Positions 1 to 64,000 of a stretch of 64,000 bases of DNA are shown one piece after another. Within the stretch, counting starts at the first letter, position 1. The number at the start of each line of letters is the position of its first letter. The notes beneath the pieces are model-generated. The model was not told where the DNA came from, made no database searches, and saw only the letters and a program-made list of their open reading frames with translations. The stretch lies in the IMG/VR virus record IMGVR_UViG_3300019776_000324, positions 1 to 64,000 of that record, one strand, 5' to 3'. Both the position numbers and the translations under genes were made by a program.

Positions 1-2
1 CC

Positions 3-1103
3 GAACATATCAAGAATCATTACGGACGCTGGGCACACAATACCTACATCCTGGCCTTTACACTTGTTACTATTACAGCACTAAGTTTAAATATCTACGC
101 TGGCAGTAAACTGATACAAACTATCACTGGTTTGAACATGAATATTTCTGCTGCCTTTTTAATTTTTAGTGCTGTAATATTTTCTGTATTTAGAGGCCTG
201 CGCAGTACCAATGTAACTGAAATATTTAAAATGGTTGTGGTTGTGCTTACTGCTGTTCTTATTGTTCCGCAGGTATGGAACATTGTTGGCTGGGATGTCA
301 TTGCCAAGGGCATGACTGGTGCTACTGGGCAGTACGGAGCATTGTGGGGGACTACTGAAGCAACAACTGTATTTTTAACCACTGGTATCTATTTCTTGTT
401 TAGACATATTAGTTTGCCCTGGGCTGACAACAGTTTTTGGCAACGGGCATTTGTTATTAACCCAGCTAAAATTAAACGAGCCTATGCAGGAGCGGCCGCA
501 TTGTTTTTTATTGCGCCAGCTATGTTTGCTAGTTTAGGTTTTGTTGCTGCTGGACTAGGACTCAAACCAGATAATGTACAGTTAACTAATGTGCTGGTCA
601 TTGCAAAATTATTAGATCCATGGGCGTTGGGCTTGGTTGTGTTCATGTTATTAACTGCCTTGACAAGTATATTGGATAGCCAAATAACAAGTCTTACTAC
701 CTTGGTTAGCCATGACATTGTGCCTCAAGTAAACAAGACCTTGACTGAATCAAAAATTATTGACTATAGTAGATTAATAGTGTTAGGCGTAGTTGGGCTT
801 AGTTGGGCGTTTATTAATGTGCCTGGCGTTAATATTTTGTATTTTGGATTCTTAACTGGATGTATTTGTATGACATTCTTTGTACCAAGTGTAATCGCAC
901 TATTTGCTCCACACTTGCAATCTGCTCGTGGGTTAGTAGCTGGCATATTGCTGGGGCTAGTTGTTGGATTTCCTATGTATGCCTATGCTAGTTTAAATAA
1001 ATTAACTGATTTATCGTTGGTTGGTTTCTTTTCTTGTTTGGTAATATCGTCAATTTTTAGCTTGGTCAGCGGGCAACTGCAATCTGCAAAAAAGACATAC
1101 TAG
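3..1103 (+). CDS. Sodium:solute symporter family (SSS; DUR3/PutP-like) transporter, 5' end outside window
   Basis: Frame is open from nt 3 (EHIKNHYGRWAHN...). Many hydrophobic TM segments, plus SSS-type motifs 'WADNSFWQRAF' and 'LTALTSILDSQITSLTTLVSHDI'. Confidence 0.8.
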   Translation, partial: EHIKNHYGRWAHNTYILAFTLVTITALSLNIYAGSKLIQTITGLNMNISAAFLIFSAVIFSVFRGLRSTNVTEIFKMVVVVLTAVLIVPQVWNIVGWDVIAKGMTGATGQYGALWGTTEATTVFLTTGIYFLFRHISLPWADNSFWQRAFVINPAKIKRAYAGAAALFFIAPAMFASLGFVAAGLGLKPDNVQLTNVLVIAKLLDPWALGLVVFMLLTALTSILDSQITSLTTLVSHDIVPQVNKTLTESKIIDYSRLIVLGVVGLSWAFINVPGVNILYFGFLTGCICMTFFVPSVIALFAPHLQSARGLVAGILLGLVVGFPMYAYASLNKLTDLSLVGFFSCLVISSIFSLVSGQLQSAKKTY

Positions 1104-1114
1104 CCATAATAGCA

Positions 1115-1120
1115 TAAATA
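1115..1120 (+). promoter_or_regulatory. Putative phage late-type promoter core TAAATA
   Basis: Intergenic TAAATA upstream of AAGGA SD and ATG 1145. The same hexamer precedes 19841, 46959 and 47752. Confidence 0.4.
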
Positions 1121-1144
1121 TTAGAATATTAAAAGGATACAATT

Positions 1145-1471
1145 ATGACTACTTTAGTTACCGTAAAATTTCAAAAACTTGGAGCAGTTTTTTCAACAGC
1201 CGACGAAGCATCTGATGATCGATATGTTGGTGCTGACCCAACCCTATTGGAAGAAACTGCGGCTCTAAACACTACATTTTTAGCCAATGGCGTAATGTCT
1301 GCGCCAAACTCAAAAACTTGGGATCAAGATACCAATACACTTACTGTAGTAAAATACATTAACAGTATTGCTGATTACGATGCAGGTTGGGCGCCATTTG
1401 GTACAGAGCTTAATACTGTAGCTGTAAACAATGGCTGGACTCTAGTTTCTAAAGAAGTTGTTGAGCAGTAA
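1145..1471 (+). CDS. Hypothetical protein (108 aa, acidic)
   Basis: ORF with AAGGA SD; no recognisable motif. Confidence 0.75.
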   Translation: MTTLVTVKFQKLGAVFSTADEASDDRYVGADPTLLEETAALNTTFLANGVMSAPNSKTWDQDTNTLTVVKYINSIADYDAGWAPFGTELNTVAVNNGWTLVSKEVVEQ

Positions 1472-1492
1472 AAACAAATCATATCTGTAGTA

Positions 1493-1567
1493 GGGCGGCC
1501 AGTCCGCCCCGATCAATCACAAGATCAAAAGGTTTGCTAGTTGCCTGTAGTAACAACTAGCATTTTT
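1493..1567 (+). promoter_or_regulatory. Two intergenic hairpins; the second is terminator-like
   Basis: GGGCGG-ccagt-CCGCCC (1493-1509) and TGCTAGTTG-N10-CAACTAGCA (1535-1562) followed by TTTTT. Confidence 0.45.
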
Positions 1568-1569
1568 CA

Positions 1570-2721
1570 ATGTCTATTATACCCTCAATAAAAGTCGAAG
1601 ACGATGTAGCCTCGGTACCATTTGTATCAAAGAATGGCTACTATCGTGTTGGCAATAAAAACTTTAATTTCAAGATCAATGCGTTAGAGGAAGCTACTCG
1701 TACACGGCAAGAAGTTGTGTGGGATTTCAATAACAATGTCTACCAAAATCTCAATTGGCGAGTTAATACTAATGTTGGTTTAAAGAATTTATATCGCATG
1801 CGAGCTCAACAGCTCAGAAACAAATATGATTATCTAGTGCTGTCGTTTAGTGGTGGTGCTGACAGTTTCACAGTATTAAAAAGTTTCATTGACAATAATA
1901 TCAAACTGGACGAGATCATTTGCGATTGGCCTATCAGTTATACTGAGTCAAAGCACCATAACAGTAGCAATGTTGACGCTGAAAATTATCTCAGCGAATG
2001 GAACTTGGCCATCAAGCCAATGTTAAAATATGTTTCTGAACATCATCCAGACATAAAGATTACAGTTACAGATAGCCTTGCTGAGTTAACTACTGAAGAC
2101 GCTGAAGATACTTGTACAATTACACAAATACACAATTATATCAGCGTTAAACGATATCGTGTAATCTCAAATCGACTAAAAGAACTAAGCGATCAGCATG
2201 CCGAAGTGGCCATAGTATTAGGTATTGAAAAACCAATTGCAACTATTGAAAGAGATATTTTTTGTGTGTTTTTTAGTGACGAGCATTGTTGGTTCAAGTC
2301 TAGTATTGCAGATTACAAGCGTAATGTTGAATATTTTTACTGGTCAGCAGATCTTCCTGAGATTGTGCTTGAACAAGGACATGCAATATTTCAACAGGTA
2401 AAAGCCAACAAGCAACTGTTAAACTTATACAATAAAACACTAGGACTGCACGAAGCTAACCGTAATTTTGCAAAGAGTATAATTTACCCAGACTGGAATC
2501 CTAATGTGTTCCAAGCCAACAAAGGAACTTCGCTGATTTACAACGAGCAATATTCTTGGTTTTTTAATCAAAATCAAACTAGAGAAGTGCAATCATGGGA
2601 AAGTTCAATGAATACCAGACTGGCTCTAGTTGATCCTAAGTATTTGCTTTACTTTAATAATTCTAAATTTAAAGGATACGAGTACTTCCATTCTCGATTA
2701 TACCCAATAGGAAAACTATAA
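1570..2721 (+). CDS. PP-loop (adenine nucleotide alpha-hydrolase-like) protein
   Basis: 'LVLSFSGGADSFTVL' contains the SGGxDS PP-loop signature. Confidence 0.65.
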   Translation: MSIIPSIKVEDDVASVPFVSKNGYYRVGNKNFNFKINALEEATRTRQEVVWDFNNNVYQNLNWRVNTNVGLKNLYRMRAQQLRNKYDYLVLSFSGGADSFTVLKSFIDNNIKLDEIICDWPISYTESKHHNSSNVDAENYLSEWNLAIKPMLKYVSEHHPDIKITVTDSLAELTTEDAEDTCTITQIHNYISVKRYRVISNRLKELSDQHAEVAIVLGIEKPIATIERDIFCVFFSDEHCWFKSSIADYKRNVEYFYWSADLPEIVLEQGHAIFQQVKANKQLLNLYNKTLGLHEANRNFAKSIIYPDWNPNVFQANKGTSLIYNEQYSWFFNQNQTREVQSWESSMNTRLALVDPKYLLYFNNSKFKGYEYFHSRLYPIGKL

Positions 2722-3620
2722 TGAAAAAACTTATTACACTATTACTACTGCTGGTATCTACATGTGCATTGGCCTGGCCCAATAAAGAAATTACATTGAT
2801 TGTTCCTTATCCACCAGGTGGCGTTAACGATCAACTGGCAAGAATCATGCAACCAGATCTTGAAAGTATTCTTCGAGTTCCTGTACAAATTAAAAACATG
2901 CCCGGAGCAGCCAATGGTGTAGCAATCAATCATGTGTTAGGTACAGCCAACGATGATCATACTTTTATAATCACCATGGACGACTTTGTACTAGGACCCT
3001 TGTATCAAGGTAATCGATCCTATACCAATTTCAAAGCAACCAACATCATTGGAACTGTGCCATATGTATTATTTGGTGGACAAAATTCATCTGCGGAACA
3101 CTTTAAACAACAGATAAAAAATAAACAAATAGTTAATATTGGAAACAACGGAATCAATGGTGGCGCACACCTTTGGGGAGAACAATTAAAATCCAAAGTA
3201 CGGGTCAATCCAATTTTTTACAAAGGATCAGCACCACTAATAACTGATGTGATTGCAGGACACACCGAGTATGGAATATCATCCTTGACTGCATCCTATC
3301 AGTTTGTGCAAAGTGGTAAGTTAAGACCTATACTGCAATCTGGTCGTACTAGAAGTGTAACTTATCCTGATGTTCCTACTGCTAGAGAGTCAGGCATCAA
3401 AGTAGCAGATGCCGCCACATGGTTTGGCGTGTTTACTCGACGAGATACATCATCAACTGCTACCAACAGAATGTCCACAGTGGTCAAATTAATAGTGGCC
3501 AATAACAGTAAGATACAGGAATTTAAAACTTCTGGAATGAATCTTAATAACTTAACACAGGACTTGTCTGATCAATTCTTTGTGCAACAAATACAACAGT
3601 TTGAACAGCAAAAACAGTAA
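2721..3620 (+). CDS. Bug/TctC-family tripartite tricarboxylate transporter substrate-binding protein
   Basis: Signal peptide, then 'WPNKEITLIVPYPPGGVNDQLAR', 'NMPGAANG', 'YKGSAPLITDVIAG' and 'PDVPTARESG', all Bug/TctC hallmarks. Confidence 0.9.
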   Translation: MKKLITLLLLLVSTCALAWPNKEITLIVPYPPGGVNDQLARIMQPDLESILRVPVQIKNMPGAANGVAINHVLGTANDDHTFIITMDDFVLGPLYQGNRSYTNFKATNIIGTVPYVLFGGQNSSAEHFKQQIKNKQIVNIGNNGINGGAHLWGEQLKSKVRVNPIFYKGSAPLITDVIAGHTEYGISSLTASYQFVQSGKLRPILQSGRTRSVTYPDVPTARESGIKVADAATWFGVFTRRDTSSTATNRMSTVVKLIVANNSKIQEFKTSGMNLNNLTQDLSDQFFVQQIQQFEQQKQ

Positions 3621-3624
3621 AATA

Positions 3625-3648
3625 AGGGCTTAACGGCCCTATTTTTTT
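3625..3648 (+). terminator. Rho-independent terminator
   Basis: AGGGC-ttaacg-GCCCT followed by A-T7. Confidence 0.7.
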
Positions 3649-3663
3649 GGATGTTTTTTCTGG

Positions 3664-3692
3664 TTGACCCAAAATGCCCAATTTGCTATAAT
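3664..3692 (+). promoter_or_regulatory. Sigma70-type early promoter
   Basis: TTGACC-17bp-TATAAT, then AAGGAG SD and ATG 3723. Confidence 0.85.
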
Positions 3693-3722
3693 AGTTGTAT
3701 AGTAAGTAAAAAGGAGCACAAA

Positions 3723-4073
3723 ATGAGTCAAAAATTCTTCCTAGGCGATCGTGTTCGTATTGCTAAAGACTTAGGTGCAAGCATGAGCCACTTTGAGAGC
3801 GATTGTGAAGCTATTGTGATGTATTCATATGCTGAACAATACGACGGTAGTGCTAAGAATGTTGATAAGTTTAGCCTGTATATACTTCCTAATCGTGGTG
3901 AAACTTCATGGTACTATGCTGACCAACTTACTCTTATCGAACCAGATCGTTTGGATCTGTTGCCAAAAAGCCACATTGCTCGTAAAAACTCTGAAGCTAA
4001 ACAAGCTCGCGACAAGGATCTTGTAGTGTGGTTAAAACAAGGCATCAAAGAAAAAGAATTAGTAGTTGACTGA
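3723..4073 (+). CDS. Hypothetical early protein (SH3-like 'F..GDRVRI' start)
   Basis: True start is likely 3723 (SD AAGGAG 3711-3716); the ORF-track start 3651 lies upstream of the promoter. Confidence 0.7.
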   Translation: MSQKFFLGDRVRIAKDLGASMSHFESDCEAIVMYSYAEQYDGSAKNVDKFSLYILPNRGETSWYYADQLTLIEPDRLDLLPKSHIARKNSEAKQARDKDLVVWLKQGIKEKELVVD

Positions 4074-4094
4074 TAATTCAGTTAATTGTATAAT
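4066..4094 (+). promoter_or_regulatory. Sigma70-type promoter
   Basis: TTGACT-17bp-TATAAT overlapping the upstream stop codon. Confidence 0.8.
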
Positions 4095-4145
4095 GTAGTT
4101 TAGTAGTTAATTTTAATCGTAGTTTAATTTTTTAAGGACACAGCC

Positions 4146-5231
4146 ATGTCAGATACAAGAACAGTCAATTCAGTTCAAGCTCGTAAAAGTTTACTGAAAG
4201 CATTCAAAAAACAACGCCCATTATTTTTATGGGGTCCTCCTGGTATTGGTAAGTCAGAGTTGGTTGCTGACTTGACTGAAGAACTAGGTGGTGCTATGAT
4301 CGACCTTCGGTTGGGTCAGATGGAGCCGACAGATATTCGCGGTATTCCTTTTTATAACAAAGATTTGGGCAAGATGGATTGGGCTGAGCCTATCGATTTG
4401 CCAGATGCAGAATTTGCTGGACAGTATCCGATTGTAGTCTTGTTCTTGGACGAGATGAATTCAGCGGCACCATCAGTTCAAGCGGCTGCTTATCAGTTGA
4501 TTTTGAATCGTCGTATTGGCAAGTATAAAATGCCAGACAATGTAGTTATTGTGGCCGCAGGTAATCGCGAGTCAGACAAAGGTGTTACATATCGTATGCC
4601 TACTCCGCTTGCAAATCGTTTCATTCACCAAGAGATGAAGGTAGACTTTGCGGCTTGGCAAGATTGGGCTGTTAACCACGGCATCCATAAAGATGTGGTT
4701 GGTTACTTGACCTACGCTAAACAGGACTTGAATGAGTTCGATGCTAAATCAGCTAGTCGTGCATTCGCTACTCCACGCTCATGGACATTCGTATCACAGT
4801 TGTTAGAAGACGAAGATGGTGATGATGACACTATCATGAACTTGGTTGCAGGCACTGTAGGTGAAGGACTTGCTGTTAAGTTTATGGCACACCGCAAGAT
4901 TGCTGGTAAAATGCCTAAGCCAGAAGATATCTTGGCTGGTAAGGAAAAAGAGCTGAATGTCAAAGAAGTATCGGCTATGTACAGCTTGGTAATCTCCATG
5001 TGCTACGAGCTTAAAGCGGCTGTAGAAGCCAAGGTAGAGGACAAGAAGTTCCATGAAATGGCAGATAACTTCTTTGCCTACATGATGAAGAACTTTGAAA
5101 CTGAACTTGTGGTAATGGGAGCCCGCATAGCACTTACGACCTATAATTTGCCATTCCAACCAACTAAGTTGAAAAACTTTGATGAGTTCCATAAAAGATA
5201 CGGCAAGTATATTTTACAAGCCAGTGCATAG
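4146..5231 (+). CDS. MoxR-like/dynein-related AAA+ ATPase
   Basis: Walker A GPPGIGKS, Walker B LFLDEMN, sensor AAGN, Arg finger 'PLANRF' and 'TPRSW'. Confidence 0.9.
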   Translation: MSDTRTVNSVQARKSLLKAFKKQRPLFLWGPPGIGKSELVADLTEELGGAMIDLRLGQMEPTDIRGIPFYNKDLGKMDWAEPIDLPDAEFAGQYPIVVLFLDEMNSAAPSVQAAAYQLILNRRIGKYKMPDNVVIVAAGNRESDKGVTYRMPTPLANRFIHQEMKVDFAAWQDWAVNHGIHKDVVGYLTYAKQDLNEFDAKSASRAFATPRSWTFVSQLLEDEDGDDDTIMNLVAGTVGEGLAVKFMAHRKIAGKMPKPEDILAGKEKELNVKEVSAMYSLVISMCYELKAAVEAKVEDKKFHEMADNFFAYMMKNFETELVVMGARIALTTYNLPFQPTKLKNFDEFHKRYGKYILQASA

Positions 5232-5282
5232 TAAACAACTTGGGTGGTGCCACCCAAGGCTGTGTCTCACTACCCAGGTTGG

Positions 5283-5310
5283 CAAAAGGAGCTTAGGCTC
5301 CTTTTGTTTT
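5283..5310. terminator. Bidirectional rho-independent terminator
   Basis: CAAAAGGAGC-ttag-GCTCCTTTTG followed by TTTT; the loop holds the stop of the minus-strand NUMOD3 ORF. Confidence 0.7.
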
Positions 5311-5465
5311 GCCCTTTAATGCTTCACTAATCTTACGCTTGGTCTCTTCACTCATTGTATAGGTCCGACCTTTCATTGGCGATACACGACCTTTTAATTT
5401 AGCTGATCTTTTAGCATTCGCTTCTTCGGTTTGCGGTTTACCAGGCAACCCATTTTTAGCCCAGG
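5293..5465 (-). pseudogene. Homing-endonuclease remnant (NUMOD3 DNA-binding repeats only)
   Basis: 'QTEEANAKRSAKLKG' and 'MSEETKRKISEALKGK' are NUMOD3-type motifs. No nuclease domain; the upstream part is the antisense of a promoter. Confidence 0.6.
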
Positions 5466-5494
5466 TTGACCTGAAATTAGCTCTATAGTATAAT
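5466..5494 (+). promoter_or_regulatory. Sigma70-type promoter driving the small-ORF array
   Basis: TTGACC-17bp-TATAAT. Confidence 0.8.
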
Positions 5495-5525
5495 AGTGTT
5501 ATCATGTTAAAAACAGGGGCAAATA

Positions 5526-5753
5526 ATGACTAAACTATTAATAGATCGCCTAGATAGATTAACTCTCCTGGTATCTGAATACTATTTTCCTCAATGGATC
5601 GAACAAGGGTATGGAGCACCAAAAGAAAGCTCCTGGCGTCAAATATTTGAATGGTGTTTAGACTGTGGCATTGAGTGTAATAGAGGTCGTGGCACTACCT
5701 TAAGATTTCATAAAGAAACAGATGTTACAGCATTTATGTTAAAGTGGAGTTGA
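5526..5753 (+). CDS. Small FxL[RK]W-family protein
   Basis: Ends DVTAFMLKWS; internal WC motif. Confidence 0.75.
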   Translation: MTKLLIDRLDRLTLLVSEYYFPQWIEQGYGAPKESSWRQIFEWCLDCGIECNRGRGTTLRFHKETDVTAFMLKWS

Positions 5754-5755
5754 AA

Positions 5756-5956
5756 ATGAACTATTTAAGTATAGCACAGATTGATGAAGTAAAGATGGAA
5801 ATGGATGACCTGCTGATACCTATCGCAAAGATTAGTTTAAGTATTCGTCCTGAAGATATACAAAATATGATAATGATGCACGGCCCAGACTTTATGCCAG
5901 AACTACAGCGTATGATTGGCGAAATTGTATTGGATTCTTATAAGACTCAGGATTAA
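5756..5956 (+). CDS. Hypothetical protein
   Basis: ATG 5756 follows a GGAG SD formed by the upstream W-S codons. Confidence 0.65.
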   Translation: MNYLSIAQIDEVKMEMDDLLIPIAKISLSIRPEDIQNMIMMHGPDFMPELQRMIGEIVLDSYKTQD

Positions 5957-6002
5957 ACAGGCTGTGTCGCTACAGCCTTCCACCTTTACTATTATGTTCA
6001 CT

Positions 6003-6332
6003 ATGAAATTTAAAATCGTCAAAACTGATCGTAGGCATACTGCCAATCAAGTATTCCGGTACTATGTTGAGCCTGCATACGAATTAGGTGTTGGCCGTGA
6101 CGAGCGTATTGAAATGTTTAAAGAGTTGCGAGCTTGGTGTTGGGAACAGTTTGGGCCTGGTTGCGAGCGTGATTATGTTGTGCTACACCCGGTTCCTGCG
6201 GGCATAGATGGTCAGTGTCGAATGGCAACTCAAGAGCGTTGGGCTTGGCTTACTACAACTGACACTAATTCGGTGTTGAGAATCTATTTTAACGATGATG
6301 AACTAGCGTGGTTTAAACTCAAGTGGGCATGA
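6003..6332 (+). CDS. Small FxL[RK]W-family protein
   Basis: 'WCWEQFGPG...DDELAWFKLKWA'; start uncertain (5994 or 6003). Confidence 0.75.
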   Translation: MKFKIVKTDRRHTANQVFRYYVEPAYELGVGRDERIEMFKELRAWCWEQFGPGCERDYVVLHPVPAGIDGQCRMATQERWAWLTTTDTNSVLRIYFNDDELAWFKLKWA

Positions 6333-6538
6333 TGATTCGAATTGCCAATTTACAACAGCGTGATGGAATCCATCACTGGCTCAAAGATCGTGGAATCTAT
6401 CGTGATCTTTATGAGTTGGGTTATGACTTTGGTGATTCATCTGACGAGGGCATAGAACTCTGGCCCGTGCTTAGAATCAACGACGGTGTGTTATCAGCAA
6501 CTGATGTAACTGAATTTATATTAAGGTTTGGTGTATGA
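6329..6538 (+). CDS. Small FxL[RK]W-family protein
   Basis: Ends TEFILRFGV; ATGA overlap. Confidence 0.7.
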   Translation: MMIRIANLQQRDGIHHWLKDRGIYRDLYELGYDFGDSSDEGIELWPVLRINDGVLSATDVTEFILRFGV

Positions 6539-6735
6539 CCCAGGTTGAATGTCACATACCTATGAGCCGTATGGAGGAGATTACAGAATGGTTGCACAAC
6601 AACATCGGCCCAGGTTGGATACACCCCGACACACATGTTTGGAGTTATGGTGAGCTGTATGAATCAGTTCATTTTAGCCGTGAACAGGATGCCGTTATGT
6701 TTAAACTAAAATGGGCTGGAAATGAAAACATATAA
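6535..6735 (+). CDS. Small FxL[RK]W-family protein
   Basis: 'WLHNNIGPGW...EQDAVMFKLKWAG'. Confidence 0.75.
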   Translation: MTQVECHIPMSRMEEITEWLHNNIGPGWIHPDTHVWSYGELYESVHFSREQDAVMFKLKWAGNENI

Positions 6736-7075
6736 GCGTACAATTATTATCCGTGAAAGAGATCTTTGTAGTCTAATGTACAAGACTATTAAAAAAGGCC
6801 TGTTTGACCGCATTGATGTAGAACCGTTAACCTATCAAGAAATACAAAACGAAATATTAATAGATACATTAAAGGGCACACCAACTCGTAAGTGGAGTGT
6901 ATTGCCTGATGTGTATGAAACACTAATGTACAAGGAAGGTAACTTGTACAACAAGCAGTATTTGTCCTGGTTGTTGACCATGGATTATCCTAACGGACAG
7001 ATCTATGTGCAGAGCCGTTCAGGCGAACCCACTGATCCTTTACACCGTGTGACTTTTGAGAAAGACTATGCGTAA
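6722..7075 (+). CDS. Hypothetical protein
   Basis: Coupled ORF in array; no motif. Confidence 0.7.
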   Translation: MKTYKRTIIIRERDLCSLMYKTIKKGLFDRIDVEPLTYQEIQNEILIDTLKGTPTRKWSVLPDVYETLMYKEGNLYNKQYLSWLLTMDYPNGQIYVQSRSGEPTDPLHRVTFEKDYA

Positions 7076-7313
7076 ACGCCTACACGAATCTCGTTACTTT
7101 AGACTGCAACAAGAGCACACAGCCAAAGGTCGCAAGTTCTATAGAATTGTATTCTGGAAACTGTGGCCACTGAGCGTAGACGACGAAGAACGAATTAGAG
7201 ATGTAATAGATCCACAGCGTAGCCGAAGTGGTCGAAATGGAACCAATTGGAAATATACTAATCGCAAGGAAGCAGAACAAATGTATAGTATGTTGTTGTT
7301 AAGGTGGAGTTAA
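7068..7313 (+). CDS. Small FxL[RK]W-family protein
   Basis: Ends EAEQMYSMLLLRWS. Confidence 0.7.
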   Translation: MRKRLHESRYFRLQQEHTAKGRKFYRIVFWKLWPLSVDDEERIRDVIDPQRSRSGRNGTNWKYTNRKEAEQMYSMLLLRWS

Positions 7314-7315
7314 AG

Positions 7316-7675
7316 ATGAAACATTATTTGTCATTTATTCAGTGGTTAATTCAGCGTATGTTTCGGACTGTTATATCAGGACCAGTTAGACTTTTTAAAT
7401 GGTATAAAGGTCGACTATATTACGAAACATTTTTAACCATACTGGCATCCATTGTTGGTTGGGCCATGCTGTTATTTGCAGGTGCTGTCGCATCAACTAC
7501 TAATGTTAATGGTAAGTTGGTAGTTGAGACTGATGATGTTTGGCCATTTATAATAGCTTTGTTTGCGCCGCCTGTGGTGTTTATTGTGGCTTGCGTTTCT
7601 ATTCAATATGATCATTACTGTTCAGAGCTAGAGCGCACTATGAAAACTCTTAAAGGCAAGCATGACAGTATATAA
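7316..7675 (+). CDS. Hypothetical membrane protein (2 TM)
   Basis: Two hydrophobic segments; SD comes from upstream AAGGTGGAG. Confidence 0.7.
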   Translation: MKHYLSFIQWLIQRMFRTVISGPVRLFKWYKGRLYYETFLTILASIVGWAMLLFAGAVASTTNVNGKLVVETDDVWPFIIALFAPPVVFIVACVSIQYDHYCSELERTMKTLKGKHDSI

Positions 7676-7865
7676 AGCAAAGATGCCAGAAGCATGGGCT
7701 CGTATGGAATGGTGTCGAGCTCAGTTCGGTGGCGAAGGTGAACCAAATTGGGAAAAGTATGGCGGAGTTGATATTGCCCATGGACTACGCTGGTGGCGTA
7801 GACAAGGCTACTTGTTCTTTCGCAATGAACGAGATTTTGTCCTATACTGTTTGAGGTGGGCATGA
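7662..7865 (+). CDS. Small FxL[RK]W-family protein
   Basis: 'WCRAQFG...ERDFVLYCLRWA'. Confidence 0.75.
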   Translation: MTVYKAKMPEAWARMEWCRAQFGGEGEPNWEKYGGVDIAHGLRWWRRQGYLFFRNERDFVLYCLRWA

Positions 7866-8227
7866 AGATTAAAGAATTTTACCATGAGTTTGAAATGCTA
7901 GTGCGACCAAGTTCACGCAGGTTGCGTCGTATGAAAAATCCTGGATACAGATCCGATGTATGGAATGCCTATATCGATGATTCTATGATATATGACATCA
8001 GTAATGTTGCTGAAGAAGTTGAGTGTGTGGAGGTGCTCATGCCTGCGGACCGTCTTGAAGAGTTGGAACAACTATTAAAACATTATGAAAAAATGGAAGA
8101 ATCGCATCAGCACAGGCATGTTGTTATTAGTAAGCTGAGAGAGGACGAGCGAGTGCGTATTAAAAATCCTGCTGTTCGTCAAGCATGGGAACACTACTTA
8201 ACATTATTAAACTTGTGCAGAGATTAA
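7862..8227 (+). CDS. Hypothetical protein
   Basis: ATGA-coupled; helical C-terminus 'NPAVRQAWEHYLTLLNL'. Confidence 0.7.
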   Translation: MKIKEFYHEFEMLVRPSSRRLRRMKNPGYRSDVWNAYIDDSMIYDISNVAEEVECVEVLMPADRLEELEQLLKHYEKMEESHQHRHVVISKLREDERVRIKNPAVRQAWEHYLTLLNLCRD

Positions 8228-8228
8228 G

Positions 8229-8471
8229 ATGAATAGCAAAGATAGACGCAAAGATCGTAGAGCATGGAAGTATTCTGTAGCTACTCCTCATGTAATGATG
8301 ACTGGAGTTGCGGGCATGCAAGACGAGTATGATGCAATGTGGAACTGGTGCAAGGAAAACTTTGGTAGCGATGCTCGTTACTGTGGATGGCGTGATCGTG
8401 AGTGGGGTGAGCGTTGGGAGTTTAACGACAGTAAGAAAGCTGCACTATTTTCTCTAAGGTGGAGTAGATGA
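8229..8471 (+). CDS. Small FxL[RK]W-family protein
   Basis: 'WCKENFG...KKAALFSLRWSR'; N-terminus is paralogous to 12569. Confidence 0.75.
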   Translation: MNSKDRRKDRRAWKYSVATPHVMMTGVAGMQDEYDAMWNWCKENFGSDARYCGWRDREWGERWEFNDSKKAALFSLRWSR

Positions 8472-8803
8472 AACTAGAACCTTGGCAGGCAGAAGTATTT
8501 GTTAAGTATTGCGAGAATGATATCAAAATGACCATGAATATAGGCCGTCAGACGGGCAAATCAACATGGGTAAGTATGTTAAGGAACTTTATGGAACGAC
8601 CAGAAAAACGATTTCAATTAGTATCGGGAATCTATAACTACTCACTAATGATCGAAGACTACATGTGGTGGGCTGACAATGAGCGTGAAATACTTAACTG
8701 GATGGCGGAGAACTTACCGCGCGGCATTGAACATCAACAGGGCATGATTCTTACATTTGATACAGACAAACAGCGTATGATGTTCTTGTTGAGGTGGGCA
8801 TGA
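8468..8803 (+). CDS. FxL[RK]W-family protein with N-terminal P-loop-like fragment
   Basis: 'LEPWQ...GRQTGKST' then ...QRMMFLLRWA. Confidence 0.7.
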   Translation: MKLEPWQAEVFVKYCENDIKMTMNIGRQTGKSTWVSMLRNFMERPEKRFQLVSGIYNYSLMIEDYMWWADNEREILNWMAENLPRGIEHQQGMILTFDTDKQRMMFLLRWA

Positions 8804-9075
8804 CAGTAAAGTATGTTGACGGTTGGTACGAAATAGAGCATCTCCCGCCTAAAGAGATCTGGGCAGTTCATAGCAAAGAATGGGCATGGAAACCTAGACG
8901 AAATTGGTGTAGGAAAACATTTGCTCCGGGTGAATGGGAAATGCGCGATCCTATATATCATTACAGTATAGGTCCTAGCGGACCCGGTAAACGAATACTA
9001 TCAACTACACCATTAACCTGGCGATTCAAGCGTGAAGCTGATGCCTTGTTGTTTACCTTAAGGTGGGCCAAATGA
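8800..9075 (+). CDS. Small FxL[RK]W-family protein
   Basis: 'WCRKTF...EADALLFTLRWAK'. Confidence 0.75.
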   Translation: MTVKYVDGWYEIEHLPPKEIWAVHSKEWAWKPRRNWCRKTFAPGEWEMRDPIYHYSIGPSGPGKRILSTTPLTWRFKREADALLFTLRWAK

Positions 9076-9353
9076 ATGTTGCTATCCAGCGTGTAACCGA
9101 TATACTTGAAAATTTAATAGCCGAAGAGGCCGCAAAAGAAATGCAAGCAAGTATGGACTATGATGTGCTATGTGAAGTAATGATACCATTTGGTTATACT
9201 GCTGTCCAAATTGAGTACGGCAACAACAAGCGGTGGATTGATGTCATGGCATGGGTGGACAGCAACCGTGTTGGTGATTATCAAGAGCACAAAGGTAAAT
9301 GGTTGTTTAAAAATGAACAAGATGCTATAATGTTTAAGTTGAGGTGGGCCTGA
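9072..9353 (+). CDS. Small FxL[RK]W-family protein
   Basis: Ends EQDAIMFKLRWA. Confidence 0.75.
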   Translation: MNVAIQRVTDILENLIAEEAAKEMQASMDYDVLCEVMIPFGYTAVQIEYGNNKRWIDVMAWVDSNRVGDYQEHKGKWLFKNEQDAIMFKLRWA

Positions 9354-9544
9354 TGTTTGATGAAAAGAATCGTGTTATAGTATTATCCGCTGGCAGTACA
9401 CAACAGGAGAAACTTGATTGGTGTTGTGATCATTTGGCAGGAACGGTTATGTGCCATCCTATCACTTACGGTCTTGATGATGCTGAGATATGGTATTTTG
9501 AAACGGGTGAAGAATCTACTATGTTTGCGTTAAGGTGGGCATGA
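9353..9544 (+). CDS. Small FxL[RK]W-family protein
   Basis: 'WCCDHLAG...EESTMFALRWA'; TGATG overlap. Confidence 0.75.
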   Translation: MFDEKNRVIVLSAGSTQQEKLDWCCDHLAGTVMCHPITYGLDDAEIWYFETGEESTMFALRWA

Positions 9545-9780
9545 AGATAGAAACTACATGGGATAACCTTAATAAGGTCCCTTGGACAGCAATTAACCGA
9601 GCTGGTGACTATTATCATACGCATGTTAGATCTACAAAGGGTGCTTTCATTGATAGATTAAAGGCCGGTGCCGAATATAGCGCCTGGATGCGAAACAATT
9701 GGGGAATACACCACGAGCCTTTGGAATTCAAAATAGTCGATGAGAAAAAATACACCATGTTCTTGTTGAGGTGGGCATGA
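9541..9780 (+). CDS. Small FxL[RK]W-family protein (DEKKY subtype)
   Basis: Ends IVDEKKYTMFLLRWA. Confidence 0.75.
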   Translation: MKIETTWDNLNKVPWTAINRAGDYYHTHVRSTKGAFIDRLKAGAEYSAWMRNNWGIHHEPLEFKIVDEKKYTMFLLRWA

Positions 9781-10007
9781 AAGTAAAGAAAACCGATCCA
9801 ACCTTGTTTGTTGATCCGTATGGAGAAGCCAAACAGAAGTTGTTGAACCGAGGCTATGTTGCTATACCAGTGACTAAGAATCATAACTGGACCGGCATTC
9901 ATGAATGGTGCAAACAATATCTACACTTTGACTACACCTGGTTTGGTTTAGAATTTTGGTTTGCTGACGAACAAGATGCTGTGTTATTTCAGTTGAGGTG
10001 GGCATAA
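9777..10007 (+). CDS. Small FxL[RK]W-family protein
   Basis: 'WCKQY...EQDAVLFQLRWA'. Confidence 0.75.
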   Translation: MKVKKTDPTLFVDPYGEAKQKLLNRGYVAIPVTKNHNWTGIHEWCKQYLHFDYTWFGLEFWFADEQDAVLFQLRWA

Positions 10008-10177
10008 TGTCACTTAATCAAGATTATGCAGTTTCGTGTAAAAACATAACCAACGACCAATGGAACTGGTTGTGCAATACCATAGGAACTCCTACAAAAG
10101 ATTGGCACTATAACTTTGCACATATTTGGTTCTATAAAGAAGAACATAAGACTCTTTGGCTGTTGAGGTGGGCATAA
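10007..10177 (+). CDS. Small FxL[RK]W-family protein (56 aa, missing from ORF track)
   Basis: Translated by hand: MSLNQDYAVSCKNITNDQWNWLCNTIGTPTKDWHYNFAHIWFYKEEHKTLWLLRWA; TAATG overlap. Confidence 0.75.
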   Translation: MSLNQDYAVSCKNITNDQWNWLCNTIGTPTKDWHYNFAHIWFYKEEHKTLWLLRWA

Positions 10178-10178
10178 C

Positions 10179-10427
10179 ATGGCACAATTTTATCAAGGAC
10201 CACACTTTTGGGACAAGAGTACTTACGAAGTTACTGTAAAGACTACTCGGTATCGCGTTCGCCAAGTGTGGATTGATGATATGATCAAGTGGGCTAAAGA
10301 ACGAGAAATAAGCATTCACTGGCAAGGCGAAAGCACTCATGTCCACAACGATGATGAATGGCACGAAGCACACTTCTGCATTTACGACAGCAATGATCGT
10401 ATGTTATTTGCGTTGAGGTGGGCATGA
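10179..10427 (+). CDS. Small FxL[RK]W-family protein
   Basis: Ends NDRMLFALRWA. Confidence 0.75.
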   Translation: MAQFYQGPHFWDKSTYEVTVKTTRYRVRQVWIDDMIKWAKEREISIHWQGESTHVHNDDEWHEAHFCIYDSNDRMLFALRWA

Positions 10428-10723
10428 GTCTATCAAATCAAGCAAAGAATATAAAAGGTCACATGGATCTGTTTCCAGAAAAGTGGAACGATAACCGTGC
10501 CAAACGAGATAGATTTTGGGCGATGTTAAGACGGGTCAAATCAGACTATTTTACCCTAGTCAAAGATTTGGGCAACGATCCCGACGATGGAAGTTTTTAT
10601 ACATACATGCAGGATACCTATGGTATAAAACTAATATTAACAAACCGTGGTGAGATCACAGACATGTTTGAAGTTACAGATGAAAAGAAACAAATGATGT
10701 TTATTTTAAAATACGGATCATGA
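10424..10723 (+). CDS. FxL[RK]W-family protein (DEKK subtype)
   Basis: 'YGIKL...DEKKQMMFILKYGS'. Confidence 0.75.
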   Translation: MSLSNQAKNIKGHMDLFPEKWNDNRAKRDRFWAMLRRVKSDYFTLVKDLGNDPDDGSFYTYMQDTYGIKLILTNRGEITDMFEVTDEKKQMMFILKYGS

Positions 10724-10944
10724 TTAGAGTTAGTACCAAAGACGAAGCGTTTATGCAAGCATATCACAATGCTCGTCGTGCCTTACCGGTTGAAACTCTA
10801 GAAAGCCCCAGGCAGTATGGTGCTCGCTGGCGAGAAACATATTGTTGCAGAGTAGATGCAAACGGAAATAATAAGATAGACGAAACTTATTATGTCTTTG
10901 ACAACGATGAAGATTACACTTGGTTTATGTTACGATGGGGTTAA
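10720..10944 (+). CDS. Small FxL[RK]W-family protein
   Basis: Ends EDYTWFMLRWG. Confidence 0.75.
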   Translation: MIRVSTKDEAFMQAYHNARRALPVETLESPRQYGARWRETYCCRVDANGNNKIDETYYVFDNDEDYTWFMLRWG

Positions 10945-11159
10945 AGATCGCTGTCAAAGATTCAGCCGAAGCATTTGGCCTTAAAATGGAAGTAGACCGT
11001 CATGGCCTGCGTCCTGGTGCAGGATATACTTGGCGTTATACTCCAGCGGTAAGAGATTACTTTGGCCTCATAGCCGAAGAAGAGGATGTGGCTCGAGTAG
11101 AGTTTGAGTTTGACGATCCAAAGTGGGCAACATATTTTCAATTACGGTGGGCACAATGA
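10935..11159 (+). CDS. Small FxL[RK]W-family protein
   Basis: Ends PKWATYFQLRWAQ; start uncertain. Confidence 0.7.
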   Translation: MGLKIAVKDSAEAFGLKMEVDRHGLRPGAGYTWRYTPAVRDYFGLIAEEEDVARVEFEFDDPKWATYFQLRWAQ

Positions 11160-11470
11160 CAACTACAACAGTATATAATCTAGCAGATGGTAGTGTAGTA
11201 GAGCTAAAAACCAATCCAGGTGCAGCACCTATTGTATTCCTTAATGGTGTTATACAACAACCTGGAACTTATTCCTTGTCAGGAACAAATGTCATATTTG
11301 ATACACCGCAAAAAACATGGCAATGGCAACAGCATTATGCTTGGTTACCAAAGCGCATTAATGGTAAGTGGTATTGGTTTACTTATGTTTATCGTTACTG
11401 GTGTCTATCGCCTGGCGGAGGATTTTGGCGATATGGCGACGACTTTGACAAATTAAAGGACACCAAATGA
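11156..11470 (+). CDS. Chimeric hypothetical protein (virion-type beta repeat plus Trp-rich domain)
   Basis: 'VFLNGVIQQPGTYSLSGTNVIF' then 'WQQHYAWLPKRINGKWYW'. Confidence 0.65.
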   Translation: MTTTTVYNLADGSVVELKTNPGAAPIVFLNGVIQQPGTYSLSGTNVIFDTPQKTWQWQQHYAWLPKRINGKWYWFTYVYRYWCLSPGGGFWRYGDDFDKLKDTK

Positions 11471-11724
11471 GTTGGAAACCCATGGTAGACTATGAAGAAT
11501 CGGTTCCTCTAAAGCGTCGAGCAACCAAGAAAAAGGTTTGGGATGAATTGACTCAAACCTGGAAAGATGCTACAATATGGACTGTAATCTATAATCGTGA
11601 GCTAAAGGATTGGTTAGAAGAGACCTATCCTGGCAAGCAAGGGTGGGGCACTGCCTGGAGCGATAGCAAGATTATCATGGAAGAACCAGTTTACTTACAT
11701 TATTGTTTAAAGTTTGGAGCATGA
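11467..11724 (+). CDS. Small FxL[RK]W-family protein
   Basis: Ends VYLHYCLKFGA. Confidence 0.7.
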   Translation: MSWKPMVDYEESVPLKRRATKKKVWDELTQTWKDATIWTVIYNRELKDWLEETYPGKQGWGTAWSDSKIIMEEPVYLHYCLKFGA

Positions 11725-11951
11725 TGTCACCTTGGGAATACTTACGCGAGTGGAATCTAATGGAAAAGCCGGATTCACGCCGAGCCAGTAGAGAGTGGAT
11801 CAATCAAGAAATGCAGAGTCACTGGCCAGGTCCGTATCGTGTGGAACGATGCCAATCACGCTATGCTGGCACAGGTTGGCGTATTGATTACGAGATTAAA
11901 TTTGCGGATCCTCAAGAAGAAACAATGTTTAGATTAAAGTTTGGAGCATAA
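11721..11951 (+). CDS. Small FxL[RK]W-family protein
   Basis: Ends EETMFRLKFGA. Confidence 0.7.
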   Translation: MMSPWEYLREWNLMEKPDSRRASREWINQEMQSHWPGPYRVERCQSRYAGTGWRIDYEIKFADPQEETMFRLKFGA

Positions 11952-12334
11952 TGGATAGAGATTTAGAAGACGATCTTAAGAACGATGCCTTGGTCATGGA
12001 AAAGATCAAGGATCGTCGCTATGCTCAAAATGTCTATGCCGCACTGTGCAACATGCGTTGGCAACCTGAGGAAGTATGGCCTGTGCTCACTGATGAATAC
12101 TGGTCATGTAGTTGGCGCAGTGCTGGTGGGCTTGTAGCTGATCTTAGAGTTGACTTTAATGAAGATTACATGGATTGGTATTGTTCAGGTATTAGTGGAG
12201 GATTTGATTTTGAATCTGATGACGAAGAGCGTAATAAAGGATATGTTGCAGAAGGGGAAGTAACAGATGAAATTCGTGAAGATTTTGCTCGCTTGGGTTG
12301 GCATCCAAGTCCATGGCCTAAAGACGAGGTATAA
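11951..12334 (+). CDS. Hypothetical protein
   Basis: 'YAQNVYAALCN...WSCSWRSAGGLVA...YMDWYCSG'. Confidence 0.75.
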   Translation: MDRDLEDDLKNDALVMEKIKDRRYAQNVYAALCNMRWQPEEVWPVLTDEYWSCSWRSAGGLVADLRVDFNEDYMDWYCSGISGGFDFESDDEERNKGYVAEGEVTDEIREDFARLGWHPSPWPKDEV

Positions 12335-12338
12335 TAAT

Positions 12339-12572
12339 ATGTTTGTTAAAGATGTTGAAAAAATGATTATCGGCAGTTTAAAAGAAGTTATGAAGGATCG
12401 CAATCTTTTTTATAACTCAACTGTGGGGCCGGAGTACTGTCACTTAACCAACGAGGGTGCAAAGGCTATTACTGACATGTGTAATGTCTTACTACCTAGG
12501 TTGCTTAAAGCACAAGAGCTAGAAGATATTGAACGCAGTAAAATGATAGTTATGCAAGAACTTAAAAAATGA
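12339..12572 (+). CDS. Hypothetical protein
   Basis: ATG 12339 follows a GAGGT SD. Confidence 0.7.
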   Translation: MFVKDVEKMIIGSLKEVMKDRNLFYNSTVGPEYCHLTNEGAKAITDMCNVLLPRLLKAQELEDIERSKMIVMQELKK

Positions 12573-12835
12573 ACAGTCACGACCGTAGAGTTGTAGAGCG
12601 AGCATGGCCACACCATGTTTATCTGCACGATGGTGACAGTTTAGTTGAAGATTGTTTTGAATGGTTACACACAAATTTTGGTTCATGCCGTTGGACTGGC
12701 AAGCGCAATCCGCGCTGGTGCTGGCGTCCAGATATGGGTCAAGGCCCTAACTTTGTTATAATGCGACATGGTGTAGAAATATTCTTCCGTAAGAAAGAAG
12801 ATTACGCTTGGTTTATGTTAAAGTGGGATAGATGA
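12569..12835 (+). CDS. Small FxL[RK]W-family protein
   Basis: 'WLHTNFG...EDYAWFMLKWDR'. Confidence 0.75.
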   Translation: MNSHDRRVVERAWPHHVYLHDGDSLVEDCFEWLHTNFGSCRWTGKRNPRWCWRPDMGQGPNFVIMRHGVEIFFRKKEDYAWFMLKWDR

Positions 12836-13116
12836 ATTACTATTACGAAATTAGTGAAAAGTATGATGGCACTGTGTTTGGCGACCGGTGGCGTTACTGG
12901 TGCTTGGCCAACTGTAGCCCAGCTGAAGGTGGCAAAATGTGTTTTAAAACACACGACGAGTTTGTAGCTCGTAGCAGTCGTGTATGGTTAGAAAATGCCA
13001 ATGGTGTTTATCAAATCAAGCCCGACTGGTATGGCATGCGTGGGCAAGTGGATCCACATGAGTTTACTATGATTAAACTAAAATCACGAGTGTATAAATG
13101 GTGGTACGATGAATGA
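12832..13116 (+). CDS. Hypothetical protein (degenerate FxLK motif)
   Basis: 'HEFTMIKLKSR' near the C-terminus. Confidence 0.7.
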   Translation: MNYYYEISEKYDGTVFGDRWRYWCLANCSPAEGGKMCFKTHDEFVARSSRVWLENANGVYQIKPDWYGMRGQVDPHEFTMIKLKSRVYKWWYDE

Positions 13117-13450
13117 TGATGACATAAAAGCCTTGCATAACAAGCTACGAGGTTACAGCAAACAACTACCTGGGCAAGCCGGCGACGAATACTATGAAAG
13201 TCAGGCCGCTAGATTAGATACTATCATAGGTGGCGACACTGGCCACTTCCAACGCTTGCAACGAGTACGCAACGAATGGGACGAGCTAGCTAGAGCTGTG
13301 CCTGTTGGACAAGGTTTCTTAACATTCTACGACTATGTAAAAGAGTACTATGGTATCAAACTAATGTATGACGGCGATGATCTAAAGTTAGAATATAGTA
13401 TTATAGACGAAAAGAAGTACACTGTGTTCTTATTGAAGTTTGATAGATAA
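13109..13450 (+). CDS. FxL[RK]W-family protein (DEKKY subtype)
   Basis: 'YGIKL...IIDEKKYTVFLLKFDR'. Confidence 0.75.
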   Translation: MNDDDIKALHNKLRGYSKQLPGQAGDEYYESQAARLDTIIGGDTGHFQRLQRVRNEWDELARAVPVGQGFLTFYDYVKEYYGIKLMYDGDDLKLEYSIIDEKKYTVFLLKFDR

Positions 13451-13704
13451 TGCATATAAACAATTTTACTTTACCTACTCCGCCGCAGGAATTACTAGAC
13501 AAGTGTATTCAAGTTGCATTTGATGGTGAGGGCCGGTTTATGAGTAAAATGCGCCGCTGGTGTTACGATCATACAGAATCATTTGTATGGGCAGATCGTA
13601 TTGACATGAGCGATAGTAGCTACTGGACCGGCCCGGATGATTATGTAGTGTTTTATTTTTATAAAGAAATTGATGCTACACTATTTAGATTAAAGTGGCT
13701 ATGA
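13450..13704 (+). CDS. Small FxL[RK]W-family protein
   Basis: 'WCYDH...EIDATLFRLKWL'. Confidence 0.75.
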   Translation: MHINNFTLPTPPQELLDKCIQVAFDGEGRFMSKMRRWCYDHTESFVWADRIDMSDSSYWTGPDDYVVFYFYKEIDATLFRLKWL

Positions 13705-13925
13705 TTGATCGTAATCCACTGTTAACCATTCCTGTAAAAACCTACGCTCATTATAGTGAGTGCGAACCTTGGCTGTTGGCCAATGTAGGTGGCTGGAATG
13801 ACTTATGGTGGAGAGATTTTCAAGATGTTGCTATGCATGTGGCCTTAGGCGAAGGAACACAACCAGACTGCTATTGGTTTTGTCGTGAACAAGATGCCTT
13901 GATGTTTAGGTTAAAATTTCAATGA
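13701..13925 (+). CDS. Small FxL[RK]W-family protein
   Basis: 'WLLANVG...EQDALMFRLKFQ'. Confidence 0.75.
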   Translation: MIDRNPLLTIPVKTYAHYSECEPWLLANVGGWNDLWWRDFQDVAMHVALGEGTQPDCYWFCREQDALMFRLKFQ

Positions 13926-14143
13926 TATGGTCCATGATCATTGCCAAGGTCTTGACTACAGTGATGTCGTGGTTAGATGCTGGCAATCTACGCAACAAGG
14001 TTTACAAGCAGGCTGAAGAAGCAGAAATCATGATGACTGCCTTAGAAGATATTGAACGCATGAGCAAGGAAGACCGGATCAAACACTATGCTCGTACAGC
14101 AATTAACACAGTAAAAGGATTGCCCATTGAAGACGACTATTAA
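13922..14143 (+). CDS. Hypothetical protein
   Basis: ATGA-coupled ORF. Confidence 0.7.
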   Translation: MIWSMIIAKVLTTVMSWLDAGNLRNKVYKQAEEAEIMMTALEDIERMSKEDRIKHYARTAINTVKGLPIEDDY

Positions 14144-14468
14144 GCACAACTTGATTATCTTTCATCGTCCTAAAGAGTGGGATGAACTACAACAACGATT
14201 AATAGATGAATATGGTCGTAGTGTTATTCTGGTTCGAGACAAGTGTCGTCGTGAGCTGGGATTTACTCCCCGCCATCACAGGGGTTTAATTCCTTACCTA
14301 GACAAATGGGGACACGGCGTGGTAAGAAACTCTGGTGCTACCAAAGAGCAAGCTGACAAGTTTATTGCAGAAAATAAACACAAAATGGCCTACGACAATC
14401 AGGTACATTTAGACTTCTATAGCGAAGCAGCAATGAGCTGGTTTGTGCTAAAATATCTTAATGACTAG
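14127..14468 (+). CDS. FxL[RK]W-family protein
   Basis: Ends EAAMSWFVLKYLND; TTG start after AAGGA. Confidence 0.7.
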   Translation: MKTTIKHNLIIFHRPKEWDELQQRLIDEYGRSVILVRDKCRRELGFTPRHHRGLIPYLDKWGHGVVRNSGATKEQADKFIAENKHKMAYDNQVHLDFYSEAAMSWFVLKYLND

Positions 14469-14471
14469 CGG

Positions 14472-14500
14472 TTGACCAGAAATTCCATTTCGGTTATAAT
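14472..14500 (+). promoter_or_regulatory. Sigma70-type promoter (probable leaderless mRNA)
   Basis: TTGACC-17bp-TATAAT; ATG is 6 nt downstream and has no SD. Confidence 0.8.
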
Positions 14501-14506
14501 AGTAGT

Positions 14507-14797
14507 ATGAAAGTGATTAAATTAGACCGAAGATACGCCGGCTTTCCTAAGTGGAAGTATGCCTGCCAATTTCCTGTAAGAAATCACAATTATCGAAAAG
14601 AATATTTTAACTACGTTCGGACATTTAAAGAATTGTTTGGTGCAGAATCTCAGTCAAACCCTGACCGTAATACCGGCGATTGGTCTAAGCCTTTTTGGAT
14701 TTATAACGAGCACTGGTGCACTGACTTTCCTAAACAGCGAATTCTTGTTAAAGATCAAGCGGTTATAAGCATGATCATGCTGAAAATGCCCGGTTGA
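14507..14797 (+). CDS. Hypothetical protein (degenerate family member)
   Basis: Starts 'MKVIKLDRR' like 6003 ('MKFKIVKTDRR'); ends SMIMLKMPG. Confidence 0.7.
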   Translation: MKVIKLDRRYAGFPKWKYACQFPVRNHNYRKEYFNYVRTFKELFGAESQSNPDRNTGDWSKPFWIYNEHWCTDFPKQRILVKDQAVISMIMLKMPG

Positions 14798-14822
14798 CTC
14801 GAAATGCCCAAAATGCTATAAT
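14794..14822 (+). promoter_or_regulatory. Sigma70-type promoter
   Basis: TTGACT-17bp-TATAAT; the spacer (gaaatgcccaaaatgc) nearly matches the 3664 promoter. Confidence 0.85.
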
Positions 14823-14852
14823 ATTACATATAGTTAGAAATTAGGAGCAGAA

Positions 14853-15143
14853 ATGGACAAGATTTACTTCGTACTTGGGTTTACTTTGTTTTGGACTGTG
14901 GCTATTGTTCTGGCAGGTATTGTTCTTATGTATGTTTACCATGCTGTTAAAACCGTTCCAATGGCAATAGATTTTTTTCGCTGGTACCGATTTTATGCTA
15001 TTCGACATAATCCTGAATGGGAATCTCGAGTAGGTATTGTTCACAATTATATTGCGGCATTTATTAGTGTTTGGGATTACAACGAAAATACCCGTATCAC
15101 TCACCATGCTGGTGTAGTTTACAAACCCTACGCATGGAAGTGA
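14853..15143 (+). CDS. Hypothetical membrane protein
   Basis: N-terminal TM; AGGAG SD. Confidence 0.7.
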   Translation: MDKIYFVLGFTLFWTVAIVLAGIVLMYVYHAVKTVPMAIDFFRWYRFYAIRHNPEWESRVGIVHNYIAAFISVWDYNENTRITHHAGVVYKPYAWK

Positions 15144-15172
15144 TTGACCAAATAATCCATTTATAGTATAAT
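15144..15172 (+). promoter_or_regulatory. Sigma70-type promoter
   Basis: TTGACC-17bp-TATAAT-AGTTGTATAGT. Confidence 0.85.
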
Positions 15173-15200
15173 AGTTGTATAGTTAATAAAAGGAGCCCAT

Positions 15201-15530
15201 ATGTTAGAACGCAATTTAGATACTAGAGAAGCACCTACAAAATGGTGGGCGGCGCAAGATGCTCGCATGCGTAACTTGGCAAATAAAAGTCACTACGATG
15301 AGCAAACTCAAATTCGCGTTGAACGCATGATCATGGCCCTGGGTCTTTGCTACAATGCAAAAGGTATTCACGAAGCGTTTGGCAAGCGGGGTGTGAGTAT
15401 CAAAGTAGACCGTCCTACTTCAATCAAAGATCGCGTGAATCTCAAATTGCTAGAACAAGATTGGGAAGAGGCGGGTGTAACTAAAAAGGTAAGCCCACAG
15501 GGCGTTATCTATAGATTCTCTGCAGATTGA
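15201..15530 (+). CDS. Hypothetical protein
   Basis: AAGGAG SD and its own promoter. Confidence 0.75.
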   Translation: MLERNLDTREAPTKWWAAQDARMRNLANKSHYDEQTQIRVERMIMALGLCYNAKGIHEAFGKRGVSIKVDRPTSIKDRVNLKLLEQDWEEAGVTKKVSPQGVIYRFSAD

Positions 15531-15555
15531 CCTATAATTCCATTAATAGTATAAT
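15527..15555 (+). promoter_or_regulatory. Sigma70-type promoter
   Basis: TTGACC-17bp-TATAAT overlapping the upstream TGA. Confidence 0.85.
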
Positions 15556-15583
15556 AGTAGTATAGTTAATAACAAAGGCAGAT

Positions 15584-16867
15584 ATGACCACTAGCACACA
15601 AAACAAAAAAGAATCAGACAAGTTTAAAAACTTATTGGGTCCGACTAACCCTAAAGTTGATGCAGATGTTCGTGAGAAGTTGATTACTGCTCGTGTGGGC
15701 TTGTTACTTCGTGCAAGTTTCTTTGGTAACTTGGCTACTCGCTTAAAGTTAGTCAATGCTGATGAATGGTGTCCAACAGCCGCAACTGATGGTCGTCACT
15801 TTTACTACAATACCCGTTTCGTAAACATGCTCAAGCCAAAAGAGATTGAGTTCTTGTTTGGTCATGAGGTCTTGCACTGTGTTTACGATCACTTTGGCCG
15901 TCGTGGCGATCGTGACCATCAACTGTTTAACATTGCCAATGACTATTGCGTAAACGCAGACTTGAAGAAACATCGTGTGGGCGAGTTTATTACATCAGTA
16001 CCTTGCTTGTACGATGCCAAGTACGAAGGTATGAGTTCAGAAGAGATTTATGATCTCTTGTATGAAAATGCTGAAAAGATCAATATCAGTGATTTGATTG
16101 ACAAATTGCTCGATGATCACTTGGATGGTAATGGTGACGGGGAAGGTGAAGATGGCGATGAGAAAGATGGCAAAGGCAAGGGTCGCCCTAAACTAAGCGC
16201 AGAAGAGCGTCAACAGATCAAAGATGAGATCAAAGAAGCTGTATTGGCTGCGGCTGCCGCTAGCGACGGTGCAGGTAACTTGCCAGCAGGTGTCAAGCGT
16301 ATCATTGAAGATATGACTGCACCTAAAATGAACTGGCGCGAGTTGTTGCGTATGCAATTAGAGTCAACTATCAAGACTGACTACACTTGGATGCGCTCTA
16401 GCCGTAAAGGCTGGCACATGGATGCTATTATGCCTGGACAGAAGTTTGATGAGCTTATTGATATTGCTGTTAGTATTGACGCTTCAGGCAGTATGGGCGA
16501 AGCTATGCTCAAAGATATCTTGTCAGAAGTGCAAGGTATTGTAGACAGTTTCCCAGCTTACAAACTGCACATTGTATCGTTTGATACTCAGATTTACAAT
16601 CCACAGACTTACGACAGTGAGAACTTGGACAATCTAGTAGACTACGAAATCCACGGTGGTGGCGGTACAGACTTTGATTGTGTGTTTGAATACTTCAAAG
16701 AAAATGACATCCAACCCAAGCGTCATATCATGTTTACTGACGGTTACCCATGTGGTAGTTGGGGTGATGAGAACTACTGTGATACTGTGTTTATCATGCA
16801 CGGTACTACTAGCATTGTTCCACCGTTTGGTCAGTACGCTTACTATGAGGAAGAAAAGAGTCACTAA
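15584..16867 (+). CDS. DUF2201-type metallopeptidase plus vWA-domain protein (MoxR partner)
   Basis: 'TAATDG', HEXXH 'HEVLH', acidic/Gly linker, MIDAS 'DASGSM', 'GGGGTDF' and 'FTDG'. Confidence 0.85.
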   Translation: MTTSTQNKKESDKFKNLLGPTNPKVDADVREKLITARVGLLLRASFFGNLATRLKLVNADEWCPTAATDGRHFYYNTRFVNMLKPKEIEFLFGHEVLHCVYDHFGRRGDRDHQLFNIANDYCVNADLKKHRVGEFITSVPCLYDAKYEGMSSEEIYDLLYENAEKINISDLIDKLLDDHLDGNGDGEGEDGDEKDGKGKGRPKLSAEERQQIKDEIKEAVLAAAAASDGAGNLPAGVKRIIEDMTAPKMNWRELLRMQLESTIKTDYTWMRSSRKGWHMDAIMPGQKFDELIDIAVSIDASGSMGEAMLKDILSEVQGIVDSFPAYKLHIVSFDTQIYNPQTYDSENLDNLVDYEIHGGGGTDFDCVFEYFKENDIQPKRHIMFTDGYPCGSWGDENYCDTVFIMHGTTSIVPPFGQYAYYEEEKSH

Positions 16868-17142
16868 TGAACGAGCGTATTCAACGGCTCAAAGATCAGG
16901 CGTTAAAAGAATGCCTGGATAAATCTGACAGCTTGGTCCAAGGTGAAACTATTACTCTACGAGAGTTTCACAACATTGTAGAGGACAAGTTTGTTAATTT
17001 ATTGCTTGCCGACTTAGCTGATGAACTGATTGATGTTGCTCGAGGTAGTAAGAAAGTTAATCCAGAATGGGCCAACGGCGTGAACCATGCGGCCATGTTA
17101 GCCCAGCGTATGACTATGAACTTACCCAAGGAAGAAAAATGA
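16867..17142 (+). CDS. Hypothetical protein (MNERI family)
   Basis: 'MNERIQRLKDQA...DKFVNLLL'; paralogous to 17744 and 18563. Confidence 0.7.
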   Translation: MNERIQRLKDQALKECLDKSDSLVQGETITLREFHNIVEDKFVNLLLADLADELIDVARGSKKVNPEWANGVNHAAMLAQRMTMNLPKEEK

Positions 17143-17426
17143 TTAAAATGCCATGGCAGGACAGCGCGGAAACTATCGCAAACAAAGAACTGCTTGCTAA
17201 GAACCTAGCTGAAAAGAAAGAGTTAGAGCGAGCAGAAGCTGAAAAGGAAGAAGATGGGCTACCGTGCTACCAAGTTGGTGTATCTAAGGATAATCGTGTT
17301 ACACTTAGACTAGGCAGTGAATCGTGGTATAGCACACTTACCATGACTAACGAAGGTGTTGACCGTATGATTCGTATGCTGGAAGCCGCAAAAGATCAAG
17401 TCAATGCTGAAGAGGTTAAAGAGTGA
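17139..17426 (+). CDS. Hypothetical protein
   Basis: Likely start at the ATGA overlap 17139 (MIKMPW). Confidence 0.65.
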   Translation: MIKMPWQDSAETIANKELLAKNLAEKKELERAEAEKEEDGLPCYQVGVSKDNRVTLRLGSESWYSTLTMTNEGVDRMIRMLEAAKDQVNAEEVKE

Positions 17427-17617
17427 TCTCTGGATGGATCCTAGTAGTACTGCAATCAACTGCACCATATGTGTATGGTTGGCAACCCATTGGTGAGTTT
17501 GCTTACGAGCAAGAGTGTAAGCAGGCTATCGTGCAATTGCAAACCCGTGCTAAAGAATACAGTACGGTTACTGTGCGTGACTATATTTGTATTCCAAGAT
17601 CAAGGAGTTCCACATGA
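17423..17617 (+). CDS. Hypothetical small protein with two Cys
   Basis: GTGA overlap; 'F..EQECKQA...YICIPR'. Confidence 0.6.
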   Translation: MISGWILVVLQSTAPYVYGWQPIGEFAYEQECKQAIVQLQTRAKEYSTVTVRDYICIPRSRSST

Positions 17618-17760
17618 TGTATAAATTTTTATGGAATGTAAAACTATGGTTAACGGGTATTGTTATACTTGTTATGATACCCGTTGTGTTTGTATGGGCC
17701 GTGTTGGTTGACGGCCCGATTGAACTAACTAAAAGGTTTATGAGTGAACGAGAAGATTAA
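17614..17760 (+). CDS. Small membrane protein (48 aa, missing from ORF track)
   Basis: AAGGAG SD; MMYKFLWNVKLWLTGIVILVMIPVVFVWAVLVDGPIELTKRFMSERED. Confidence 0.6.
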   Translation: MMYKFLWNVKLWLTGIVILVMIPVVFVWAVLVDGPIELTKRFMSERED

Positions 17761-17995
17761 ACAACTGGCTAAACAGTCCGGTATTTGGTTCGAGGACACA
17801 AAAGAGATTAGAACTCATTCCATTAGCACTACTACCTTGGAAAAGTTTGCTGTTTCGATTGTACAAGAATGCCTGGATTCAATTGTTGCTACCAAGGATC
17901 GTCCGACTGATAATGATCTTTTATTTTACCAGGGCCTGTTTACAGCAATTGACGGAATTAAAAAACGATTTGGAGTAGAGCATGAAAAGGATTAA
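17744..17995 (+). CDS. Hypothetical protein (MNERI family)
   Basis: 'NEKIKQLAKQS...LEKFAVSIVQEC...IKKRFGVE'. Confidence 0.7.
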   Translation: MNEKIKQLAKQSGIWFEDTKEIRTHSISTTTLEKFAVSIVQECLDSIVATKDRPTDNDLLFYQGLFTAIDGIKKRFGVEHEKD

Positions 17996-18194
17996 AGCGT
18001 TATTCCCGCGCTCGGGTGCTACCTGGTTGTTTGGGTGGACCTTTGTGTATGCTGTTGTAGCTGTGTATTCGGTATTTGTTGAGCCTGTTGCCAGTATAGA
18101 ATTGATACAAGCAGCGTGGTTATTGATTTGTAGCATGCCATTGTGGATTCCTCCACTGGCACGATTTTTAAGGATGCGTGTATTATGGAAATAA
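17982..18194 (+). CDS. Small membrane protein
   Basis: GGAG SD; two hydrophobic segments. Confidence 0.65.
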   Translation: MKRIKALFPRSGATWLFGWTFVYAVVAVYSVFVEPVASIELIQAAWLLICSMPLWIPPLARFLRMRVLWK

Positions 18195-18382
18195 AACTTA
18201 ACCAATTGGTCAAAGAGCAGGCGAATGTCAACAGCATTGACAAATTAATGATCTTAGTATATAATTTAATTTTAGTAGCTGGTGCATGCTATCTGGTTTA
18301 TTACAAGGATGCCAGTGCTTGGTTGTTCTTGTTGGTGCTAGCACTGGCTGGTAGTTGGAAAGAAAGCAAAAAAGATGATTAA
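18185..18382 (+). CDS. Small membrane protein
   Basis: Two TM segments; start uncertain. Confidence 0.55.
   Translation: MEIKLNQLVKEQANVNSIDKLMILVYNLILVAGACYLVYYKDASAWLFLLVLALAGSWKESKKDD
18237..18265 (+). promoter_or_regulatory. Perfect-consensus sigma70 promoter inside a CDS
   Basis: TTGACA-17bp-TATAAT. Confidence 0.7.
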
Positions 18383-18551
18383 AATTTGGTTAGGATTTGC
18401 AATATTGTTTAGTGCGTTTTACACTGGTATTCCGACATTTAGACATATGACTGGTAAAGAAAAGTGGAACTTGACAAAAACTGTATTGTTTAGTATAATT
18501 TGTAGTGCGTTAGCAATTGCCACAATGATGTTATTTGTAATTGTATTCTAA
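18375..18551 (+). CDS. Small membrane protein (58 aa, missing from ORF track)
   Basis: MIKIWLGFAILFSAFYTGIPTFRHMTGKEKWNLTKTVLFSIICSALAIATMMLFVIVF; two TM segments. Confidence 0.7.
   Translation: MIKIWLGFAILFSAFYTGIPTFRHMTGKEKWNLTKTVLFSIICSALAIATMMLFVIVF
18471..18499 (+). promoter_or_regulatory. Perfect-consensus sigma70 promoter inside a CDS
   Basis: TTGACA-17bp-TATAAT. Confidence 0.75.
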
Positions 18552-18562
18552 AGGGAATTAAA

Positions 18563-18799
18563 ATGAACGACAAGATTCAACAATTAATTAAACAAGCAAA
18601 TCGTGAAATTGGTGAGCAACTAGGCCAGTCTGGAGTGTATTTAAACTTTGGCCCTGCAAAATATTTTGCCGAACTTATTGTTAAAGAATGTGCCGATGTA
18701 TGTAGGAAAGAATGGTTGGCAAGTAGTTCTGCACAACGATACGGCGATCAGTGCGCCGACTCAATTGAACATCATTTTAATATTAAGGAAACAGTATGA
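18563..18799 (+). CDS. Hypothetical protein (MNERI family)
   Basis: 'MNDKIQQLIKQA...KYFAELIVKECA...IEHHF'. Confidence 0.7.
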   Translation: MNDKIQQLIKQANREIGEQLGQSGVYLNFGPAKYFAELIVKECADVCRKEWLASSSAQRYGDQCADSIEHHFNIKETV

Positions 18800-19593
18800 A
18801 CAAGACTTTTAAATTAAGTATTTTGGCCGCGGCCCTCGTAGCAACCACAGCATGTACTCGTATTGAAACAGGTACAGTGGGCCTGCGTGTTGACATGAGC
18901 AAGCAGATTGCTGGTGCTGAATTACAGCCGGGATCTTGGAATCAAACACTGTTTGGTGATGTACTTGAGTTTCAAGTTCGTAGTATTCAAGTTGCTTGGA
19001 ACAATCTTACTCCACAGACAGCAGATAACAGTACACTCAAAGACTTTGATGTAGCAATGATTTACGAAATTAATCCAACCGCAGTTAGCGAATTGTGGAT
19101 TAACCAAAGCCGTAGCTTCCATACTTATAAAGATGGCGAATACTACTTGATGTTCAACTACATGACTCAACTGTTGAACTCTGCTACAGCCAAGGCTGTT
19201 CGCAAGTACAAGGCACTTGAAGTAGCAGACAACCGTGCTAATATCGAAGCTGATATTCGTGCCACAGTTGATGCCATGCTCAAAGAAGAAAAACTAGACA
19301 AGAGTATTACAGTCAGCCAAGTTCGAGTAGCTAATGCAGTACCAGCAGATGACATTGTGGCCAGTGCTAATGCCGCAGTTAAAGCTACAAACGATTTGAA
19401 AACTAAACAGGTTGAAGTACAGATTGCTCAACAAGAAGCTATCCGTATCCAAACACTTAACTCAAACTCGCAAGCTATCCCATACATGAACGCTATGGCT
19501 AATATGGAAATTGCCAAGGCAGTTCGCGAAGGCAAGGTTCAAACAATTGTTGTGCCTGCGGATTTCAAAGGCATGCTGAATGTGGGCAAATAA
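18796..19593 (+). CDS. SPFH/Band 7 (prohibitin-like) lipoprotein
   Basis: Lipobox-like 'ATTAC', then 'TRIETGTVGLRV', 'PQTADN' and a C-terminal coiled coil. Confidence 0.8.
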   Translation: MNKTFKLSILAAALVATTACTRIETGTVGLRVDMSKQIAGAELQPGSWNQTLFGDVLEFQVRSIQVAWNNLTPQTADNSTLKDFDVAMIYEINPTAVSELWINQSRSFHTYKDGEYYLMFNYMTQLLNSATAKAVRKYKALEVADNRANIEADIRATVDAMLKEEKLDKSITVSQVRVANAVPADDIVASANAAVKATNDLKTKQVEVQIAQQEAIRIQTLNSNSQAIPYMNAMANMEIAKAVREGKVQTIVVPADFKGMLNVGK

Positions 19594-19594
19594 T

Positions 19595-19762
19595 ATGGAC
19601 AAGATCAGACAGTGGTACTTGAACAACTATACTGAGATTACTTGGTTCCTAATTGGCTTCTTAACACTAGCTGGATTCCAAGATCTAGCCCGTGGTGATT
19701 ATGTTCAAGCAGTTATTAGTTTTGCACTGGTAGCATTAAACTACTCATTGAGCCAGAAATAA
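19595..19762 (+). CDS. Small membrane protein
   Basis: MDKIRQWY... with two TM segments. Confidence 0.65.
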   Translation: MDKIRQWYLNNYTEITWFLIGFLTLAGFQDLARGDYVQAVISFALVALNYSLSQK

Positions 19763-19779
19763 CAGTATCAATTTTACCG

Positions 19780-19811
19780 AAACACCCCTAAATGGGGTGT
19801 TTTTATTTTTT
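19780..19811 (+). terminator. Rho-independent terminator
   Basis: AAACACCCC-taaat-GGGGTGTTT followed by a T-tract. Confidence 0.85.
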
Positions 19812-19840
19812 GAGCTGTCATTTATACATTAAATATCAGT

Positions 19841-20074
19841 ATGGAAAATACAACTAACAATACCCAAATTACTATTGCAGATCTAGACACACTTAGAAAC
19901 ATTGTGGATCTGGCCTGCACCCGTGGTGCTTTCCGTGGCGCAGAACTTACACAAGTTGGTGTGATCTACGACAAGCTCACTCAGTTCCTTGCTGCCGTAA
20001 TCGAGCAAGCCAAGGCACAAGAAGAATCAAACAACTCAGCCGAGCCAGCTGACAACCAATCTCAAGGAGAATAA
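19841..20074 (+). CDS. Hypothetical protein
   Basis: 'ITIADL...IVDLACTRGAFRGAELTQVG..YDKL..FL'; preceded by TAAATA 5 nt upstream. Confidence 0.75.
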   Translation: MENTTNNTQITIADLDTLRNIVDLACTRGAFRGAELTQVGVIYDKLTQFLAAVIEQAKAQEESNNSAEPADNQSQGE

Positions 20075-20075
20075 C

Positions 20076-20804
20076 ATGGCATTTACTAAATTTGTAGGCA
20101 AACACGGAGATCGCAGAGTCTGCGTATTGTTCAGACAGGTACCCGGCGAAGATCACATGGCGTTGATTATCTATCCAGATACTATTCACGCACACTGGCA
20201 AGACGCTATTCAAAAGGTTCTTGAAAGTGACCTGTGTCAACAAGGCGAAGAGTTTGCTGATGCGCTACATCGCAACTACTTCCCAGACGGTCGTCCAATG
20301 TTAGAAACATTGCACCAAGAGCGCATGATCAAGAAGGTACGCACTGCTGATATCATCATGACTCCTAATGCTTCTAGCAACATTCGGTTAGATGAACTCA
20401 ACAAGATGTTGAACGAAATGAAACTGGGCGAAGCTGCTATCAAGAAAATGGCTGAAAGTGATGCTAGCCGTGGTATGGTTGCTCCAGAAGTCAAGCGCAA
20501 AGCTGAAGCAGAATACAAAGCTAGTCAAGCACAAAAAGCAGATCCTGCGTATGTTGCTCCCCCGACACTCAAAGCAGGTCAAGATGGTGCACTATCAGAC
20601 CGTGACATTGCTGCTAACATGTTGGCACAAGCCAAAGCTATGGAAGTTAACGCACACAATATGATCGCTGAAGCAGCACGCATGAAGAAAGATGCAGAAC
20701 GCATGGATCCGACTGTTACTGCTAAAGCAACGGCACCTACTACAACCCAGACTAAAGCTAAACGCGGCCGTCCTGCTAAGGTAGCAGATGCAGCTCAATC
20801 TTGA
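20076..20804 (+). CDS. Hypothetical protein with C-terminal AT-hook-like motif
   Basis: AAGGAG SD; 'KRGRPAK' near the C-terminus. Confidence 0.75.
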   Translation: MAFTKFVGKHGDRRVCVLFRQVPGEDHMALIIYPDTIHAHWQDAIQKVLESDLCQQGEEFADALHRNYFPDGRPMLETLHQERMIKKVRTADIIMTPNASSNIRLDELNKMLNEMKLGEAAIKKMAESDASRGMVAPEVKRKAEAEYKASQAQKADPAYVAPPTLKAGQDGALSDRDIAANMLAQAKAMEVNAHNMIAEAARMKKDAERMDPTVTAKATAPTTTQTKAKRGRPAKVADAAQS

Positions 20805-21090
20805 TTTTTTAGATCAGTGGGAACATATATTAGCAGATGTAGTTAAGACGGATGTTCCCCTAGAGTGTATTAAGAAAGTAGTTATCAAGTTAGCCGGTGG
20901 TAAACAGAAAACTATTAATGTACACACTCTATTAAAGCAGGGTATGGAGTTAGAAGAAGTTGAAAGCATGCTCACTAGATTTTTTAATGAGAACGATCAT
21001 CATATTCGCGATGTAGACTTTGTAGTAGACATCAACTCCGTAGCCAAAATTGTTCAACCAGAAACAGATAAATTATTAGGTAAACTTTGA
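20788..21090 (+). CDS. Hypothetical protein
   Basis: Coupled ORF upstream of thyX. Confidence 0.7.
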   Translation: MQLNLDFLDQWEHILADVVKTDVPLECIKKVVIKLAGGKQKTINVHTLLKQGMELEEVESMLTRFFNENDHHIRDVDFVVDINSVAKIVQPETDKLLGKL

Positions 21091-21749
21091 AAGTAACATT
21101 AGTTTCGTCGAGCCAACCTAGCGCAGAATTAGCAAGTCAAGGCATAATCAATTGCCAAGAGTTGGTTGCTTACTGCGCTAGGGTTAGCAATCCAGCTAAC
21201 CAAACCAACACAGACACCAGCGAAAAGCTGATCCGTTATCTTATCAAACACAAGCATTGGTCACCATTAGAAATGGTAAGTGCTTGTTTAGAAATTGAAA
21301 CTACAAGAGATATTGCTAGACAGATCTTGCGTCACCGTAGCTTCAGCTTCCAAGAGTTCAGTCAGCGTTATGCTGTAGCAGACTTGGGTTGGGAGTTTAA
21401 AGAAACCAGACTACAAGACACCAAGAACCGTCAAAACAGTCTGGCCACAGATGACCACATGTTAGACTACGAGTGGCAAACAGTACAAAAGAATCTTGTT
21501 GGGCAAGTACAAGAAGCATACGATTGGGCTATCAAGAACGGTATTGCCAAAGAACAAGCTAGAGCTGTGTTACCAGAAGGTATTACTACTAGCCGTTTAT
21601 ACATGCAAGGCACTTTGCGTAGCTGGTTACACTATATTGAATTGCGTAGTGGACCAGAAACACAAAAGGAACACCGTGAAGTTGCACAAGCCTGCGCTGG
21701 CGCACTTGAATCAATCTTCCCAATGGTTTCAGAATTCCTTGTAAAGTAA
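21087..21749 (+). CDS. thyX: Flavin-dependent thymidylate synthase
   Basis: ThyX motif 'RHRSFSFQEFSQRY', plus 'HWSPLE' and 'KEQARAVLP'. Confidence 0.95.
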   Translation: MKVTLVSSSQPSAELASQGIINCQELVAYCARVSNPANQTNTDTSEKLIRYLIKHKHWSPLEMVSACLEIETTRDIARQILRHRSFSFQEFSQRYAVADLGWEFKETRLQDTKNRQNSLATDDHMLDYEWQTVQKNLVGQVQEAYDWAIKNGIAKEQARAVLPEGITTSRLYMQGTLRSWLHYIELRSGPETQKEHREVAQACAGALESIFPMVSEFLVK

Positions 21750-21767
21750 ACATAATTCTGCTATAAT
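21739..21767 (+). promoter_or_regulatory. Sigma70-type promoter (probable leaderless mRNA)
   Basis: TTGTAA-17bp-TATAAT; ATG is 6 nt downstream. Confidence 0.6.
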
Positions 21768-21773
21768 AGCAGT

Positions 21774-22124
21774 ATGTTCAAGGCCATAAACGAATTGCAT
21801 CCGAGAAATCGTTCTGCTGAAGCAGACAAACTGTTCAAAGCACCAGAGTGGCGACTTGTTGACGATAAAGCTGTTAAGTTTTCGGATGTAATGGTTCATT
21901 CGTTCAACATGGGCGATGTAGAAGATCCAGATCTATATGCTGCACAACCCATTATGGAATGGCAGAACAGCGAAGCAGGACAATGGGTTATAGAACATGC
22001 TGTGGAGAAACCCTTCTGGCATCGTGTGTTGAGTCCTTACACTTATGGATGGACATATTATATTGTAGCTCGACTTGCTGAGCAAGATCAAACATACTGG
22101 ACACTTAAATGGCAAAAATCTTAG
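21774..22124 (+). CDS. Distant FxL[RK]W-family protein
   Basis: 'GDVEDPDLYAAQPI...EQDQTYWTLKWQKS'. Confidence 0.7.
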   Translation: MFKAINELHPRNRSAEADKLFKAPEWRLVDDKAVKFSDVMVHSFNMGDVEDPDLYAAQPIMEWQNSEAGQWVIEHAVEKPFWHRVLSPYTYGWTYYIVARLAEQDQTYWTLKWQKS

Positions 22125-23077
22125 TAACAGGCGGCCTAGGCTTTATTGGCCATAATGTTGTTGCCCTGTTAGAACAGCAAGGACATGCAGTTGTTGTAGT
22201 TGATAACTTGACTGACTATGGCATTATACCTGCACAAGAACTTGCTTGGTTGGTTGAACACCGCCGTAGAAAAATCAAAACACAACATATCTACAAGGAT
22301 GATATTGCTTGGTTAAACATCAGCAGAATCATTCAAGAGCATGAGATAGATACAGTCATACACTTGGCCAGCTTTCCCAGACAAAAAGTAGTCAATAACA
22401 ATCCGCAATGGGGCAGTCGTACCATGAGCGAGGGCCTGCTTAACTTGTTAGAAGCCAGTACCAGCAACAGTGTACGCAAGTTTGTATATGTTAGCAGCAG
22501 TATGGTCTATGGTAACTTCAAGGACAAATATTCAGACGGCGTAGATGAAAATCATGCTTGTAATCCCCTAGGGCAATACGGTATTATGAAGCTGGCAGGA
22601 GAATGGTTGGTCAAAGACTATGCTCGCCGTACTGGTATTGCTTATACTGTTATACGCCCTAGTGCTGTGTATGGACCCTTGGATGTAGAAGATCGTGTGG
22701 TCAGCAAGTTCTTGTTAACAGCCATGCGTGGTGGAGAAATACAAGTCAACGGCGATAAGGAAAGTTTAGACTTTACCTATGTAGACGATGCCGCAGATGG
22801 TATTGTGAGTGCTAGTATAAGCAACGACACAGACAACATGACATATAACATTACTCGTGGGTCTAGTCGTACCTTATTAGAAGCTGCAGAACTAGCTGTG
22901 CGTATAGTAGGCACAGGAACTATCCGTGTTAATCCAGCAGACAATAACTTTCCCAGTCGCGGTCAGTTAAATACGACTAGAGCATATCAAGACTTTGGAT
23001 ACATGCCTGCAACTGATATAGAACAAGGATTTGAGGAATACTATGCCTGGCTTAAAGATTCCATTTACCGGACTTAA
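22109..23077 (+). CDS. NAD-dependent nucleotide-sugar epimerase/dehydratase (extended SDR)
   Basis: TGGLGFIG, 'SSSMVYG', YxxxK 'YGIMK' and 'DFTYVDD'. Confidence 0.9.
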   Translation: MAKILVTGGLGFIGHNVVALLEQQGHAVVVVDNLTDYGIIPAQELAWLVEHRRRKIKTQHIYKDDIAWLNISRIIQEHEIDTVIHLASFPRQKVVNNNPQWGSRTMSEGLLNLLEASTSNSVRKFVYVSSSMVYGNFKDKYSDGVDENHACNPLGQYGIMKLAGEWLVKDYARRTGIAYTVIRPSAVYGPLDVEDRVVSKFLLTAMRGGEIQVNGDKESLDFTYVDDAADGIVSASISNDTDNMTYNITRGSSRTLLEAAELAVRIVGTGTIRVNPADNNFPSRGQLNTTRAYQDFGYMPATDIEQGFEEYYAWLKDSIYRT

Positions 23078-24122
23078 AAAGCAGTATAACAATCTGCGTA
23101 CAGAGATCTTAGATGTCACTGATGAAGTGTTAAGGTCAGGACAACTCATGGCTGGCAATTATACCGCAGAGTTTGAAAATTGGCTGGCTCATCGCAATCA
23201 CAGCAAATACGCTATAACATGTCACTCAGGCAGTCAAGCCCTAGAGATAATTGCCGAATACTATCGTACACAAACTAGTACTCGCCCACCCAGAGTAGTT
23301 GTACCATCAATGACTTATGTGGCCACTGCTAATGCATTTATACGAGCAGGTTGGGAAGTATGGATCGCAGACACTGACAAGTACGGTTTACTAGACAACA
23401 AGAAGCATGTGCCTGTGGATCTAAGTGTACAAGCAACTGTGCTGGTTGGCCTGTATGGTGCGGCTGTTAATGCTGATCGCTTTTGGGGTACGGACCTAGT
23501 TATAGAAGATGGTGCACAACACTGGTTGGCAAACAATTCAAATCGTGTGGGCAATGCTTGTGCTATCAGCTTTGACCCTATGAAGAACTTGAATGCTTAT
23601 GGCAACGGTGGTGCTGTAGTAACTGACGATATAGACTTGTTGGAGTTTGCTAGAGAGTGGACCAACAATGGCAAGCCCACGCACACAAACATAGGCACTA
23701 ACAGTAGAATGAGTGAGATAGAGTGTGCGCAGATGATGGTTAAAACACAGCACATTGATTCATGGCAAGCTCGTCGTGAAAACATATCCAAGTACTGGAT
23801 GGGCCGATTAAAGAACACAGGTATTAGAAGTTTAATTGATGCACACAATGTTGAAACACACTCGTATCACAAGTTTGTTATTGATGTGGACAATAGAGAT
23901 ATCCTTGCTCGTAACTTGGATATCAAAGGCATTGAAACTAGAGTACACTACAAGCAACCGCTACATGAACTGCCAGCTTACAGTAATTGCACTGGTCCTG
24001 ACATGTTAAGTGTTGCCAGTGCGTTGTCACGCAGAGTATTAAGTTTACCTATCTATCCAGAACTAACTGATCTGGAAGTAGAATATATTATTGATCAGGT
24101 ATTAGATTCCGCTTTATCATAG
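23043..24122 (+). CDS. DegT/DnrJ/EryC1/StrS PLP-dependent sugar aminotransferase
   Basis: 'TYVATANA', 'IEDGAQ', PLP-lysine motif 'SFDPMKNLNAYGNGG' and 'LSLPIYP'. Confidence 0.9.
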   Translation: MPGLKIPFTGLKKQYNNLRTEILDVTDEVLRSGQLMAGNYTAEFENWLAHRNHSKYAITCHSGSQALEIIAEYYRTQTSTRPPRVVVPSMTYVATANAFIRAGWEVWIADTDKYGLLDNKKHVPVDLSVQATVLVGLYGAAVNADRFWGTDLVIEDGAQHWLANNSNRVGNACAISFDPMKNLNAYGNGGAVVTDDIDLLEFAREWTNNGKPTHTNIGTNSRMSEIECAQMMVKTQHIDSWQARRENISKYWMGRLKNTGIRSLIDAHNVETHSYHKFVIDVDNRDILARNLDIKGIETRVHYKQPLHELPAYSNCTGPDMLSVASALSRRVLSLPIYPELTDLEVEYIIDQVLDSALS

Positions 24123-26484
24123 CATAAGTGGCCAACCACGCCCAGTCGTAGCTTTTCCGCAATTCAGCAAAATCCCCTGCCACAGCATCGTAGTATTCGA
24201 CAGCATCTTGTGCTCCGTAGATACTGTACTGCCCATATGGCTGACCCATGGCCACTGTTAACCATTTGTTTAGTCTATATTGACTTTCTACATCTGTGCT
24301 GTCTCGCAATTTGATACACTCACGGAAGGCTGTACGCCAAGCCGACCATTTACTGTGCGCATATTCTGCTGTGCCTGAACGAATAGGTACTACTTCGTGC
24401 GCACTGTCTAAGGTAAAGTCCAGGCCAACTCCAGGATTGTTTAGTACCAACTGCTTGTTATAAGCAATCAAGGCTTGATGCCCGTACTCTAGTCCATTGA
24501 TAGGATTGAATGCGTGGAAGATATAGTGCTTGGGTTCTTGTAGTCGATCAGGTTGCCACGACCAGTCAAACTGTGTATCAACACGCAACTTGGCAAACAC
24601 AGCAAAGAACCAAGGAGTAGTGCTTAACTCAGCGGCAGCTTGATAAGCGGCAACACGACCGTTGACTCCACTACTGCGTTCTATACGCTGACTGGTAAAC
24701 ATGTGACACTGCTTAAGGATGTTCCAGTTGGTTTCAGCATTGGGTTCACCGTTGTCAATAAACACTATGTCCAACGGTTCATCCTTGAGCATGTGACGCT
24801 GACTACGATCTATATTGGCGTAATCATATAGCTGTGTCTTTATGTAAGGAACTGCCACCTTGGGTACTATAACTGTGCTAGCGCCTGAACTTAGCGGAAC
24901 AATGGTCTTGGTCTTTTCTCTCCATAATGGCACAGCAGGAGGCGGTATTACTTGTGCTCCGTTAGTGGTATACACCGCCAAGGGTCCCGTAAAGTCCAGG
25001 GTCTTGACAGCTTCCACATGCGTATCGTAGTTGTGTTGTATAACTGGTAAGGCTCTGCGTGGTACATCCTTGTCCATGTAATTGAGATCATACCAATCTA
25101 ACAACTGTAGCTTGTCTGCACGATGCTTGAATGTAGGTACATGCATAAAGAAAGTATCACCGAACTTCATGCCATCGCTAGGGAATACATGTAGCATGGT
25201 AGCTTGCCAGACTTCAGGATGCCAAGTAAAGTCAAAGTCAGTGTAGTCACAGATACTGCTACAGATCCATACAAACTCATGTTCGCAGGTATTTGCTATG
25301 CGCTTTAAGGTATCCAAGTAGTTGTCAAAGTAGCGCACAGTCTTGGTAGTATTGGCGATTTGACCTGCATTACCATCCATGTGATCTATTTCATATATAG
25401 CAGTGGCAACACGGCCTGTCTTAATGCGAATTTGATCTATGTATTTTACATCCGTGGCCCCAGCTACATGATACTGTGGACCACCTGTGCGTTGATGTTG
25501 TGTACCAAATTGATATTGATAAGGTTGTTCTGTAGCATCTGGATGCCAGGTAAAATCAAAGCTGTCTGTATCAACATTATCAGGTACTGTCCATGCATTA
25601 TCTATGGCAGTTTTAACAGCTCTGGGTGCAGTGATATACTTTACTTCTTCAGCGCCGGTGACAACATAACTAGGGCCGCCAGTCTTTTGCCACTGTGTAC
25701 CAAACTGATAAATCATAGGCGGATCTCCAGGATCAGGCCGCCAACTGTAATCAAATGTGTCAGCATCTATAGTATCAGGAGTCACCCAATTATCTACGCA
25801 AGCTGCCAGTTCAGCTCTGGGATAAGGCATGTACTTGCGCTCACTAGCACCGGGCGCATGATACTCTACAGTGGCCATTTTATTAGCAGGCCACCATTGG
25901 TTGCCAAACACATATATGTAAGGAGGATCTCCTGGATCAGGTACCCACGAATAGTCAAACTTGCAGTCAATGAGTGTGTGCCAATGATTAGTGTGTTGTT
26001 CGTGTAACTGTGCCCTGGGTGCAGTCATGTATTTGCGTTCTGTAGCACCAGGTGCGTGATATTCCACTGTGGGCATGATTGTAGCCGGATACCATTGATT
26101 ACCAAACACATATATGTAAGGCGGGTCAAATGGATGCGGTTGCCAGGTATAGTCAAAGCTACATGAAGAATAATTAACTACATAATTGTCACGATTTTCC
26201 TGTGTGGGCAACACTTGTTCATGAAACTTGTAGTTGATTTCACCTGACTTGGGTACTAGATATGTGCCAGAAAATTCGTGATGCTGACTGGGCCAAGCAT
26301 GTGTGTATTCAGCTTGCCAAGGCACAGGTTCAAATAAAAAGTCAAAGCCGGTATAATCAGTTAAATAGTTTACCCACCAGAAATACCTAGTACTGCTTAA
26401 TTCCTGCGCATGTTGAATATCTCGAGCTGCTCGCTCATGCGGAAATAAGTTAGGCTTTGCTCCAGAATAAAAAATATCAAACAT
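24088..26484 (-). CDS. Repeat-containing protein with C-terminal glycosyltransferase-like (GT-A) domain
   Basis: Four tandem 'FD[YF][ST]W.P...' units; the C-terminal domain aligns by eye with the 41321-42247 protein. Confidence 0.65.
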   Translation of the reverse strand: MFDIFYSGAKPNLFPHERAARDIQHAQELSSTRYFWWVNYLTDYTGFDFLFEPVPWQAEYTHAWPSQHHEFSGTYLVPKSGEINYKFHEQVLPTQENRDNYVVNYSSCSFDYTWQPHPFDPPYIYVFGNQWYPATIMPTVEYHAPGATERKYMTAPRAQLHEQHTNHWHTLIDCKFDYSWVPDPGDPPYIYVFGNQWWPANKMATVEYHAPGASERKYMPYPRAELAACVDNWVTPDTIDADTFDYSWRPDPGDPPMIYQFGTQWQKTGGPSYVVTGAEEVKYITAPRAVKTAIDNAWTVPDNVDTDSFDFTWHPDATEQPYQYQFGTQHQRTGGPQYHVAGATDVKYIDQIRIKTGRVATAIYEIDHMDGNAGQIANTTKTVRYFDNYLDTLKRIANTCEHEFVWICSSICDYTDFDFTWHPEVWQATMLHVFPSDGMKFGDTFFMHVPTFKHRADKLQLLDWYDLNYMDKDVPRRALPVIQHNYDTHVEAVKTLDFTGPLAVYTTNGAQVIPPPAVPLWREKTKTIVPLSSGASTVIVPKVAVPYIKTQLYDYANIDRSQRHMLKDEPLDIVFIDNGEPNAETNWNILKQCHMFTSQRIERSSGVNGRVAAYQAAAELSTTPWFFAVFAKLRVDTQFDWSWQPDRLQEPKHYIFHAFNPINGLEYGHQALIAYNKQLVLNNPGVGLDFTLDSAHEVVPIRSGTAEYAHSKWSAWRTAFRECIKLRDSTDVESQYRLNKWLTVAMGQPYGQYSIYGAQDAVEYYDAVAGDFAELRKSYDWAWLATYAMIKRNLIPDQ

Positions 26485-27568
26485 GATTAGAATAGACGAA
26501 ATTTACAACAATACTTTTTGGCCTTGGTTTGCTAAAAATAGACCCGGCACCAGAGTGTTTTTTTGTGACCCTTTTGGGCATACTGATCGTGATCATTTAT
26601 TTAATCTTGGCACGGATGACATGGTAGAAAACGACTATGTGTATTTGCATGATCAAGAACCTGTTCATTTAGACCTGCACCAACCCTTGTTTGACGATGT
26701 TATCCGACGAAACGAAGATATCTGGGCCAAACCCGCAGGACATATTGTAGTCAGCGAACGCGGTGAATTTGTTGAAGAACTCAGCAGACAATACGGATGG
26801 ACCACACACTATTACTTCTTTCACGGCTGGGCTTGTCAGGACTGGTTCCGCGGCTACGATAAAACATTCCTTATTCCCAGAGCTAGAGATCGTAGCCCTA
26901 CTAGGACTTTTATGAGTCCCAATCGTATTGTAGCAGGCAAGCGTGATCATCGTGTGTTGTTTCTTTATAATGTGTTTAAGCATGGGCTAGAGTCAAATCA
27001 TATATCAGCACCCAGAACTTGTCAGTACGAAGGTGTAGATATTAGTAGTATAGCACAAAAGTATCAACATGTATACCAGGATATTACTCAAGTGTTTGAT
27101 CAAGCTGAATTACCCAGATTATTTGAGGGAGAAGAGCAACAGGAAATGACCAGTTGTTGGTTAAGCAACTTCACAGAAGCCCAAGATAGTTTAGTATATG
27201 TGCCTACTGAAACTGTGTACTTTGGGCGCAGACAGCACATAACCGAAAAGACATTTAAAGCAATAGCATTAGAAATGCCCTTTGTTCTAGTAGCACCCGC
27301 AGGCAGTTTGGCGTATATGCGTGAATACGGATTTAAGACTTTTGATACTGTATTTGACGAAAGCTACGATACCGAAACCAACGATGTTCGTAGAATAGAA
27401 CGGGTAACCAAACTATTAAAAGAATTAGATAGTTTAAGTTTAAAAGAAAGACAGCAAATACATCGTGCATGTTTACCCATAGTAGAACACAATTTTAATC
27501 ATTTCTATTCAGGCGGACTTACTGAAGTATTATGGGCAGAACTCAGGGCCATGTTAAATGAGTTTTAA
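26483..27568 (+). CDS. Glycosyltransferase-like protein (ET..TEKTFK..PF family)
   Basis: 'PTETVYF...ITEKTFKAIALEMPF...GFKTF...DESYD' resembles the GT10/GT-B donor-binding motif. Confidence 0.55.
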   Translation: MIRIDEIYNNTFWPWFAKNRPGTRVFFCDPFGHTDRDHLFNLGTDDMVENDYVYLHDQEPVHLDLHQPLFDDVIRRNEDIWAKPAGHIVVSERGEFVEELSRQYGWTTHYYFFHGWACQDWFRGYDKTFLIPRARDRSPTRTFMSPNRIVAGKRDHRVLFLYNVFKHGLESNHISAPRTCQYEGVDISSIAQKYQHVYQDITQVFDQAELPRLFEGEEQQEMTSCWLSNFTEAQDSLVYVPTETVYFGRRQHITEKTFKAIALEMPFVLVAPAGSLAYMREYGFKTFDTVFDESYDTETNDVRRIERVTKLLKELDSLSLKERQQIHRACLPIVEHNFNHFYSGGLTEVLWAELRAMLNEF

Positions 27569-28706
27569 CTTTGTTTGCGATCGTATAGTCAAGGACAAAG
27601 CATATCCAGCCTTAGCTCAACATCAAGCAGAACCTTATACACAGCAGTGGCGCGAATTTGTGCAGCATTGGCCCAATACAGTGCCTTGTGAGCTACACGA
27701 GCACTGTTCAACACACGGTTATCCATATACCTTAAGCACAGACACAGGTGACTATTACTGTATAGGCTTGGGCTTCTTTAATTTTGATACAGATTATATT
27801 GCGCTAATTCCTGAAAAGATTCGAAAAGAATCCTGCACTATTTTATTCTATTATCATGAAGGCGATAATCCAGCAAACATTAAAAAAAGACTAGATCATT
27901 TATGTGATCAACATGGTGTGAGTAGAGATCTTTATCGATTCATTTCGGGTAATACTGCCGCAGACAAAATACCTCAATTCGCATGGTTCCCTGATCACGA
28001 GCTATTATACTGGCATCGCAACCGTAGTGTACTGCCTGCTAGTGTACACTTGAACCCTAGACCCTATGACTTTACCTTGTTAAGCCGTACACACAAGTGG
28101 TGGCGGGCTACTGTGGTCACAGACCTACATCGTTCAGGGCTATTAGACTCAAGTCAGTGGAGTTATAATACTGTAGACATAGGTGATCAGCCCGAGGACA
28201 ACCCAATTGAAATAGACAGTTTAAATATTAGAGATCATGTTGAGGCTTTTTTAGCAGGAGCGCCATATAGCTGTGATAGCTTGACAGCCGAAGAACACAA
28301 TGATCACCATCGTACTGAATATCAGCACTACCAGGCCAGTTACTTTAATATCATACTAGAAACTCATTTTGATGCTGACGGCAGCGGTGGAGCCTTTTTA
28401 ACAGAAAAGACTTTTAAACCCATCAAACACGGACAACCGTTTGTTGTAGTGGGCGCACCAGGTACATTAGCAGCATTAAGAACCCTGGGCTATCGTACAT
28501 TTGATTCAGTATTAGATAACACATACGATACTATAACAGATAATACTCAACGCTGGTTGGCAGTTCGATCCGTAATTGAACGAATTAAATCCAATCCTGC
28601 GCATTACTTTAAACTGTGTTTAAATGATATTCTACACAACCAACAATTATTTGCCGCTAGCAAATACAACCGCTTAAATAGCTTACTTGAAAGATTACAA
28701 AAATGA
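27551..28706 (+). CDS. Glycosyltransferase-like protein (ET..TEKTFK..PF family); ORF 27558-28706
   Basis: 'ILETHF...LTEKTFKPIKHGQPF...GYRTFD'. Confidence 0.55.
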
Positions 28707-29722
28707 TTAATAGTTATACATCCTGGCAACCACTTGAAGAAGTCATTGTAGGTCGTGCATATAGTCCCGACTATTTTGACTTTATTGACAACCCACAAGT
28801 GCGAGCACAACTACAGCAAATTCTAGCTGAAACAGAAGAAGATTTAAACAACTTACAAAAGACCATTGAAACTTATGGTGCCCGTGTACGCAGACCCAAT
28901 TTGCCCAGTAAAGATCAATTTCAATGGTTCCAAACAGAAGGCGGTGGCGCTCCACTTCCTCCTTTAACTCCTAGAGATTGGCAGATCAGTATGGGCGATA
29001 AGTTGTTGCGTGTACTAGCTATGCCAGAGTTAGATGAAATATGTGCTGACTATGCAGATCAAGTTGTTAATCCACATAAAAGTGCTTGGGATCCAGACTG
29101 TATATTAAATCAAGCCAGTGCTAGTTGTATAGTGCGTGTAGGTGAAGATGTGTTCTTTGATAATTCAGACTTCCTGCGTCCAGAACAAACACAATGGATT
29201 GTGGACAACTGTTTAGACAGTCGTTATAGAATACACGAAGCTATTACAGACGGACACGGCGATGCTGTATTTGCTATCCTAAAGCCCGGAGTTATATTGT
29301 CAAGCAAGCACGATGTTAATTTAGATCTAGCAGGCGACTTTCCAGGTTGGGAAGTATTAAAGATTTGGGATAGTAGTATTTGGGCTGCTATGGAAGTGGG
29401 CAAATTTAAATATGAACAAAGTCCCGGCGCATGGTATGTACAAGGACAAACACCCACTGCTGAATTTACTGCTTTTGTGGACACCTATTTAAATAAATGG
29501 ACTGGCTTTGTGGCTGAAACAGTGTTTGATGTCAACTGTTTAGTGTTGGATGAAAGTAATGTTATCTTTAGTGCTTACAATAAAGAAGTATTTGATTTCT
29601 GTCACAAGCATCGAATCAATCCTATTATTAGCGAATTGCGTCATAGTTATTTCTGGGACGGCGGTATTAGTTGCTGTACACAAGACTTAACTAGACGCGG
29701 TGGCTTAGAGCGTTATCTTTAA
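28703..29722 (+). CDS. Amidinotransferase (glycine/inosamine-phosphate amidinotransferase family)
   Basis: 'NSYTSWQPLEEVIVG', 'PRD', 'HGD' and a C-terminal catalytic Cys in 'DGGISCCTQDLTR'. Confidence 0.85.
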   Translation: MINSYTSWQPLEEVIVGRAYSPDYFDFIDNPQVRAQLQQILAETEEDLNNLQKTIETYGARVRRPNLPSKDQFQWFQTEGGGAPLPPLTPRDWQISMGDKLLRVLAMPELDEICADYADQVVNPHKSAWDPDCILNQASASCIVRVGEDVFFDNSDFLRPEQTQWIVDNCLDSRYRIHEAITDGHGDAVFAILKPGVILSSKHDVNLDLAGDFPGWEVLKIWDSSIWAAMEVGKFKYEQSPGAWYVQGQTPTAEFTAFVDTYLNKWTGFVAETVFDVNCLVLDESNVIFSAYNKEVFDFCHKHRINPIISELRHSYFWDGGISCCTQDLTRRGGLERYL

Positions 29723-30264
29723 CGGAACTGCCAGTAACTACTGACTCTAATAGACCCTGCAGGCACAGGATTAAACATGCCGTGCCACTGCAAGGGTTGA
29801 CTGCCATCTTCATTTAAATGATTTAACATTATGTAACCGGTGTTGGGTACACTAGCAAATTGATACAATAAAGATTTGGGATCTTTATAATGATAAAATC
29901 CAGTGCCATATTCAGGACCGGGCACTATCCAATACATTTGTAAACTGTTTGCTAAATGTCCGTCTGTGTGCATGTCAACTTGAAATCCAGGTTGATCCAC
30001 CCAAAAGATACCACTGGCCTGTGTAAATTCACTGCCTGTGGCTTGATTAATTGCAGGTAATTGTTGACTTATATAATTGCTTAGTTGTTGCGCAACAGGA
30101 TCATTCCACTGTATTTGTCTACGCAACCAATTTTCTTGTTTGGCGCCACGGACCCAGGTCAAATTTAACCAGTCTGCGGCTTGTATTTGATCAGCCTGTT
30201 CAGCAGGTAATAGATCTGTAACTTGCCATAAACGGCCCGGAACAATGGCGGTAAATTGGGCCAT
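29719..30264 (-). CDS. 2OG-Fe(II) oxygenase-like protein
   Basis: HxD 'MHTD', distal His 'QWHG' and 'RVS'. Confidence 0.65.
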   Translation of the reverse strand: MAQFTAIVPGRLWQVTDLLPAEQADQIQAADWLNLTWVRGAKQENWLRRQIQWNDPVAQQLSNYISQQLPAINQATGSEFTQASGIFWVDQPGFQVDMHTDGHLANSLQMYWIVPGPEYGTGFYHYKDPKSLLYQFASVPNTGYIMLNHLNEDGSQPLQWHGMFNPVPAGSIRVSSYWQFR

Positions 30265-31773
30265 TTAAGAGCAGACCTTTACTCCATATAATGCTTCAAA
30301 GCGGTCAGCGTCTGCTCTATCATTTACCATGGGCTCGCCTCTTATATTAAGACTAGTGTTTAATAACATAGGACAGCCAGTTAACACATACCATTTTTCA
30401 AGTAGCTTTCTAATGCCTGAGCCATTATCTGGCACCGTTTGTACTCGGCTAGTACCGTCGTGATGCACAATAGCAGGAAAAGCGTCAGGCTGGCGGCAAT
30501 AAGCTGTTGACTGCATATAAGGACTATGGCGGAAACCACAGGGCATACTAAAAAATTCATTAGCAAGCTCATCCAATATAACTGGCGCAAATGGCCTAAA
30601 CTTTTGTCTACGCTTGATTTCATTTACACGATCCTTTATATCCGGTCCTCGGGGGTCGGCGAGGAGACTTCTATTGCCCAGTGCCCTAGGGCCGAATTCG
30701 GCTCGTCCTGAAGCAACTCCAACGATCTTATCCCGTAGTAAGCTATCGAGTAGGGCATTGACAGGATATTCTCCGCCGATGTTATGACCCAAGTATGCGT
30801 GATCAAACTTAATTGGGCCACCATAGGCGAGGGCAGCAGCTCCGAGACTGCTACCGCTATCGCCAGGGCTAGGCATAATCCATATGTTTTCAAAATAATT
30901 TCCAAGTTCTCTATTAGCTAAACAGTTCAGGGCAACGCCGCCCTGGTATACTAGATTTGTGCTGAACCCAAAATTCTGGGCCCTAAGCATAACACTATAT
31001 ATCAATTCTTCTACCAAGTGCTGTGCTGCACCTGCAATATCATAATCATCAACACCGGCCATAAAGTTCGAGTCCAAGCCCAGGTGTAAATTCTCTTTAA
31101 ATTCAATATCTTTAATGCTGCGAATCAATTGCTCGCGCATGGGAATAGCATATACATTACCGTGTGTACTGTAAGCACTCATGCCCATGGTAATATATTC
31201 TTCGTCTAGTGGGTGTAGGCCAACTCGCTGAGTAATTGCACTATAAAAGAGTCCGATTGAATGTGGGTATTTTTGTCCCCAAAGCTTCTTATAAACTGCA
31301 CGACCCGTTCGATCATATTCTGCTCCGTATATTGATATTGTATCAAACTCACCTATGGCATCTATTACCACAACAGTGGCACGATCAAAAGGACTGGTTT
31401 GGAAGCCACTTGCTGCGTGACTTAAATGATGGTTATAGCATACTGTTTTTCTGGGTGCGTGTAACAACTGATCGCCCAGTTGTTCTTTTAACATGCTGTT
31501 TACTGTTAAACGCTTAACATCAAAGCCTTCACCTGACCGCAAGCGTCTTAATTGCTTCATCCAAGGACGCTCGTACCAGGCTACTGTATCTATATAATAG
31601 TTAGAAAACTCTGCCAGCAAAGCAGGGCATATATCAGCGTCATTCTTTTGTTTACTGTAACGCTCACTGTGCCCAGCAAATACAATTTCACCGTGGGTAT
31701 TAATTAGTGTGGCTGCTGCGTCGTGAAAGCCTGCGCTGACACCTAGAATATTTTTATAAGGCTCTAATTTCAT
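30265..31773 (-). CDS. O-carbamoyltransferase (NodU/CmcH/TobZ family)
   Basis: 'HDAAA', 'HHLSHAAS', 'GGVALN', 'EFGPRALGNRS', 'FRPFAP', 'DGTSRVQTV' and 'LLNTSLNIRGEP'. Confidence 0.95.
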   Translation of the reverse strand: MKLEPYKNILGVSAGFHDAAATLINTHGEIVFAGHSERYSKQKNDADICPALLAEFSNYYIDTVAWYERPWMKQLRRLRSGEGFDVKRLTVNSMLKEQLGDQLLHAPRKTVCYNHHLSHAASGFQTSPFDRATVVVIDAIGEFDTISIYGAEYDRTGRAVYKKLWGQKYPHSIGLFYSAITQRVGLHPLDEEYITMGMSAYSTHGNVYAIPMREQLIRSIKDIEFKENLHLGLDSNFMAGVDDYDIAGAAQHLVEELIYSVMLRAQNFGFSTNLVYQGGVALNCLANRELGNYFENIWIMPSPGDSGSSLGAAALAYGGPIKFDHAYLGHNIGGEYPVNALLDSLLRDKIVGVASGRAEFGPRALGNRSLLADPRGPDIKDRVNEIKRRQKFRPFAPVILDELANEFFSMPCGFRHSPYMQSTAYCRQPDAFPAIVHHDGTSRVQTVPDNGSGIRKLLEKWYVLTGCPMLLNTSLNIRGEPMVNDRADADRFEALYGVKVCS

Positions 31774-31871
31774 TTATAGATAAATGGATCTCTTTTACGC
31801 AGTTCTTTTAATTTTTTGCGGTATCTAATTTCCAATTTAATTTTATTAATTAAGTTTGTAATCCACTTCAT
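31770..31871 (-). CDS. 33-aa basic peptide coupled to the carbamoyltransferase (missing from ORF track)
   Basis: MKWITNLINKIKLEIRYRKKLKELRKRDPFIYK; ATGA overlaps at both ends. Confidence 0.7.
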   Translation of the reverse strand: MKWITNLINKIKLEIRYRKKLKELRKRDPFIYK

Positions 31872-32902
31872 TTTAATTCCTTTATTTGTAGTAGAGCATA
31901 ATCAGGATCAGCCCACGAATATGGATATGTTGCTTCTGCATCGCTGGTTCTTATTGCTGCTACATCGAGACGAGTATTTAACTTGTCCCATATATAGCGG
32001 TAATCTTCTGTGCCAAAGCTACGCCGTAAGTCTACTTGTCCTACCTTAGGATGTCCTATAGTTAGTGTTTTATCTTCTGGGTCAAAGCCATTGTCTGTTA
32101 ACCAGCCGCGAAACTCCTTTAACTGCTTGATCTGCCAAGGAAATGCGCCGGGATCATTGGCCCATTCTATATCAAAATCGCCTGCGGCCAAGGTCTGTGC
32201 TGCTAGTGTTGTAGTAGTTAATTCATCGATACGGCTGTCTCTGCCTTCGTCACAAAACACTTCCCAATGGTGCTTGCCCACTGCTTTATTAACTCCCACA
32301 TATACTCCGCCCAAGCTACGGTTAATTGTTTCTATGCCAAACAGCTCATAATCCTCCGCATCCAGTGCAAAGCGTGGAGCATTTAGCCAGCACATTAATT
32401 GACTGGGTCTTTGCCATTCGGGTGCTGTGTGCTTTTTACGCCAACTTAATTGCCATGATTCAAACTCATGACACAGTAAATTTAACTGTCTAATATGCCA
32501 GCGTGTAGCAGGATCTGCTTGTGCGTATAAAGGACTAGGAGCAGCAGCAGTACCTTGTAGATCTTCAAAGTATCTGTGTAGCAGATTAAACTGTGCATGA
32601 TTAACTCCGCCCGAATCGTCTACACTGTTTTCTAGCGTAAAATGATTGTCAATTTGATAGTTTAATTCGCTGGCATTAATTGCAGCAATGGAACGATTAA
32701 TTTCTTTGATTAATAATTCACCGTTGCGTGGACCGTCTGCAAAGCCAAAGAAACAATAGTTCTTTTCTAAATGATAATTGTTGCGGATTAATTCATTTAA
32801 TGCTGCCAGCCATTTACGACTTAAACTGTTGTCGTACACATTGATATAAACAGTTAGATCATTTAGATCTAATTCAACAACATCAAGTAATAATTGATTC
32901 AT
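31868..32902 (-). CDS. Hypothetical protein (344 aa)
   Basis: In operon; 'NLLHRYFE' and 'LNLLCHEFE' His/Glu motifs could bind metal. Confidence 0.75.
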   Translation of the reverse strand: MNQLLLDVVELDLNDLTVYINVYDNSLSRKWLAALNELIRNNYHLEKNYCFFGFADGPRNGELLIKEINRSIAAINASELNYQIDNHFTLENSVDDSGGVNHAQFNLLHRYFEDLQGTAAAPSPLYAQADPATRWHIRQLNLLCHEFESWQLSWRKKHTAPEWQRPSQLMCWLNAPRFALDAEDYELFGIETINRSLGGVYVGVNKAVGKHHWEVFCDEGRDSRIDELTTTTLAAQTLAAGDFDIEWANDPGAFPWQIKQLKEFRGWLTDNGFDPEDKTLTIGHPKVGQVDLRRSFGTEDYRYIWDKLNTRLDVAAIRTSDAEATYPYSWADPDYALLQIKELK

Positions 32903-34175
32903 ACCATTCCTGTATTTCTTTATCTTCGCTTAGGATATCTCCTAGCGTATATGCGTCGCCACGGATCGCTTCTAATTGTAACACACGACGCTTGCCCTTT
33001 ACAAGTCCTGCTTGATGCGTGTCAGGCCATTGTTCTGCAAATACAGGGCGTGTCTTTAACTGTACCAGCACATCCTGTAACGAACCCGAGGTTAAGGGTA
33101 TTAATTCATCCAATTTACGGTGTAATACAGATCGAGGTAGTGCTAGCGGACTTAATAAGATATCGGGTGAAAAGCTGAATACTACTTTGGCCAGGATTTC
33201 AGTGTCTAATTCTTGTGCAAGTCGCATAATGCGTTCAATTTCAAACAGTCCGGGCAAGGTAAGTGTAAAGTCGATTCGGACCTGGCGGCTGTAATGTCTG
33301 TGTGCAACTGCTTGACGCATGTTTCTAAGCCATGAATCGTAGTCGAGGCCTGTTCTAATGTATTCGCCAATCCGGCCCGTTCCGTCGATGCTCGCACAGA
33401 TCTGGTAATCTCGAATATGATCAAGAATATCACTGAACAGGTTAATACCCCTATAGTCACAACGACTAAGGTTGGTATTGTATCTAGCGTATATCTTAGG
33501 CCCATCACCCAGTTCAATTATGCGTTTCATATAACGCCAGTGTTGCTCGTACATTAGGGGCTCTCCGCCTACCCAATATACTTCTTCTACACGGTGTTCT
33601 TCAACAGCTTGAGCAAACTCTGCTTCAATTTGGCTGTCCTGAAACGCTGTAATCTCTTTCTTAACTTCTGGCAACATCCAATTGTTCTTGGAATTTGACC
33701 AGTCTATCATGTTGTGTGTACGCTGTTCTGATTCCCACGCACTTGACAACATGTCACCACACATACGGCACTTAAAGTTACACAAGTTACTGAAACGATA
33801 ATCCCAGCTAACGGGTTTCATTTCGGTTGCGCCATCTGCTGTGGTTAGCTCCATAGCTAATGGGTATTTACTGCCAAATAAATGATCGAAATATGTACGG
33901 TAAACCGCAGTGTTTAGCAGTTTATCATTGCATACAGCGCACTCAGGCAACTCTTCTCCGGCCATCATTCTGCGACGCACACTCTTCATATGCTCACTAT
34001 TCCAGTGTTCTTCTAAGCTGATAGGAATATACCGGCCCGTGCCTGAGCTAGTATCTATATACTGTTCAAAGTTCTGTGCAGGCTCACGGCTAGCGCAACA
34101 CATACGCCGTTCTGTTTGTGGACTTAGATAAGTGTGTGTCCACGGTGCCATGCACAAGGTTGCTGGTTTTGTCAT
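32883..34175 (-). CDS. Radical SAM protein with N-terminal twitch/SPASM-like Cys cluster
   Basis: CNFKCRMC and GGEP; N-terminal C..PW...CC...CxxC. Confidence 0.9.
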   Translation of the reverse strand: MTKPATLCMAPWTHTYLSPQTERRMCCASREPAQNFEQYIDTSSGTGRYIPISLEEHWNSEHMKSVRRRMMAGEELPECAVCNDKLLNTAVYRTYFDHLFGSKYPLAMELTTADGATEMKPVSWDYRFSNLCNFKCRMCGDMLSSAWESEQRTHNMIDWSNSKNNWMLPEVKKEITAFQDSQIEAEFAQAVEEHRVEEVYWVGGEPLMYEQHWRYMKRIIELGDGPKIYARYNTNLSRCDYRGINLFSDILDHIRDYQICASIDGTGRIGEYIRTGLDYDSWLRNMRQAVAHRHYSRQVRIDFTLTLPGLFEIERIMRLAQELDTEILAKVVFSFSPDILLSPLALPRSVLHRKLDELIPLTSGSLQDVLVQLKTRPVFAEQWPDTHQAGLVKGKRRVLQLEAIRGDAYTLGDILSEDKEIQEWYESIIT

Positions 34176-35395
34176 TAAAAGTCTGCTTTATTATATTCAA
34201 TTATGGCTGCAAACTCTGGCTCAGCTAGACTTAAATCTTGATTGCGTTTACGATCTAAATCAGCTATTTTCATTTTGAGTAAAAAGCCATCTAAACTTGC
34301 GCCATTATTCATAAAATCTACAACACGATCAAATTCACCGCGAGCATGATCATTTACTTGAACAGTGGCCAATTTGGCAGCAATTACTTGTTTGGCTGTG
34401 TCGGGCAAGGTACTGATACTAAAATAATAAGCTTCATGCATCATATTCCAATAGACATAATCAAACCCTTGAGCATAAACAAATTCAGCCAGTTCATCCA
34501 AGTAATAAACATTAAACACATTAATGGTGCAACAGAATTGTAATTGTATATTTGTGTGTCTGCTCTTTAATTGTTTAAATCTTTCAATATTAACTTGTAC
34601 TTCGGACCAAACAGCGCCGGATCGTTGATATTCAAAGCGTGAACCAACATCATCAATACTTACAGCTATTTCAACCATTTTAAAATGGCTCCAAATTGAT
34701 TCAGCTTCTTCGGGATATTGTGTGCCATTTGTATTGTAATGAATTTCAATATTGCCAGCAATACCGCGATCAACTAGGCCTCGAAGCATGTCAAAGTGTT
34801 CGCGAATCATAAAAGGCTCGCCACCTGTAAACTCTATATAACGAATTTGATCTACTACTTGATCTATTTCAGTCCAAAAATTAGGATTCTCTCTGGGCCA
34901 TGCACCTTGTCTAAGCATTTGATAATGATGGCTGGACTTCTTTTGTTCGGGTGGCATGAACTGTAGTTCTTCTGTGGCAAATGTACTTGAACTCCATGAG
35001 CCGCAAATACGGCACTTTAAGTTGCAGATATTACCCAGCTTTAGATCCAAGAACATCAGGGGTTTGGCATCTAAGGTCCAGTCAGCTTCGTTGGCCAGCA
35101 TGTGCTTTAAACGGTCTAAGGTATGCATACGCTTGCTGGTACGGCCTGCTCGCTCTTCTCTAAAGCATTTGCGACATGTTTGCGGTTGCTTCTTGTCTAC
35201 AAACTCCTGGCGCAACTTACGCATGCTATGGCTATTTTGTATAGTGCTAAAGCTGGCAGTAGCTAGATTAAACTTCTCTCCGGCATTGTCTACCAGTTCT
35301 TCTTCAGCCAAACAGCAAGGGCGTACTGTGCCAATAGGACTGGCTTCTATACTGACCCAGGGCAATACGCAAAATTTATCGTGTGGTATATTCAT
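34175..35395 (-). CDS. Radical SAM protein with N-terminal twitch/SPASM-like Cys cluster
   Basis: CNLKCRIC and TGGEPF; N-terminal CVLPW...PCC...CRKC. Confidence 0.9.
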   Translation of the reverse strand: MNIPHDKFCVLPWVSIEASPIGTVRPCCLAEEELVDNAGEKFNLATASFSTIQNSHSMRKLRQEFVDKKQPQTCRKCFREERAGRTSKRMHTLDRLKHMLANEADWTLDAKPLMFLDLKLGNICNLKCRICGSWSSSTFATEELQFMPPEQKKSSHHYQMLRQGAWPRENPNFWTEIDQVVDQIRYIEFTGGEPFMIREHFDMLRGLVDRGIAGNIEIHYNTNGTQYPEEAESIWSHFKMVEIAVSIDDVGSRFEYQRSGAVWSEVQVNIERFKQLKSRHTNIQLQFCCTINVFNVYYLDELAEFVYAQGFDYVYWNMMHEAYYFSISTLPDTAKQVIAAKLATVQVNDHARGEFDRVVDFMNNGASLDGFLLKMKIADLDRKRNQDLSLAEPEFAAIIEYNKADF

Positions 35396-36852
35396 TGTGG
35401 CGGTATTAAATTAAGTGTTTGTTTTACTTCTTGCTGTATAGCTTCGGGCAAGTTGTAAAACTCTTCAACAGTGGAAATCGTAGGCCAACCGGGGTCAGCT
35501 ACATCGGCGTAACCTTGTACAAAGGCCTGCTGTTCTGCTTGATACTTACTGCTGTATTTTAAAATTTGTTTGAGCTCTGGAACTACTGCCAGTAAACTTT
35601 CATTACGCACTGCATCCAAGTCCGTGGTTAAATTCCAAAACTTGTCTAGTAAGTGGCTGTTGTCCTGTGCCATCATAAACTCAATTGCGCCTTGGAATCC
35701 GCCCACTGCTCGTTGTATTGTATCAATGGGTCGTAGCCATTCGATATGCTGTTCAAACTCTGCTTTGAATTGGAGTTTTACATCCTCGGGCAACACATCA
35801 ATTCTGTATGCTTCTGGTCCTTGTAGTATGTTCAAGTTAAAGTCTTTGGCTTCAATAAAGCCCGATTCGACCATGTAACGATGGAAGCGAGTAAAGTTCC
35901 AAATATTCATCATGCTTAAGGTAGGACTGATCATAAAGTCTATATGCGGACATTCACGCTTGAGATCTCTAATGTTTTGTTCTACTTTGGCCCAGTCCGT
36001 TCCTGAGCGTATAACTTCTGCTCGATCGCCCATGTCATCCAAGCTGGCAGCCACGCATACATTAGGAAACTGTTTCCATAGCTCTAGTACGCTTTCTTTT
36101 TTAAAGCGCAAATCATTTAGGTTGGTATTGTAAATTAACCGTACATTGGTGTTGCCCTTTTCTATCAGCAACTTTAATATGCGATTATGCTCTTCCATGA
36201 TTAGCGGTTCGCCGCCGGCAAAGTAGATTTGATCTAAATGGGGAATATGCTCTTGCATCTGCTCCCATACATCTTCTTCGTGACGGCCAGCAAACTGTAC
36301 ACGGGGGCGTAGTTCTTTACCCCATAGCTTGACATCATCGTCGTACCAGCGACTGCTAAAGATACTACCGCAACTACGGCATTTGAGCTGACAGATGTTA
36401 CTGAAGCGCACATCCCAGTAGTGTAGCTTAAAGTCTGGTACACTGCCGTCTGCACGGGTTTGATCTATTTCAGCTATGTGTTGCCCAAAGTTCTTGTTTG
36501 AGTTGTTGCGCATACTGGCAAAGCCAAATGATTCCTGCTCGTAGCAATCACCGCATTCTTTACAAGGCAAATCTGCCAGCATGTTTCTACGCATTTGCCG
36601 CATGGGCTCATCGTTCCAGATTTCACGCATGGGCTTTTGTTTAAAGTTGCCCACAGGATGTTCGGCCTTGCCCAAACAGCAAGGATAAGCACGACCATCG
36701 GGCCATGCGTGTAAATGTATCCAAGGTAGCATACAGAAAGTGTCTGACTCCATGAGTCTGTGCTTTTGTTGTTCTGTTAGTTGTTCCAGCTTGATATAAC
36801 TGGGCACACGGTCTTGCCAGTTGTACTTGCCTATAATTTTTTGTTCGCTCAT
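35392..36852 (-). CDS. Radical SAM protein with N-terminal twitch/SPASM-like Cys cluster
   Basis: CQLKCRSC and AGGEPL; N-terminal CMLPW...PCC...CGDC. Confidence 0.9.
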   Translation of the reverse strand: MSEQKIIGKYNWQDRVPSYIKLEQLTEQQKHRLMESDTFCMLPWIHLHAWPDGRAYPCCLGKAEHPVGNFKQKPMREIWNDEPMRQMRRNMLADLPCKECGDCYEQESFGFASMRNNSNKNFGQHIAEIDQTRADGSVPDFKLHYWDVRFSNICQLKCRSCGSIFSSRWYDDDVKLWGKELRPRVQFAGRHEEDVWEQMQEHIPHLDQIYFAGGEPLIMEEHNRILKLLIEKGNTNVRLIYNTNLNDLRFKKESVLELWKQFPNVCVAASLDDMGDRAEVIRSGTDWAKVEQNIRDLKRECPHIDFMISPTLSMMNIWNFTRFHRYMVESGFIEAKDFNLNILQGPEAYRIDVLPEDVKLQFKAEFEQHIEWLRPIDTIQRAVGGFQGAIEFMMAQDNSHLLDKFWNLTTDLDAVRNESLLAVVPELKQILKYSSKYQAEQQAFVQGYADVADPGWPTISTVEEFYNLPEAIQQEVKQTLNLIPPQ

Positions 36853-38180
36853 AATGTATTGTACCAGTCTGCTAGTTGTGGGAATGTTTTGGTAAAGTTC
36901 TTGCCACGGCGTTGATCGTATTGAGTGTAGAACTGTTTAAAATCATTCAACAACTTGGGCATGTCAAATGCTTCCGAATGCGGAGTTTTAACCACATCCA
37001 AGTAATCAATTAACCGTTGCATGTGATTGATTTCGTGCTCGTGTAACAGTGGACTAGTTCTGTTAAGATCTAACCATGCCTGTAAACTATCTTTGTACTG
37101 TGTTCTCAGTGTGTCTGGAAGCACTAATGCACTTTGAAAACTTGGAAAGCGCAGGATGTTTAGTGTAAAACTAACACGCTCACGCCCATAACAAGTCTTG
37201 AGATGGTTAATAGAATTCAGCAGTTTAGGTAAGGTTTCTAAACATAAGGCGTTGATAGTGGCCATACAATGTACAGCACGAATATCGTCTGAATCCAACA
37301 AGCGTTGTACATTGCGCAACCAAGCTGAATAATCCAGGCCGTCGCGCACATACTCTGCTTGTTCAGCCGTGGCTTCCTGGCTGGTGTATATGTCTACTTC
37401 TAGTCCATCAATGCTTGATAACAAGCGATCTAAGTCTACTTCTGGACCCAGGTTACTGTTAATGGCTAGTCGTGTTTGACTTTTGCCCTTGTTCTCTTTG
37501 AACCAGTCGAGTAGCTTCCAAGTGTCGCCCGACATAAGCGGCTCCCCGCCCGTGATGCGTAACTCTTGGAGTGTTTTATGCAGGTCTGACTCCCACCACT
37601 TAAAGAACGCTTCAACATAGGGATTCGTTTCGCCAAACTTGTATAGTTGACTGCTAGGGTGATCATGAGTAAAGTGGTTACGCCCATCAGACACCAAGGA
37701 CTCATAGGGACCGTTGGATCGTATGTCTTTAACCCATGTGCTACTGAAAGCAGGGTTACAATAGCTACAAGCGAATTGGCAAGTGCGATCGAATGCGATT
37801 TCAAGTGTGCGAAGATTGACATCTTCTTGGTGTGGTTTTGTGTATGCTTCATCTAGGGCCTCTATAGGGTAAATTTTACTTTTGTACACACGATCGCTAA
37901 TAGCATCGCGACCCATGTCTTCAATCTTCCAGCAGTATTCACAGCCTCTAGGACGCTGGCCGATCTGCATGTTTAGTCGATCTATCTTCTTTTCCACTGT
38001 GTTGTGTATAGCACTGGGATTGGTTTTGATCAATTCCTCATCAATTTTGTGTGCTGGAGGATGATGACAACTTGTAGTCTGTCCTGATCCTAGCCATATA
38101 GTAGCGTTGTACCATTTGGCAGCGCAGAAGCTGGCACTTTTTGTGTCCAGCACTTGTTGTTTAAATTCCAAATCGTTCAT
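36849..38180 (-). CDS. Radical SAM protein (CxAKW/SCxH subtype)
   Basis: CQFACSYC and TGGEPL; N-terminal CAAKW...SCHH...CEYCW. Confidence 0.9.
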   Translation of the reverse strand: MNDLEFKQQVLDTKSASFCAAKWYNATIWLGSGQTTSCHHPPAHKIDEELIKTNPSAIHNTVEKKIDRLNMQIGQRPRGCEYCWKIEDMGRDAISDRVYKSKIYPIEALDEAYTKPHQEDVNLRTLEIAFDRTCQFACSYCNPAFSSTWVKDIRSNGPYESLVSDGRNHFTHDHPSSQLYKFGETNPYVEAFFKWWESDLHKTLQELRITGGEPLMSGDTWKLLDWFKENKGKSQTRLAINSNLGPEVDLDRLLSSIDGLEVDIYTSQEATAEQAEYVRDGLDYSAWLRNVQRLLDSDDIRAVHCMATINALCLETLPKLLNSINHLKTCYGRERVSFTLNILRFPSFQSALVLPDTLRTQYKDSLQAWLDLNRTSPLLHEHEINHMQRLIDYLDVVKTPHSEAFDMPKLLNDFKQFYTQYDQRRGKNFTKTFPQLADWYNTL

Positions 38181-39291
38181 GTATGTATTGTTCAAAGTGT
38201 TTGGGGAATTCTTGGCGAATGCTAGGGCGAAGTTCTAGCATCAATTGTTGATTGTATTTACATGTTTCGTCTGCGGCAGTTATAAAAGCTGGCAAGTCCT
38301 GCCGACAAAGGTCCTCTACTACTTGCGCTATTCGCTCAAGTCTAGTTTGATTATCCTCAATAAGATCAAAACTTTCATCAATCAAGTGTCCAAATGTGCG
38401 AAATCCTAGGTTGTGTAAGTCTCGATAGTAGCCATAGTTACTAGCCACAATAAATGGGTGACCCATAGCCACTGGTTTCCATATCTTTTCTGTTCTAAAA
38501 GAATGCGGATAGGTAAACACTGTTTCAGTAACTAGACTAAAGTAAGTGTCAAGGTACGGCAAGGGTGCTAGATATATTTCGCCCCACTCTCGTTTGAACA
38601 AATGATTTTTAGCATAGAATCCATCTGTTGAATCTTTAGCTGGTACTGCTACTGCTTGGGATTGATATCTATCAACTTCGTATTTTGGAGGCAAATAGTG
38701 TATGGGATTCTCTGTCAGTTTAATATCTAGTAGTTCGGTGTTGCCCACAACATCATCCAAGTTTGTCCAAAGGCATTGATCAATCAAACCAGACTCTTTA
38801 AAACTATCTAATAGATATTTTCTATGAGCACGGAATCTACCATTTAAAAACAAAAACTTATATGGACGGTCTGTGCTTTTCTTTTCTTGGTACTCAGCAA
38901 TTGCCTGTATATTTTCTTCGTAGTCGTGTACTAATGTTAGAAAATGTTCATGATACAAGTGCGGTATTTCTGTGGGCAGGTGCCCGCCAACAATAAGTCC
39001 TACAGGAAGATTATGGGTCAACATGTATTCAATACCAAAAGTACGATACATCCATAACATACTGTAAGATCCTTCAGCAGGGTTACATAGTATTGCAGTT
39101 ATGGTATTGCTTGAAACTAATTCTTGTATGCGGTTTTTATGCTCAGCAAACTGTTGCCGACCAAATATGTATATTGCACCTGGAATGATTTTGCACTCAT
39201 TTAAATCCCAAAACTCTTCGTCTGCATAGGGTTTAAGTAGATTTTGTATTTCACAAAAGCTGTTTAATACTACTTTACGATTGCCGAGCAT
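38161..39291 (-). CDS. Glycosyltransferase-like protein (ET..TEKxxK..PF family)
   Basis: 'VTETVF...RTEKIWKPVAMGHPF...GFRTF...DESFD'. Confidence 0.55.
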   Translation of the reverse strand: MLGNRKVVLNSFCEIQNLLKPYADEEFWDLNECKIIPGAIYIFGRQQFAEHKNRIQELVSSNTITAILCNPAEGSYSMLWMYRTFGIEYMLTHNLPVGLIVGGHLPTEIPHLYHEHFLTLVHDYEENIQAIAEYQEKKSTDRPYKFLFLNGRFRAHRKYLLDSFKESGLIDQCLWTNLDDVVGNTELLDIKLTENPIHYLPPKYEVDRYQSQAVAVPAKDSTDGFYAKNHLFKREWGEIYLAPLPYLDTYFSLVTETVFTYPHSFRTEKIWKPVAMGHPFIVASNYGYYRDLHNLGFRTFGHLIDESFDLIEDNQTRLERIAQVVEDLCRQDLPAFITAADETCKYNQQLMLELRPSIRQEFPKHFEQYIHERFGI

Positions 39292-40687
39292 AGTACTCAC
39301 ACTCCTTCCACCATGCTGACATTTCTGGAAATACAGTTAAAAAGTCTGTGCCGTGGCGACGGTCTGCTTCGCTGAAGAACTTAAAGAAGTCTGCTTTACA
39401 TTGATTAATGTATGCAGGATCTAGCTTTTGTCCGTCGCGCATCCACGCAATATCTCTATCCAATCTAGCAATCTCATAGTCCTTGAATCCTTGAAAGCGT
39501 GTGGCGTCTGTTTCAATTTGACGGATCATCCAGGCCCACAAGTGTTCTAGTTGCTCTACATAGCTTTCTGGAAGTATTTGTAAACTTTGCCAGGCAGGTT
39601 GTCTAAGCACAGGAGTATCAAACCATACACGCTGATAAGTTTTACTGTATATTTTTCTTAGACCCAGGATACCAGCAAACAAACTACTTAGGTTAGTCAC
39701 ACTTAGGTTATTCATAGTGACAATAAAAGTTATACTGTTATAACTAGGAACTTCAGTAAGGAATTGATTTACACGATCCCACAACAAATCAAAGTCAAGA
39801 CCGTGTCTGATGTACTCTGCTTGTGGTCCAAAGCTGTCCAAGCTGATGTACTGCATAAAGTGTTCCAAGTTGCCTTCTTGGCATAGTTGTTTACAATAGC
39901 CCAGGTACTTTTGCCAGGTCTTTTCGTCTACACTGAAGTTGCTGGTTACATTTAAGTGTAGATCTGGCTTGGGGTTGGCCAACACATAATCAAACACACG
40001 ATAGGTATTCTTGTCTAGCATGGGCTCGCCACCAGTCATGCGGAAGTGCTGTAGTTCTGGGTACAAGGTAGGCCACCAATCCCAAAACGCATCTACATAA
40101 GGATTATCATGGCTAACAGGGATAGGCTTATTACGACCGGTGAAATGGCTAGGATCGTTATGAGTAGTACTTGTAGGGTATCCGCCGTACTTGTCCACCT
40201 CAGCTTGCCAAGTGCTTGAAAATTGCGGACTGCAATAACTACAAGCCAAGTTACAAACATGATTGAAATTAACTTCCACATAGCTAGGTGTAACATCTTC
40301 ATCTCCGGTTGAATTCATTATACTATCAAAGTCTTTGGCGGCCCATGGTTCACCAGATCGATAGTGGCGGTCGCTTAACTTGTTGTTATCTTCCATAGCC
40401 CAGCAATAAGAGCATTCGCTAGGGCGTTCTTGCTTTAACATAATCTTACGCTGTTCTTTCTTATGCGGAGTATTATGTAGTGCTGACGAATTGTCTGCTA
40501 ATAGGCCAGCATCAATTGGGTGCAGGGGAGGATGATAACAACTGTTGTTGAGTCCGGTAGGCAAGTGTAGGCTAACTTGTTTCCATTTGGCCAAACACAT
40601 GCCGTGACCCAAGCGATCCTTCATCTCTTCTGCTGAGCTTAAGAACTTGCTTTTGTTATCTACTGATTCGTCGCCTTTGTTATTCAT
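39275..40687 (-). CDS. Radical SAM protein (CxAKW/SCxH subtype)
   Basis: CNLACSYC and TGGEPM; N-terminal CLAKW...SCYH...CSYCW. Confidence 0.9.
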   Translation of the reverse strand: MNNKGDESVDNKSKFLSSAEEMKDRLGHGMCLAKWKQVSLHLPTGLNNSCYHPPLHPIDAGLLADNSSALHNTPHKKEQRKIMLKQERPSECSYCWAMEDNNKLSDRHYRSGEPWAAKDFDSIMNSTGDEDVTPSYVEVNFNHVCNLACSYCSPQFSSTWQAEVDKYGGYPTSTTHNDPSHFTGRNKPIPVSHDNPYVDAFWDWWPTLYPELQHFRMTGGEPMLDKNTYRVFDYVLANPKPDLHLNVTSNFSVDEKTWQKYLGYCKQLCQEGNLEHFMQYISLDSFGPQAEYIRHGLDFDLLWDRVNQFLTEVPSYNSITFIVTMNNLSVTNLSSLFAGILGLRKIYSKTYQRVWFDTPVLRQPAWQSLQILPESYVEQLEHLWAWMIRQIETDATRFQGFKDYEIARLDRDIAWMRDGQKLDPAYINQCKADFFKFFSEADRRHGTDFLTVFPEMSAWWKECEYYARQS

Positions 40688-41321
40688 TGTGGAAATGCCC
40701 TTGAGAATATTGCCATGATCCTAGTTGTTCCTGTACATAATCCAAGTTTGAAAACATGTCAGATAAAGGAAAAGCAAATTGATTTTTAAAAATGTTTGTT
40801 TGAGTGTTAAAAGTTAAGTTCTCGTAACACAATACAAAGTCTGGTAAAAAATAATCATCTACCAGTTGTTCTAGTTTAAACTGATCAATATCTTGTTTGG
40901 TTGCTGTGATTTCTTTTTCTTTCACTCTTGTATTATTTGGGGTGTGATTATGCCAGCCGTGTAATCCTGTTGGATCCATAACTCTAAAGTATATCCAACT
41001 TGAAAATTGTTTTACTTTATCCATGCGCTTGATGTTGACAATTATGTTGCGTTGTTTAATTTGATCTACATCGATTGCCAGGGTCATTTTGGGAGTCAAC
41101 TGAACTAGTTGCGCTACTGTAAGTGTTGATGCTGAAGATAACTTGTTGATATCATCCCACGGATTATCACAATATCCTACCTTGCAAATTTCTTCTAAGT
41201 TTTTTGCACCACTGATTGCACAAAGTTCTGCAGATAGGGCATGAGTTCCGGATCGCGGAGCTCCTATAATTAAAATATTTTTCTGCTGTTGTTTAGCACA
41301 ATCAATAATAGTTTGATACAT
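40680..41321 (-). CDS. Sulfotransferase-like P-loop protein
   Basis: 'IIGAPRSGTHAL' (5'-PSB-like), 'KRMDKVKQFSSW' (3'-PB-like) and 'YENL'. Confidence 0.55.
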   Translation of the reverse strand: MYQTIIDCAKQQQKNILIIGAPRSGTHALSAELCAISGAKNLEEICKVGYCDNPWDDINKLSSASTLTVAQLVQLTPKMTLAIDVDQIKQRNIIVNIKRMDKVKQFSSWIYFRVMDPTGLHGWHNHTPNNTRVKEKEITATKQDIDQFKLEQLVDDYFLPDFVLCYENLTFNTQTNIFKNQFAFPLSDMFSNLDYVQEQLGSWQYSQGHFHNE

Positions 41322-42247
41322 TACCAACCTTCTTGGCTTCTAATAACATCCATTTCTCTGATCATAACTCCTTGGTTATGCCAGTTACTGCGATAATGCT
41401 GTTTAAAGAATTTACTTTCCGGCCCTAGTATATTGAGCATTGATAAATCTAATTGTGTAGCAAGATCTTCAGCTACTAGTCCAGCAACCATTTCGGGGTT
41501 TTTATCTTCTATAGTTGACCACAGTTCTTTTAGTGCATCAAAACTTTGTACTTGTTTGTAGTCCCATTCAGGAGTAATCATGGTCATGTAGGTGCCCATT
41601 CTTGCGCCAGCAATGGCCCAGATACCATGGTCAACATCGCGTCCTACATTGTGCCATATAGTTAAATGATCCAAGTTACGATGATGCACACGATTTTTAA
41701 ATTCTTGTAAGCTAGGGCGGGCACCTTTGTTTAGGCACATCTTAACACCTTCGCGGAAGCCAGCTCGCCATGCTTGGAACGCACTGGCATTAGGATATGT
41801 AGTACTGTAGCAATCGTGCATGGCAATGTAGTTAGGATAAAAACAAAACTCCACATCATTCTCTGCTGTGCCGTCTGTATTCTCGTGCGTTTTCATGTTG
41901 TAAACAAAATCCTTAGTCCAACAACTTAGTCCACCATTGCCATACATGAGTCCGTTGATGTGATTGCGAGCTCTCCAACGGAATACACAATCTTCATCGC
42001 GTTCTTGTAGGGTCAGTGTCAAGTTAAAAAACTTATCATCTGGAATGTTGTCGCCGTCAATTAACACAAAGCGATCTGTATTACTAGCATCTGCTGCTGC
42101 TTTATGTGCTGCATCCGATCCTTTAACACCATCTACACGAACAGCCCAAGGTACCATGTTTTTAATTTTAACCCAGGTATCTTCTTTGTTGGGTTCGTCG
42201 TAGCTTAGATAAACACAATCTAAATCTGCAATATCAATTTGTTTCAT
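41321..42247 (-). CDS. Glycosyltransferase-like protein (GT-A, DxD)
   Basis: 'YLSYDEPN', 'IDGDN' DxD, 'NGLMYGNGG' and 'AWRAGFREGVK'. Confidence 0.6.
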   Translation of the reverse strand: MKQIDIADLDCVYLSYDEPNKEDTWVKIKNMVPWAVRVDGVKGSDAAHKAAADASNTDRFVLIDGDNIPDDKFFNLTLTLQERDEDCVFRWRARNHINGLMYGNGGLSCWTKDFVYNMKTHENTDGTAENDVEFCFYPNYIAMHDCYSTTYPNASAFQAWRAGFREGVKMCLNKGARPSLQEFKNRVHHRNLDHLTIWHNVGRDVDHGIWAIAGARMGTYMTMITPEWDYKQVQSFDALKELWSTIEDKNPEMVAGLVAEDLATQLDLSMLNILGPESKFFKQHYRSNWHNQGVMIREMDVIRSQEGW

Positions 42248-42581
42248 TTCTTGTTTTGTTCCATTTTGTATGTGGTAGCGAGTTGTCAACTACAATACAA
42301 ACATCGTACGGGCTACATGCTGTGCCTGCGGTGCTGGGTTGTAGTTTTGTTATAGTTCTAATTGGTTTAATGTGGACCAGTTTATTGTTAATTACTTTGA
42401 CATTAAACGGCGCTAGAACATAAGTTTTTTGATCGACTTCTATATAATTACCTGGCAACTCCTCCATGCTATAGATAATAGGACTTCCGTCGTCATTGTA
42501 ATACAATCTGTAGAATATTGGCTTTGCTTCGGGCATAGCATATAAGATTGACCAGAATTCGTCTGGAGTCATTTCACTCAT
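42234..42581 (-). CDS. Hypothetical protein
   Basis: Coupled ORF; 'FYRLYYNDDGS'. Confidence 0.7.
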   Translation of the reverse strand: MSEMTPDEFWSILYAMPEAKPIFYRLYYNDDGSPIIYSMEELPGNYIEVDQKTYVLAPFNVKVINNKLVHIKPIRTITKLQPSTAGTACSPYDVCIVVDNSLPHTKWNKTRNETN

Positions 42582-42843
42582 CGTTGCTCTTGTTATCTGC
42601 TTTAAGTTGTGCGTCAGCTTTACGCTCTTGCATAGTTTTTTCTTTAAATGCCTTGCGTGGATTCATGCAAAAGATACAATTAGGATTACCACAACTAAAC
42701 ACGCTACACTTAAGATACTTGTGTGGTTGTGCTAAAATATGTTTCCATCCATATGCTTTAGCAACCTTCATTTTGTTTTTTACGACGCTTTCCTTTTGAT
42801 GAATGCGCTTGCTGTGTTTCTTTTTATCTTCATCTTTACTCAT
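42574..42843 (-). CDS. Small basic Cys-rich protein
   Basis: 'CGNPNCIFCMNPRK', a possible Zn site. Confidence 0.65.
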   Translation of the reverse strand: MSKDEDKKKHSKRIHQKESVVKNKMKVAKAYGWKHILAQPHKYLKCSVFSCGNPNCIFCMNPRKAFKEKTMQERKADAQLKADNKSNDE

Positions 42844-43561
42844 TTCGCCACTCCTTTATGTGATAGTGTACTAACCCTGACTGTGCCACAGTGTTAATTC
42901 TAAATGGATCGTTTTCCCATACTAGTTCTTTGGTCCAATCATCTCCTTGTATAGGATTGATATGGCGTTTCATATGTACAATCGTTGGTCCTAATCCTGC
43001 TGGCAATGTTACTTGTTCCGGGCCCATAATAACTGCTGCAACGGCATACACTACATCAGTAGTTGGACGCTCGTCTGGAAATTTTAACAGTGTTCGATAG
43101 GATTCCCACTGTTCAAATATATTTTTTACTAGATCGAAAAATTCTCTAGCAGTGTTGCTCAACCGCCAATAGGTAACCGCATTATAAACATCTGGTAAGT
43201 TGTTATTATCAAATATTTTTCTGTAATATCTTGATTCAGCAGGTTGATCATAAAATGTTCTAGCACCTTGACTAACCACAACATCTCTGCGCTCAAACAA
43301 TGTCCACCAGTGATCAATAGGGCTGGCACAGATCATGTCTGCTTCTAATTTAATAGTTTGTCTATACGGACTACACTGAAACATTTGCCAGTCGTTCGCG
43401 TATCCACCCAGATCTCCATATGGCAGTGCATCTTTATTAATAATAGTTATATCGGCTGCGGGATGAAAGTTAAGTATGCTTGCTCGTAATTGCTCAGCAC
43501 ACCTAATGTACTCATCTCCAAAGGCTGGAATAATATAACCGCGTTCAGCAAGGACTGGCAA
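42836..43561 (-). CDS. Nucleotide-diphospho-sugar transferase-like (GT8-like) protein
   Basis: 'SPYRQTIKLEAD', 'TTDV' and 'VHMK'. Confidence 0.6.
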   Translation of the reverse strand: MPVLAERGYIIPAFGDEYIRCAEQLRASILNFHPAADITIINKDALPYGDLGGYANDWQMFQCSPYRQTIKLEADMICASPIDHWWTLFERRDVVVSQGARTFYDQPAESRYYRKIFDNNNLPDVYNAVTYWRLSNTAREFFDLVKNIFEQWESYRTLLKFPDERPTTDVVYAVAAVIMGPEQVTLPAGLGPTIVHMKRHINPIQGDDWTKELVWENDPFRINTVAQSGLVHYHIKEWRNE

Positions 43562-44306
43562 CGATCTCTCCTAGTTGTTGTTTACCCATAGCGTGGAAGT
43601 CTTGCCGCAATTCAATCCAGCGTGGCTTATTTTCTGCATTTACAAAATCTACACGGTAACGATCTGTATCTAACTGTGTTAACTTATGCTCTGGAGTTAA
43701 ACTTGCTAACAGCCACGGAATACCTGCATGATCAATGGTATGCCCATTTACTATACCCAACGCAATACTTAACGCATGATCATTTCTATATGTTGGCTTT
43801 GAATTTTTATATAAAGCACAATAGTGATTCCAGTTATCGCGAATCATTTGCATTGAATCAAATATTAATTCTGCTTGCTTACTACGACGAAACATCATTA
43901 CCGTTGCCCACCACATAGGCATGCGATTGTCTCCAAAGTAATTTAATCCTTCAAAGTTATTACAACCAGTGACATCATAGGCCCAACGATGTGCTAGAAA
44001 GTCTTGATCGGCTTCTAATACTGACTTTAGCTGATCACTAGCTACAACATAGTCCGCATCTAATACTAATGTTCTATCCCACGGCGACAAACGATATGCA
44101 TCCATGCGATTAAGATTGTGCCAAGTAACTGTGCCTACATCGCTAAAGTATCTTGTGTTAGTACCTTCTGCGGTGTCTGTTACTTCTGTTACTATGTGCG
44201 TTGGTATGCCAAGGTGACGCTCAATGTTCTTTGCAGACCACTTAGCCATGGCAAGATAGTCAATCTGTTCATTGTTACGAGCAAAGATTAAAGCACCTGT
44301 GGTCAT
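43545..44306 (-). CDS. Nucleotide-diphospho-sugar transferase-like (GT8-like) protein
   Basis: 'SPWDRTLVLDADY' DxD, 'RNDHA' and 'HAMGK'. Confidence 0.65.
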   Translation of the reverse strand: MTTGALIFARNNEQIDYLAMAKWSAKNIERHLGIPTHIVTEVTDTAEGTNTRYFSDVGTVTWHNLNRMDAYRLSPWDRTLVLDADYVVASDQLKSVLEADQDFLAHRWAYDVTGCNNFEGLNYFGDNRMPMWWATVMMFRRSKQAELIFDSMQMIRDNWNHYCALYKNSKPTYRNDHALSIALGIVNGHTIDHAGIPWLLASLTPEHKLTQLDTDRYRVDFVNAENKPRWIELRQDFHAMGKQQLGEIVASPC

Positions 44307-44605
44307 CTATTTCGGTTTAGTTCTTCGTACTCTACAAGCCAGGCATTGAGTTGTTCTTGCCAGCGTTGTAGTACTTGTTCGTAAAACTCTTCGGCATTGA
44401 CCTGTACAGGATTTTGGTACAAATCCTGTATCACTACAGTTCCAGTACAGCATTTTAAAGTGGTTAATAGCTCAGGACCAGCTTGCCACATTCCACCTGC
44501 GTGTGCAAATATAAATTTGGCTTGATATTTTTCTCGAAGATTCCGTTTAGCCGATTCGTGGTCAAAACGGGCACGGGCGTGTGCGATTAAGTTTTCAGTG
44601 TCCAT
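44303..44605 (-). CDS. Hypothetical protein
   Basis: First ORF after the promoter at 44612-44640. Confidence 0.75.
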   Translation of the reverse strand: MDTENLIAHARARFDHESAKRNLREKYQAKFIFAHAGGMWQAGPELLTTLKCCTGTVVIQDLYQNPVQVNAEEFYEQVLQRWQEQLNAWLVEYEELNRNR

Positions 44606-44611
44606 AGGTTT

Positions 44612-44640
44612 ATTATACTACAAAAAGCGGATAAGGTAAA
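44612..44640 (-). promoter_or_regulatory. Sigma70-type promoter heading the minus-strand tailoring operon
   Basis: On the minus strand, TTTACC-17bp-TATAAT; ATG is 6 nt downstream. Confidence 0.65.
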
Positions 44641-44658
44641 GCCCCTTGCGGGGCTTTT
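44638..44658 (-). terminator. Rho-independent terminator (GCAA tetraloop)
   Basis: On the minus strand, AAAGCCCC-gcaa-GGGGCTTT. Confidence 0.75.
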
Positions 44659-44676
44659 GGTAAAGCTACAGTGCCG

Positions 44677-45666
44677 TTAGGCTACAGATGCGGCAATAGT
44701 TGGGGTACCCCAAGTATTTGTCAAATAGGTTGTACTTGGTGGAATATAAGTTACTAATGTTGTTGGTGCTGTAGCAGCGCCAATTGTGGTTGATGGACTT
44801 GCTACAGCAGTACCACCAGAAATATTACTTGTTGTTCCTGGTGCACTAACCGCTGGTTGAACCCAAGTAGTAACAAGTGTTAATACTGTGCTTGATGTTG
44901 CTGTGGCAGTTGTACGGATATATTCGCCTGTGTATGGTGTGCCGGCATTGTTTAATTGGAAAATTGTTGTTGGCGTTCCAATAAGATTATACCAGCCAGT
45001 GCTAGTAGCCAAAGTAGTTTGTGTACCACCTGTACCACCTAAGCGTGTTGTACCTGTGTAGGCTTGAGCTGCAATAGTTTGTGCGCCGCCGGTGATATTA
45101 ATACTACCGCATTGGCCTGCAAATGTGTTCCAGTCAGCATCAAGGTCAGTACCGGTACTTGATTTACCGTATTGAATTTTTACAATGCCGCCGGCATTAA
45201 AGAAATAACGAGTTTGGTCAGCACTTGGAAATGTTACTGTATGAGTAAATGTAATTGTCCAGGCACCTTGTGTTCCGTTACTAGTTGCTGTAGTTTTACT
45301 TGTCGTTCCGCTAAATGTACCATAAGCAGCACCAGAAGTAGATGCATTACCGCGATTGTTGTAGCAGTTTGTTAAGTCTGTACTAACTGCGGCTAGTGCA
45401 GTAATGGTCTGACCTGCTGTAGGAGCAGTTCTTGATGTAAGAGTTGTGCCAGTTTGACTACCCATGAGTGCCAAGGTATTAACCAAACTTGCCCAATTTG
45501 TTGCTGTTACAGTGCCGCCAATACCTACTGTGCTTAGTGCAGATTGCCCCCAGCCAGCATTAGTAGTACCTGTGCTCCATGTTGCGTTAACGTTGGCGCC
45601 TGATGTTGTGCTAACAAAACCATTATAGTCTGATGCTTGAATTAATCCACCTGATGAATATGTCAT
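44677..45666 (-). CDS. Thr/Ser/Gly-rich virion (fibre/baseplate) protein
   Basis: 'MTYSSGGLIQASDYN...GWGQ...W..L...RYFFNAGG'; very high T/S/G/A content. Confidence 0.65.
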   Translation of the reverse strand: MTYSSGGLIQASDYNGFVSTTSGANVNATWSTGTTNAGWGQSALSTVGIGGTVTATNWASLVNTLALMGSQTGTTLTSRTAPTAGQTITALAAVSTDLTNCYNNRGNASTSGAAYGTFSGTTSKTTATSNGTQGAWTITFTHTVTFPSADQTRYFFNAGGIVKIQYGKSSTGTDLDADWNTFAGQCGSINITGGAQTIAAQAYTGTTRLGGTGGTQTTLATSTGWYNLIGTPTTIFQLNNAGTPYTGEYIRTTATATSSTVLTLVTTWVQPAVSAPGTTSNISGGTAVASPSTTIGAATAPTTLVTYIPPSTTYLTNTWGTPTIAASVA

Positions 45667-45681
45667 ACTTTATTTTTCCAA

Positions 45682-46959
45682 TTAATTTGTAGTAACGATT
45701 GCTTCTACTGTACCTTCGGTTGCATCTAATTTATCGCGTAATGCACGACCAATAACATTAAAAGCTGTAGCTTCGCCAGGTTGTGCTGCTCTTGCTAACC
45801 CATTACCTGCGCTTACTAATCGATCACCTTTGTAGATGATTCCAACGGATCTAACCGGTACTCGTCCAGTCATTGCAACTGGTGGATGTGTAGCGTCTGT
45901 ACCAGCTTGGCTATTCATTAAGTAAGCAGCTCTTGTACTTATCACACCAAAAACTTTTTCACTTAATTCGCTAGTAACTTGAGTGATTTCAGCTGAACCG
46001 CCGAGCTCTACCACAGTACCAGGAACCATTTCTACATCTGCTTCAAAGCGTTCTGCAACGTCAGCGTAGTTTGCGTTGATTTGGTTACCACTGATAGTGC
46101 CGTTAGCACCGTAAATAGTCATTGCTGTAGTTGGTGTACCACCAATGTTTACACTGAATGAAAGATTACCGTTGCTAGTTTGATTTGATACTGATACATT
46201 TGTGTTAGATACCTGAACTCTGAAATCTGAGTTTAAGCCAACTGCTAAACCTGTATTGTTAAGAACACTCACAGTTCCTGTAGTTTGTGTATTTGCATCA
46301 CTGCGCATAAACTGAGTGCTAGACAAACTATTTAACTGTTGAGCGTTTGTTGCTGTGCCTTGGAACAATGGAACCTGTGAACCAACTAATGTTGACAATG
46401 TGATACCAGGGCGAACTGTTGTGAATCCACTTAGTGGAGGACTTGGGGTAAATGCAGCATCTTTACTGATAATACCAACAATACTGTTGTTTACATATAA
46501 TTCTACAACAACGTGATTGGTAGTGCCGTCTGACAATGTTGCTACGATTGCACCTGTTGTGCCTGTACCTGCGGTAAACTGTGGTCCAATTAATAACCAT
46601 GCACTACCAGTCCAAACATTTAACTGAGCATTTGTAGTGTCGTACCATAAGTCACCTGTACTGTTGCTTGTCGGAGCAGTTGAGCTAGCAGTAGCGGCAC
46701 TAATAGTTTTGAAAAGTGTACCGTTGTAAACTTTTAAAAGATTATTACCAGAATCCCACCAAAGCTGACCTGTTAATGGTGCTCCAGGAGGTGTTGTATT
46801 TGAACCGTTTTCTAGTAAATGAATAAAGTTGGTATCTAAAAAGTCGCCGTAACCAGCGTAGTTTTTACCAATCAAGGTCATTGAACTTGATGTGTTGATG
46901 GTACCGTCTGCTATTGTAGCAAAGACTGTACCGTCAGTTAAATTAATTGTATATGCCAT
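45682..46959 (-). CDS. Tail fibre-like protein with C-terminal intramolecular-chaperone-like domain
   Basis: N-terminal 'LIGKNYAGYG..NF.HLLEN', 'GQLWWD' and 'GDLWYD'; C-terminal 'YADVAERF...PGTVV...GVIST...GRVPV'. Confidence 0.7.
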   Translation of the reverse strand: MAYTINLTDGTVFATIADGTINTSSSMTLIGKNYAGYGDFLDTNFIHLLENGSNTTPPGAPLTGQLWWDSGNNLLKVYNGTLFKTISAATASSTAPTSNSTGDLWYDTTNAQLNVWTGSAWLLIGPQFTAGTGTTGAIVATLSDGTTNHVVVELYVNNSIVGIISKDAAFTPSPPLSGFTTVRPGITLSTLVGSQVPLFQGTATNAQQLNSLSSTQFMRSDANTQTTGTVSVLNNTGLAVGLNSDFRVQVSNTNVSVSNQTSNGNLSFSVNIGGTPTTAMTIYGANGTISGNQINANYADVAERFEADVEMVPGTVVELGGSAEITQVTSELSEKVFGVISTRAAYLMNSQAGTDATHPPVAMTGRVPVRSVGIIYKGDRLVSAGNGLARAAQPGEATAFNVIGRALRDKLDATEGTVEAIVTTN

Positions 46960-46978
46960 TTATTGCTCCGTCTTTGTA

Positions 46979-46984
46979 TATTTA
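46979..46984 (-). promoter_or_regulatory. Putative late promoter TAAATA
   Basis: GGTAAATA upstream of GGAG SD and ATG 46959. Confidence 0.45.
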
Positions 46985-47006
46985 CCGCAAAATAATATAC
47001 TCATAT

Positions 47007-47615
47007 TTATGCTGTACTCAAGTTAGTTAAAGTTTGAATACGCAAAGTATAATCAATTTGAATTTGGCGATTTAAGCTCTTTTGTACTGGGTGGAAAATT
47101 ACATGAGTAATTAGCAATAAATTAGTAGCACTTCCGTTCCAGCACTGTAAGCCCAATTCGTCAAATACGAATTCACCGTTAAAATTGGTACTATTATCAA
47201 ATGCTTGTTGTCCAGCAGGTTCGCCGTAATCTAACAAGCAAGTAGTTACAATATCAGTATAAACATTACCTGATGTATGTAAAACTGTGAGATAGTTATT
47301 TGCTGGGTCAACATCGGCTGCTGAATTGTTATCAACTACCTTGGAATATGTTTCGTTATACAAACTGGCATTTTGTCCAGTTGTGTTTGGCGGCAAATAA
47401 GTGATAACACCGGTTGGATCAACTGCGCTGCCGCCGTTGCCGAATGCCATTTTATAGATAAATCCTGTATTTTTATCAGCTAGAGTATTAGCCATGCAAA
47501 TACTAATGTTCTCGTAGTGAATTGCATTCTTTTTATCTACAAATACTTCACCCGATGCTGGGTCATAAACTTTTAAAAAGCCTTGAATGCTAGTTAAGCC
47601 TGGGGTTAAAATCAT
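47007..47615 (-). CDS. Virion/baseplate structural protein
   Basis: In the late cluster; 'MAFGNGG', 'FDELGL' and 'THVIFHPVQKSLNR.I.I.YT'. Confidence 0.65.
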   Translation of the reverse strand: MILTPGLTSIQGFLKVYDPASGEVFVDKKNAIHYENISICMANTLADKNTGFIYKMAFGNGGSAVDPTGVITYLPPNTTGQNASLYNETYSKVVDNNSAADVDPANNYLTVLHTSGNVYTDIVTTCLLDYGEPAGQQAFDNSTNFNGEFVFDELGLQCWNGSATNLLLITHVIFHPVQKSLNRQIQIDYTLRIQTLTNLSTA

Positions 47616-47752
47616 GCTCGTTTCTCCACGAATACCTTTTTAGTGTTTGGGTCAAAAATCTTTACAAAACCTTCAACAGAAACCGATCCTGTTTCGTTAG
47701 GGCGCTTTGGTGCAGGAGTTGGAGCTGGCTTTGGTGTAATATTTTCAGTCAT
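47612..47752 (-). CDS. 46-aa peptide (missing from ORF track)
   Basis: MTENITPKPAPTPAPKRPNETGSVSVEGFVKIFDPNTKKVFVEKRA; ATGA overlap with 47615 and TAAATA at 47757-47762. Confidence 0.7.
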   Translation of the reverse strand: MTENITPKPAPTPAPKRPNETGSVSVEGFVKIFDPNTKKVFVEKRA

Positions 47753-47768
47753 GATTTATTTACCTGGT

Positions 47769-50700
47769 TTATAGACCCCGTAAAAACCTTGCGGCCTTAG
47801 TTTCGGTTTCTTGTAGCGGAACACCGTTACTTGCGGTGCCTGCACCTTGCTCGTACCATGTTACACCTCTGCGAACCAACATTGTAACTTCTGCTCCAGC
47901 AGGCGGTGCATCAGTAAATGTAATTTCTGCTGGATTTTCGCCTGTAACTGTGTAGCCAGTAGTTACTCTGGTTCCGCCAACATATACTTCTAAACTTTCG
48001 TCACGGATTGAACTATCTTCCAACAACAAATTGATATCAACTGCGGTAAACACTGTAGTTGATCCATCAGCTATTGCGCTGTTAGTTACAATATAGTTTT
48101 GATATTGTTCTGGTAACAAATTGCCGCGGCCTAGGTTATAAACTATTGCATCACTATCGTGCGGTGCAGCGGCTGTACCGGCAGTTCCTCTTAGCAAGCC
48201 ACTTACAGTACCAGTTTGTTCATCCCAATAACGATACATGATACGCTCAGCATCAATTGTTAACACTCCCCAAATATTAGCAGCAAAATTTGGTTGTGTC
48301 AATGCTAGAATATTACCAACATAGATAACATCATCATCTTGAGCAACTGGTTGAGTAGTTACTGTTGTTGTTTGTGGAGTCATTCTATAAGTAGCCTGTA
48401 CTCCGCGCATGTCCTGGAATATTCTAAACTCCATAGATCCTGGAACTACACTTTGAGTAAAGCTGGTAATTGCCACAACTGTCTGTGCTGGGATCGTAGG
48501 GCCTAGGATAACAACATTTGATCCGTCAACTGTAAATCCAATGCCATTAAAGATCCATTCTCCGTTGACTGTAACCAGAAGTCTGTCTGGATTGTCGATG
48601 ATTGTACCAGTATCAAATACATTGGATTGTATTTGTGAACCAACACTGTAATCATACGATCCAGTAGTGTTGTTAACTGATGCGCTGTCAAAATCAACAC
48701 TATCGTATCCTTCTGATATTGTTATTCCAGAAGTAGTTGGGCCTACAAACACTTGTGTAAGTATGCCTTGTTCACTGGTGTCATTCCAAGTCACAAATTC
48801 AAGAAGGTCACCAACTTGCGGACTTAATCCTGCTTCTGGAAGGAAAGTTAATTCGTTGCCAGATATATTATACTGTGCTCCAGTTGAAACAGAAACTATC
48901 AATACTGTTCCTGGTGCTGGTGGAAATGCCATTGTAATAGTACGATTAGAAGAACCGTCCCATGGGCTAACTACATAAACAACATTTTGTTCTTGTAGTA
49001 CATTGTTGAAATATACTTCTACATCTGAGTCAGCAATCAATCCTTCGCTATATCCGCCGCGACTTGGTAAATCAAAAGTCTCAGTAGATCCATCACCAAT
49101 ATATCGTACGCTTTCGTATGGACGAGCTCTTACACCGTTACGCAATACCATTATGTTAACTGGGTTTGTACCTTGTAAACTATTAGTTAATGTGTAAGTT
49201 AATTGTGATGAGTCAGTAACTGTAGTAGTCTGGAATACTGGTAAACTCCAACTGTAAGTTGTGCCGTTGTAACCATATCCAAACGCAGCAAGATTGATAC
49301 GATCTGTAATGCCGTAAGTATCAGTGAATGTTACTAGAGTATTGTTTGTTCCAGCAATCTGCGCATAGGTATAATCAACTCCATTGACTAATTGTGTTTC
49401 GCCATTATAAATTAGGAATTCATATATGAGAGCCGCACCTGAAATTTCTGTCCAATAAGTTGTATTAGTTGGTAGTTGTCCAGAAAAATCATTGTCAATT
49501 GATTGATAGAACAGATTGTTATAAGAAACTACATCACCGTAGAAATATGTTGTTGAACTATTAAAAGCAACCGGAGTTGTAAACGGTACAACGACTGAGT
49601 CAAGTGATGCTTCGTTATAGGTCTCAAGATACAGTTGATTTCCACCGCCTACACCTGTAACATACGCAATTATAGTGTCGCCAGCTCTTGCTGTAGTTGG
49701 ATCAACAGTTAATTCATACTCAGCCCAATTGTACGACAACGGCTCAATTGCTAATTCAAGAGTAGCATTAAACAATATTACAACCATTGGATTTGCTAGT
49801 ACATTAGCAAAACTTATTGTAGGGTTAGCAGGATCGTACTCATAGCGACGACTAGCTATTGGGAATCCGTGTCCAAGGCCAAGCCAGTCAGCACCAGGAG
49901 TTGTGTAAACTCTAAAGTCTAAGGTATCAAATTCTGCACCTGGGATTAATTCTTCTGGTGCATGACTACTATATGTGTCAACATAGGCGCCGCCGTCAAC
50001 ATTAATGTCAGTAGGTCTTGTACCTAAATAGGTATCCAAGTACGAGCTTGAATATATTGCATCTAAAATTTCAGGTGAGTATGTTGGTGCACCTTCTGCT
50101 CCATATGCAATGTTATCAAACGGGTTGATGTCAAAATTACCAACATCAAAACCAGTATTTTGACTGAATGTAGGAGCAGTTACTTGTACACCTGGATAAT
50201 CAATACCATCTATCAACAGTGGAAGGCTCAAGCCAGGCATGTTGATACCAGGAACATAGTATCCCATTGTGCGGTCAACACCGCTTAGGTCACCAGCTTC
50301 GATTAATGTCCAATTGCTAGGAACAAACACAGAACTTGATCCAGATTGATCAGCTTCCCAAACTGCGTTAGACCAGCGTACTCTTGCGCCCTGGATGTAG
50401 GTTACATTGGCTTGCCATTCAGCAATACTGGTTGAATATTGATAACGGTCGTATTTGATTGTAGTCTTAATAGATCGTACAAGGCCGTTGCCCATTTGTG
50501 ATACAGCTATGGCTCCAGATCCGTTACCGCCAGTGAATGTAATAATTGCAGTAGTACTATATCCGTAACCTGGATCTACTATATTAACGCCACTAACTTG
50601 TCCAGAACCGTTGATGATTGCTGTAATAGTTGCTGGAGTAATGCAATCACCAGTTACTACTACATCAGGAGCAATAGTATATCCAGATCCGCCATTGATA

Positions 50701-53700
50701 ACTGTAACGCCTTCAATTTCTAACAAGTAATTGTTGTACCATTGTGCCCATGGATTTTCTAACCATATTTGTGCGTTAGGCGCAGCATCACTATTAGTTG
50801 ATTCAACTAAACTACCTGACATGGTATAAGGAGTTAACACTGGGCTTGTAAACTGAGGAATAGGTAATGCAGTATTCCAGTAAGCCGGAACATCAAAGTC
50901 TATTAGGTTACCTGGATACTCATCAGATCCATCATAGATTAAATTGAACGCAAGATTTTGTACATGGAATGGTTTAACTTCATTCAAGTAATCCAACACG
51001 AATGTTTGATTGTCTGGCTGGAATAACTGATACGGCAATAATCCACGAATCACATGATCTACATCAATGTAACTGGTCTTGATTAACCAGTACGGGTTAG
51101 TAAATTCAGTGTAAATGTACTGGAACATCAACATCAATAACTGATTGCGTTCAATTAATAAATCGCCAACAAATAATTCTTCGTTGATTGCTTTAATAAT
51201 TTGACGAGTCTCGATTACTGGTTCTTGATCAAAGTACTGTGCATCAAATACTTCACTGTCAAATCCGTATAGTCCGACTGAGTAATTCCATAGTTCTTCT
51301 TTAAATGCAATAGTACCATCTTCAAGGCCAACACGATCCCAACCTAGGTCTGTACGCAGGTAAATTTCATATTTTCCTTGGCCGTTGGCAGTAACTTTAG
51401 CACTACCACCAACTGGCACAGTTGCCAGGCTCAAAGTTTGTAGATTTGAAACATTTTGAACTGTTGCCAACGGCTGTACAGAACTATTGTATCCAGGAAG
51501 ATACCAATTGATATAATTCCAATACAGTGCTGTATCGTAATTTTGTACACGAACCAAACTTAACTCTTTTGATCCTACAGTTGTACCTGCAACAACTTCA
51601 TAAATTGTCCACAGACCGTTTTGTGTACTGTCTGACAATACCAAATACAAATATCCATAAGGAACAAGTGCAAGATCCTGGTACGCCAACACTTCAAGGT
51701 TTGGAACTTCATAGTTCCATGCACCTGAATTGGCAGCAGGAGTTGGCTCTGAACTGTTTAATAAGTTAAAGCTACGAGTTTCGCTAATTGGAAATTGTGC
51801 CAATATTGAGTTTGCACGACCTAGATAATTCTGTAAAGCAGTAAATCGGTCAACAAACATACTTTGGCGTGGGCGGAATTCTACACCAAATTGAAGTCCT
51901 GGACTCAATAATGGATCTGGAACTGCGTTGCCTACTGTGTCAACACCGCATAAGCTGTCAATTAACTTACGATATAAATTGGCATTTAAAAATGCATTTG
52001 CTCGCCCGTCTGCTATGAATTGATATTCAGTGTGAATGTCTGCGTTGCCACCAAGTGCTTGACGATCGTACTCAACATGCAATATTGTATCACTTGCTGA
52101 CAATAAACTTGAAGCATTGTAAACTGCTACAGTGTTTGCGTTGATACCAGCAATGTACGGAAGTCCGCTGCTGATTGGATTTAAAATATAACTGGCAATA
52201 GCGTTTGTGCTGAGTGTTTTACCATAAGCGGTCGCTACAGTTGATAATCCTCTTACCCAGAAATAGTAGCTAGTAACTAATATTCCAGTGTCTGTAATTG
52301 ATGACTTAACTGTGTAACTGGTAGAACTAAGCGGAGTACCGTCACCAGTGTAGTTAGCAGGAGGAACTGAACTTTCAACCCACTGATAAATGTCAATGGT
52401 ACTGCCTGGAAATACTTGACTCCATCTGCGGCTAGCATAGATAATATTGTCTTGATTAGGATCAATAAATCTAACACTATTTGTATCCCACCAAATTTGA
52501 CCTACATGAGTTTCACCCCAGCTGGTTCCAATGTTATGAATAGTTCCAGAATTGTAATTAGCAGGATCAACTGCGCCAATGTAGTCAATGTTTCTACGAG
52601 CCACACCTAGGATCTTACCTTGTAGTGGATCAATAAAGTCAAAATATGTTTGTGCTTGGTTAGTTGTAGCTAACTTGTTATAAGAATAAACAGAATTCAA
52701 TAGAGAAACATCAACAGTCGGTTGTTGTGCATGTATCACTGTCCAGACCGGAGCATCTGTTGGGTTATCCAACACTGCTACTTGTCCATAGTTAGCTGAA
52801 CTGTCGCCAAGGTCGCTTCCCGGAGCACCAACTAATAGACGCTGACTACGATAATTTACTGCAAGACCAAACTGGTCGCCTGTGTTCAAATCAGATGAAT
52901 ATACTTGCTGACCAAAAACAAAGTTACCTGGATCAGTAATTGATGAAGTTGCGCTAGGCAAGTAATCAAATGTGTATGCTACACCAGAATTTACAATAGT
53001 GTTAAAGAATGTAGTGCTACGGTCATCAAAGTATGTTTCGCCACCATCAAATGTAGTTGGCTCATATACATCACCGTTTGGTGCGCCTACTACTAAATTA
53101 ACTGCATTGGTATTCACACTAACAGCTGAACCAAACTGTGCATAATCTGTTGGGTTAGGACTGGTAATAGTCTGAGTGTAAGGATAAGTTACAAAACCAA
53201 TGTCATAAAATGCAGAACCAATTACGCCTGGTAACACTGTTAATTTATTAAAGGTTATTGCTGCATCTGTATTGATAACATTAATTGTTATTTTTCCAGA
53301 TACTACTTTAATTGTTGCGCCATATGACGGTGCCAACACAAATGCAATCTGTTGTGTGGTATTGTTGTAGGTATAGTTAACTCCAACTGTTTGTAATGTG
53401 TCATTTACATACACTACAGTATTGTAAGAGCTAGCAGAAGAGTACATGTTACCAATTTCAAATATTTTTGTTGAGCCATCGCCTGTTAAGTAAACATCGG
53501 CGCTGCTTGTAGAAGTAACATTTGGAATGCCGGAAGAGTTGATTACAGAAACCAATCCAGCGATTGTGTTGTTTGGTGAATCTGGTATTGTAACTTCAGT
53601 ATTATTGATGCGAATAGTATCGCCACCTGTTAGCACTGGGTTTGCAATAGTTGATGTTGTTACGCCGTACACACGAGATTGATTGACATTTCGTTGAGCG

Positions 53701-56700
53701 GAGCCAGCTTGTACTCGCACAGAACCATCGAGCGGAGCACCTGTATATACGCTACAGTTGTTGTAGCAAATATCAATAGAATGACCAAATGCTGATTCAT
53801 CAATTGGATTGTTAGGCTCAACTTTTTCTACTAACTGGAATTGATTTGTTTCAATTTCAATTATGTCGCCAATGGTTAATGTAAGCTCGCTAGATAAAAT
53901 AATATCACTGCCGCTTACTGTAAATTGACCGTTGATGTATTGAGCATTATTAGTTAAGTATTGGTTGTTTAACAATACTGCCACTGGGTCTGCAAATGAA
54001 CCAGGAATTTCGTAGGTGTATTGTGTTGCATTAGATACAATATAACGAACCGCACTTCGATCAATAGCGTACACAGCACCAGAGTTAATTGACTGATTGT
54101 TAGAGTCCAGTACTACCTCGTTTGGTGCGCCTATTAGAATCTGTCTTCCTAAGCGATCTGTTGTAATGCTAGATCCAAAATTAGCGGCAGAGTCTACTCC
54201 ATCTACTTCAATTGAATCTACATACTTCCAGTAAGTTCCTGTTACTACTTGAATTATAGCACTCACTGACGGCACTGTTATGAAAGTAAGAGTTGTTCCA
54301 CTGAATGTATAATCAATGTATGGTCTTTGTAGCACTCCATCAACTTCAACTGTGAAGGAATCATAACTTGTGGCTGTGTATAAAGAAAGTGCAAGGTTAT
54401 ACGATGGACCTGCAGTGGCATCTAAAGTAGCAACTTGACGACGAGTTATAATTAATTCTTGTCCAGGTGCAGGAACATATAAAAATTGAACCAATGTAGC
54501 ATTGATCAAGTAATCTACACCATACTGTGCTTCAAAGTTACCAATGGATACAGTTAACTGATCGTGGTTGGTAGAATTGATTTCAATATCGGTGTTGTAA
54601 ATGTAGGTAGCTGTGATTCCGTCAGTTACATATTTTACAACTTGTACCGGAATATCTACACGACCGTATGCATACACTCGATTTGCACCTGGTGCGCCGA
54701 TGTACATCCATCGTTCGTCGTCACTTATTTGTACTGCCGATCCAAACCCAATTGCGCTAAAGTCTTGATCTGGTGCAACTAATAATTGTGTCTGTACATA
54801 GTTTGCTGTGCCAGGAACAAGATAAAGAGTAGTTGCATAACCAGCACCAGAGTTACTAGTGTTAGCACCTGCGACTGACCAAACGCGATTACCAAAATCA
54901 ACACTGCAACCATAACCACTTGCGTCAGTTGCTGTTAAAATTAATTCTAAATTTTCAACATAATGATTGGTTGAATCTACACGATATGTATAAACTGCAC
55001 CACGACCAGAATCATCATTTGGACTGCCAACTAACAATGCGAAGTGATCTGCGCTTTGTGAAAGGCTACTACCATACAATGAATTAGGCTGAACTGCTGA
55101 TGCACTCAATAATTCAATTTGACTAAACGGATTTTGTTTTTGTATTACTTCCCAATGTCCTGATCCATCATTGTCTACCCATGCTGTTGCTCCTGGAACC
55201 AATTGTGTAGTGTATGGCAAATTAATAACATCGCTTGCTTGGCTAACACGCATGGTTTGTAAATAGAATACAATGCCGGTTCCGGTTACAGAAGTTTGGT
55301 TTGTATTAACGAATGCATATTCAATTGTAACAGAATTTATCGATGGAATACTTAGTACTCGATACACACCGTCAATTGAGCTGTCAAAGAATCGAACAAT
55401 AATTAAATCGCCAACACTAAGATTAACCACAGATGAGAATTGTGCAATACTTGTACCGTTAAGATTATCAGTTACTTGTACTAAACGCCCAGGAACTTGT
55501 TGACATTGATATATGTTCCAGTTGTAACTGTTATCTTGTGCTACCCATATTGTAGTTCCATTGCCAATTGTATCAAGTTTAGCAGAAATTGAGCTTGGAT
55601 CATTTAAGTTAAACACAGTGATGTCAGCATCGTTGATGTTAACATATCCGGCAGTCGGCAACGCAGTGTCAAGATTGCGAGTGTAAGTCGTTGGCAATAT
55701 ATCTGTTGTTGGGATCTTATAGCTTTCTGCCCACAAGTTGTTTAGATACACTGGTTGGTTTGCTAGACTTGTTTCGCCTGGGTTGATAATTTGTATTGTG
55801 CTTGGATTGCCAGTTAGTGCAGCTTCGTTTAAGTCAACTTCAAACCAACTGCGATTAGCATTTGCACCGTATGTGCCAACTAATATACCCCAGTTTTCGT
55901 AGATGTTGTACTGTCCTGTTTCCTTGTTGAAATTAACATTGGTAAACAAGTCTGTGGCCTTCAAGGTACCCTTGGTCTTGATAAACTCTTGATACAGATT
56001 AACCTGGCTAGTGTCGCTAAGGTCAAGATCAACCATGTATTGGCGCGGACGGAATCCAATCAATCCATAGGCTAATAAATCATTATCGTTGTTAAGATTT
56101 GCAGTTTGTGTGTCATAACTGTTGGCCAACTGATCAGCTTTAGTTGCTAAGTTTTGCAATAGGCCTTGTTGTATTAAATTATAATTGCTCTTATACCAGT
56201 CAGTATATTCAAACTTCTCTTTAGGTTGAACAATTGTTGCTGCTTGCCAATAGCTGTTTTTGTAAATAACAATTTCACCCTTGGTGTACTTGGTGTTTGG
56301 CTTCCATGCTACAACATTGTTTTGATTTAATATAAATCCTTGCGCATCAAGTGTACCATCCCAGTCAGTTGATGTTGATGCTACCATTCTTAAACGACTT
56401 TGGCGTTCAGCGGTTACAGTATTATAAACTAAATCGTTAAAAATTGTACGATTGTCTAATACAATCATGTCTTCGTAATCAGTAAATTTTAACTGTAAGA
56501 AGCTAATGGTCTGATTGCGGCCAGGAGTAACACCCACTGAGAATGAGTCTCCTTCGCGTTGTATTACTAAGTTGCGAGATTCAATTACTTGACGGTTTTG
56601 ATCAAGCAACATGTTTTCTGGTGAGTAACTTATAATGTTATCAACAACTGCGCCAGGTCTTAATGCGTTGATCTGGGTAGCAGATGGATTTAAGTTGATA

Positions 56701-59700
56701 ATGGTTCCAGCACCCCAGCCTTGATTTGAGAAGTATAAAAACTCTTGCGCCATTTGCAACCAGTTAAGAGTATAACCGTTTTCTTTTACTGTAAACTCTA
56801 AACCTTGACTAGACAGATACGCACCATAACTCAACAAGAAGTCAACGACACTGGTTTGATTGCTAAATGTGTAACCATAAGGAACATTTACAATACTGTC
56901 GCTGTATTGACTTGGCACTGTCACTGATGTATTTCCAGCAGACACTACTTGAGAGATACCGTTTATTTTACTTGACAGGATTGGGAAATACGGAACTACA
57001 CTATTATAACCGTACACTGCATATCCATCGGATGTGACTTCAACAATTACAGCACTGTATGAAATTTCATTGAATGGTTGATTCTTGTACAATAATAAAT
57101 TATAACTCTCGGGTGGAATCAACAAGCTACTATTTTGACTGCTTGGATTAGATTTTTCAAGATATAAATTTAAATTTTGTTCTGGAATAAATGATGCTGC
57201 ACGATAGCAAAGTCTAACATCAAGATTAGACAAATCAGTAGTTAATGCATCGGTGCTGTTAATACCTAGCTGACGATTATAATCAACGATCCAGTTAATA
57301 TAGCTTGCCTTGCTTAGGCCATTACCATATACTTGAATACTTTGTGGTTGAATTCTATAACGACCATTATACAAATATTGATCAAATTCTGCGTTGTAAC
57401 GATATAAGTCACGGTCAGCAAACAAGCTAAAGAATTCTGCAGGGCGTGTAAGGATTAACAAACGCATTACTGCAAATGGGTAGCTTGAACTTGCCCACCA
57501 AGACGCTTCAGTAGGACCACCATCGCCAACTTGCCAGCTCTTAACAAATCCAGTTGGATCGTAATTTCCAACTACGCTGTCTAATGGTGCCAATAATTCG
57601 CCTTGCTCACCAACTGGAATAACTTGTGTCAATCCTGGACGAACATATTTAGGATTAATGTAATAACCTACTGGATCTGCTACTAAACCTGCTTCTAGGT
57701 CGCCCCAGAGAACCAAGTTGTCACTAGTATATGGTGCTGGACCATAACGATTTTCCCACCAGTCTGGTTGCTCGCTAAAGCCTAACATTTCCCACGGAGA
57801 TATGTTAGGAGCAAGAGTATCATAGAAGTAACGATAGATGCCGCGCCATGCTCCTAGCAGACTAGCATCGTTTAGTTTATTACCAGCTTGACTATAGTTG
57901 TAGGTGAACTCATTTCCTGGAATATAATTTTGAGTGTTGTAATCAACTTTGTTATATCCAACCCAGGTTAAAAATTCTTCGCCAAGAATTTGATTAATTT
58001 CAGATGAAGTATAATCTGTTGTGCGGAAGAAACCTGGCAATACATCCTCAATTACCAACGGAGGAGGGTTACCATCATTTTTAAGATTATTAAAAATTCG
58101 TGTTTCAAATTCTAACAACACTTGGTCGCGAATATCGCCAAACGCTACTGTGATACTGCCGTCGTGGCCTTGAATTACTGTAGTTGGATCAACATAGTCT
58201 GGGTCAACAAAAATCTCTGGACGATACTTAGGATATAATCCAAGTTTAGTTGGTGTGTTTGGAACAAAATTACCAGCTGTGTTTGTGTACTCGTTAATGG
58301 TAACAACATCGCCAACTGCCAAAGGAATAGTGATAGTTAATGTAGGTCCTTCGGTGGACACTACATAATCATAATTGCGGGTTAATAAAACATTATTAAC
58401 ATATACCAACAACCCTTGATAACTTGATGTTGTGTAACTGTAAGTTTGAGTTAAGTTAAACACCTGTGTGGTTATAGGATTAACTGTTGTCACTGATGAA
58501 GTGAATGTTGGGCCAGTTGGTAACATATCACTCCAGTAGAATGGAGTCAAGCTAGTGTCACCTAAATTTATCTGCGCTATTGCAGCATCTAATAGTTCAG
58601 CCACAGTCATTGTTTGGTATTCTGCCAAACTAAATTTAGTAACTGTTTGCAATAATATTGATTTAAACTTAATATACTCGCGGCTGTTATATTCTAATGC
58701 AGCAAAAATATTGTAGTTTGGATCGCGCATAAAATAACCAGTTAAGGTTAGCGGCGAACTTTGCTGTAGGATCTGTAAACCGTAAGGAATAATATTGCCA
58801 AGGTCTCTGGTATTGTTTGCACCAATTACCGGACCACTTAGATCAATAAGATTTTCTGCGATTGTACTGTAGTGATTGCGTATTGTACCTAAAGTAAACT
58901 GTGTACTGTTGCCATTCAATGGATTGTTTGACAAGTTCATCGGAACTTGGTAGAATCCAACTTTACTAACTTGGTCACTTAACACTAGAACTTCGACTAA
59001 ATCACCATTGGTATATGTTGACAACAAATTAATAGTTGTGGTGTTGGTACCAATGGTTACAGTATACTGATTAGATTCTATAAATGTATCATTGATAAAA
59101 ATTTGTATTGACGGAACTACTTCGTTAGGATTTACTGCTACATCTAATAGCAGTGGAGATCCATCATAGGTAAATTGAAATTGTTGGCGTACAAGACTAG
59201 GAGTAGCAGCAGTCTGCCATCCAATTTCTCTTGTATAAGTTATGCGATCGCTGTATTGTCTTACAAAACCTGTACTGATGTCAACTGTTTTTCCAACAGA
59301 GTCAATGGTGTAATTAAAAGAATCTGCGTAGAGATTATTGTCAAAAACAATATCTCCAAGGTTAGTTAGGCTTAGATAAGTTAGTGGGAATCCTAAGATT
59401 AAATCTGGATCTCCATCACCTATAGCATAGCTGAACAATGGACTACCAGTAAATGTACTACTAGGATAAATTGCTTTATTGCCAAAACTTATACCATTGG
59501 AATCAAATACATCAAACAAAGGAGGTTGGTTAACACTATTTTTTTGTTGTGCTTCTAACCATTCAACACCGTCAAAGTAATAAGTTAACATTGCTTCGGT
59601 GTTGCCGTTTAAAATTAACACGCTTTGATCAAACAATACTGTTGCATCAGCGGCAGGAATCAGCGCAATAATTGGTTCATCGATCAAGGGCTCTACAGTG

Positions 59701-61925
59701 TCAGGAGTAATGAATTGCACTGTATAAATTGTTCTACGAACTTCTGGATCGGTATCTGCAGCAAAAATAACTCGTGAACCGTTGACGAATTGATAGCCGT
59801 CTACTGTATATCCAGGCTGTCCATTGACATTACTTAATGCGTCTGTTTGATTAAAATCAATGATGTTAACTGCTGGCTTACCTTGAGTGCCAAAATTAAA
59901 TAATCTTGTTCCAGCACGATATTCTAAAATAGGTCTAGCAGCACGGAAATTATTATCCAACACTGGAACAGTATTGTTGTAGGCCGCCGAGGAATTGATT
60001 ACATCAATATGGAACCAACGATTGGTTCTTGTCCATGGATTTAAATCTGGACTAGCACGATTGATTGTTAGATAATCTGGGATCGTTGCCTGGTCAGCAC
60101 TTGCTTCAAATATGCTAGTTGACAATAACTGAATAGATGTTCCTACTCCCTCAACATAGTAAGTGTTATTTTGATAACTTGCAGGCGCAACGGATCCACG
60201 GAATACAACTTTCATTCCATTAGTGAAAACCACTCCATTGGGACTGGTGTAGTTTTGTTGACCGAGTATACTAGAAACATCAATAGTACTAGCAGCAGCT
60301 TGATCAATAATTCTAAACGCACCAAAAATATTAGGGTCTGTGCCGTCTTGATAATACAGTACATTTTTAGTAGCAGTTAGTAATGGAATCTGCTCAAAGA
60401 ATCCATCTGAATTTTTATACCAACTGGTACTAGAATATTGTGTACCAAATAAAATATTAAATTTGTTTAATTCAGCAACCGGCATCACACTAACTAACGA
60501 AATGTATAATTCTCCGTCAGGTGCTGGAACATACTGTATCTGCCAAACACTATATTGTATAGCAGGATCAGTAATAAAGGTAGTTTGATCAAATAGTTGT
60601 GTATCAAATGATCCAATATCGGTATTGAAGGTATCATTTCTTGGCAATGGATCAAAGAATGTAGTTTGTTGCCAACCACCAGTGTCAGGATCTGAGTTAT
60701 TGTTAACAAAAACAATAGTGCGATTATTTAAGTCGCGAGTTCCATCGATACCAGTAGGGTTTGTTTCAAAGAATGCACTAACAGTTTGATTATTAACTTG
60801 ATCAAACTGTAAAGTGGTAGTAATTAAATCAACACTGCCAATGCTTGGCATGTCATAATAAAAATTCTGGGCTGTTGCTAGTGGAACATTAAATGTAACT
60901 GTTCCAAGGTCTTCGCCGTTGTTAACAACACCTAATACATCACGACTGCTGATGTTTGGTGTAGCTGGAATTCGACCATTAACACCTGGATCGGTCTGAA
61001 TCCAAAATCCAGGACCTGTGCCAGATTCAGCATCAACCACAATGAACTGTCCACTAAAATTAAGATCAGTATCATTAGAATAATACAATACATCTGGACT
61101 ATCTTGCGGTACTGTGAAAGTTATTAGTCCAGTACTTGCGCCGTTATTAGTAACACCGTTGCTATAGATATTTGTTGTACCAAGGCTTATTTGAGTCTTG
61201 ATATAAAAAGCTCTTGCTACTTTCTGTGTGAGATCAAACACATAGGTATTTCCACGAACCAATGTTAGTGTTGGATTTGGTGCATAATCAATAGCCCAGC
61301 TGGTTGGATTATCAGTTACACGAAAGTTTTCAGTCTCGGACTGATTTTGTGCTACTTGAAAAGTATAAGTGCCGCCACGAACTAGTGTGATTTCAGGATC
61401 GTTGCCATTGTAGCCAGAAAAAGTATAGGCACCGTTGGCTCGAGTAACTACAAAATTATCAGTTAGTGGATAACCGCCACTGAATACATCAACTTCGTCG
61501 GGTCCTTGTGGTAACCAATAATATTGAGCATAGTTTACAAACTTGTCAAAGTCTACAAACGGATCCCATGTGTAATAGTCGCTTGTGTACAAGCTGTCCG
61601 AGTTAGAAACATTAGCGCCTTGCAATTCTAGTGCATCGTTAATTCCAGGATAGGTAATAGCATCAATTACACGACGAGAATTGTCTGGGTCTAATTGAAC
61701 TACGCCTGGCTCTAATTGATAATCTCTGCGAGCGTTGGTTGGTTCGACTACATAACCATCATTGGCATTAACACCAGGTCCAACACGACGACCAACAAAT
61801 CCTTGTGTCTTTTTAAATGACGGATTTTGAACAAGCTGATCTAATGTTGCATTTAAAAATTGACGATTAACTGGTGTTTGAAATATCTCTGGCAGTAAAT
61901 TAACTGTGCGAATTTGATTAGCCAT
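47769..61925 (-). CDS. Giant (4718 aa) multidomain virion baseplate/adhesion protein
   Basis: Single uninterrupted ORF with FG-GAP-like repeats, CBM5/12-like motifs, an 'NGGSGY' repeat and many 'GDG.T..F / V..[ND]G..Q...Y' beta domains. Confidence 0.75.
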   Translation of the reverse strand: MANQIRTVNLLPEIFQTPVNRQFLNATLDQLVQNPSFKKTQGFVGRRVGPGVNANDGYVVEPTNARRDYQLEPGVVQLDPDNSRRVIDAITYPGINDALELQGANVSNSDSLYTSDYYTWDPFVDFDKFVNYAQYYWLPQGPDEVDVFSGGYPLTDNFVVTRANGAYTFSGYNGNDPEITLVRGGTYTFQVAQNQSETENFRVTDNPTSWAIDYAPNPTLTLVRGNTYVFDLTQKVARAFYIKTQISLGTTNIYSNGVTNNGASTGLITFTVPQDSPDVLYYSNDTDLNFSGQFIVVDAESGTGPGFWIQTDPGVNGRIPATPNISSRDVLGVVNNGEDLGTVTFNVPLATAQNFYYDMPSIGSVDLITTTLQFDQVNNQTVSAFFETNPTGIDGTRDLNNRTIVFVNNNSDPDTGGWQQTTFFDPLPRNDTFNTDIGSFDTQLFDQTTFITDPAIQYSVWQIQYVPAPDGELYISLVSVMPVAELNKFNILFGTQYSSTSWYKNSDGFFEQIPLLTATKNVLYYQDGTDPNIFGAFRIIDQAAASTIDVSSILGQQNYTSPNGVVFTNGMKVVFRGSVAPASYQNNTYYVEGVGTSIQLLSTSIFEASADQATIPDYLTINRASPDLNPWTRTNRWFHIDVINSSAAYNNTVPVLDNNFRAARPILEYRAGTRLFNFGTQGKPAVNIIDFNQTDALSNVNGQPGYTVDGYQFVNGSRVIFAADTDPEVRRTIYTVQFITPDTVEPLIDEPIIALIPAADATVLFDQSVLILNGNTEAMLTYYFDGVEWLEAQQKNSVNQPPLFDVFDSNGISFGNKAIYPSSTFTGSPLFSYAIGDGDPDLILGFPLTYLSLTNLGDIVFDNNLYADSFNYTIDSVGKTVDISTGFVRQYSDRITYTREIGWQTAATPSLVRQQFQFTYDGSPLLLDVAVNPNEVVPSIQIFINDTFIESNQYTVTIGTNTTTINLLSTYTNGDLVEVLVLSDQVSKVGFYQVPMNLSNNPLNGNSTQFTLGTIRNHYSTIAENLIDLSGPVIGANNTRDLGNIIPYGLQILQQSSPLTLTGYFMRDPNYNIFAALEYNSREYIKFKSILLQTVTKFSLAEYQTMTVAELLDAAIAQINLGDTSLTPFYWSDMLPTGPTFTSSVTTVNPITTQVFNLTQTYSYTTSSYQGLLVYVNNVLLTRNYDYVVSTEGPTLTITIPLAVGDVVTINEYTNTAGNFVPNTPTKLGLYPKYRPEIFVDPDYVDPTTVIQGHDGSITVAFGDIRDQVLLEFETRIFNNLKNDGNPPPLVIEDVLPGFFRTTDYTSSEINQILGEEFLTWVGYNKVDYNTQNYIPGNEFTYNYSQAGNKLNDASLLGAWRGIYRYFYDTLAPNISPWEMLGFSEQPDWWENRYGPAPYTSDNLVLWGDLEAGLVADPVGYYINPKYVRPGLTQVIPVGEQGELLAPLDSVVGNYDPTGFVKSWQVGDGGPTEASWWASSSYPFAVMRLLILTRPAEFFSLFADRDLYRYNAEFDQYLYNGRYRIQPQSIQVYGNGLSKASYINWIVDYNRQLGINSTDALTTDLSNLDVRLCYRAASFIPEQNLNLYLEKSNPSSQNSSLLIPPESYNLLLYKNQPFNEISYSAVIVEVTSDGYAVYGYNSVVPYFPILSSKINGISQVVSAGNTSVTVPSQYSDSIVNVPYGYTFSNQTSVVDFLLSYGAYLSSQGLEFTVKENGYTLNWLQMAQEFLYFSNQGWGAGTIINLNPSATQINALRPGAVVDNIISYSPENMLLDQNRQVIESRNLVIQREGDSFSVGVTPGRNQTISFLQLKFTDYEDMIVLDNRTIFNDLVYNTVTAERQSRLRMVASTSTDWDGTLDAQGFILNQNNVVAWKPNTKYTKGEIVIYKNSYWQAATIVQPKEKFEYTDWYKSNYNLIQQGLLQNLATKADQLANSYDTQTANLNNDNDLLAYGLIGFRPRQYMVDLDLSDTSQVNLYQEFIKTKGTLKATDLFTNVNFNKETGQYNIYENWGILVGTYGANANRSWFEVDLNEAALTGNPSTIQIINPGETSLANQPVYLNNLWAESYKIPTTDILPTTYTRNLDTALPTAGYVNINDADITVFNLNDPSSISAKLDTIGNGTTIWVAQDNSYNWNIYQCQQVPGRLVQVTDNLNGTSIAQFSSVVNLSVGDLIIVRFFDSSIDGVYRVLSIPSINSVTIEYAFVNTNQTSVTGTGIVFYLQTMRVSQASDVINLPYTTQLVPGATAWVDNDGSGHWEVIQKQNPFSQIELLSASAVQPNSLYGSSLSQSADHFALLVGSPNDDSGRGAVYTYRVDSTNHYVENLELILTATDASGYGCSVDFGNRVWSVAGANTSNSGAGYATTLYLVPGTANYVQTQLLVAPDQDFSAIGFGSAVQISDDERWMYIGAPGANRVYAYGRVDIPVQVVKYVTDGITATYIYNTDIEINSTNHDQLTVSIGNFEAQYGVDYLINATLVQFLYVPAPGQELIITRRQVATLDATAGPSYNLALSLYTATSYDSFTVEVDGVLQRPYIDYTFSGTTLTFITVPSVSAIIQVVTGTYWKYVDSIEVDGVDSAANFGSSITTDRLGRQILIGAPNEVVLDSNNQSINSGAVYAIDRSAVRYIVSNATQYTYEIPGSFADPVAVLLNNQYLTNNAQYINGQFTVSGSDIILSSELTLTIGDIIEIETNQFQLVEKVEPNNPIDESAFGHSIDICYNNCSVYTGAPLDGSVRVQAGSAQRNVNQSRVYGVTTSTIANPVLTGGDTIRINNTEVTIPDSPNNTIAGLVSVINSSGIPNVTSTSSADVYLTGDGSTKIFEIGNMYSSASSYNTVVYVNDTLQTVGVNYTYNNTTQQIAFVLAPSYGATIKVVSGKITINVINTDAAITFNKLTVLPGVIGSAFYDIGFVTYPYTQTITSPNPTDYAQFGSAVSVNTNAVNLVVGAPNGDVYEPTTFDGGETYFDDRSTTFFNTIVNSGVAYTFDYLPSATSSITDPGNFVFGQQVYSSDLNTGDQFGLAVNYRSQRLLVGAPGSDLGDSSANYGQVAVLDNPTDAPVWTVIHAQQPTVDVSLLNSVYSYNKLATTNQAQTYFDFIDPLQGKILGVARRNIDYIGAVDPANYNSGTIHNIGTSWGETHVGQIWWDTNSVRFIDPNQDNIIYASRRWSQVFPGSTIDIYQWVESSVPPANYTGDGTPLSSTSYTVKSSITDTGILVTSYYFWVRGLSTVATAYGKTLSTNAIASYILNPISSGLPYIAGINANTVAVYNASSLLSASDTILHVEYDRQALGGNADIHTEYQFIADGRANAFLNANLYRKLIDSLCGVDTVGNAVPDPLLSPGLQFGVEFRPRQSMFVDRFTALQNYLGRANSILAQFPISETRSFNLLNSSEPTPAANSGAWNYEVPNLEVLAYQDLALVPYGYLYLVLSDSTQNGLWTIYEVVAGTTVGSKELSLVRVQNYDTALYWNYINWYLPGYNSSVQPLATVQNVSNLQTLSLATVPVGGSAKVTANGQGKYEIYLRTDLGWDRVGLEDGTIAFKEELWNYSVGLYGFDSEVFDAQYFDQEPVIETRQIIKAINEELFVGDLLIERNQLLMLMFQYIYTEFTNPYWLIKTSYIDVDHVIRGLLPYQLFQPDNQTFVLDYLNEVKPFHVQNLAFNLIYDGSDEYPGNLIDFDVPAYWNTALPIPQFTSPVLTPYTMSGSLVESTNSDAAPNAQIWLENPWAQWYNNYLLEIEGVTVINGGSGYTIAPDVVVTGDCITPATITAIINGSGQVSGVNIVDPGYGYSTTAIITFTGGNGSGAIAVSQMGNGLVRSIKTTIKYDRYQYSTSIAEWQANVTYIQGARVRWSNAVWEADQSGSSSVFVPSNWTLIEAGDLSGVDRTMGYYVPGINMPGLSLPLLIDGIDYPGVQVTAPTFSQNTGFDVGNFDINPFDNIAYGAEGAPTYSPEILDAIYSSSYLDTYLGTRPTDINVDGGAYVDTYSSHAPEELIPGAEFDTLDFRVYTTPGADWLGLGHGFPIASRRYEYDPANPTISFANVLANPMVVILFNATLELAIEPLSYNWAEYELTVDPTTARAGDTIIAYVTGVGGGNQLYLETYNEASLDSVVVPFTTPVAFNSSTTYFYGDVVSYNNLFYQSIDNDFSGQLPTNTTYWTEISGAALIYEFLIYNGETQLVNGVDYTYAQIAGTNNTLVTFTDTYGITDRINLAAFGYGYNGTTYSWSLPVFQTTTVTDSSQLTYTLTNSLQGTNPVNIMVLRNGVRARPYESVRYIGDGSTETFDLPSRGGYSEGLIADSDVEVYFNNVLQEQNVVYVVSPWDGSSNRTITMAFPPAPGTVLIVSVSTGAQYNISGNELTFLPEAGLSPQVGDLLEFVTWNDTSEQGILTQVFVGPTTSGITISEGYDSVDFDSASVNNTTGSYDYSVGSQIQSNVFDTGTIIDNPDRLLVTVNGEWIFNGIGFTVDGSNVVILGPTIPAQTVVAITSFTQSVVPGSMEFRIFQDMRGVQATYRMTPQTTTVTTQPVAQDDDVIYVGNILALTQPNFAANIWGVLTIDAERIMYRYWDEQTGTVSGLLRGTAGTAAAPHDSDAIVYNLGRGNLLPEQYQNYIVTNSAIADGSTTVFTAVDINLLLEDSSIRDESLEVYVGGTRVTTGYTVTGENPAEITFTDAPPAGAEVTMLVRRGVTWYEQGAGTASNGVPLQETETKAARFLRGL

Positions 61926-64000
61926 TAAATTACTCCACTGCCAGGTGCGGTTTGTAAGTTAGTACTAGTCAATGCAGAAATAACTTCAATGTCATTGACA
62001 GTAGCGCCGTTTACAAATATTTGATTTGGTGCAGATCTAATTTCATACAAATCACCAAAACTCTTTTGTGGGTTTAAAGGAACCAATACTACAGAACTCA
62101 CAACATCACCAATGTTTTGATGTATGTAAGCACTCAGTTCACTGAAATAGAATGTGTCGCCAAAGTTCCAAGAATCAAGATTAAAGAATGCATCCATATT
62201 AGCCACAACTAAATTCTTAATTGCACTAACGCTAGCAGTACTTTGAGTAGACTGAATAACTTTAATAGTTGCTCGTAATGCAGGCTGTGCCTTTTGTCCA
62301 AACAACGGTTGGAAGTCAACACTGTTAAGAATCATGTTATCTGAAATCATTTTATAATCTTGCAATCCTGCATAGGCTGTGTTTAGTTCGTCAATGGTTG
62401 GCATCTCAGGCTTCTGTACGGTACCGGTGGTATCTTTCAACCAATTTTGATAGGCTGTATAATAGTCGTTGGTTACTAGGTAAACATCAATGATGTTTGT
62501 TGATCCAGGATCAATACGACTAGTCAACGGACTGTTATGGCGATATTGGAAATACAAATTCTGGCGACCTGTTTGCGCAAGATATGAGCTGTCCACAGTT
62601 AGTGTAGGGTTGCCTAGATTATCAACACCAAGAACATAAAATACTTGATTTTGGCCAACTGAGTTTGTTTCAGCATAAGCATAAAACACTTGCCCTAATG
62701 AGTATTGTGTCTGAACTGCTTGTATCTCAGACAATGTTCCGTAGCTACTGTCAATGGTGCCTTTGGTTCCAGTGTTTGCAACTAGTAGATATCGTTGTAG
62801 GTTATCAAAATCCACAGTTGACTGGAAGTACACATATTTGTCAGTGGAGTTAACAGATGGTGCTACGATATCGTCAAAGAAATCTGGATTAACAGGAGTT
62901 AGTCCGTTGTTGGCTCTAGCAAAACTAACTTCAACTTGGAAGTCATCTACTAGTCCGTCACTTAAGATTGGCTGATCAATAATAGTTAAAACATTATCTG
63001 TACCCAATGTTACTGCACTGTCAGGGCGACTGTTAATTTTTAAAACATTTACATAGTCACGGATAACTGTGCCTGTTCTGCTATCGTAGATTGGATCGCT
63101 AGTGTAAAAGAAGAATCTTGTTTCTAACACGCTACCAAAATAATAGTTCAATGATCTTGAAACCACAGTATAACTGTATCCGTTGTAGGTGCACTGTATT
63201 AACCAACTAGCATCCTGATTGGTACCAGTAGTGCTTTGTGCATTTTCTAGACTGAATGTCGCATTCTCATCAAGATTGTTCGAAGTAATCACATACCATG
63301 TGCTAGTTAAATTATTGTAACCAATACCAAAATTTTGATTTAAGTAAATCTGATTTACAATAGTTTGTTGCACTGTAGTTGGAATATCTGTGGTAAACAC
63401 AGGAATAACTTGTACAGGAATAGCACCAGTTGGAACAAAAGTATTCAACACCACTGGACCAGATCCGTTAGGAAGATTACCAAGGCCGTCAGCTGTGCCT
63501 GCCAAATATACAGCAGTGGGGCTAGCCCAGATTACTGTTTTTTCGTCTGGTAATGTTGCTGTTCCTGCTACTAATTCGTTTTCTTTATTGAAGTAATACC
63601 CATCAGGCGGAACAAACTTTACTAAACTGCCTACTTGAATATACTTGGCGTTATTACTAGCATAGGTTCCAATCGAAACTGGCTCGCCAGCGGCATTCTG
63701 AAAGTATCCAGTTGTTTCATTTGTAATTACAGTGCTTTGATGCCATGTGTAATTTAATACTGCTAAATTTGGTCTTAAAAAATTAGCATAATAAAATTGT
63801 TGCATGCCAGACTTAAGAACCAATGGATCGATTTGATTTAGTACAGCATCACTGATGTCATTGGTTGTTAACCAGCTGAACTGAAATGCCGGCAAGGTAT
63901 CAACTTCATATAGTGCGCCATCGCTAGCAAAGATGTTTGTACTAGAATATTTGCCAGTACCGTCAACCAAGTCAAGGTATCGGCTAGTACCAATGCTTGC
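61925..64000 (-). CDS. Baseplate wedge subunit-like protein, 5' end outside window
   Basis: Frame is open to 64000; C-terminal 'FFNLDSWNFGDTFYFSELSAYIH...SVVLVP' resembles the myovirus wedge (gp6-like) C-terminus; coupled to the giant ORF. Confidence 0.6.
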   Translation of the reverse strand, partial: ASIGTSRYLDLVDGTGKYSSTNIFASDGALYEVDTLPAFQFSWLTTNDISDAVLNQIDPLVLKSGMQQFYYANFLRPNLAVLNYTWHQSTVITNETTGYFQNAAGEPVSIGTYASNNAKYIQVGSLVKFVPPDGYYFNKENELVAGTATLPDEKTVIWASPTAVYLAGTADGLGNLPNGSGPVVLNTFVPTGAIPVQVIPVFTTDIPTTVQQTIVNQIYLNQNFGIGYNNLTSTWYVITSNNLDENATFSLENAQSTTGTNQDASWLIQCTYNGYSYTVVSRSLNYYFGSVLETRFFFYTSDPIYDSRTGTVIRDYVNVLKINSRPDSAVTLGTDNVLTIIDQPILSDGLVDDFQVEVSFARANNGLTPVNPDFFDDIVAPSVNSTDKYVYFQSTVDFDNLQRYLLVANTGTKGTIDSSYGTLSEIQAVQTQYSLGQVFYAYAETNSVGQNQVFYVLGVDNLGNPTLTVDSSYLAQTGRQNLYFQYRHNSPLTSRIDPGSTNIIDVYLVTNDYYTAYQNWLKDTTGTVQKPEMPTIDELNTAYAGLQDYKMISDNMILNSVDFQPLFGQKAQPALRATIKVIQSTQSTASVSAIKNLVVANMDAFFNLDSWNFGDTFYFSELSAYIHQNIGDVVSSVVLVPLNPQKSFGDLYEIRSAPNQIFVNGATVNDIEVISALTSTNLQTAPGSGVI

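What the first reader, a model, noticed from the sequence alone, without database searches (positions are those of the whole stretch)
4146..16867. The small-ORF array sits between a MoxR-like AAA+ ATPase and its HEXXH-vWA partner
Seen: the AAA+ gene (4146-5231) and the HEVLH + MIDAS-vWA gene (15584-16867) bracket the array about 10 kb apart, each with its own sigma70 promoter. Established: MoxR-type ATPases work with vWA adaptors, and the two genes are normally adjacent. Inference: either the locus is just an insertion hotspot, or the FxLRW proteins are clients or specificity adaptors of an ATP-driven chaperone/protease, with the conserved acidic 'E.D' plus hydrophobic C-terminus as its recognition tag. 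The latter would be a three-part phage proteolysis or remodelling system.
Basis: inference. Interest (0 to 1): 0.7.

Follow-up and report, generated by a model that had tools for sequence, protein, structure and literature searches.

The report
Small-gene array splits phage chaperone pair
In this 344-kb freshwater jumbo phage, a fast-changing array of about 26 small genes from a large uncharacterised viral family has built up in the spacer between two normally adjacent chaperone-type genes, and comparison with other phages shows a shared location rather than a shared machine.

Summary
4146-5231 is a MoxR-like AAA+ ATPase. 15584-16867 is a DUF2201 HExxH-peptidase/vWA protein with an intact MIDAS site. 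Each has a near-consensus sigma70-type promoter. The 10,352 bp between them hold 23-26 paralogous small genes ending F-x-L-[RK]-[WYF].

The three-part chaperone/protease idea is not supported.
- Spacer length: in 60 close relatives it runs from 34 bp with no family genes to 6.5 kb with 12.
- Zero-copy relatives: they keep both enzymes and carry small family clusters about 105-110 kb away.
- Phage Phosso: 37 members are scattered over its genome.
- Two phages have the pair but no family member.
- Unrelated phage contigs: arrays of 6-20 members sit with no MoxR or DUF2201 gene within 10 kb.
- Other lineages: unrelated genes, including homing endonucleases, occupy the same spacer.

The C-terminal "tag" lies in a confidently predicted terminal helix. 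Its [RK]-W codons (AGG/AAG TGG) also act as the Shine-Dalgarno site for the next gene, whose start overlaps the stop. AGG supplies 13 of 15 motif arginines, against 2.6% of arginine codons genome-wide.

Best reading: a hypervariable, probably early, translationally coupled cassette array that accreted in a permissive spacer. The function of the small proteins is unknown. The enzyme pair was already described in 2021.

The parts
4066..4094 (+). sigma70-type promoter (TTGACT-N17-TATAAT, 11 of 12) for the AAA+ gene
   Evidence: consensus match only
4146..5231 (+). MoxR-like AAA+ ATPase, 361 aa
   Evidence: Pfam AAA, AAA_3 and AAA_5 above cutoffs; PHROG 1297 6e-97; 51% identical to the PA5oct ATPase
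5239..5311 (.). two hairpins after the AAA+ stop (CTTGGGTGG..CCACCCAAG and AAAAGGAGC-TTAG-GCTCCTTTTGTTTT). They look like a bidirectional intrinsic terminator that insulates the AAA+ gene from the array.
   Evidence: first hairpin; sequence read directly (second hairpin with its T-run)
5293..5505 (-). 70-aa ORF consisting only of NUMOD3 repeats, a decayed homing-endonuclease DNA-binding remnant
   Evidence: Pfam NUMOD3 1.3e-10; no catalytic domain in any frame
5466..5494 (+). sigma70-type promoter (11 of 12) at the head of the array
   Evidence: 62-nt promoter/leader module shared with the sites at 15142 and 15525
5526..14468 (+). about 9-kb polycistron of about 33 tightly packed small genes. 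23-26 belong to the F-x-L-[RK]-[WYF] family (56-113 aa). About 8 interspersed genes are not family members, for example the transmembrane ORF 7304-7675 and the acidic ORF 11951-12334.
7851..10427 (+). sub-block with nine copies of the 15-nt junction TTRAGGTGGGCMTRA. It encodes L-R-W-A-stop, an embedded GAGGTG Shine-Dalgarno, and the overlapping ATG of the next gene.
14472..15555 (+). three single-gene units, each behind its own 11-of-12 promoter (14472, 14794, 15144), followed by the vWA promoter at 15527-15555. The genes are 14507-14797 (weak family likeness), 14853-15143 (membrane ORF) and 15201-15530.
15584..16867 (+). DUF2201_N HExxH metallopeptidase fused to a DUF2201 vWA domain with an intact MIDAS site, 427 aa
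   Evidence: 44% identical to Phosso and 42% to PA5oct homologues
21756..22124 (+). divergent family member (…YIVARLAEQDQTYWTLKW…), about 5 kb beyond the vWA gene. Its subfamily is conserved 2-5 kb downstream of the vWA gene in relatives.

Best explanation
The AAA+ and vWA-peptidase genes are an ancestrally adjacent chaperone/co-chaperone pair, already described for 'group 2.2' jumbo phages. In this freshwater lineage their intergenic spacer became an accretion zone for a hyper-diverse family of small alpha/beta proteins. The family is widespread in phage metagenomes and forms tandem arrays at many different genomic sites.

Here the array is one long unit behind a strong host-type (probably early) promoter. 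It is held together by translational coupling. Each gene ends …F-x-L-[RK]-W-x-stop, and the [RK]-W codons are chosen as A(G/A)G TGG. This places a Shine-Dalgarno-like GAGGTG five bases before the next ATG, which overlaps the stop (ATGA or TAATG). The conserved C-terminus is therefore both the last, packed helix of the fold and the junction of an expression cassette. It is not a free degradation tag.

Cassettes are gained and lost between close relatives. The shared junction sequence is a plausible substrate for that recombination; this step is inferred.

What the small proteins do is inferred only. They share a scaffold, their surfaces diverge widely (pI 4.4-10.7), they sit behind an early-type promoter and they turn over rapidly. 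This pattern fits a library of host-interaction, takeover or counter-defence factors acting independently of the flanking enzymes.
For: Shown:
- Pair identity, and adjacency in outgroups.
- Spacer length: 34 bp to 6,452 bp in 60 relatives whose AAA+ is 82-94% identical.
- Family hits in those loci: 263 in the spacer, 2 upstream and 13 downstream.
- Phylogeny: a tree of AAA+ plus vWA shows copy number from 0 to 23 is structured by descent. Zero-copy genomes are nested at three places among 1-2-copy relatives, and both enzymes are always kept.
- Collinearity: relatives' arrays are collinear subsets of this one. Paralogues are only about 30-40% identical, and most lack a close orthologue in relatives.
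- Family away from the pair: clusters about 105-110 kb away in zero-spacer genomes; 37 dispersed members in Phosso and 3 remote ones in PA5oct.
- Arrays without the pair: 14, about 20 and 6 members in unrelated contigs with no MoxR or DUF2201 gene within 10 kb.
- Family size: 2,733 clusters at 50% identity, all small proteins.
- Packing: 4-nt or 1-nt overlaps.
- Codon choice: AGG in 13 of 15 motif arginines against 2.6% genome-wide, p = 2e-19. AGG in 37 of 55 tails when the next ATG overlaps against 10 of 43 when it does not, p = 1.7e-5. AAG in 49 of 80 against 11 of 50, p = 1.3e-5.
- Structure: two AlphaFold models (pLDDT 77 and 76) put the motif in a terminal helix with pLDDT about 88-94.
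- Other lineages: unrelated inserts in the same spacer, and a NUMOD3 remnant here.
Against: Within this clade the family is strikingly concentrated in this one spacer, at about 1.6 hits per kb against 0.003-0.035 per kb in the flanks. Descent from a single seeding event explains this but does not prove it.

Phosso, a distant phage, has a family member 198 bp downstream of its vWA gene.

All three units share the same promoter class, so they are probably co-expressed.

No expression data were found. Early timing rests on promoter consensus only. The function of the small proteins is not shown by any result. The recombination role of the junction is inferred.
Confidence: 0.7

Rival explanations
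1. The F-x-L-[RK]-W proteins are clients or interchangeable specificity adaptors of the MoxR-like ATPase and its vWA-peptidase partner. They would be recognised through the acidic E-x-D (MIDAS ligand) and the hydrophobic C-terminus, and the array would sit between the two genes because the three work together.
For: Within this clade, 263 of 278 family hits in the sampled loci lie in the spacer. The same promoter class drives all three units. Phosso has a family member directly after its vWA gene. One unrelated contig (L088) has a different AAA ATPase in the middle of a family array. An E/D is conserved at 75% just before the terminal helix.
Against: Both enzymes are retained in relatives with no array genes in the spacer, and those relatives carry family clusters about 105-110 kb away. 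Phosso's 37 members are dispersed and PA5oct's 3 are remote. Vibrio 2.275.O and SCTP-2 have the pair and no family member. Large arrays exist with no MoxR or DUF2201 gene within 10 kb. The L088 ATPase is not related to this one beyond the P-loop. The C-terminus is a predicted packed helix, and its conservation is partly explained by the embedded ribosome-binding site. The AAA+ gene is insulated from the array by terminator-like hairpins.
Confidence: 0.08
2. The conserved C-terminus is purely a nucleotide-level signal, a ribosome-binding site or recombination junction. The ORFs would then be selfish or decaying cassettes with no protein function.
For: Extreme codon bias at the junction, and a 15-nt repeat present 9 times.
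Against: The amino-acid motif persists with other codons (CGA, CGC, CGG, CGT, AGA, AAA) when no gene follows. F (98%) and L (93%) lie upstream of the Shine-Dalgarno-like bases. A second conserved motif, W-x(5)-G, lies mid-protein. The ORFs stay open across 2,733 divergent clusters. Two members fold to the same confident core.
Confidence: 0.03
3. The array's position is selected for regulation rather than physical interaction. Sitting between two early units would give it a favourable transcriptional or packaging context, without any biochemical link to the pair.
For: Own promoter, terminator-like hairpins upstream, and strong promoter modules repeated across the region.
Against: Other phages place arrays in quite different contexts, such as helicase/DnaB regions. 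With these data this reading cannot be told apart from neutral accretion.
Confidence: 0.12

Closest known systems
MoxR AAA+ / vWA-metallopeptidase pair of group 2.2 jumbo phages (Iyer et al. 2021, PMC7824862; exemplars Atu_ph07 ASV44729.1 and ASV44728.2)
   Same: The same two families. The Atu_ph07 exemplars are direct tblastn hits (37% identity). The gene order is AAA+ then vWA, with HExxH and MIDAS intact.
   Different: Here the two genes are 10.35 kb apart, each has its own promoter, and the AAA+ gene has its own terminator. The published proposal, virion assembly with peptidolytic processing, is untested and says nothing about a third component.
MoxR-vWA chaperone systems with a dedicated client (for example the Acidianus two-tailed virus tail system cited in PMC7824862; RavA-ViaA and CbbQ-CbbO from general knowledge)
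   Same: A MoxR-class ATPase with a vWA partner whose MIDAS site is expected to bind an acidic ligand on a target.
   Different: In those systems the client is a specific, conserved partner. Here the candidate 'clients' are a variable, dispensable and dispersed multigene family that does not co-vary with the pair.
Hyperplastic or hypervariable regions of T4-like and jumbo phages: blocks of small, mostly early, unannotated ORFs between conserved core genes (general knowledge)
   Same: Bounded by conserved genes. Content differs between genomes whose flanking genes are 82-94% identical. Small same-strand ORFs behind host-type promoters. Homing-endonuclease traces.
   Different: This block is dominated by one recognisable paralogous family, 23-26 copies here and up to 37 per genome in Phosso. 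It has a standardised junction in which the conserved C-terminal codons carry the next gene's ribosome-binding site.
Translationally coupled overlapping genes (ATGA and TAATG overlaps; general knowledge)
   Same: Stop/start overlap with a Shine-Dalgarno inside the upstream coding sequence.
   Different: The Shine-Dalgarno is built into a family-defining amino-acid motif ([RK]-W) and repeated about 20 times in series. Codon choice switches with the presence of a downstream gene.

Membership tests
MoxR-class AAA+ ATPase (gene 4146-5231) | AAA+ core with Walker A and B, matching MoxR-type models (AAA_3 / AAA_5) | tested here: met
   AAA_3 scores 28 bits (cutoff 27), AAA_5 26.2 (cutoff 22), AAA 31 (cutoff 21.2). 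GPPGIGKS and LFLDEMN are present. The bpMoxR model falls below its cutoff (21.9 against 27).
MoxR-class AAA+ ATPase (gene 4146-5231) | Genomic pairing with a vWA-domain partner | tested here: met
   The order AAA+ then vWA is conserved in all 60 relatives that hold both genes. They are adjacent (34-163 bp) in eleven close relatives, Phosso and Atu_ph07. In this genome they are 10.35 kb apart.
MoxR-class AAA+ ATPase (gene 4146-5231) | ATP-dependent chaperone or remodelling activity | not testable with these tools
   Needs biochemistry.
DUF2201 vWA-metallopeptidase (gene 15584-16867) | N-terminal DUF2201_N domain with HExxH, and a C-terminal DUF2201 vWA-like domain | tested here: met
   DUF2201_N scores 132 bits (cutoff 23.2) and DUF2201 60.2 bits (cutoff 26.4). 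H94, E95 and H98 are invariant.
DUF2201 vWA-metallopeptidase (gene 15584-16867) | Complete MIDAS motif (D-x-S-x-S … T … D) | tested here: met
   D299, S301, S303, T362 and D386 are invariant in 40 homologues.
   The pair occurs with no spacer copies in eleven relatives. The pair occurs without the family in two phages. Family arrays occur with no pair within 10 kb in four unrelated contigs. Phosso has 37 dispersed copies.
   The single complex prediction returned no verdict.
C-terminal degron or recognition tag for an AAA+ machine (ssrA-like) | An exposed, unstructured C-terminal peptide | tested here: not met
   In two AlphaFold models the motif lies in a terminal helix (residues 76-86 and 65-75) with pLDDT about 87-94. 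This is a prediction only.
Phage hypervariable (hyperplastic) small-ORF region | Bounded by conserved genes, with gene content differing among close relatives | tested here: met
   The spacer runs from 34 bp to 10.35 kb and holds 0-23 family genes, while the flanks stay 70-94% identical. Relatives hold collinear subsets.
Phage hypervariable (hyperplastic) small-ORF region | Early transcription | tested here: inconclusive
   Only consensus host-type promoters were found. No RNA run holds this sequence.

The most novel reading that the evidence does not exclude
The F-x-L-[RK]-W proteins are a diversified library of interchangeable adaptors or substrates that the MoxR-like ATPase and its vWA-peptidase partner load, remodel or cleave. 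The conserved acidic residue would dock on the MIDAS site. This would make a phage-encoded three-part remodelling system whose specificity module expands and contracts between strains.
Probability: 0.07. Interest if true: 0.75.

Novelty: new member of a known kind. Interest (0 to 1): 0.33.

Why it matters
The enzyme pair is already known, and the proposed three-part machine is not supported, so the headline claim loses most of its interest.

Three things remain useful.
- First, a very large virus-only family of small proteins has no Pfam, PHROG or NCBIfam model. It has 2,733 clusters at 50% identity and one structural cluster of about 4,900 members. It reaches 20-37 copies per genome and is a natural target for screens of phage host-takeover or counter-defence factors.
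- Second, it is a clear case of dual coding. A family-defining C-terminal amino-acid motif also carries the ribosome-binding site of the next cassette. This warns against reading conserved termini of arrayed phage genes as protein 'tags'.
- Third, the MoxR/vWA spacer is a recurrent insertion site in several jumbo-phage lineages. That is useful for annotation and for engineering permissive sites.

Tried and rejected
- Megablast of 4000-17000 against cultured phages: no match.
- tblastn of two family members against cultured phages: no match even at E = 0.01. HMM searches were needed instead.
- Pfam, PHROGs and NCBIfam on family members: nothing.
- Fold searches of the model: no informative match. 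PDB Foldseek best E = 0.85. VIA-align wide best Z = 5.3, a generic ferredoxin/ACT/RRM-like beta-alpha-beta-beta-alpha arrangement. AFDB clusters, BFVD and the ESM Atlas returned only uncharacterised viral proteins.
- Complex prediction of the vWA-peptidase with array protein 12569-12832: no verdict, score 0.00. This is neither for nor against binding.
- The look-up of sequencing runs: only freshwater DNA metagenomes holding at most 17% of the words, and no RNA run, so no reads were laid.
- The look-up of encoding contigs for three family representatives: contigs too short to show context.
Absence of the pair there is known only for ±10 kb.
- The classic AAA ATPase inside the L088 array was considered as a second AAA+ link. 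It shows no significant similarity to this ATPase, so it stays an anecdote.
- The small ORFs directly downstream of the vWA gene in Atu_ph07 and in this window (16867-17142) were considered as a conserved third gene. They do not match the family.

Full report
**What the window is.** The window is the first 64 kb of a single 344,244-bp contig. It is a jumbo phage with about 40% G+C. It has no near-identical cultured relative, but hundreds of close relatives exist in freshwater and aquatic metagenomes.

**The two bracketing genes.** ORF 4146-5231 (361 aa) passes the Pfam cutoffs for AAA, AAA_3 and AAA_5 and matches PHROG 1297 'ATPase' at 6e-97. Walker A (GPPGIGKS) and Walker B (LFLDEMN) are visible in the translation. 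ORF 15584-16867 (427 aa) is DUF2201_N, a putative metallopeptidase (132 bits), followed by DUF2201, which is vWA-like (60 bits). HEVLH and the MIDAS residues D299/S301/S303/T362/D386 are invariant in an alignment of 40 homologues. Iyer et al. 2021 described exactly this pair for group 2.2 jumbo phages: a MoxR ATPase plus a vWA protein fused to an N-terminal metallopeptidase. They named the Atu_ph07 proteins that are direct hits here and proposed a role in virion assembly and processing. The pair is therefore known. tblastn finds the ATPase in 852 cultured-phage records and the vWA protein in 782.

**Promoters and terminators.** Sites of the form TTGAC[CT]-N17-TATAAT, matching 11 of 12, lie on the + strand at 4066, 5466, 14472, 14794, 15144 and 15527, each just upstream of an ORF start. 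They belong to a longer repeated promoter/leader module. That module occurs 33 times on the + strand of the genome and once on the - strand. After the AAA+ stop there are two hairpins. The second, AAAAGGAGC-TTAG-GCTCCTTTTGTTTT, looks like a bidirectional intrinsic terminator. The AAA+ gene appears to be a separate, insulated unit.

**The array.** From 5526 to 14468 about 33 + strand ORFs are packed with 4-nt (ATGA) or 1-nt (TAATG) overlaps behind the single strong promoter at 5466. An HMM built iteratively from the window and its relatives recognises 23 of them, and three or four more carry the motif by eye. Six further members lie elsewhere in the genome, at 21756, 183832, 200868, 227364, 228019 and 335975. 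In 273 distinct sequences the family signature has two parts. One is a mid-protein W-x5-G. The other is a C-terminal module [FYLI]-x-F-x-[DN]-[ED]-x-[DE]-x-x-[WML]-F-x-L-[KR]-[WYF], with F 98%, L 93%, K/R 95% and aromatic 100%. Members are 56-113 aa, rich in Trp (5.8%), and range in pI from 4.4 to 10.7. Paralogues are only about 30-40% identical, so these are not recent duplicates. No Pfam, PHROG or NCBIfam model matches.

Eighty IMG/VR loci encode an AAA+ that is 82-94% identical. In the 60 loci that also contain the vWA gene, the order is always AAA+ then vWA. The distance ranges continuously from 34 bp to 6,452 bp. The family HMM gives 263 hits in the spacers (165 kb in total), 2 in 675 kb upstream and 13 in 373 kb downstream. 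Within this clade the array really does live in this spacer. Relatives' arrays are collinear subsets of the window's array, differing by blocks of cassettes. A maximum-likelihood tree of AAA+ plus vWA shows two groups. A 29-genome clade has 0-2 copies, and the zero state is nested at three separate places among 1-2-copy genomes. The remaining 25 metagenomic genomes, which include the window's, have 2-23 copies. Both enzymes are kept whatever the copy number.

**Is the family tied to the pair?** It is not.
- Complete relatives with adjacent AAA+/vWA still carry the family as three-gene tandem clusters about 105-110 kb away (G001 at 17.5-18.3 kb; G002 at 124-125.5 kb).
- Sinorhizobium phage Phosso, whose pair is 163 bp apart, has 37 HMM matches scattered in many clusters over its 469 kb. 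Only one or two lie beside the vWA gene.
- PA5oct has three matches, 50-70 kb from its pair.
- Vibrio phage 2.275.O and Salicola phage SCTP-2 have the pair and no family match.
- Unrelated metagenomic phage contigs carry arrays of 14 (L088), about 20 (L089/L090) and 6 (L092) members. None has a MoxR or DUF2201 gene within 10 kb. These arrays sit beside helicase/DnaB or other genes.
- A profile search of 1.84 billion representatives finds 2,733 clusters at E ≤ 0.001, essentially all 60-150 aa, some being two-domain fusions. The ESM Atlas shows them as virus-only.

**Is the spacer a hotspot?** Independent lineages hold unrelated content at the same place. PA5oct has three hypotheticals and a 498-aa homing-type endonuclease. 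Vibrio 2.275.O has one 503-aa protein. SCTP-2 has a 285-aa protein and a weakly Cpn10-like 92-aa protein. In several RaK2-like phages the vWA gene itself is split into 2-4 pieces, with HNH annotations. In this window a 70-aa minus-strand ORF made only of NUMOD3 repeats (1.3e-10) sits between the AAA+ terminator and the array promoter. It is a decayed homing-endonuclease remnant.

**What the C-terminal 'tag' is.** Two AlphaFold2 models built on family alignments (mean pLDDT 77 and 76) give the same core. It runs strand, helix (carrying W-x5-G), strand, strand, then a terminal helix that contains the whole D-A-x-x-F-x-L-[RK]-W motif. pLDDT in that helix is about 87-94. That does not look like a free tail.

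The codons tell a second story. Most junctions read TTG AGG TGG GCA TGA. AGG supplies 13 of 15 motif arginines in the window, against 2.6% of arginine codons in the genome's long ORFs (binomial p = 2e-19). Across 272 distinct family tails, AGG is used in 37 of 55 cases when the next ATG overlaps or abuts the stop, but in 10 of 43 when it does not (Fisher p = 1.7e-5). For lysine, AAG is used in 49 of 80 against 11 of 50 (p = 1.3e-5). GAGGTG is a perfect match to the extended Shine-Dalgarno (general knowledge of the 16S 3' end). It ends 5 nt or less before the ATG. This is somewhat closer than the genome's usual AGGA/GGAG at -11/-10 but within working range.

The amino-acid motif survives with other codons where no gene follows. 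There is therefore protein-level constraint as well. The motif is a structural helix whose last codons have been recruited as the ribosome-binding site for translational coupling. The resulting 15-nt junction repeat occurs nine times against 0.06 expected. It is also an obvious substrate for cassette gain and loss, though that step is inferred.

**What the small proteins do.** Nothing here shows it. Fold searches give only a generic small alpha/beta arrangement and uncharacterised viral proteins. The supporting pattern is a strong host-type promoter, a conserved scaffold with very divergent surfaces, rapid turnover between strains, many copies and virus-only distribution. From this I commit, at modest confidence, to a library of early host-interaction, takeover or counter-defence factors that act independently of the flanking enzymes.

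**Residual support for a functional link.** Four observations point towards one: the concentration in this spacer within the clade, the Phosso member 198 bp after its vWA gene, the shared promoter class, and an unrelated classic AAA ATPase inside the L088 array. The first is explained by descent from one seeding event followed by in-place growth. The others are single anecdotes. I put the three-part model at about 7-8%.

**Verdict.** The cautious alternative, an insertion hotspot, is supported, and the three-part system is not. The enzyme pair is already known. The array is a new, unannotated but very large family forming a known kind of phage hypervariable region, with an instructive dual-coding junction.

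Noticed in passing
window 2721-3620 (+); also L092:16591-17502: A phage-encoded TctC/'Bug'-family periplasmic tricarboxylate-receptor homologue (Pfam TctC 1.3e-25). An unrelated family-bearing phage contig also carries one. It may be an auxiliary gene and a hint at a betaproteobacterial-type host.
   Followed up: no
window 5293-5505 (-): A 70-aa ORF made only of NUMOD3 repeats, a decayed homing-endonuclease DNA-binding remnant. It lies between the AAA+ terminator and the array promoter, which overlaps its 5' end. A short similar stretch lies at the same place in L009.
   Followed up: partly
window 15584-16867; phage records: PHROG 1314 is labelled 'HNH endonuclease', and many RefSeq records annotate this DUF2201 vWA-peptidase as 'HNH endonuclease' or 'homing endonuclease'. 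The protein has no HNH domain by Pfam. In several RaK2-like phages the gene is split into 2-4 pieces with HNH annotations, which may be the origin of the mislabel.
   Followed up: partly
whole genome (G000), for example 3664, 4066, 5466, 14472, 14794, 15144, 15527, 18237, 18471: A strongly conserved extended promoter/leader module, about 60 nt around TTGACC-N17-TATAAT-AGT. It occurs 33 times on the + strand and once on the - strand, and probably marks the phage's early transcription units.
   Followed up: partly
L088:7806-8825: In an unrelated 155-kb phage contig, a classic AAA ATPase (PF00004, DUF815-like) sits in the middle of a 14-member array of the same small-protein family. It is not similar to the window's MoxR-like ATPase. 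ClpS, ClpP-like and SprT-like genes are also nearby.
   Followed up: partly
P0009, P0030, P0077: Some family members are two-domain fusions, each half ending in the F-x-L-[RK]-W module. This is as expected if a stop/start junction in an array is lost.
   Followed up: no
Sinorhizobium phage Phosso PV764938.1: Phosso carries 37 HMM matches to the family in many clusters over 469 kb. It is the richest cultured carrier seen and a possible experimental system.
   Followed up: no
window 21756-22124 (+) and 2-5 kb downstream of the vWA gene in L024, L025, L031, L063, L071: A divergent subfamily of about 110-120 aa (…YGYRYYIVARL-x-E-x-DQTYFKLKW…) is conserved at a fixed position downstream of the vWA gene across relatives, unlike the variable spacer array.
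   Followed up: no
window 18796-19593 (+): An SPFH/Band 7 domain protein (5.8e-14) in the same early-looking + strand block.
   Followed up: no
L086:3933-4211 (-) (Salicola phage SCTP-2): The 92-aa gene lying between the MoxR and vWA genes of SCTP-2 has a weak Cpn10 (GroES) match (E = 0.0014, below cutoff). A co-chaperonin-like insert in the same spacer would be curious.
   Followed up: no
PA5oct MK797984.1 234078-235193: The PA5oct homologue of the AAA+ ATPase carries the depositor's note 'ESI-MS/MS', so the protein was detected by mass spectrometry. This bears on the proposed assembly role of the pair.
   Followed up: no

What the first reader, a model, noticed from the sequence alone, without database searches (positions are those of the whole stretch)
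5526..14797. Tandem array of 25+ small, highly divergent proteins sharing a C-terminal [FYW]-x-L-[RK]-[WFY] tag
Seen: 35 short co-oriented, overlapping ORFs (56-127 aa). 25 end within 0-7 residues of one motif, e.g. FMLKWS, FKLKWA, YCLRWA, FSLRWSR, FLLRWA (twice), FTLRWAK, FKLRWA, FALRWA (twice), FQLRWA, WLLRWA, FILKYGS, FMLRWG, YCLKFGA, FRLKFGA, FMLKWDR, FLLKFDR, FRLKWL, FRLKFQ, FVLKYLND. The motif is usually preceded by 'F..E.DA' and often by an upstream 'W[CL]...[FIV]G'. Twelve members are consecutive (8229-11159). N-terminal halves are mostly unalignable by eye, with subtypes (DEKKY: 9541, 10424, 13109; MNS.DRR: 8229, 12569). Inference: this is a large paralog expansion with a constant docking end and variable business end, as expected for a diversified effector or adaptor repertoire (anti-defence, host takeover or substrate adaptors) expressed early from the 5466 promoter. 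I cannot name a characterised family for it.
Basis: partly seen in the sequence, partly recalled or inferred. Interest (0 to 1): 0.92.

Follow-up and report, generated by a model that had tools for sequence, protein, structure and literature searches.

The report
Tandem small-protein family in jumbo phage
A freshwater giant phage carries about 26 copies of an uncatalogued small protein in one early operon. The shared C-terminal F-x-L-R/K-W ending is the last turn of a conserved fold and also encodes the ribosome-binding site of the next gene. The function is unknown; a repertoire of host-directed binding proteins is my best guess.

Summary
25 of 35 co-oriented small genes in 5526-14797 end in [FYWL]-x-L-[RK]-[WFY], and one more lies at 21774-22124. 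Shuffles give 0.2 by chance; the minus strand has none.

It is a real protein family. An HMM built only from unrelated metagenome sequences, with L[RK]W removed, finds 15 members and no false hits. AlphaFold gives one compact beta-alpha-beta-beta-alpha fold (pLDDT 84) with no PDB relative. Pfam, PHROGs and NCBIfam have no model. About 512 clusters exist in public data, nearly all small proteins whose matched domain runs to the C-terminus.

The motif is dual-coded. L-R-W-A reads TTG AGG TGG GCA TGA, which holds a Shine-Dalgarno sequence and an ATGA start overlap. AGG is 12 of 14 motif Arg codons against 1.7% elsewhere.

The array lies behind a near-consensus sigma-70 promoter, between a MoxR ATPase and a metallopeptidase-vWA gene. 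In a syntenic 342-kb scaffold the flanks are 92-96% identical but family orthologues only 41-90%, and 10 of 26 have none.

Function is not shown. I infer a diversified set of non-enzymatic early binders for host takeover or anti-defence. In other phages some members carry major-capsid-protein fragments at the N-terminus.

The parts
5466..5494 (+). Sigma-70-like promoter (TTGACC-17-TATAAT, 11 of 12) in front of the array. It belongs to a repeated promoter family with 14472 and 15144.
   Evidence: repeat family D5
5526..14468 (+). Array as a whole: 34 co-oriented genes, mostly joined by ATGA or TAATG overlaps. No equally strong internal promoter and no good + strand terminator. Inferred to be a single early polycistron of about 9 kb.
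5526..5753 (+). family member, ends FMLKWS
5994..6332 (+). family member, ends FKLKWA (start uncertain: 5916, 5964 or 5994)
6329..6538 (+). family member by motif only, ends FILRFGV
6535..6735 (+). family member, ends FKLKWAGNENI
7068..7313 (+). family member, ends LLLRWS. Its closest relative is L008:7678-8004.
7662..7865 (+). family member, ends YCLRWA
8229..8471 (+). family member, ends FSLRWSR (MNS.DRR subtype)
8468..8803 (+). family member, ends FLLRWA
8800..9075 (+). family member, ends FTLRWAK
9072..9353 (+). family member, ends FKLRWA
9353..9544 (+). family member, ends FALRWA
9541..9780 (+). family member, ends FLLRWA (DEKKY subtype)
9777..10007 (+). family member, ends FQLRWA. Modelled by AlphaFold2 (pLDDT 84).
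10007..10177 (+). family member, ends WLLRWA. At 56 aa it is the shortest, essentially the bare core.
10179..10427 (+). family member, ends FALRWA
10424..10723 (+). family member, ends FILKYGS (DEKK subtype)
10720..10944 (+). family member, ends FMLRWG
10935..11159 (+). family member, ends FQLRWAQ
11467..11724 (+). family member by motif and orthology, ends YCLKFGA. The SD is supplied by GGAG in the Gly-Ala codons.
11721..11951 (+). family member, ends FRLKFGA
12569..12835 (+). family member, ends FMLKWDR (MNS.DRR subtype)
13109..13450 (+). family member, ends FLLKFDR (DEKKY subtype)
13450..13704 (+). family member, ends FRLKWL
13701..13925 (+). family member, ends FRLKFQ
14127..14468 (+). family member, ends FVLKYLND. 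It is the last gene before the next promoter and has no SD in its motif codons.
21774..22124 (+). Outlying family member, ends YWTLKWQKS (start inferred). Its orthologue is at L001:18997-19371.
12832..13116 (+). Possible degenerate member (…EFTMIKLKSRVYKWWYDE). Not detected by the independent HMM.
14507..14797 (+). Possible degenerate member (…AVISMIMLKMPG) behind its own promoter at 14472. Not detected by the independent HMM.
4146..5231 (+). Left flank: MoxR-like AAA+ ATPase. 51% identical to the Pseudomonas jumbo phage PA5oct ATPase and 96% to L001.
15584..16867 (+). Right flank: DUF2201_N metallopeptidase plus VWA-like domain. 92% identical to L001.

Best explanation
The region is a single early operon of a freshwater T4-related jumbo phage. 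It is driven by a host-type sigma-70 promoter and holds about 26 anciently diverged paralogues of one uncatalogued small-protein family.

Each protein is built on a core of about 55-60 residues with beta-alpha-beta-beta-alpha topology. The conserved residues are the W..WC...FG helix, a Trp in strand 2, the F.F strand and the E.DA..F.L[RK]W C-terminal helix. These are mostly aromatic or aliphatic and appear to hold the fold together. No catalytic-looking polar set is conserved.

What differs between paralogues is the N-terminal extension, the helix-to-strand loop and the surface charge. I therefore read the proteins as non-enzymatic binding modules with different specificities, made at the start of infection. 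The most likely roles are to bind and neutralise or redirect host proteins (host takeover, anti-defence), or to bind phage proteins.

The C-terminal motif does two jobs. As protein it is the last turn of the C-terminal helix. As RNA its preferred codons (TTG AGG TGG NNA TGA) form the Shine-Dalgarno sequence and the overlapping start of the next cistron. The array is thus a translationally coupled chain, and every copy brings the ribosome-binding site for whatever lies downstream.

Shown: family membership, fold prediction, codon bias, junction design, synteny, fast turnover under purifying selection. Inferred: early timing, single transcript, burial of the conserved residues, binding function. 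Not shown: any target.
For: Motif enrichment: 25 observed against 0.21 expected.

Protein-level homology without the SD-coded residues: an external-only HMM with L[RK]W removed finds 15 window members at E<1e-3 and nothing else among 554 ORFs. In a leave-one-out test 10 of 26 members rank first of 844 sequences.

Fold: two AlphaFold2 models, one of a window member and one of an unrelated metagenome member, both have pLDDT about 84. They share beta-alpha-beta-beta-alpha topology with the motif inside the last helix. The best BFVD matches are uncharacterised phage proteins at TM 0.74.

Dual coding: 12 of 14 motif Arg codons are AGG, against 9 of 541 in large ORFs of the window. Across five loci of at least four lineages AGG is 37 of 47 motif Arg codons, and an ATGA overlap occurs at 46 of 76 junctions.

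The protein constraint comes first. R/K and W/F/Y exchanges break the SD but keep the residue class. In F-G-A endings the SD moves to GGAG. The motif persists where no coupled gene follows (14468, 22124).

Real genes under selection: dN/dS is 0.07-0.41 for the 12 family orthologue pairs where dS could be estimated. dN is 0.05-0.48 over all 16 family pairs, against 0.04-0.06 for the flanks.

Fast turnover: flanks are 96% and 92% identical, family orthologues 41-90%, and 10 of 26 have no orthologue in L001.

Variable surfaces: pI ranges from 4.4 to 10.5.

Early operon: 11-of-12 promoters at 5466 and 14472, and nothing as strong between them.

Recurrence: arrays also occur in L001 (18 hits), L003 (8), L007 (8) and L008 (20). 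There are 512 clusters at 50% identity in 1.84 billion representatives.
Against: There is no functional evidence of any kind. No RNA data were found, no target is known, and no similarity to any characterised anti-defence or host-takeover protein was found. PADLOC was not searched. Pfam, PHROGs, NCBIfam and PDB were negative.

About ten window members are recognised only with the motif included, or by orthology.

dN/dS stays below 1, so positive selection, which an arms-race role would predict, is not demonstrated. dS is near saturation.

Several subtypes are conserved across distant lineages. That fits conserved housekeeping-like partners as well as it fits defence targets.

Promoter and operon structure rest on consensus scans only.

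Burial of the conserved residues is inferred from the helix pattern and secondary structure, not measured on coordinates.
Confidence: 0.55

Rival explanations
1. The family are clients, adaptors or regulators of the flanking MoxR AAA+ and metallopeptidase-vWA pair. They might be substrate adaptors that bring different proteins to the chaperone/protease, or a set of pro-proteins processed by it.
For: The array lies exactly between the two genes in the window and in the syntenic scaffold L001. In Agrobacterium phage Atu_ph07 two probable distant members (gp258, gp255) lie 3.8-5 kb downstream of the same pair. The MoxR-vWA pair is proposed to act as a chaperone/peptidase in group 2.2 jumbo phages (PMC7824862).
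Against: In Atu_ph07 the two genes are adjacent with nothing between them. This suggests the array is an insertion into a permissive site. Arrays in L003/L004, L007 and L008 have no MoxR or DUF2201 gene within the 6-16 kb fetched. The ATPase and the vWA gene each have their own strong promoter (4066 and 15527). PA5oct has the ATPase but no family member within the 29 kb examined.
Confidence: 0.12
2. The shared ending is only a by-product of a repeated gene junction (Shine-Dalgarno plus ATGA start), and the ORFs are otherwise unrelated.
For: The motif codons spell GAGGTGG followed by an ATGA overlap. AGG is strongly over-used there. A 32-nt junction is 97% identical between 8780-8811 and 9757-9788.
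Against: Homology is detected with L[RK]W removed, using an HMM built from unrelated sequences and in a leave-one-out test. Two members share a predicted fold. K (AAA/AAG) and F/Y variants keep the residue class while destroying the SD. The motif is kept where no gene follows. In L001 4 of 11 motif Arg codons are CGN.
Confidence: 0.02
3. The proteins are tied to the capsid. They could be packaged internal proteins injected with the DNA, like T4 internal proteins, or modulators or decoys of capsid-protein recognition and assembly.
For: In other phages members carry N-terminal pieces of the T4-type major capsid protein above Pfam's threshold. One piece aligns to T4 gp23 residues 86-135 (E 4e-11) and another to residues 256-302 (E 4e-9). 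Both types occur in the same array. Hypervariability resembles that of T4 internal-protein loci (my knowledge, not tested here).
Against: No window member has a capsid fragment or any shared N-terminal targeting sequence. The array sits behind an early-type sigma-70 promoter, not with the structural genes on the other strand. The capsid pieces are not the gp23 propeptide.
Confidence: 0.1
4. The array is largely selfish or near-neutral. A cassette that carries its own downstream ribosome-binding site can be duplicated or inserted into operons at little cost, so copies accumulate without each having a distinct function.
For: Every copy supplies the SD and start for the next gene. Junction microhomology includes one 32-nt near-identical pair. 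Gene order is rearranged and there is much gain and loss between close relatives. dN is much higher than in the flanks.
Against: dN/dS is 0.07-0.41 for every orthologue pair that could be measured. No pseudogenised copies with internal stops were seen. Individual subtypes are kept across distant phage lineages.
Confidence: 0.1
5. The domain binds nucleic acid, and the members are regulators of transcription or translation during takeover.
For: The fold is a small alpha/beta two-layer domain. The weak structural neighbours include RNA-binding and ribosomal proteins. Some members are basic, with pI above 9.
Against: All PDB matches have E>0.4 and TM of 0.55 or less. About half of the members are acidic. 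No conserved basic patch or helix-turn-helix is present. The only conserved charged positions are E, D and one R/K.
Confidence: 0.08

Closest known systems
Lineage-specific expansions of small domains in jumbo phages, e.g. about 35 zinc-ribbon copies in Bacillus phage G (Iyer et al. 2021, PMC7824862)
   Same: Dozens of copies of one small domain in a single giant-phage genome, with unknown but probably binding or regulatory roles.
   Different: The fold is unrelated, there are no metal ligands, and the copies are tandem in one coupled operon. Subtypes here are shared with distant lineages rather than expanded in one phage.
Hyperplastic early-gene regions of T4-type phages and T4 internal-protein loci (my knowledge)
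   Same: Small, fast-turning-over genes in T4-related phages, expressed from host-type promoters, with a suspected role in host adaptation and anti-restriction.
   Different: Those regions hold unrelated ORFs, many with their own promoter. Here one family is chained behind one promoter. No family member was found in the first 50 kb of T4, and tblastn with three members found none in 50,697 phage records.
Tandem 'polyimmunity' arrays of diversified small immunity proteins (e.g. SUKH/Imm families) in bacteria (my knowledge)
   Same: Tandem arrays of divergent paralogues of a small non-enzymatic alpha/beta binding domain. A conserved core carries variable surfaces.
   Different: No sequence or fold similarity was found. 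The setting is a phage early operon and no toxin gene is nearby.
Anti-defence loci (anti-CRISPR and similar)
   Same: Small, early, strongly promoted, rapidly exchanged genes without database annotation.
   Different: Acr loci hold unrelated families and usually an Aca regulator. Nothing here matches a known anti-defence protein, and no activity was tested.
beta-alpha-beta-beta-alpha modules such as secretin N-domains / ring-building motifs and ferredoxin-like thiamine-binding (YkoF/MTH1187) domains
   Same: Same order of secondary-structure elements. The structural neighbours in the ESM Atlas have TM 0.45-0.54.
   Different: The scores are at the level expected for any small alpha/beta sandwich. 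Foldseek against PDB gives E>0.4. No sequence signal.
Ordinary translational coupling with an SD inside the upstream gene and an ATGA overlap
   Same: Same mechanism at each junction.
   Different: Here the SD is written into the family-defining residues and recurs at dozens of junctions in several phage lineages.

Membership tests
Any Pfam-A / PHROGs / NCBIfam family | Profile match at or above the curated or usual significance threshold | tested here: not met
   20 window members were scanned against Pfam and 10 against PHROGs. 83 external members were scanned against Pfam, PHROGs and NCBIfam. Only scattered chance-level hits appeared.
Any protein of known structure | Sequence-profile or fold match to a PDB chain | tested here: not met
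   The profile against PDB sequences gave a best E of 0.4. Foldseek of two models gave best E values of 0.41 and 0.74 with TM of 0.55 or less.
VOC / glyoxalase beta-alpha-beta-beta-beta module | Significant profile match and paired modules with metal-binding residues | tested here: not met
   Only two weak hits: 3ct8 at E 0.4 and PF06983 at E 0.21. The domain is single and no conserved His/Glu metal ligands appear in A1 or A2.
T4-type internal (injected) proteins | Shared N-terminal capsid-targeting sequence with a prohead-protease site | tested here: not met
   The N-termini of the 26 members do not align. No shared N-terminal motif was seen.
T4-type internal (injected) proteins | Presence in virions | not testable with these tools
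   This needs virion proteomics of a cultured carrier.
The new family itself (F-x-L-[RK]-W small proteins) | Core W..WC...FG helix, F.F strand and E.DA..F.L[RK]W terminal helix, detectable by an HMM built from non-orthologous members | tested here: met
   15 window members were found at E<1e-3 with the tail removed. 24 were found at E<0.01 with the full model, which includes window sequences.
The new family itself | Common predicted fold | tested here: met
   Only two members were modelled. Both show beta-alpha-beta-beta-alpha. BFVD relatives match at TM 0.74.
Anti-defence proteins | Inhibition of a defined defence system | not testable with these tools
   This needs expression against defence-system panels. 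PADLOC holds defence proteins rather than inhibitors and was not searched.

The most novel reading that the evidence does not exclude
The domain may be a portable 'bait-display' scaffold of large aquatic phages. Its constant core would present a variable N-terminal peptide early in infection. In some phages that peptide is a piece of the phage's own type of major capsid protein, including the most conserved gp23 stretch. That stretch probably corresponds to the Gol peptide, which binds EF-Tu and triggers the Lit defence protease. The array would then be a battery of decoys or competitive inhibitors that pre-empt host sensors of phage structural proteins and other targets. In addition, because the terminal helix doubles as a ribosome-binding site, the family would spread as self-sufficient, translationally coupled cassettes.
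Probability: 0.15. Interest if true: 0.85.

Novelty: new variant of a known kind. Interest (0 to 1): 0.7.

Why it matters
Giant phages carry hundreds of unannotated small early genes. This is where new anti-defence and host-takeover functions keep being found.

Here roughly two dozen such genes in one genome, and at least 512 clusters in public data, collapse into a single fold. That fold has no solved relative and no database model, so one structure and a few binding screens would annotate a large block of viral dark matter.

The family also gives an unusually clear case of dual coding. The residues that define it are constrained both by the fold and by the ribosome-binding site of the next gene. 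That explains why the domain sits at the very C-terminus and why the copies chain so tightly.

The capsid-fragment fusions in related arrays offer a concrete hypothesis to test, namely decoys for capsid-sensing immunity.

Tried and rejected
- **Megablast against GenBank phages:** the 9.6-kb region gave no match among 50,697 records.
- **tblastn against the same set:** three members gave no match.
- **Family libraries:** Pfam, PHROGs and NCBIfam gave nothing for members. Pfam and PHROGs gave nothing useful for the ten interspersed non-family genes.
- **Solved structures:** the PDB profile search and Foldseek on two models gave only chance-level hits. I considered the weak glyoxalase/VOC and forkhead hits and dropped them.
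- **ESM Atlas:** only unnamed viral clusters.
- **The search for related loci with alignment A2:** I therefore sampled contexts through the look-up of encoding contigs.
- **The search for homologous proteins with A1:** only 8 hits, all unnamed.
- **PA5oct:** the 29 kb around its ATPase holds no family member.
- **T4:** the first 50 kb holds none. The rest of T4 was not scanned.
- **RNA evidence:** no RNA run holds the region.
- **Own-protein fragments:** I tested whether window members carry fragments of proteins encoded elsewhere in the window. They do not.
- **Positive selection:** not demonstrable, because dS is near saturation.
- **Literature:** searches found no description of the family.
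- **C-terminal degron or PDZ-type tag:** judged unlikely. The motif lies inside a confidently predicted helix. Tandem two-domain fusions also exist in which the first motif is internal (P0003, P0012, P0089, P0105).

Full report

Yes. The + strand of 5526-14797 holds 35 short co-oriented ORFs that overlap or abut. A regular-expression scan of all stop-to-stop ORFs of at least 50 aa found the motif [FYW]-x-L-[RK]-[WFY] within 0-7 residues of the C-terminus in 25 of 202 + strand ORFs. It found none in 147 minus-strand ORFs.

Twenty-four of the 25 lie in the region and one lies at 21756-22124. The gene 7068-7313 ends in LLLRWS and brings the region to 25 members.

Shuffling each ORF gives a mean of 0.21 hits (maximum 3 in 2000 trials). 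25 of the 26 occurrences of the motif anywhere in these ORFs are C-terminal.

These are a helix 'W..W[CL]...FG', a strand 'h.h.F' and 'E.DA..F.L[RK]W'.

**2. Protein family, or a repeated gene junction?**

The codons of the ending are typically TTG AGG TGG GCA TGA. GAGGTGG is a Shine-Dalgarno sequence. GCATGA contains the ATG of the next gene overlapping the stop.

AGG is the rarest Arg codon in the window: 9 of 541 in 23 large ORFs, and 5 of 135 in the bodies of the family genes. Yet it encodes 12 of the 14 motif arginines. So the ribosome-binding site of the next cistron is written into the motif.

This does not explain the family away. Four tests say so.

- I built an HMM from 70 metagenome sequences that are not orthologues of window genes, with L[RK]W and the tail cut off. 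It finds 15 window members at E<1e-3 and nothing else among 554 ORFs on both strands.
- In a leave-one-out test using window members only, with the whole five-residue motif removed, 10 of 26 members rank first among 844 sequences.
- Substitutions keep the residue class but break the SD. Examples are K (AAA/AAG) for R, and F/Y (TTT/TAC/TAT) for W. In the F-G-A endings the SD is supplied by GGAG in the Gly-Ala codons instead.
- The motif is kept where no coupled gene follows (14468 and 22124). In the related scaffold 4 of 11 motif arginines use CGN codons.

My reading is that the protein constraint comes first and codon choice within it is tuned to make an SD. The same design holds in five loci from at least four phage lineages. 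AGG is 37 of 47 motif Arg codons, and an ATGA overlap occurs at 46 of 76 junctions. The final codon ends in A wherever the ATGA overlap is used, which goes with the varying last residue.

**3. Fold**

AlphaFold2 on member 9777-10007 with A1 as alignment gave pLDDT 84. It predicts an N-terminal helix followed by beta-alpha-beta-beta-alpha.

An unrelated metagenome member (P0029), modelled with an alignment of 83 external sequences, gave pLDDT 84.7 and the same beta-alpha-beta-beta-alpha core.

In both models the motif lies in the last turns of the C-terminal helix at high confidence. It is part of the fold, not a free tail.

The near-invariant positions in the external alignment are W, W, F, F, L and W. 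No conserved polar set suggests catalysis.

Foldseek against PDB found nothing significant for either model, with best E values of 0.41 and 0.74. A profile search of PDB sequences found nothing either.

Against BFVD the best matches are uncharacterised proteins of uncultured phages (TM 0.74). One protein of Agrobacterium phage Atu_ph07 also matches.

The ESM Atlas returns only unnamed viral clusters. Its nearest named structural neighbours are secretin N-domains and YkoF-like domains at TM 0.45-0.54.

**4. How widespread is it?**

A profile search of 1.84 billion representative proteins found 512 clusters at E<=1e-3. Among the 150 best hits nearly all are 58-125 aa, with the domain running to the C-terminus.

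150 of the 158 proteins on file end in the relaxed motif. LRW occurs 102 times and LKW 38 times.

None of Pfam, PHROGs or NCBIfam has a model for the family. Source names, where given, are 'hypothetical protein'.

tblastn with three members found nothing in 50,697 GenBank phage records. The family HMM does detect two probable distant members in Atu_ph07, gp258 and gp255. It finds none in the first 50 kb of T4.

**5. Genomic context and evolution**

The window comes from a freshwater metagenome phage. Its MoxR-like ATPase is 51% identical to that of the Pseudomonas jumbo phage PA5oct. The MoxR plus metallopeptidase-vWA pair is a known feature of group 2.2 jumbo phages (PMC7824862).

A 342-kb lake-metagenome scaffold (L001) is syntenic. 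It has the ATPase, an array with 18 HMM hits, and then DUF2201-vWA.

The flanks are 96% and 92% identical. Family orthologues are only 41-90% identical. 10 of 26 window members have no orthologue there, and the left half of the array is rearranged.

Of the 16 family pairs, dN/dS could be estimated for 12 and is 0.07-0.41. The other four have saturated dS. dN is 0.05-0.48 across all 16 family pairs, against 0.04-0.06 for the flanks, and exceeds 0.25 in eleven of them. These are therefore real genes under purifying but relaxed or shifting constraint.

Window paralogues are at most about 35% identical to each other over alignments of 50 or more residues. Several have clearly better matches in arrays of other lineages:

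| Window member | Better match in another lineage |
|---|---|
| 7068 | L008:7678-8004 |
| 11721 | L007:1651-1908 |
| 14127 | L008:9587-9817 |
| 21774 | L007:2457-2855 |

The expansion is therefore old, and arrays are mosaics of long-lived subtypes.

Other lineages also carry arrays. L003/L004 has 8 members, 7 of them consecutive. L007 has 8 members in 6.3 kb. L008 has 20 members in 16.4 kb.

**6. Expression signals**

Near-consensus sigma-70-type sites (11 of 12 matches) lie at 5466 and 14472. The best site between them scores 10 of 12, at 11548. No convincing + strand terminator lies inside the array.

Together with the overlapping starts, this suggests one early polycistron of about 9 kb with translational coupling. 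That is an inference from consensus scans. No RNA run holding the region was found.

**7. Likely mechanism**

The conserved positions look structural. The variable parts are the N-terminal extension, the helix-to-strand loop and the surface charge, with pI from 4.4 to 10.5.

The domain is too small for catalysis and has too few conserved polar residues. I therefore favour a repertoire of non-enzymatic binders made at the start of infection.

However, the constant end is the fold core plus a ribosome-binding site, not a docking tag.

What the proteins bind is unknown. Host takeover or anti-defence is the most plausible class, given early placement, rapid turnover and lack of annotation. Nothing here tests it.

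**8. A lead from related arrays**

Several longer members in other phages carry an N-terminal piece of the T4-type major capsid protein. The matches are above Pfam's gathering score.

- One type aligns to T4 gp23 residues 86-135 (E 4e-11). This is the '…IAFDICGVQPM…' stretch. A review calls the Gol region, a 29-residue segment in the first quarter of gp23, the most conserved part of the protein. It is also the trigger of the Lit/EF-Tu exclusion system (PMC3014915). That these residues are exactly the Gol peptide is my recollection, not a test.
- A second member of the same array (L008:11217-11549) carries a different piece, gp23 residues 256-302 (E 4e-9).

These genes sit inside family arrays, not beside capsid genes. 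No window member carries such a fragment.

This suggests, but does not show, that the variable N-terminus can act as a displayed peptide or decoy.

**9. Rivals**

- **Adaptor or client of the MoxR-vWA pair.** This is possible. It is weakened by Atu_ph07, where the two genes are adjacent. It is also weakened by arrays with no such genes in the stretches fetched.
- **Pure junction artefact.** Rejected.
- **Packaged internal proteins.** This fits the capsid fragments. It does not fit the promoter type or the lack of a shared N-terminal signal.
- **Near-neutral self-propagating cassette.** This fits the portable ribosome-binding site and a 32-nt near-identical junction pair. It does not fit the dN/dS values or the persistence of subtypes.
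- **Nucleic-acid binding.** This lacks support.

**10. Verdict**

This is a real, large and uncatalogued family with a confident but unsolved fold. It has an unusual dual-coded terminus, and its function is unknown.

The general kind is known: expansions of small early proteins in giant phages. This family, its junction design and the capsid-fragment variants were not described in any library or paper I could search.

Noticed in passing
L008:8001-8375, L008:11217-11549, L007:1116-1481 (also P0117, P0093, P0149, P0024): In other phage contigs some family members carry N-terminal fragments of the T4-type major capsid protein. One type aligns to gp23 residues 86-135, the 'GVQPM' stretch that is probably the Gol region. 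Another aligns to gp23 residues 256-302. Both types lie within one array.
   Followed up: partly
window 8780-8811 and 9757-9788: A 32-nt gene junction (ATGTTCTTGTTGAGGTGGGCATGA.AGTAAAG) is 97% identical between two otherwise dissimilar gene pairs. This is a possible footprint of junction-mediated recombination or cassette shuffling. Gene order in the left half of the array differs from L001.
   Followed up: partly
window 5466-5502, 14472-14508, 15144-15180 (also 3664, 4066, 14794, 15527): A family of near-identical extended promoters (TTGACC…TATAGTATAATAGT) is repeated on the + strand of the early region.
   Followed up: partly
window 11156-11470 and L001:10940-11407: Window gene 11156-11470 is not a family member. 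Its N-terminus weakly resembles a tail-fibre PHROG and DUF4183 (E 4e-4 and 2e-3). The L001 ORF at the corresponding place ends in …YIATRWAE and may be a family domain with a long N-terminal extension. Pfam found nothing in it.
   Followed up: partly
window 11951-12334: Very acidic 127-aa protein (net charge -17, pI 4.2) inside the array. It is 72-73% identical in L001 and has no family match. It could be a DNA-mimic-type protein, but this was not tested.
   Followed up: no
window 47769-61925 (minus strand): A single 4718-aa ORF, followed by a 681-aa ORF at 61925-63970. This is presumably a giant structural or fibre protein of the jumbo phage.
   Followed up: no
window 2721-3620; L008:13123-15026: Tripartite tricarboxylate transporter genes occur in phage contigs next to these early regions: TctC in the window and TctB/TctA in L008. 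This is an unusual auxiliary metabolic cargo shared by two family-bearing lineages.
   Followed up: no
window 521-612: ARAGORN calls a 92-nt tRNA-Pro (anticodon AGG). It lies inside the 132-1103 ORF and is unusually long, so it may be a false call or an intron-containing tRNA.
   Followed up: no
P0002, P0011, P0043 (metagenome proteins): Long repeat proteins (416-1176 aa) match only the 'NWC..NFGDKE.WERR' helix part of the profile, 4-5 times each. They are probably unrelated repeat proteins that share a short helix motif.
   Followed up: no
P0091: A 163-aa protein has a YmdB-like phosphoesterase C-terminal part (E 4e-48) directly followed by a family domain. It could be a fusion or a gene-calling run-through. 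Metallophos genes also flank the arrays in L003, L004 and L008.
   Followed up: no
window 6722-7075: This non-member ends …HRVTFEKDYA, which resembles the 'h.F..E.DA' element just before where the motif would come. It starts MKTY…. It is 80% identical in L001, with the same truncated-looking end.
   Followed up: no

What the first reader, a model, noticed from the sequence alone, without database searches (positions are those of the whole stretch)
7299..11951. Dual-coded junction: the L-R-W-A-stop codons are also the next gene's Shine-Dalgarno and start, forming a plug-in cassette linker
Seen: the motif is encoded TTG/TTA-AGG-TGG-GCA-TGA. This places GAGGTG/AAGGTG (complementary to the 16S anti-SD) about 5 nt before an ATG overlapping the stop (ATGA, TGATG, TAATG). 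11 of 13 L-R-W copies use the AGG Arg codon, whereas the neighbouring AAA+ gene mostly uses CGT/CGC/AGA. W-S variants give TGGAGT and F-G-A variants give TTTGGAGCA, again creating a GGAG SD. An exact 24-bp repeat ATGTTCTTGTTGAGGTGGGCATGA lies at 8780 and 9757. Inference: each cassette ends in a standard linker that guarantees translation of whatever follows. The linker also offers microhomology for recombination, so units could be added, deleted or shuffled without breaking expression. This would be an integrase-free gene-cassette accordion.
Basis: partly seen in the sequence, partly recalled or inferred. Interest (0 to 1): 0.85.

Follow-up and report, generated by a model that had tools for sequence, protein, structure and literature searches.

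The report
Protein tail doubling as ribosome site
In a 344-kb uncultured phage, about 28 small related genes sit head to tail, and the last codons of each (Leu-Arg-Trp-Ala-stop) also spell the ribosome-binding site and start codon of the next gene; this is a very clear case of ordinary translational coupling, and I found no evidence that the shared junction is a special recombination site.

Summary
TTR-AGG-TGG occurs 10 times in the window (0.73 expected), always on the + strand and always at a gene end between 7299 and 10421. Arg at the motif is AGG in 11 of 13 copies in the stated range (12 of 14 overall). AGG makes up 1.5% of Arg codons elsewhere (p about 1e-20). The 24-bp repeat is exact.

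The motif is not a free-standing linker. It is the end of the C-terminal helix of a roughly 55-residue alpha/beta domain. At least 715 clusters of small uncharacterised proteins, many on phage contigs, carry this domain, and Pfam, PHROGs and NCBIfam have no model for it.

Codon choice shows true dual coding. AGG (and AAG for Lys) is used when the next start lies within 14 nt, and CGN or AAA when it does not. A second, unrelated family in the same phages uses GGA in the same way.

The array (5526-14468, about 35 ORFs) lies behind one consensus promoter, between a MoxR-type ATPase gene and its DUF2201 partner. In 67 related genomes this interval holds 0 to 37 ORFs.

The recombination idea is not supported. 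Breakpoints cluster at stop/start junctions, but equally at family and non-family junctions (p = 0.86). Recent duplicates are almost absent, and inserted genes often lack the linker.

The parts
4146..5231 (+). MoxR-type AAA+ ATPase gene, the conserved left flank of the variable interval
   Evidence: 82-94% aa identity in 79 IMG/VR relatives; 51% to the PA5oct ATPase; AAA_5/AAA_3 Pfam hits (weak) on the same gene in ENA
5464..5525 (+). Promoter repeat (TTGACC-17 nt-TATAAT at 5466-5494) ahead of the array. It is the only 11-of-12 sigma-70 consensus match before 14472.
   Evidence: (families D4, D5)
5526..14468 (+). Head-to-tail array of about 35 small ORFs, 25 of them members of the L-[RK]-[WFY] family, with almost no intergenic DNA. 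Inferred to be one early polycistronic unit.
   Evidence: gene calls in the ENA record agree; no 11-of-12 promoter match inside (one 10-of-12 match at 11548)
7299..7318 (+). Junction L-R-W-S-stop: TTA AGG TGG AGT TAA, 2 nt, then ATG 7316 (GGTGGAG as SD)
7851..7865 (+). Junction TTG AGG TGG GCA TGA; next start ATG 7862 (ATGA overlap)
8454..8471 (+). Junction CTA AGG TGG AGT AGA TGA; next start ATG 8468
8780..8803 (+). 24-bp exact repeat, copy 1 (M-F-L-L-R-W-A-stop); next start ATG 8800
9058..9075 (+). Junction TTA AGG TGG GCC AAA TGA; next start ATG 9072
9339..9355 (+). Junction TTG AGG TGG GCC TGA TG; next start ATG 9353 (1-nt overlap)
9530..9544 (+). Junction TTA AGG TGG GCA TGA; next start ATG 9541
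9757..9780 (+). 24-bp exact repeat, copy 2; next start ATG 9777
9993..10009 (+). Junction TTG AGG TGG GCA TAA TG; next start ATG 10007
10163..10181 (+). Junction TTG AGG TGG GCA TAA C ATG; next start 10179
10413..10427 (+). Junction TTG AGG TGG GCA TGA; next start ATG 10424
10930..10944 (+). Exception: TTA CGA TGG GGT TAA. Arg is CGA here, and the likely next start is the ATG formed across CGA-TGG at 10935. Orthologues keep NNA-TGG (CGA or CAA) or AAG-TGG.
11142..11159 (+). Exception: TTA CGG TGG GCA CAA TGA; next start ATG 11156 (a non-family gene)
11707..11724 (+). Variant tail L-K-F-G-A: TTA AAG TTT GGA GCA TGA (GGAG); next start ATG 11721
11934..11953 (+). Variant tail L-K-F-G-A: TTA AAG TTT GGA GCA TAA TG; next start ATG 11951
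14472..15586 (+). Four further promoter repeats (first hexamers at 14472, 14794, 15144, 15527), each ahead of a single gene. These are promoter-bounded single-gene units at the right end of the interval.
15584..16867 (+). DUF2201 (VWA-like partner of MoxR ATPases) gene, the conserved right flank
   Evidence: Pfam DUF2201_N/DUF2201 on the same gene; covered by blastn matches from 57-64 of the 79 relatives

Best explanation
The L-R-W-A tail is the end of the C-terminal helix of a small, widespread and so far unannotated protein domain, found mostly on phage-like contigs. Its signature is W-C-x-x-x-F-G ... F-x-F-x-x-E-x-D-A-x-x-F-x-L-[RK]-W-x-COOH.

This 344-kb phage carries about 28 deeply diverged copies. 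Most are packed without spacers into one long early operon, in a variable region between a MoxR ATPase gene and its DUF2201 partner. Because there is no intergenic DNA, the ribosome-binding site and start codon of each gene must lie inside the end of the gene before it.

Selection has therefore fixed the synonymous and near-synonymous choices that make the tail read as an SD plus a start. Arg is AGG, which is otherwise almost unused. Leu is TTG or TTA. The last codon ends in A, and the stop is TGA, which together give ATGA. The result is GAGGTG or AAGGTG about 5 nt before an overlapping ATG.

Shown here: the codon bias, the geometry and the domain. Inferred: that the junction works by ordinary translational coupling, that is, termination followed by re-initiation or SD-assisted initiation at -4/-1 spacing.

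Genes enter and leave the array as whole units with breakpoints at stop/start junctions, but this happens at any junction, not specifically at this linker.
For: Codon bias in the window: AGG in 12 of 14 motif Arg codons against 11 of 713 elsewhere. Of the 30 AGG codons in + strand genes, 17 lie 8-14 nt before the next start. None of the 7 AGG codons in the large - strand genes lies near a start.

Codon bias in other genomes: AGG in 37 of 78 motif Arg codons against 6.8% background. AGG is used in 44 of 69 tails when the next start is within 14 nt and in 9 of 33 otherwise (p = 7e-4). AAG against AAA shows the same pattern, 55 of 84 against 11 of 52.

Other codon choices: GCA in 9 of 11 terminal Ala codons against 40% background. 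TGA stops in 19 of 28 family genes against 12 of 38 others (p = 0.006). Only 8 of 150 family representatives end in a residue that has no NNA codon, against 36.5% expected from composition.

SD strength: predicted SD:anti-SD duplex of -9.3 kcal/mol at AGGTGG junctions, against -4.0 at junctions after non-family genes.

Protein-level conservation: a family profile finds 715 representative proteins of 55-160 aa. In nearly all of them the match runs to the C-terminus. Among the best 150, 99 carry LRW and 39 carry LKW.

Structure: the AlphaFold2 model (pLDDT 83) has the order helix, strand, helix, strand, strand, helix. The motif sits in the last helix, residues 65-75 of 76.

Generality: an unrelated phage contig (L087) has about 20 members, most ending in TTG AGG TGG TCA TGA. 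A second family (HFGVEE-stop) uses GGA in 39 of 62 tails against 22% background, giving GGAG plus ATGA.

Operon: consensus promoters are found only at 5466 and from 14472 onward.

Literature: -4 and -1 spacing are the commonest gene spacings in prokaryotes (PMC12548453).
Against: No expression data exist, and the host and its 16S 3' end are unknown. A canonical anti-SD is assumed. That assumption rests only on AAGGAG-like sites ahead of the promoter-proximal genes.

Members at 12.5-14.5 kb have overlapping starts but weak or no SD (-0.5 to -4.7 kcal/mol), so an SD is not required for every junction.

The single-operon claim rests on a consensus scan only.

The tails are more uniform within a genome than this explanation needs. 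The window is mostly ...W-A (GCA TGA) and L087 mostly ...W-S (TCA TGA), although the gene bodies find their best matches across genomes.
Confidence: 0.85

Rival explanations
1. One reading: the 15-24 nt linker is a portable recombination site. Units are added, deleted or shuffled by crossing-over between linkers, making an integrase-free gene-cassette accordion.
For: - The interval ranges from 0 to 37 ORFs in 67 genomes.
- Apart from the promoter repeats and a few short two-copy matches inside gene bodies, the repeats of 14 nt or more in the array are the tails.
- A conserved two-gene block (window 9754-10175, 82% nt identity to L098) has different neighbours on both sides. Homology starts and stops at the linker, and the last codon plus stop differ along with the downstream gene.
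- A 2.1-kb insertion in L037 is flanked by a 35-40 nt direct repeat of the 3' end of a family-like gene.
- Tails are genome-typical while bodies match across genomes.
- Gene fragments are rare, so the events are precise.
Against: - Breakpoints hit family junctions (23 of 108) and non-family junctions (20 of 103) equally (p = 0.86). AGGTGG junctions are hit 5 times in 17, against 38 in 194 for the rest.
- Inserted or replaced units are often non-family genes without a linker at the 3' end. Examples are the 246-aa ORF in L015, the 262-aa and 290-aa ORFs in L036, the 80-aa ORF in L060, and the gene at 11156-11470 and its relatives.
- Only one within-genome duplicate at 40% identity or more was found in 67 arrays. 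Gene order is the same in 4400 of 4606 shared pairs.
- Exact identity between linkers is usually only 12-15 nt.
- The one cross-genome exact 24-mer (L087) can be explained by shared amino acids plus the same codon constraints (my estimate).
Confidence: 0.12
2. Protein-only constraint: the tail is conserved purely for folding, or for binding a common partner through the free C-terminus. On this view the codon identity reflects common descent or gene conversion, not translation.
For: - L, W and a basic residue are conserved in 715 clusters, and the motif lies in the last helix.
- Genome-typical terminal residues (A in the window, S in L087) could reflect co-evolution with a partner.
Against: - Paralogues are only about 20% identical, so synonymous sites are saturated.
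- AGG and AAG depend on the distance to the next start.
- AGG is used in the same way outside the family, and GGA in a second family.
- Orthologues differ by single changes that alter the SD, for example AAG in L029 against AGG in the window for the gene at 8468-8803.
Confidence: 0.03

Closest known systems
Translational coupling at -4/-1 stop/start overlaps, with the SD inside the upstream ORF (review PMC12548453; the effect on synonymous and stop codon use at gene ends is Eyre-Walker 1996, J Mol Evol 42:73, recalled from my own knowledge and seen only as a reference in PMC2716372)
   Same: ATGA, TAATG and TGATG overlaps; an SD 5 nt upstream inside the preceding gene; a codon and stop-codon bias at the 3' end of the upstream gene.
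   Different: Here the constraint falls on the conserved C-terminal motif of one protein family, repeated about 25 times in a row, so the same 12-24 nt recur. The bias is extreme: a codon used for 1.5% of Arg rises to 86%.
PeSL (promoter-early stem-loop) cassettes and hyperplastic regions of T4-type phages (Arbiol et al. 2010, PMC2839356; PMC4122927)
   Same: A variable region full of small non-essential genes between conserved genes. Repeated regulatory sequences sit at gene boundaries and carry expression signals. The window also has true promoter repeats of about 60 nt (5464, 14472, 14794, 15142, 15525), and these are the best conserved non-coding DNA in the relatives.
   Different: PeSLs are intergenic, about 100 bp long, and transcriptional (promoter plus terminator), and recombination between them was shown experimentally. 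The L-R-W-A junction is coding, 12-24 nt long and translational, and breakpoints are not enriched at it.
Integron gene cassettes
   Same: Promoterless genes lined up behind one promoter, with each unit ending in a recurrent sequence.
   Different: No integrase gene and no attC-like imperfect inverted repeat were seen. Junction RNA folds are no more stable than shuffled sequence (z from -1.6 to +0.65). The recurrent sequence is part of the protein.
Gene-amplification 'accordions' of poxviruses (K3L; recalled from memory, not checked here)
   Same: The number of genes at one locus varies.
   Different: Those are recent, near-identical tandem copies. Here the copies are about 20% identical, and their best matches are in other genomes.

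Membership tests
Translationally coupled gene pairs | Co-directional ORFs with -4, -1 or very short spacing | tested here: met
   15 of 28 family junctions at -4 and 4 at -1
Translationally coupled gene pairs | SD for the downstream gene located in the upstream ORF at working distance | tested here: met
   GAGGTG or AAGGTG 5 nt before the ATG; predicted duplex -8.2 to -10.5 kcal/mol at the ten T-T-R-AGG-TGG-G-C-x junctions
Translationally coupled gene pairs | Downstream translation depends on upstream translation | not testable with these tools
   Needs reporter or ribosome-profiling data
PeSL-type modular shuffling | Indel and replacement breakpoints preferentially at the repeated element | tested here: not met
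   For the L-R-W-A linker: 23 of 108 family junctions hit against 20 of 103 non-family junctions, p = 0.86. Not tested for the promoter repeats.
PeSL-type modular shuffling | Repeated element is a sigma-70-like promoter plus a stem-loop terminator | tested here: not met
   The linker has no promoter and no stable fold. Separate promoter repeats exist at the ends of the array. In relatives with a short interval a stem-loop precedes the promoter.
Integron cassette array | Tyrosine-recombinase integrase next to the array, and attC sites with imperfect inverted repeats | tested here: not met
   The flanks are an ATPase gene and a DUF2201 gene. No structure at the junctions. No direct search for an integrase in the whole 344-kb genome was made.
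Recent tandem amplification (accordion) | Near-identical adjacent copies whose number varies between close strains | tested here: not met
   Best paralogue hits are 26-41% identical, or cover the tail only. One duplicate at 40% identity or more in 67 arrays.
Known protein families (Pfam, PHROGs, NCBIfam, PDB) | Significant profile or fold match | tested here: not met
   No match for the domain. BFVD matches are only uncharacterised proteins of uncultured phages and of Atu_ph07.

The most novel reading that the evidence does not exclude
The family's C-terminal helix has been shaped as a built-in, portable translation-initiation module. Any gene placed behind a member is then expressed without signals of its own, which helps explain why this family forms long arrays in several unrelated phages. 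Within a genome, the linkers are kept uniform (W-A/GCATGA in this phage, W-S/TCATGA in L087) by short-patch recombination between junctions. On this view the linker would be a coding counterpart of the PeSL element.
Probability: 0.12. Interest if true: 0.7.

Novelty: new member of a known kind. Interest (0 to 1): 0.38.

Why it matters
It is a very clean natural example of one stretch of DNA serving two purposes: the end of a folded protein and the ribosome-binding site plus start of the next gene. A codon used for 1.5% of arginines rises to 86% at one position.

This is useful for gene callers and for anyone recoding phage genes, because 'silent' changes at gene ends in such arrays are not silent.

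It also flags a large family that Pfam, PHROGs and NCBIfam do not cover (at least 715 clusters at 50% identity). Its members fill early, highly variable regions of freshwater-type jumbo phages and may act in host takeover or counter-defence, but that function is untested.

The negative result matters too. Gene-sized mosaicism with breakpoints at stop/start overlaps does not by itself show that a shared junction sequence drives recombination.

Tried and rejected
- Nucleotide and protein searches of cultured phages found nothing for the array. This covers megablast and tblastn with a window member and with a typical homologue.
- PA5oct has the ATPase but no family members nearby.
- Pfam, PHROGs, NCBIfam, a PDB sequence search and a PDB fold search gave no match for the domain.
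- The family alignment was too diverse for the search for related loci.
- Exact-protein look-ups for strain variants returned only the same genome under another name.
- The metagenome scan with the non-family gene at 7862-8227 gave only 70-72% relatives on short contigs, in varied contexts.
- I considered whether L098 is simply the window with a deletion between the two 24-mers. I rejected this because its upstream gene is not an orthologue of the gene at 8468-8803 and shares only the tail.
- I tried the mobile non-family gene at 11156-11470 as a breakpoint probe. It is too diverged, with only the C-terminal half alignable.
- I looked for a junction hairpin that might gate the SD and found none.
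- I considered programmed frameshifting or read-through at the junction. No slippery heptamer is visible, and fused two-domain homologues (P0004, P0009, P0019, P0097) look like ordinary stop losses.

Full report
**What the window is.** The window is the first 64 kb of IMGVR_UViG_3300019776_000324, a 344-kb contig of an uncultured phage. The same genome is held in ENA as ZENG19-1 scaffold_13. GC content is 40.7%. It has no nucleotide match among cultured phages. Its MoxR-type ATPase (4146-5231) is 51% identical to that of Pseudomonas jumbo phage PA5oct. Genes run on the + strand up to about 29.7 kb and on the - strand beyond.

**Checking the observation.**
- The tails read TTG or TTA, then AGG TGG GCA TGA.
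- TTRAGGTGG occurs 10 times, against 0.73 expected. All copies are on the + strand at gene ends between 7299 and 10421.
- In the stated range, 11 of 13 L-R-W copies use AGG. The other two use CGA (10933) and CGG (11145).
- Over all 14 family tails with Arg at this position, 12 use AGG. AGG accounts for 11 of 713 Arg codons elsewhere, and 5 of 156 in the bodies of the same genes. Binomial p is about 1e-20.
- The ATPase gene has no AGG codon.
- The 24-bp repeat at 8780 and 9757 is exact, and 31 of 32 bases match when it is extended.
- The next gene's ATG overlaps the stop as ATGA in 15 of 28 family junctions and as TAATG or TGATG in 4. An independent gene call uses the same starts.

**What the motif belongs to.** It is not a free linker.
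- 28 ORFs (5526-14797, plus 21774-22124) align over a whole domain. A helix carries W-(C/L)-x-x-x-(F)-G. It is followed by strands, and then by F-x-x-E-x-D-A-x-x-F-x-L-[RK]-[WFY]-x at the very end.
- Pairwise identity is about 20%.
- A profile of the family finds 715 representative proteins (50% clusters) among 1.84 billion. Those listed are 55-160 aa, apart from one 505-aa repeat protein. In nearly all of them the match runs to the C-terminus. Among the best 150, 99 have LRW and 39 have LKW.
- A few are two-domain fusions whose joint still shows the Met of the second gene.
- AlphaFold2, run on an alignment of 30 members, gives pLDDT 83. The order is helix, strand, helix, strand, strand, helix, and the motif lies in the last helix (residues 65-75 of 76).
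- Nothing in the PDB resembles the model. The BFVD matches are uncharacterised proteins of uncultured phages and of Agrobacterium phage Atu_ph07.
- Pfam, PHROGs and NCBIfam have no model for the domain. Names given by the sources are all 'hypothetical protein'.

**Evidence for dual coding.**
- Of the 30 AGG codons in + strand genes, 17 lie 8-14 nt before the next gene's start, including some outside the family. None of the 7 AGG codons in the large - strand genes does.
- In 79 related contigs, AGG is used for 37 of 78 motif Arg codons, against 6.8% background.
- Pooling all genomes, AGG is used in 44 of 69 tails when the next start is within 14 nt and in 9 of 33 otherwise (Fisher p = 7e-4).
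- Lys codons behave the same way: AAG in 55 of 84 near tails against 11 of 52 far ones.
- In contig L083, the one Arg tail followed by a 35-nt spacer uses CGT, while the tails with overlapping starts use AGG.
- The terminal Ala is GCA in 9 of 11 cases (background 40%). The stop is TGA in 19 of 28 family genes against 12 of 38 others (p = 0.006).
- Only 8 of 150 family representatives end in a residue that has no NNA codon, against 36.5% expected from composition.
- The predicted pairing with a canonical anti-SD averages -9.3 kcal/mol at AGGTGG junctions and -4.0 at junctions after non-family genes.
- The junctions have no RNA structure beyond chance.
- At 10930-10944 the Arg codon is CGA and the likely start is the ATG spanning CGA-TGG. 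Orthologues keep CGA, CAA or AAG there. This is a different register of the same principle.
- A second, unrelated family in these phages (N-terminus MNERIQ, C-terminus HFGVEE-stop) encodes its Gly as GGA in 39 of 62 tails against 22% background. This gives GGAG followed by ATGA.

Dual coding is therefore a general property of these spacer-free arrays and not a feature of one special linker. It matches what is known about translational coupling and -4/-1 spacing (PMC12548453).

**Why the junctions must carry the signals.** Near-perfect sigma-70 promoters (TTGACC, 17 nt, TATAAT) lie at 5466, 14472, 14794, 15144 and 15527. None lies between 5494 and 14472; only one weaker 10-of-12 match occurs there, at 11548. 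The roughly 35 ORFs from 5526 to 14468 are therefore probably one transcript. This is inferred from consensus matches only.

**The region across relatives.**
- The ATPase and the DUF2201 gene (15584-16867) are conserved flanks. The distance between them ranges from 34 bp to 10,356 bp in 67 genomes, with 0 to 37 ORFs. The window is the largest.
- Clustering 427 ORFs gives 154 groups, of which 113 are singletons.
- Gene order is the same for 4400 of 4606 shared pairs.
- Only one within-genome duplicate at 40% identity or more exists.
- With tails removed, 21 of 25 window members find their best match in another genome, sometimes a distant one such as L087 or L083.

So this is a hyperplastic region fed from a large pool of old, diverged family members. 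It is not an accordion of recent duplications.

**Testing the recombination claim.** Among relatives that are at least 84% identical in flanking DNA, I mapped 148 distinct homology breakpoints.
- 28% lie within 5 nt of a stop codon and 45% within 12 nt. Random positions give 5% and 11%.
- Individual events are exact. A 246-aa ORF is inserted in L015 precisely between a stop and a TAATG. In L008 and L036, a family gene and a 290-aa ORF replace each other between one ATGA and the next.
- However, family-tail junctions are hit no more often than other junctions (23 of 108 against 20 of 103; p = 0.86). AGGTGG junctions are hit 5 times in 17.
- The inserted genes often have no linker at their own 3' end.

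The closest relative of the LRWA block is L098, at 82% nucleotide identity over 9754-10175. It keeps the two-gene block 9777-10177, but with different neighbours. Homology starts about 27 nt before the upstream stop and ends right after AGGTGG. This fits crossing-over in the linker. It fits gene-unit selection plus shared coding constraints equally well, and its upstream gene is not the orthologue of either window gene.

The exact 24-mer also occurs once in the unrelated contig L087, between genes with no other nucleotide similarity to the window. Given identical amino acids and the same codon constraints, I estimate this as plausible by chance across millions of contigs. No strain-level variants of this phage could be retrieved.

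**One observation still open.** Tails are more uniform within a genome than needed. By my count, the window has 10 tails ending W-A and 2 ending W-S. L087 has about 12 W-S and 1 W-A. Yet the gene bodies pair across genomes. Possible causes are short-patch exchange between junctions, co-evolution with a common partner that reads the free C-terminus, or chance in two genomes. I cannot separate these.

**Verdict.** The dual-coding reading is well supported, and mechanistically it is ordinary translational coupling. The cassette picture is right as a description of gene flux in a hyperplastic region. The claim that this linker is the recombination device is not supported by the breakpoint test.

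What is new is the protein family and the unusually clean codon signal, not a new kind of system.

Noticed in passing
window 5464-5525, 14472-14508, 14794-14822, 15142-15203, 15525-15586: Five copies of a promoter repeat of about 60 nt (TTGACC-17-TATAAT). [quoted passage not shown] The same element is the best conserved non-coding DNA in relatives (85-89%). In relatives with short intervals it follows a terminator-like stem-loop, so it resembles a PeSL.
   Followed up: partly
window 14507 and 21774: The ATG lies 6 nt after the TATAAT box and there is no SD, so these two family-like genes may be translated from leaderless mRNAs.
   Followed up: no
window 16867-18799; relatives such as L071:3182-3799 and L078:14626-15068: A second family of small paralogues (N-terminus MN-E/D-R/K-I-Q, C-terminus HFGVEE-stop). 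Its tail TTC GGA GTT GAA GAA TGA also supplies GGAG plus an overlapping ATG. GGA is used in 39 of 62 tails against 22% background.
   Followed up: partly
P0151, P0153, P0163, P0185 (homologues from metagenomes): A sub-family of the L-R-W domain carries an N-terminal segment of about 50 residues. This segment matches positions 3-54 of Pfam Gp23 (T4-type major capsid protein) at E from 2e-8 to 6e-13.
   Followed up: partly
window 5293-5505, - strand: A 70-aa ORF with NUMOD3-like repeats (a homing-endonuclease DNA-binding motif; the Pfam hit is weak). It lies between the ATPase gene and the array promoter and is probably a remnant.
   Followed up: no
L037:segment 950-3200 compared with L038 (98% identical flanks): A 2.1-kb insertion of two genes (a PP-loop ATPase-like ORF with the motif SGGxDS, and a TctC-like binding protein). 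It is flanked by a 35-40 nt direct repeat made of the 3' end of a family-like gene.
   Followed up: partly
L098:604-834: The orthologue of the window gene 9777-10007 (92% aa identity) carries a TAT to TAA nonsense change at codon 15. The gene caller restarts it at an internal Met.
   Followed up: no
window 30265-36936 and 47769-61958, - strand: A carbamoyltransferase gene, two radical-SAM/SPASM genes and a 4730-codon ORF. This may be a modification cluster next to a giant structural or injected protein.
   Followed up: no
window 12520-12537 and 14043-14060: An exact 18-nt repeat inside two non-family genes (12339-12572 and 13922-14143), both encoding L-E-D-I-E-R. They may be distant paralogues.
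   Followed up: no
window 521-612: ARAGORN reports a tRNA-Pro with anticodon AGG inside a 321-codon ORF. This is probably a false positive.
   Followed up: no
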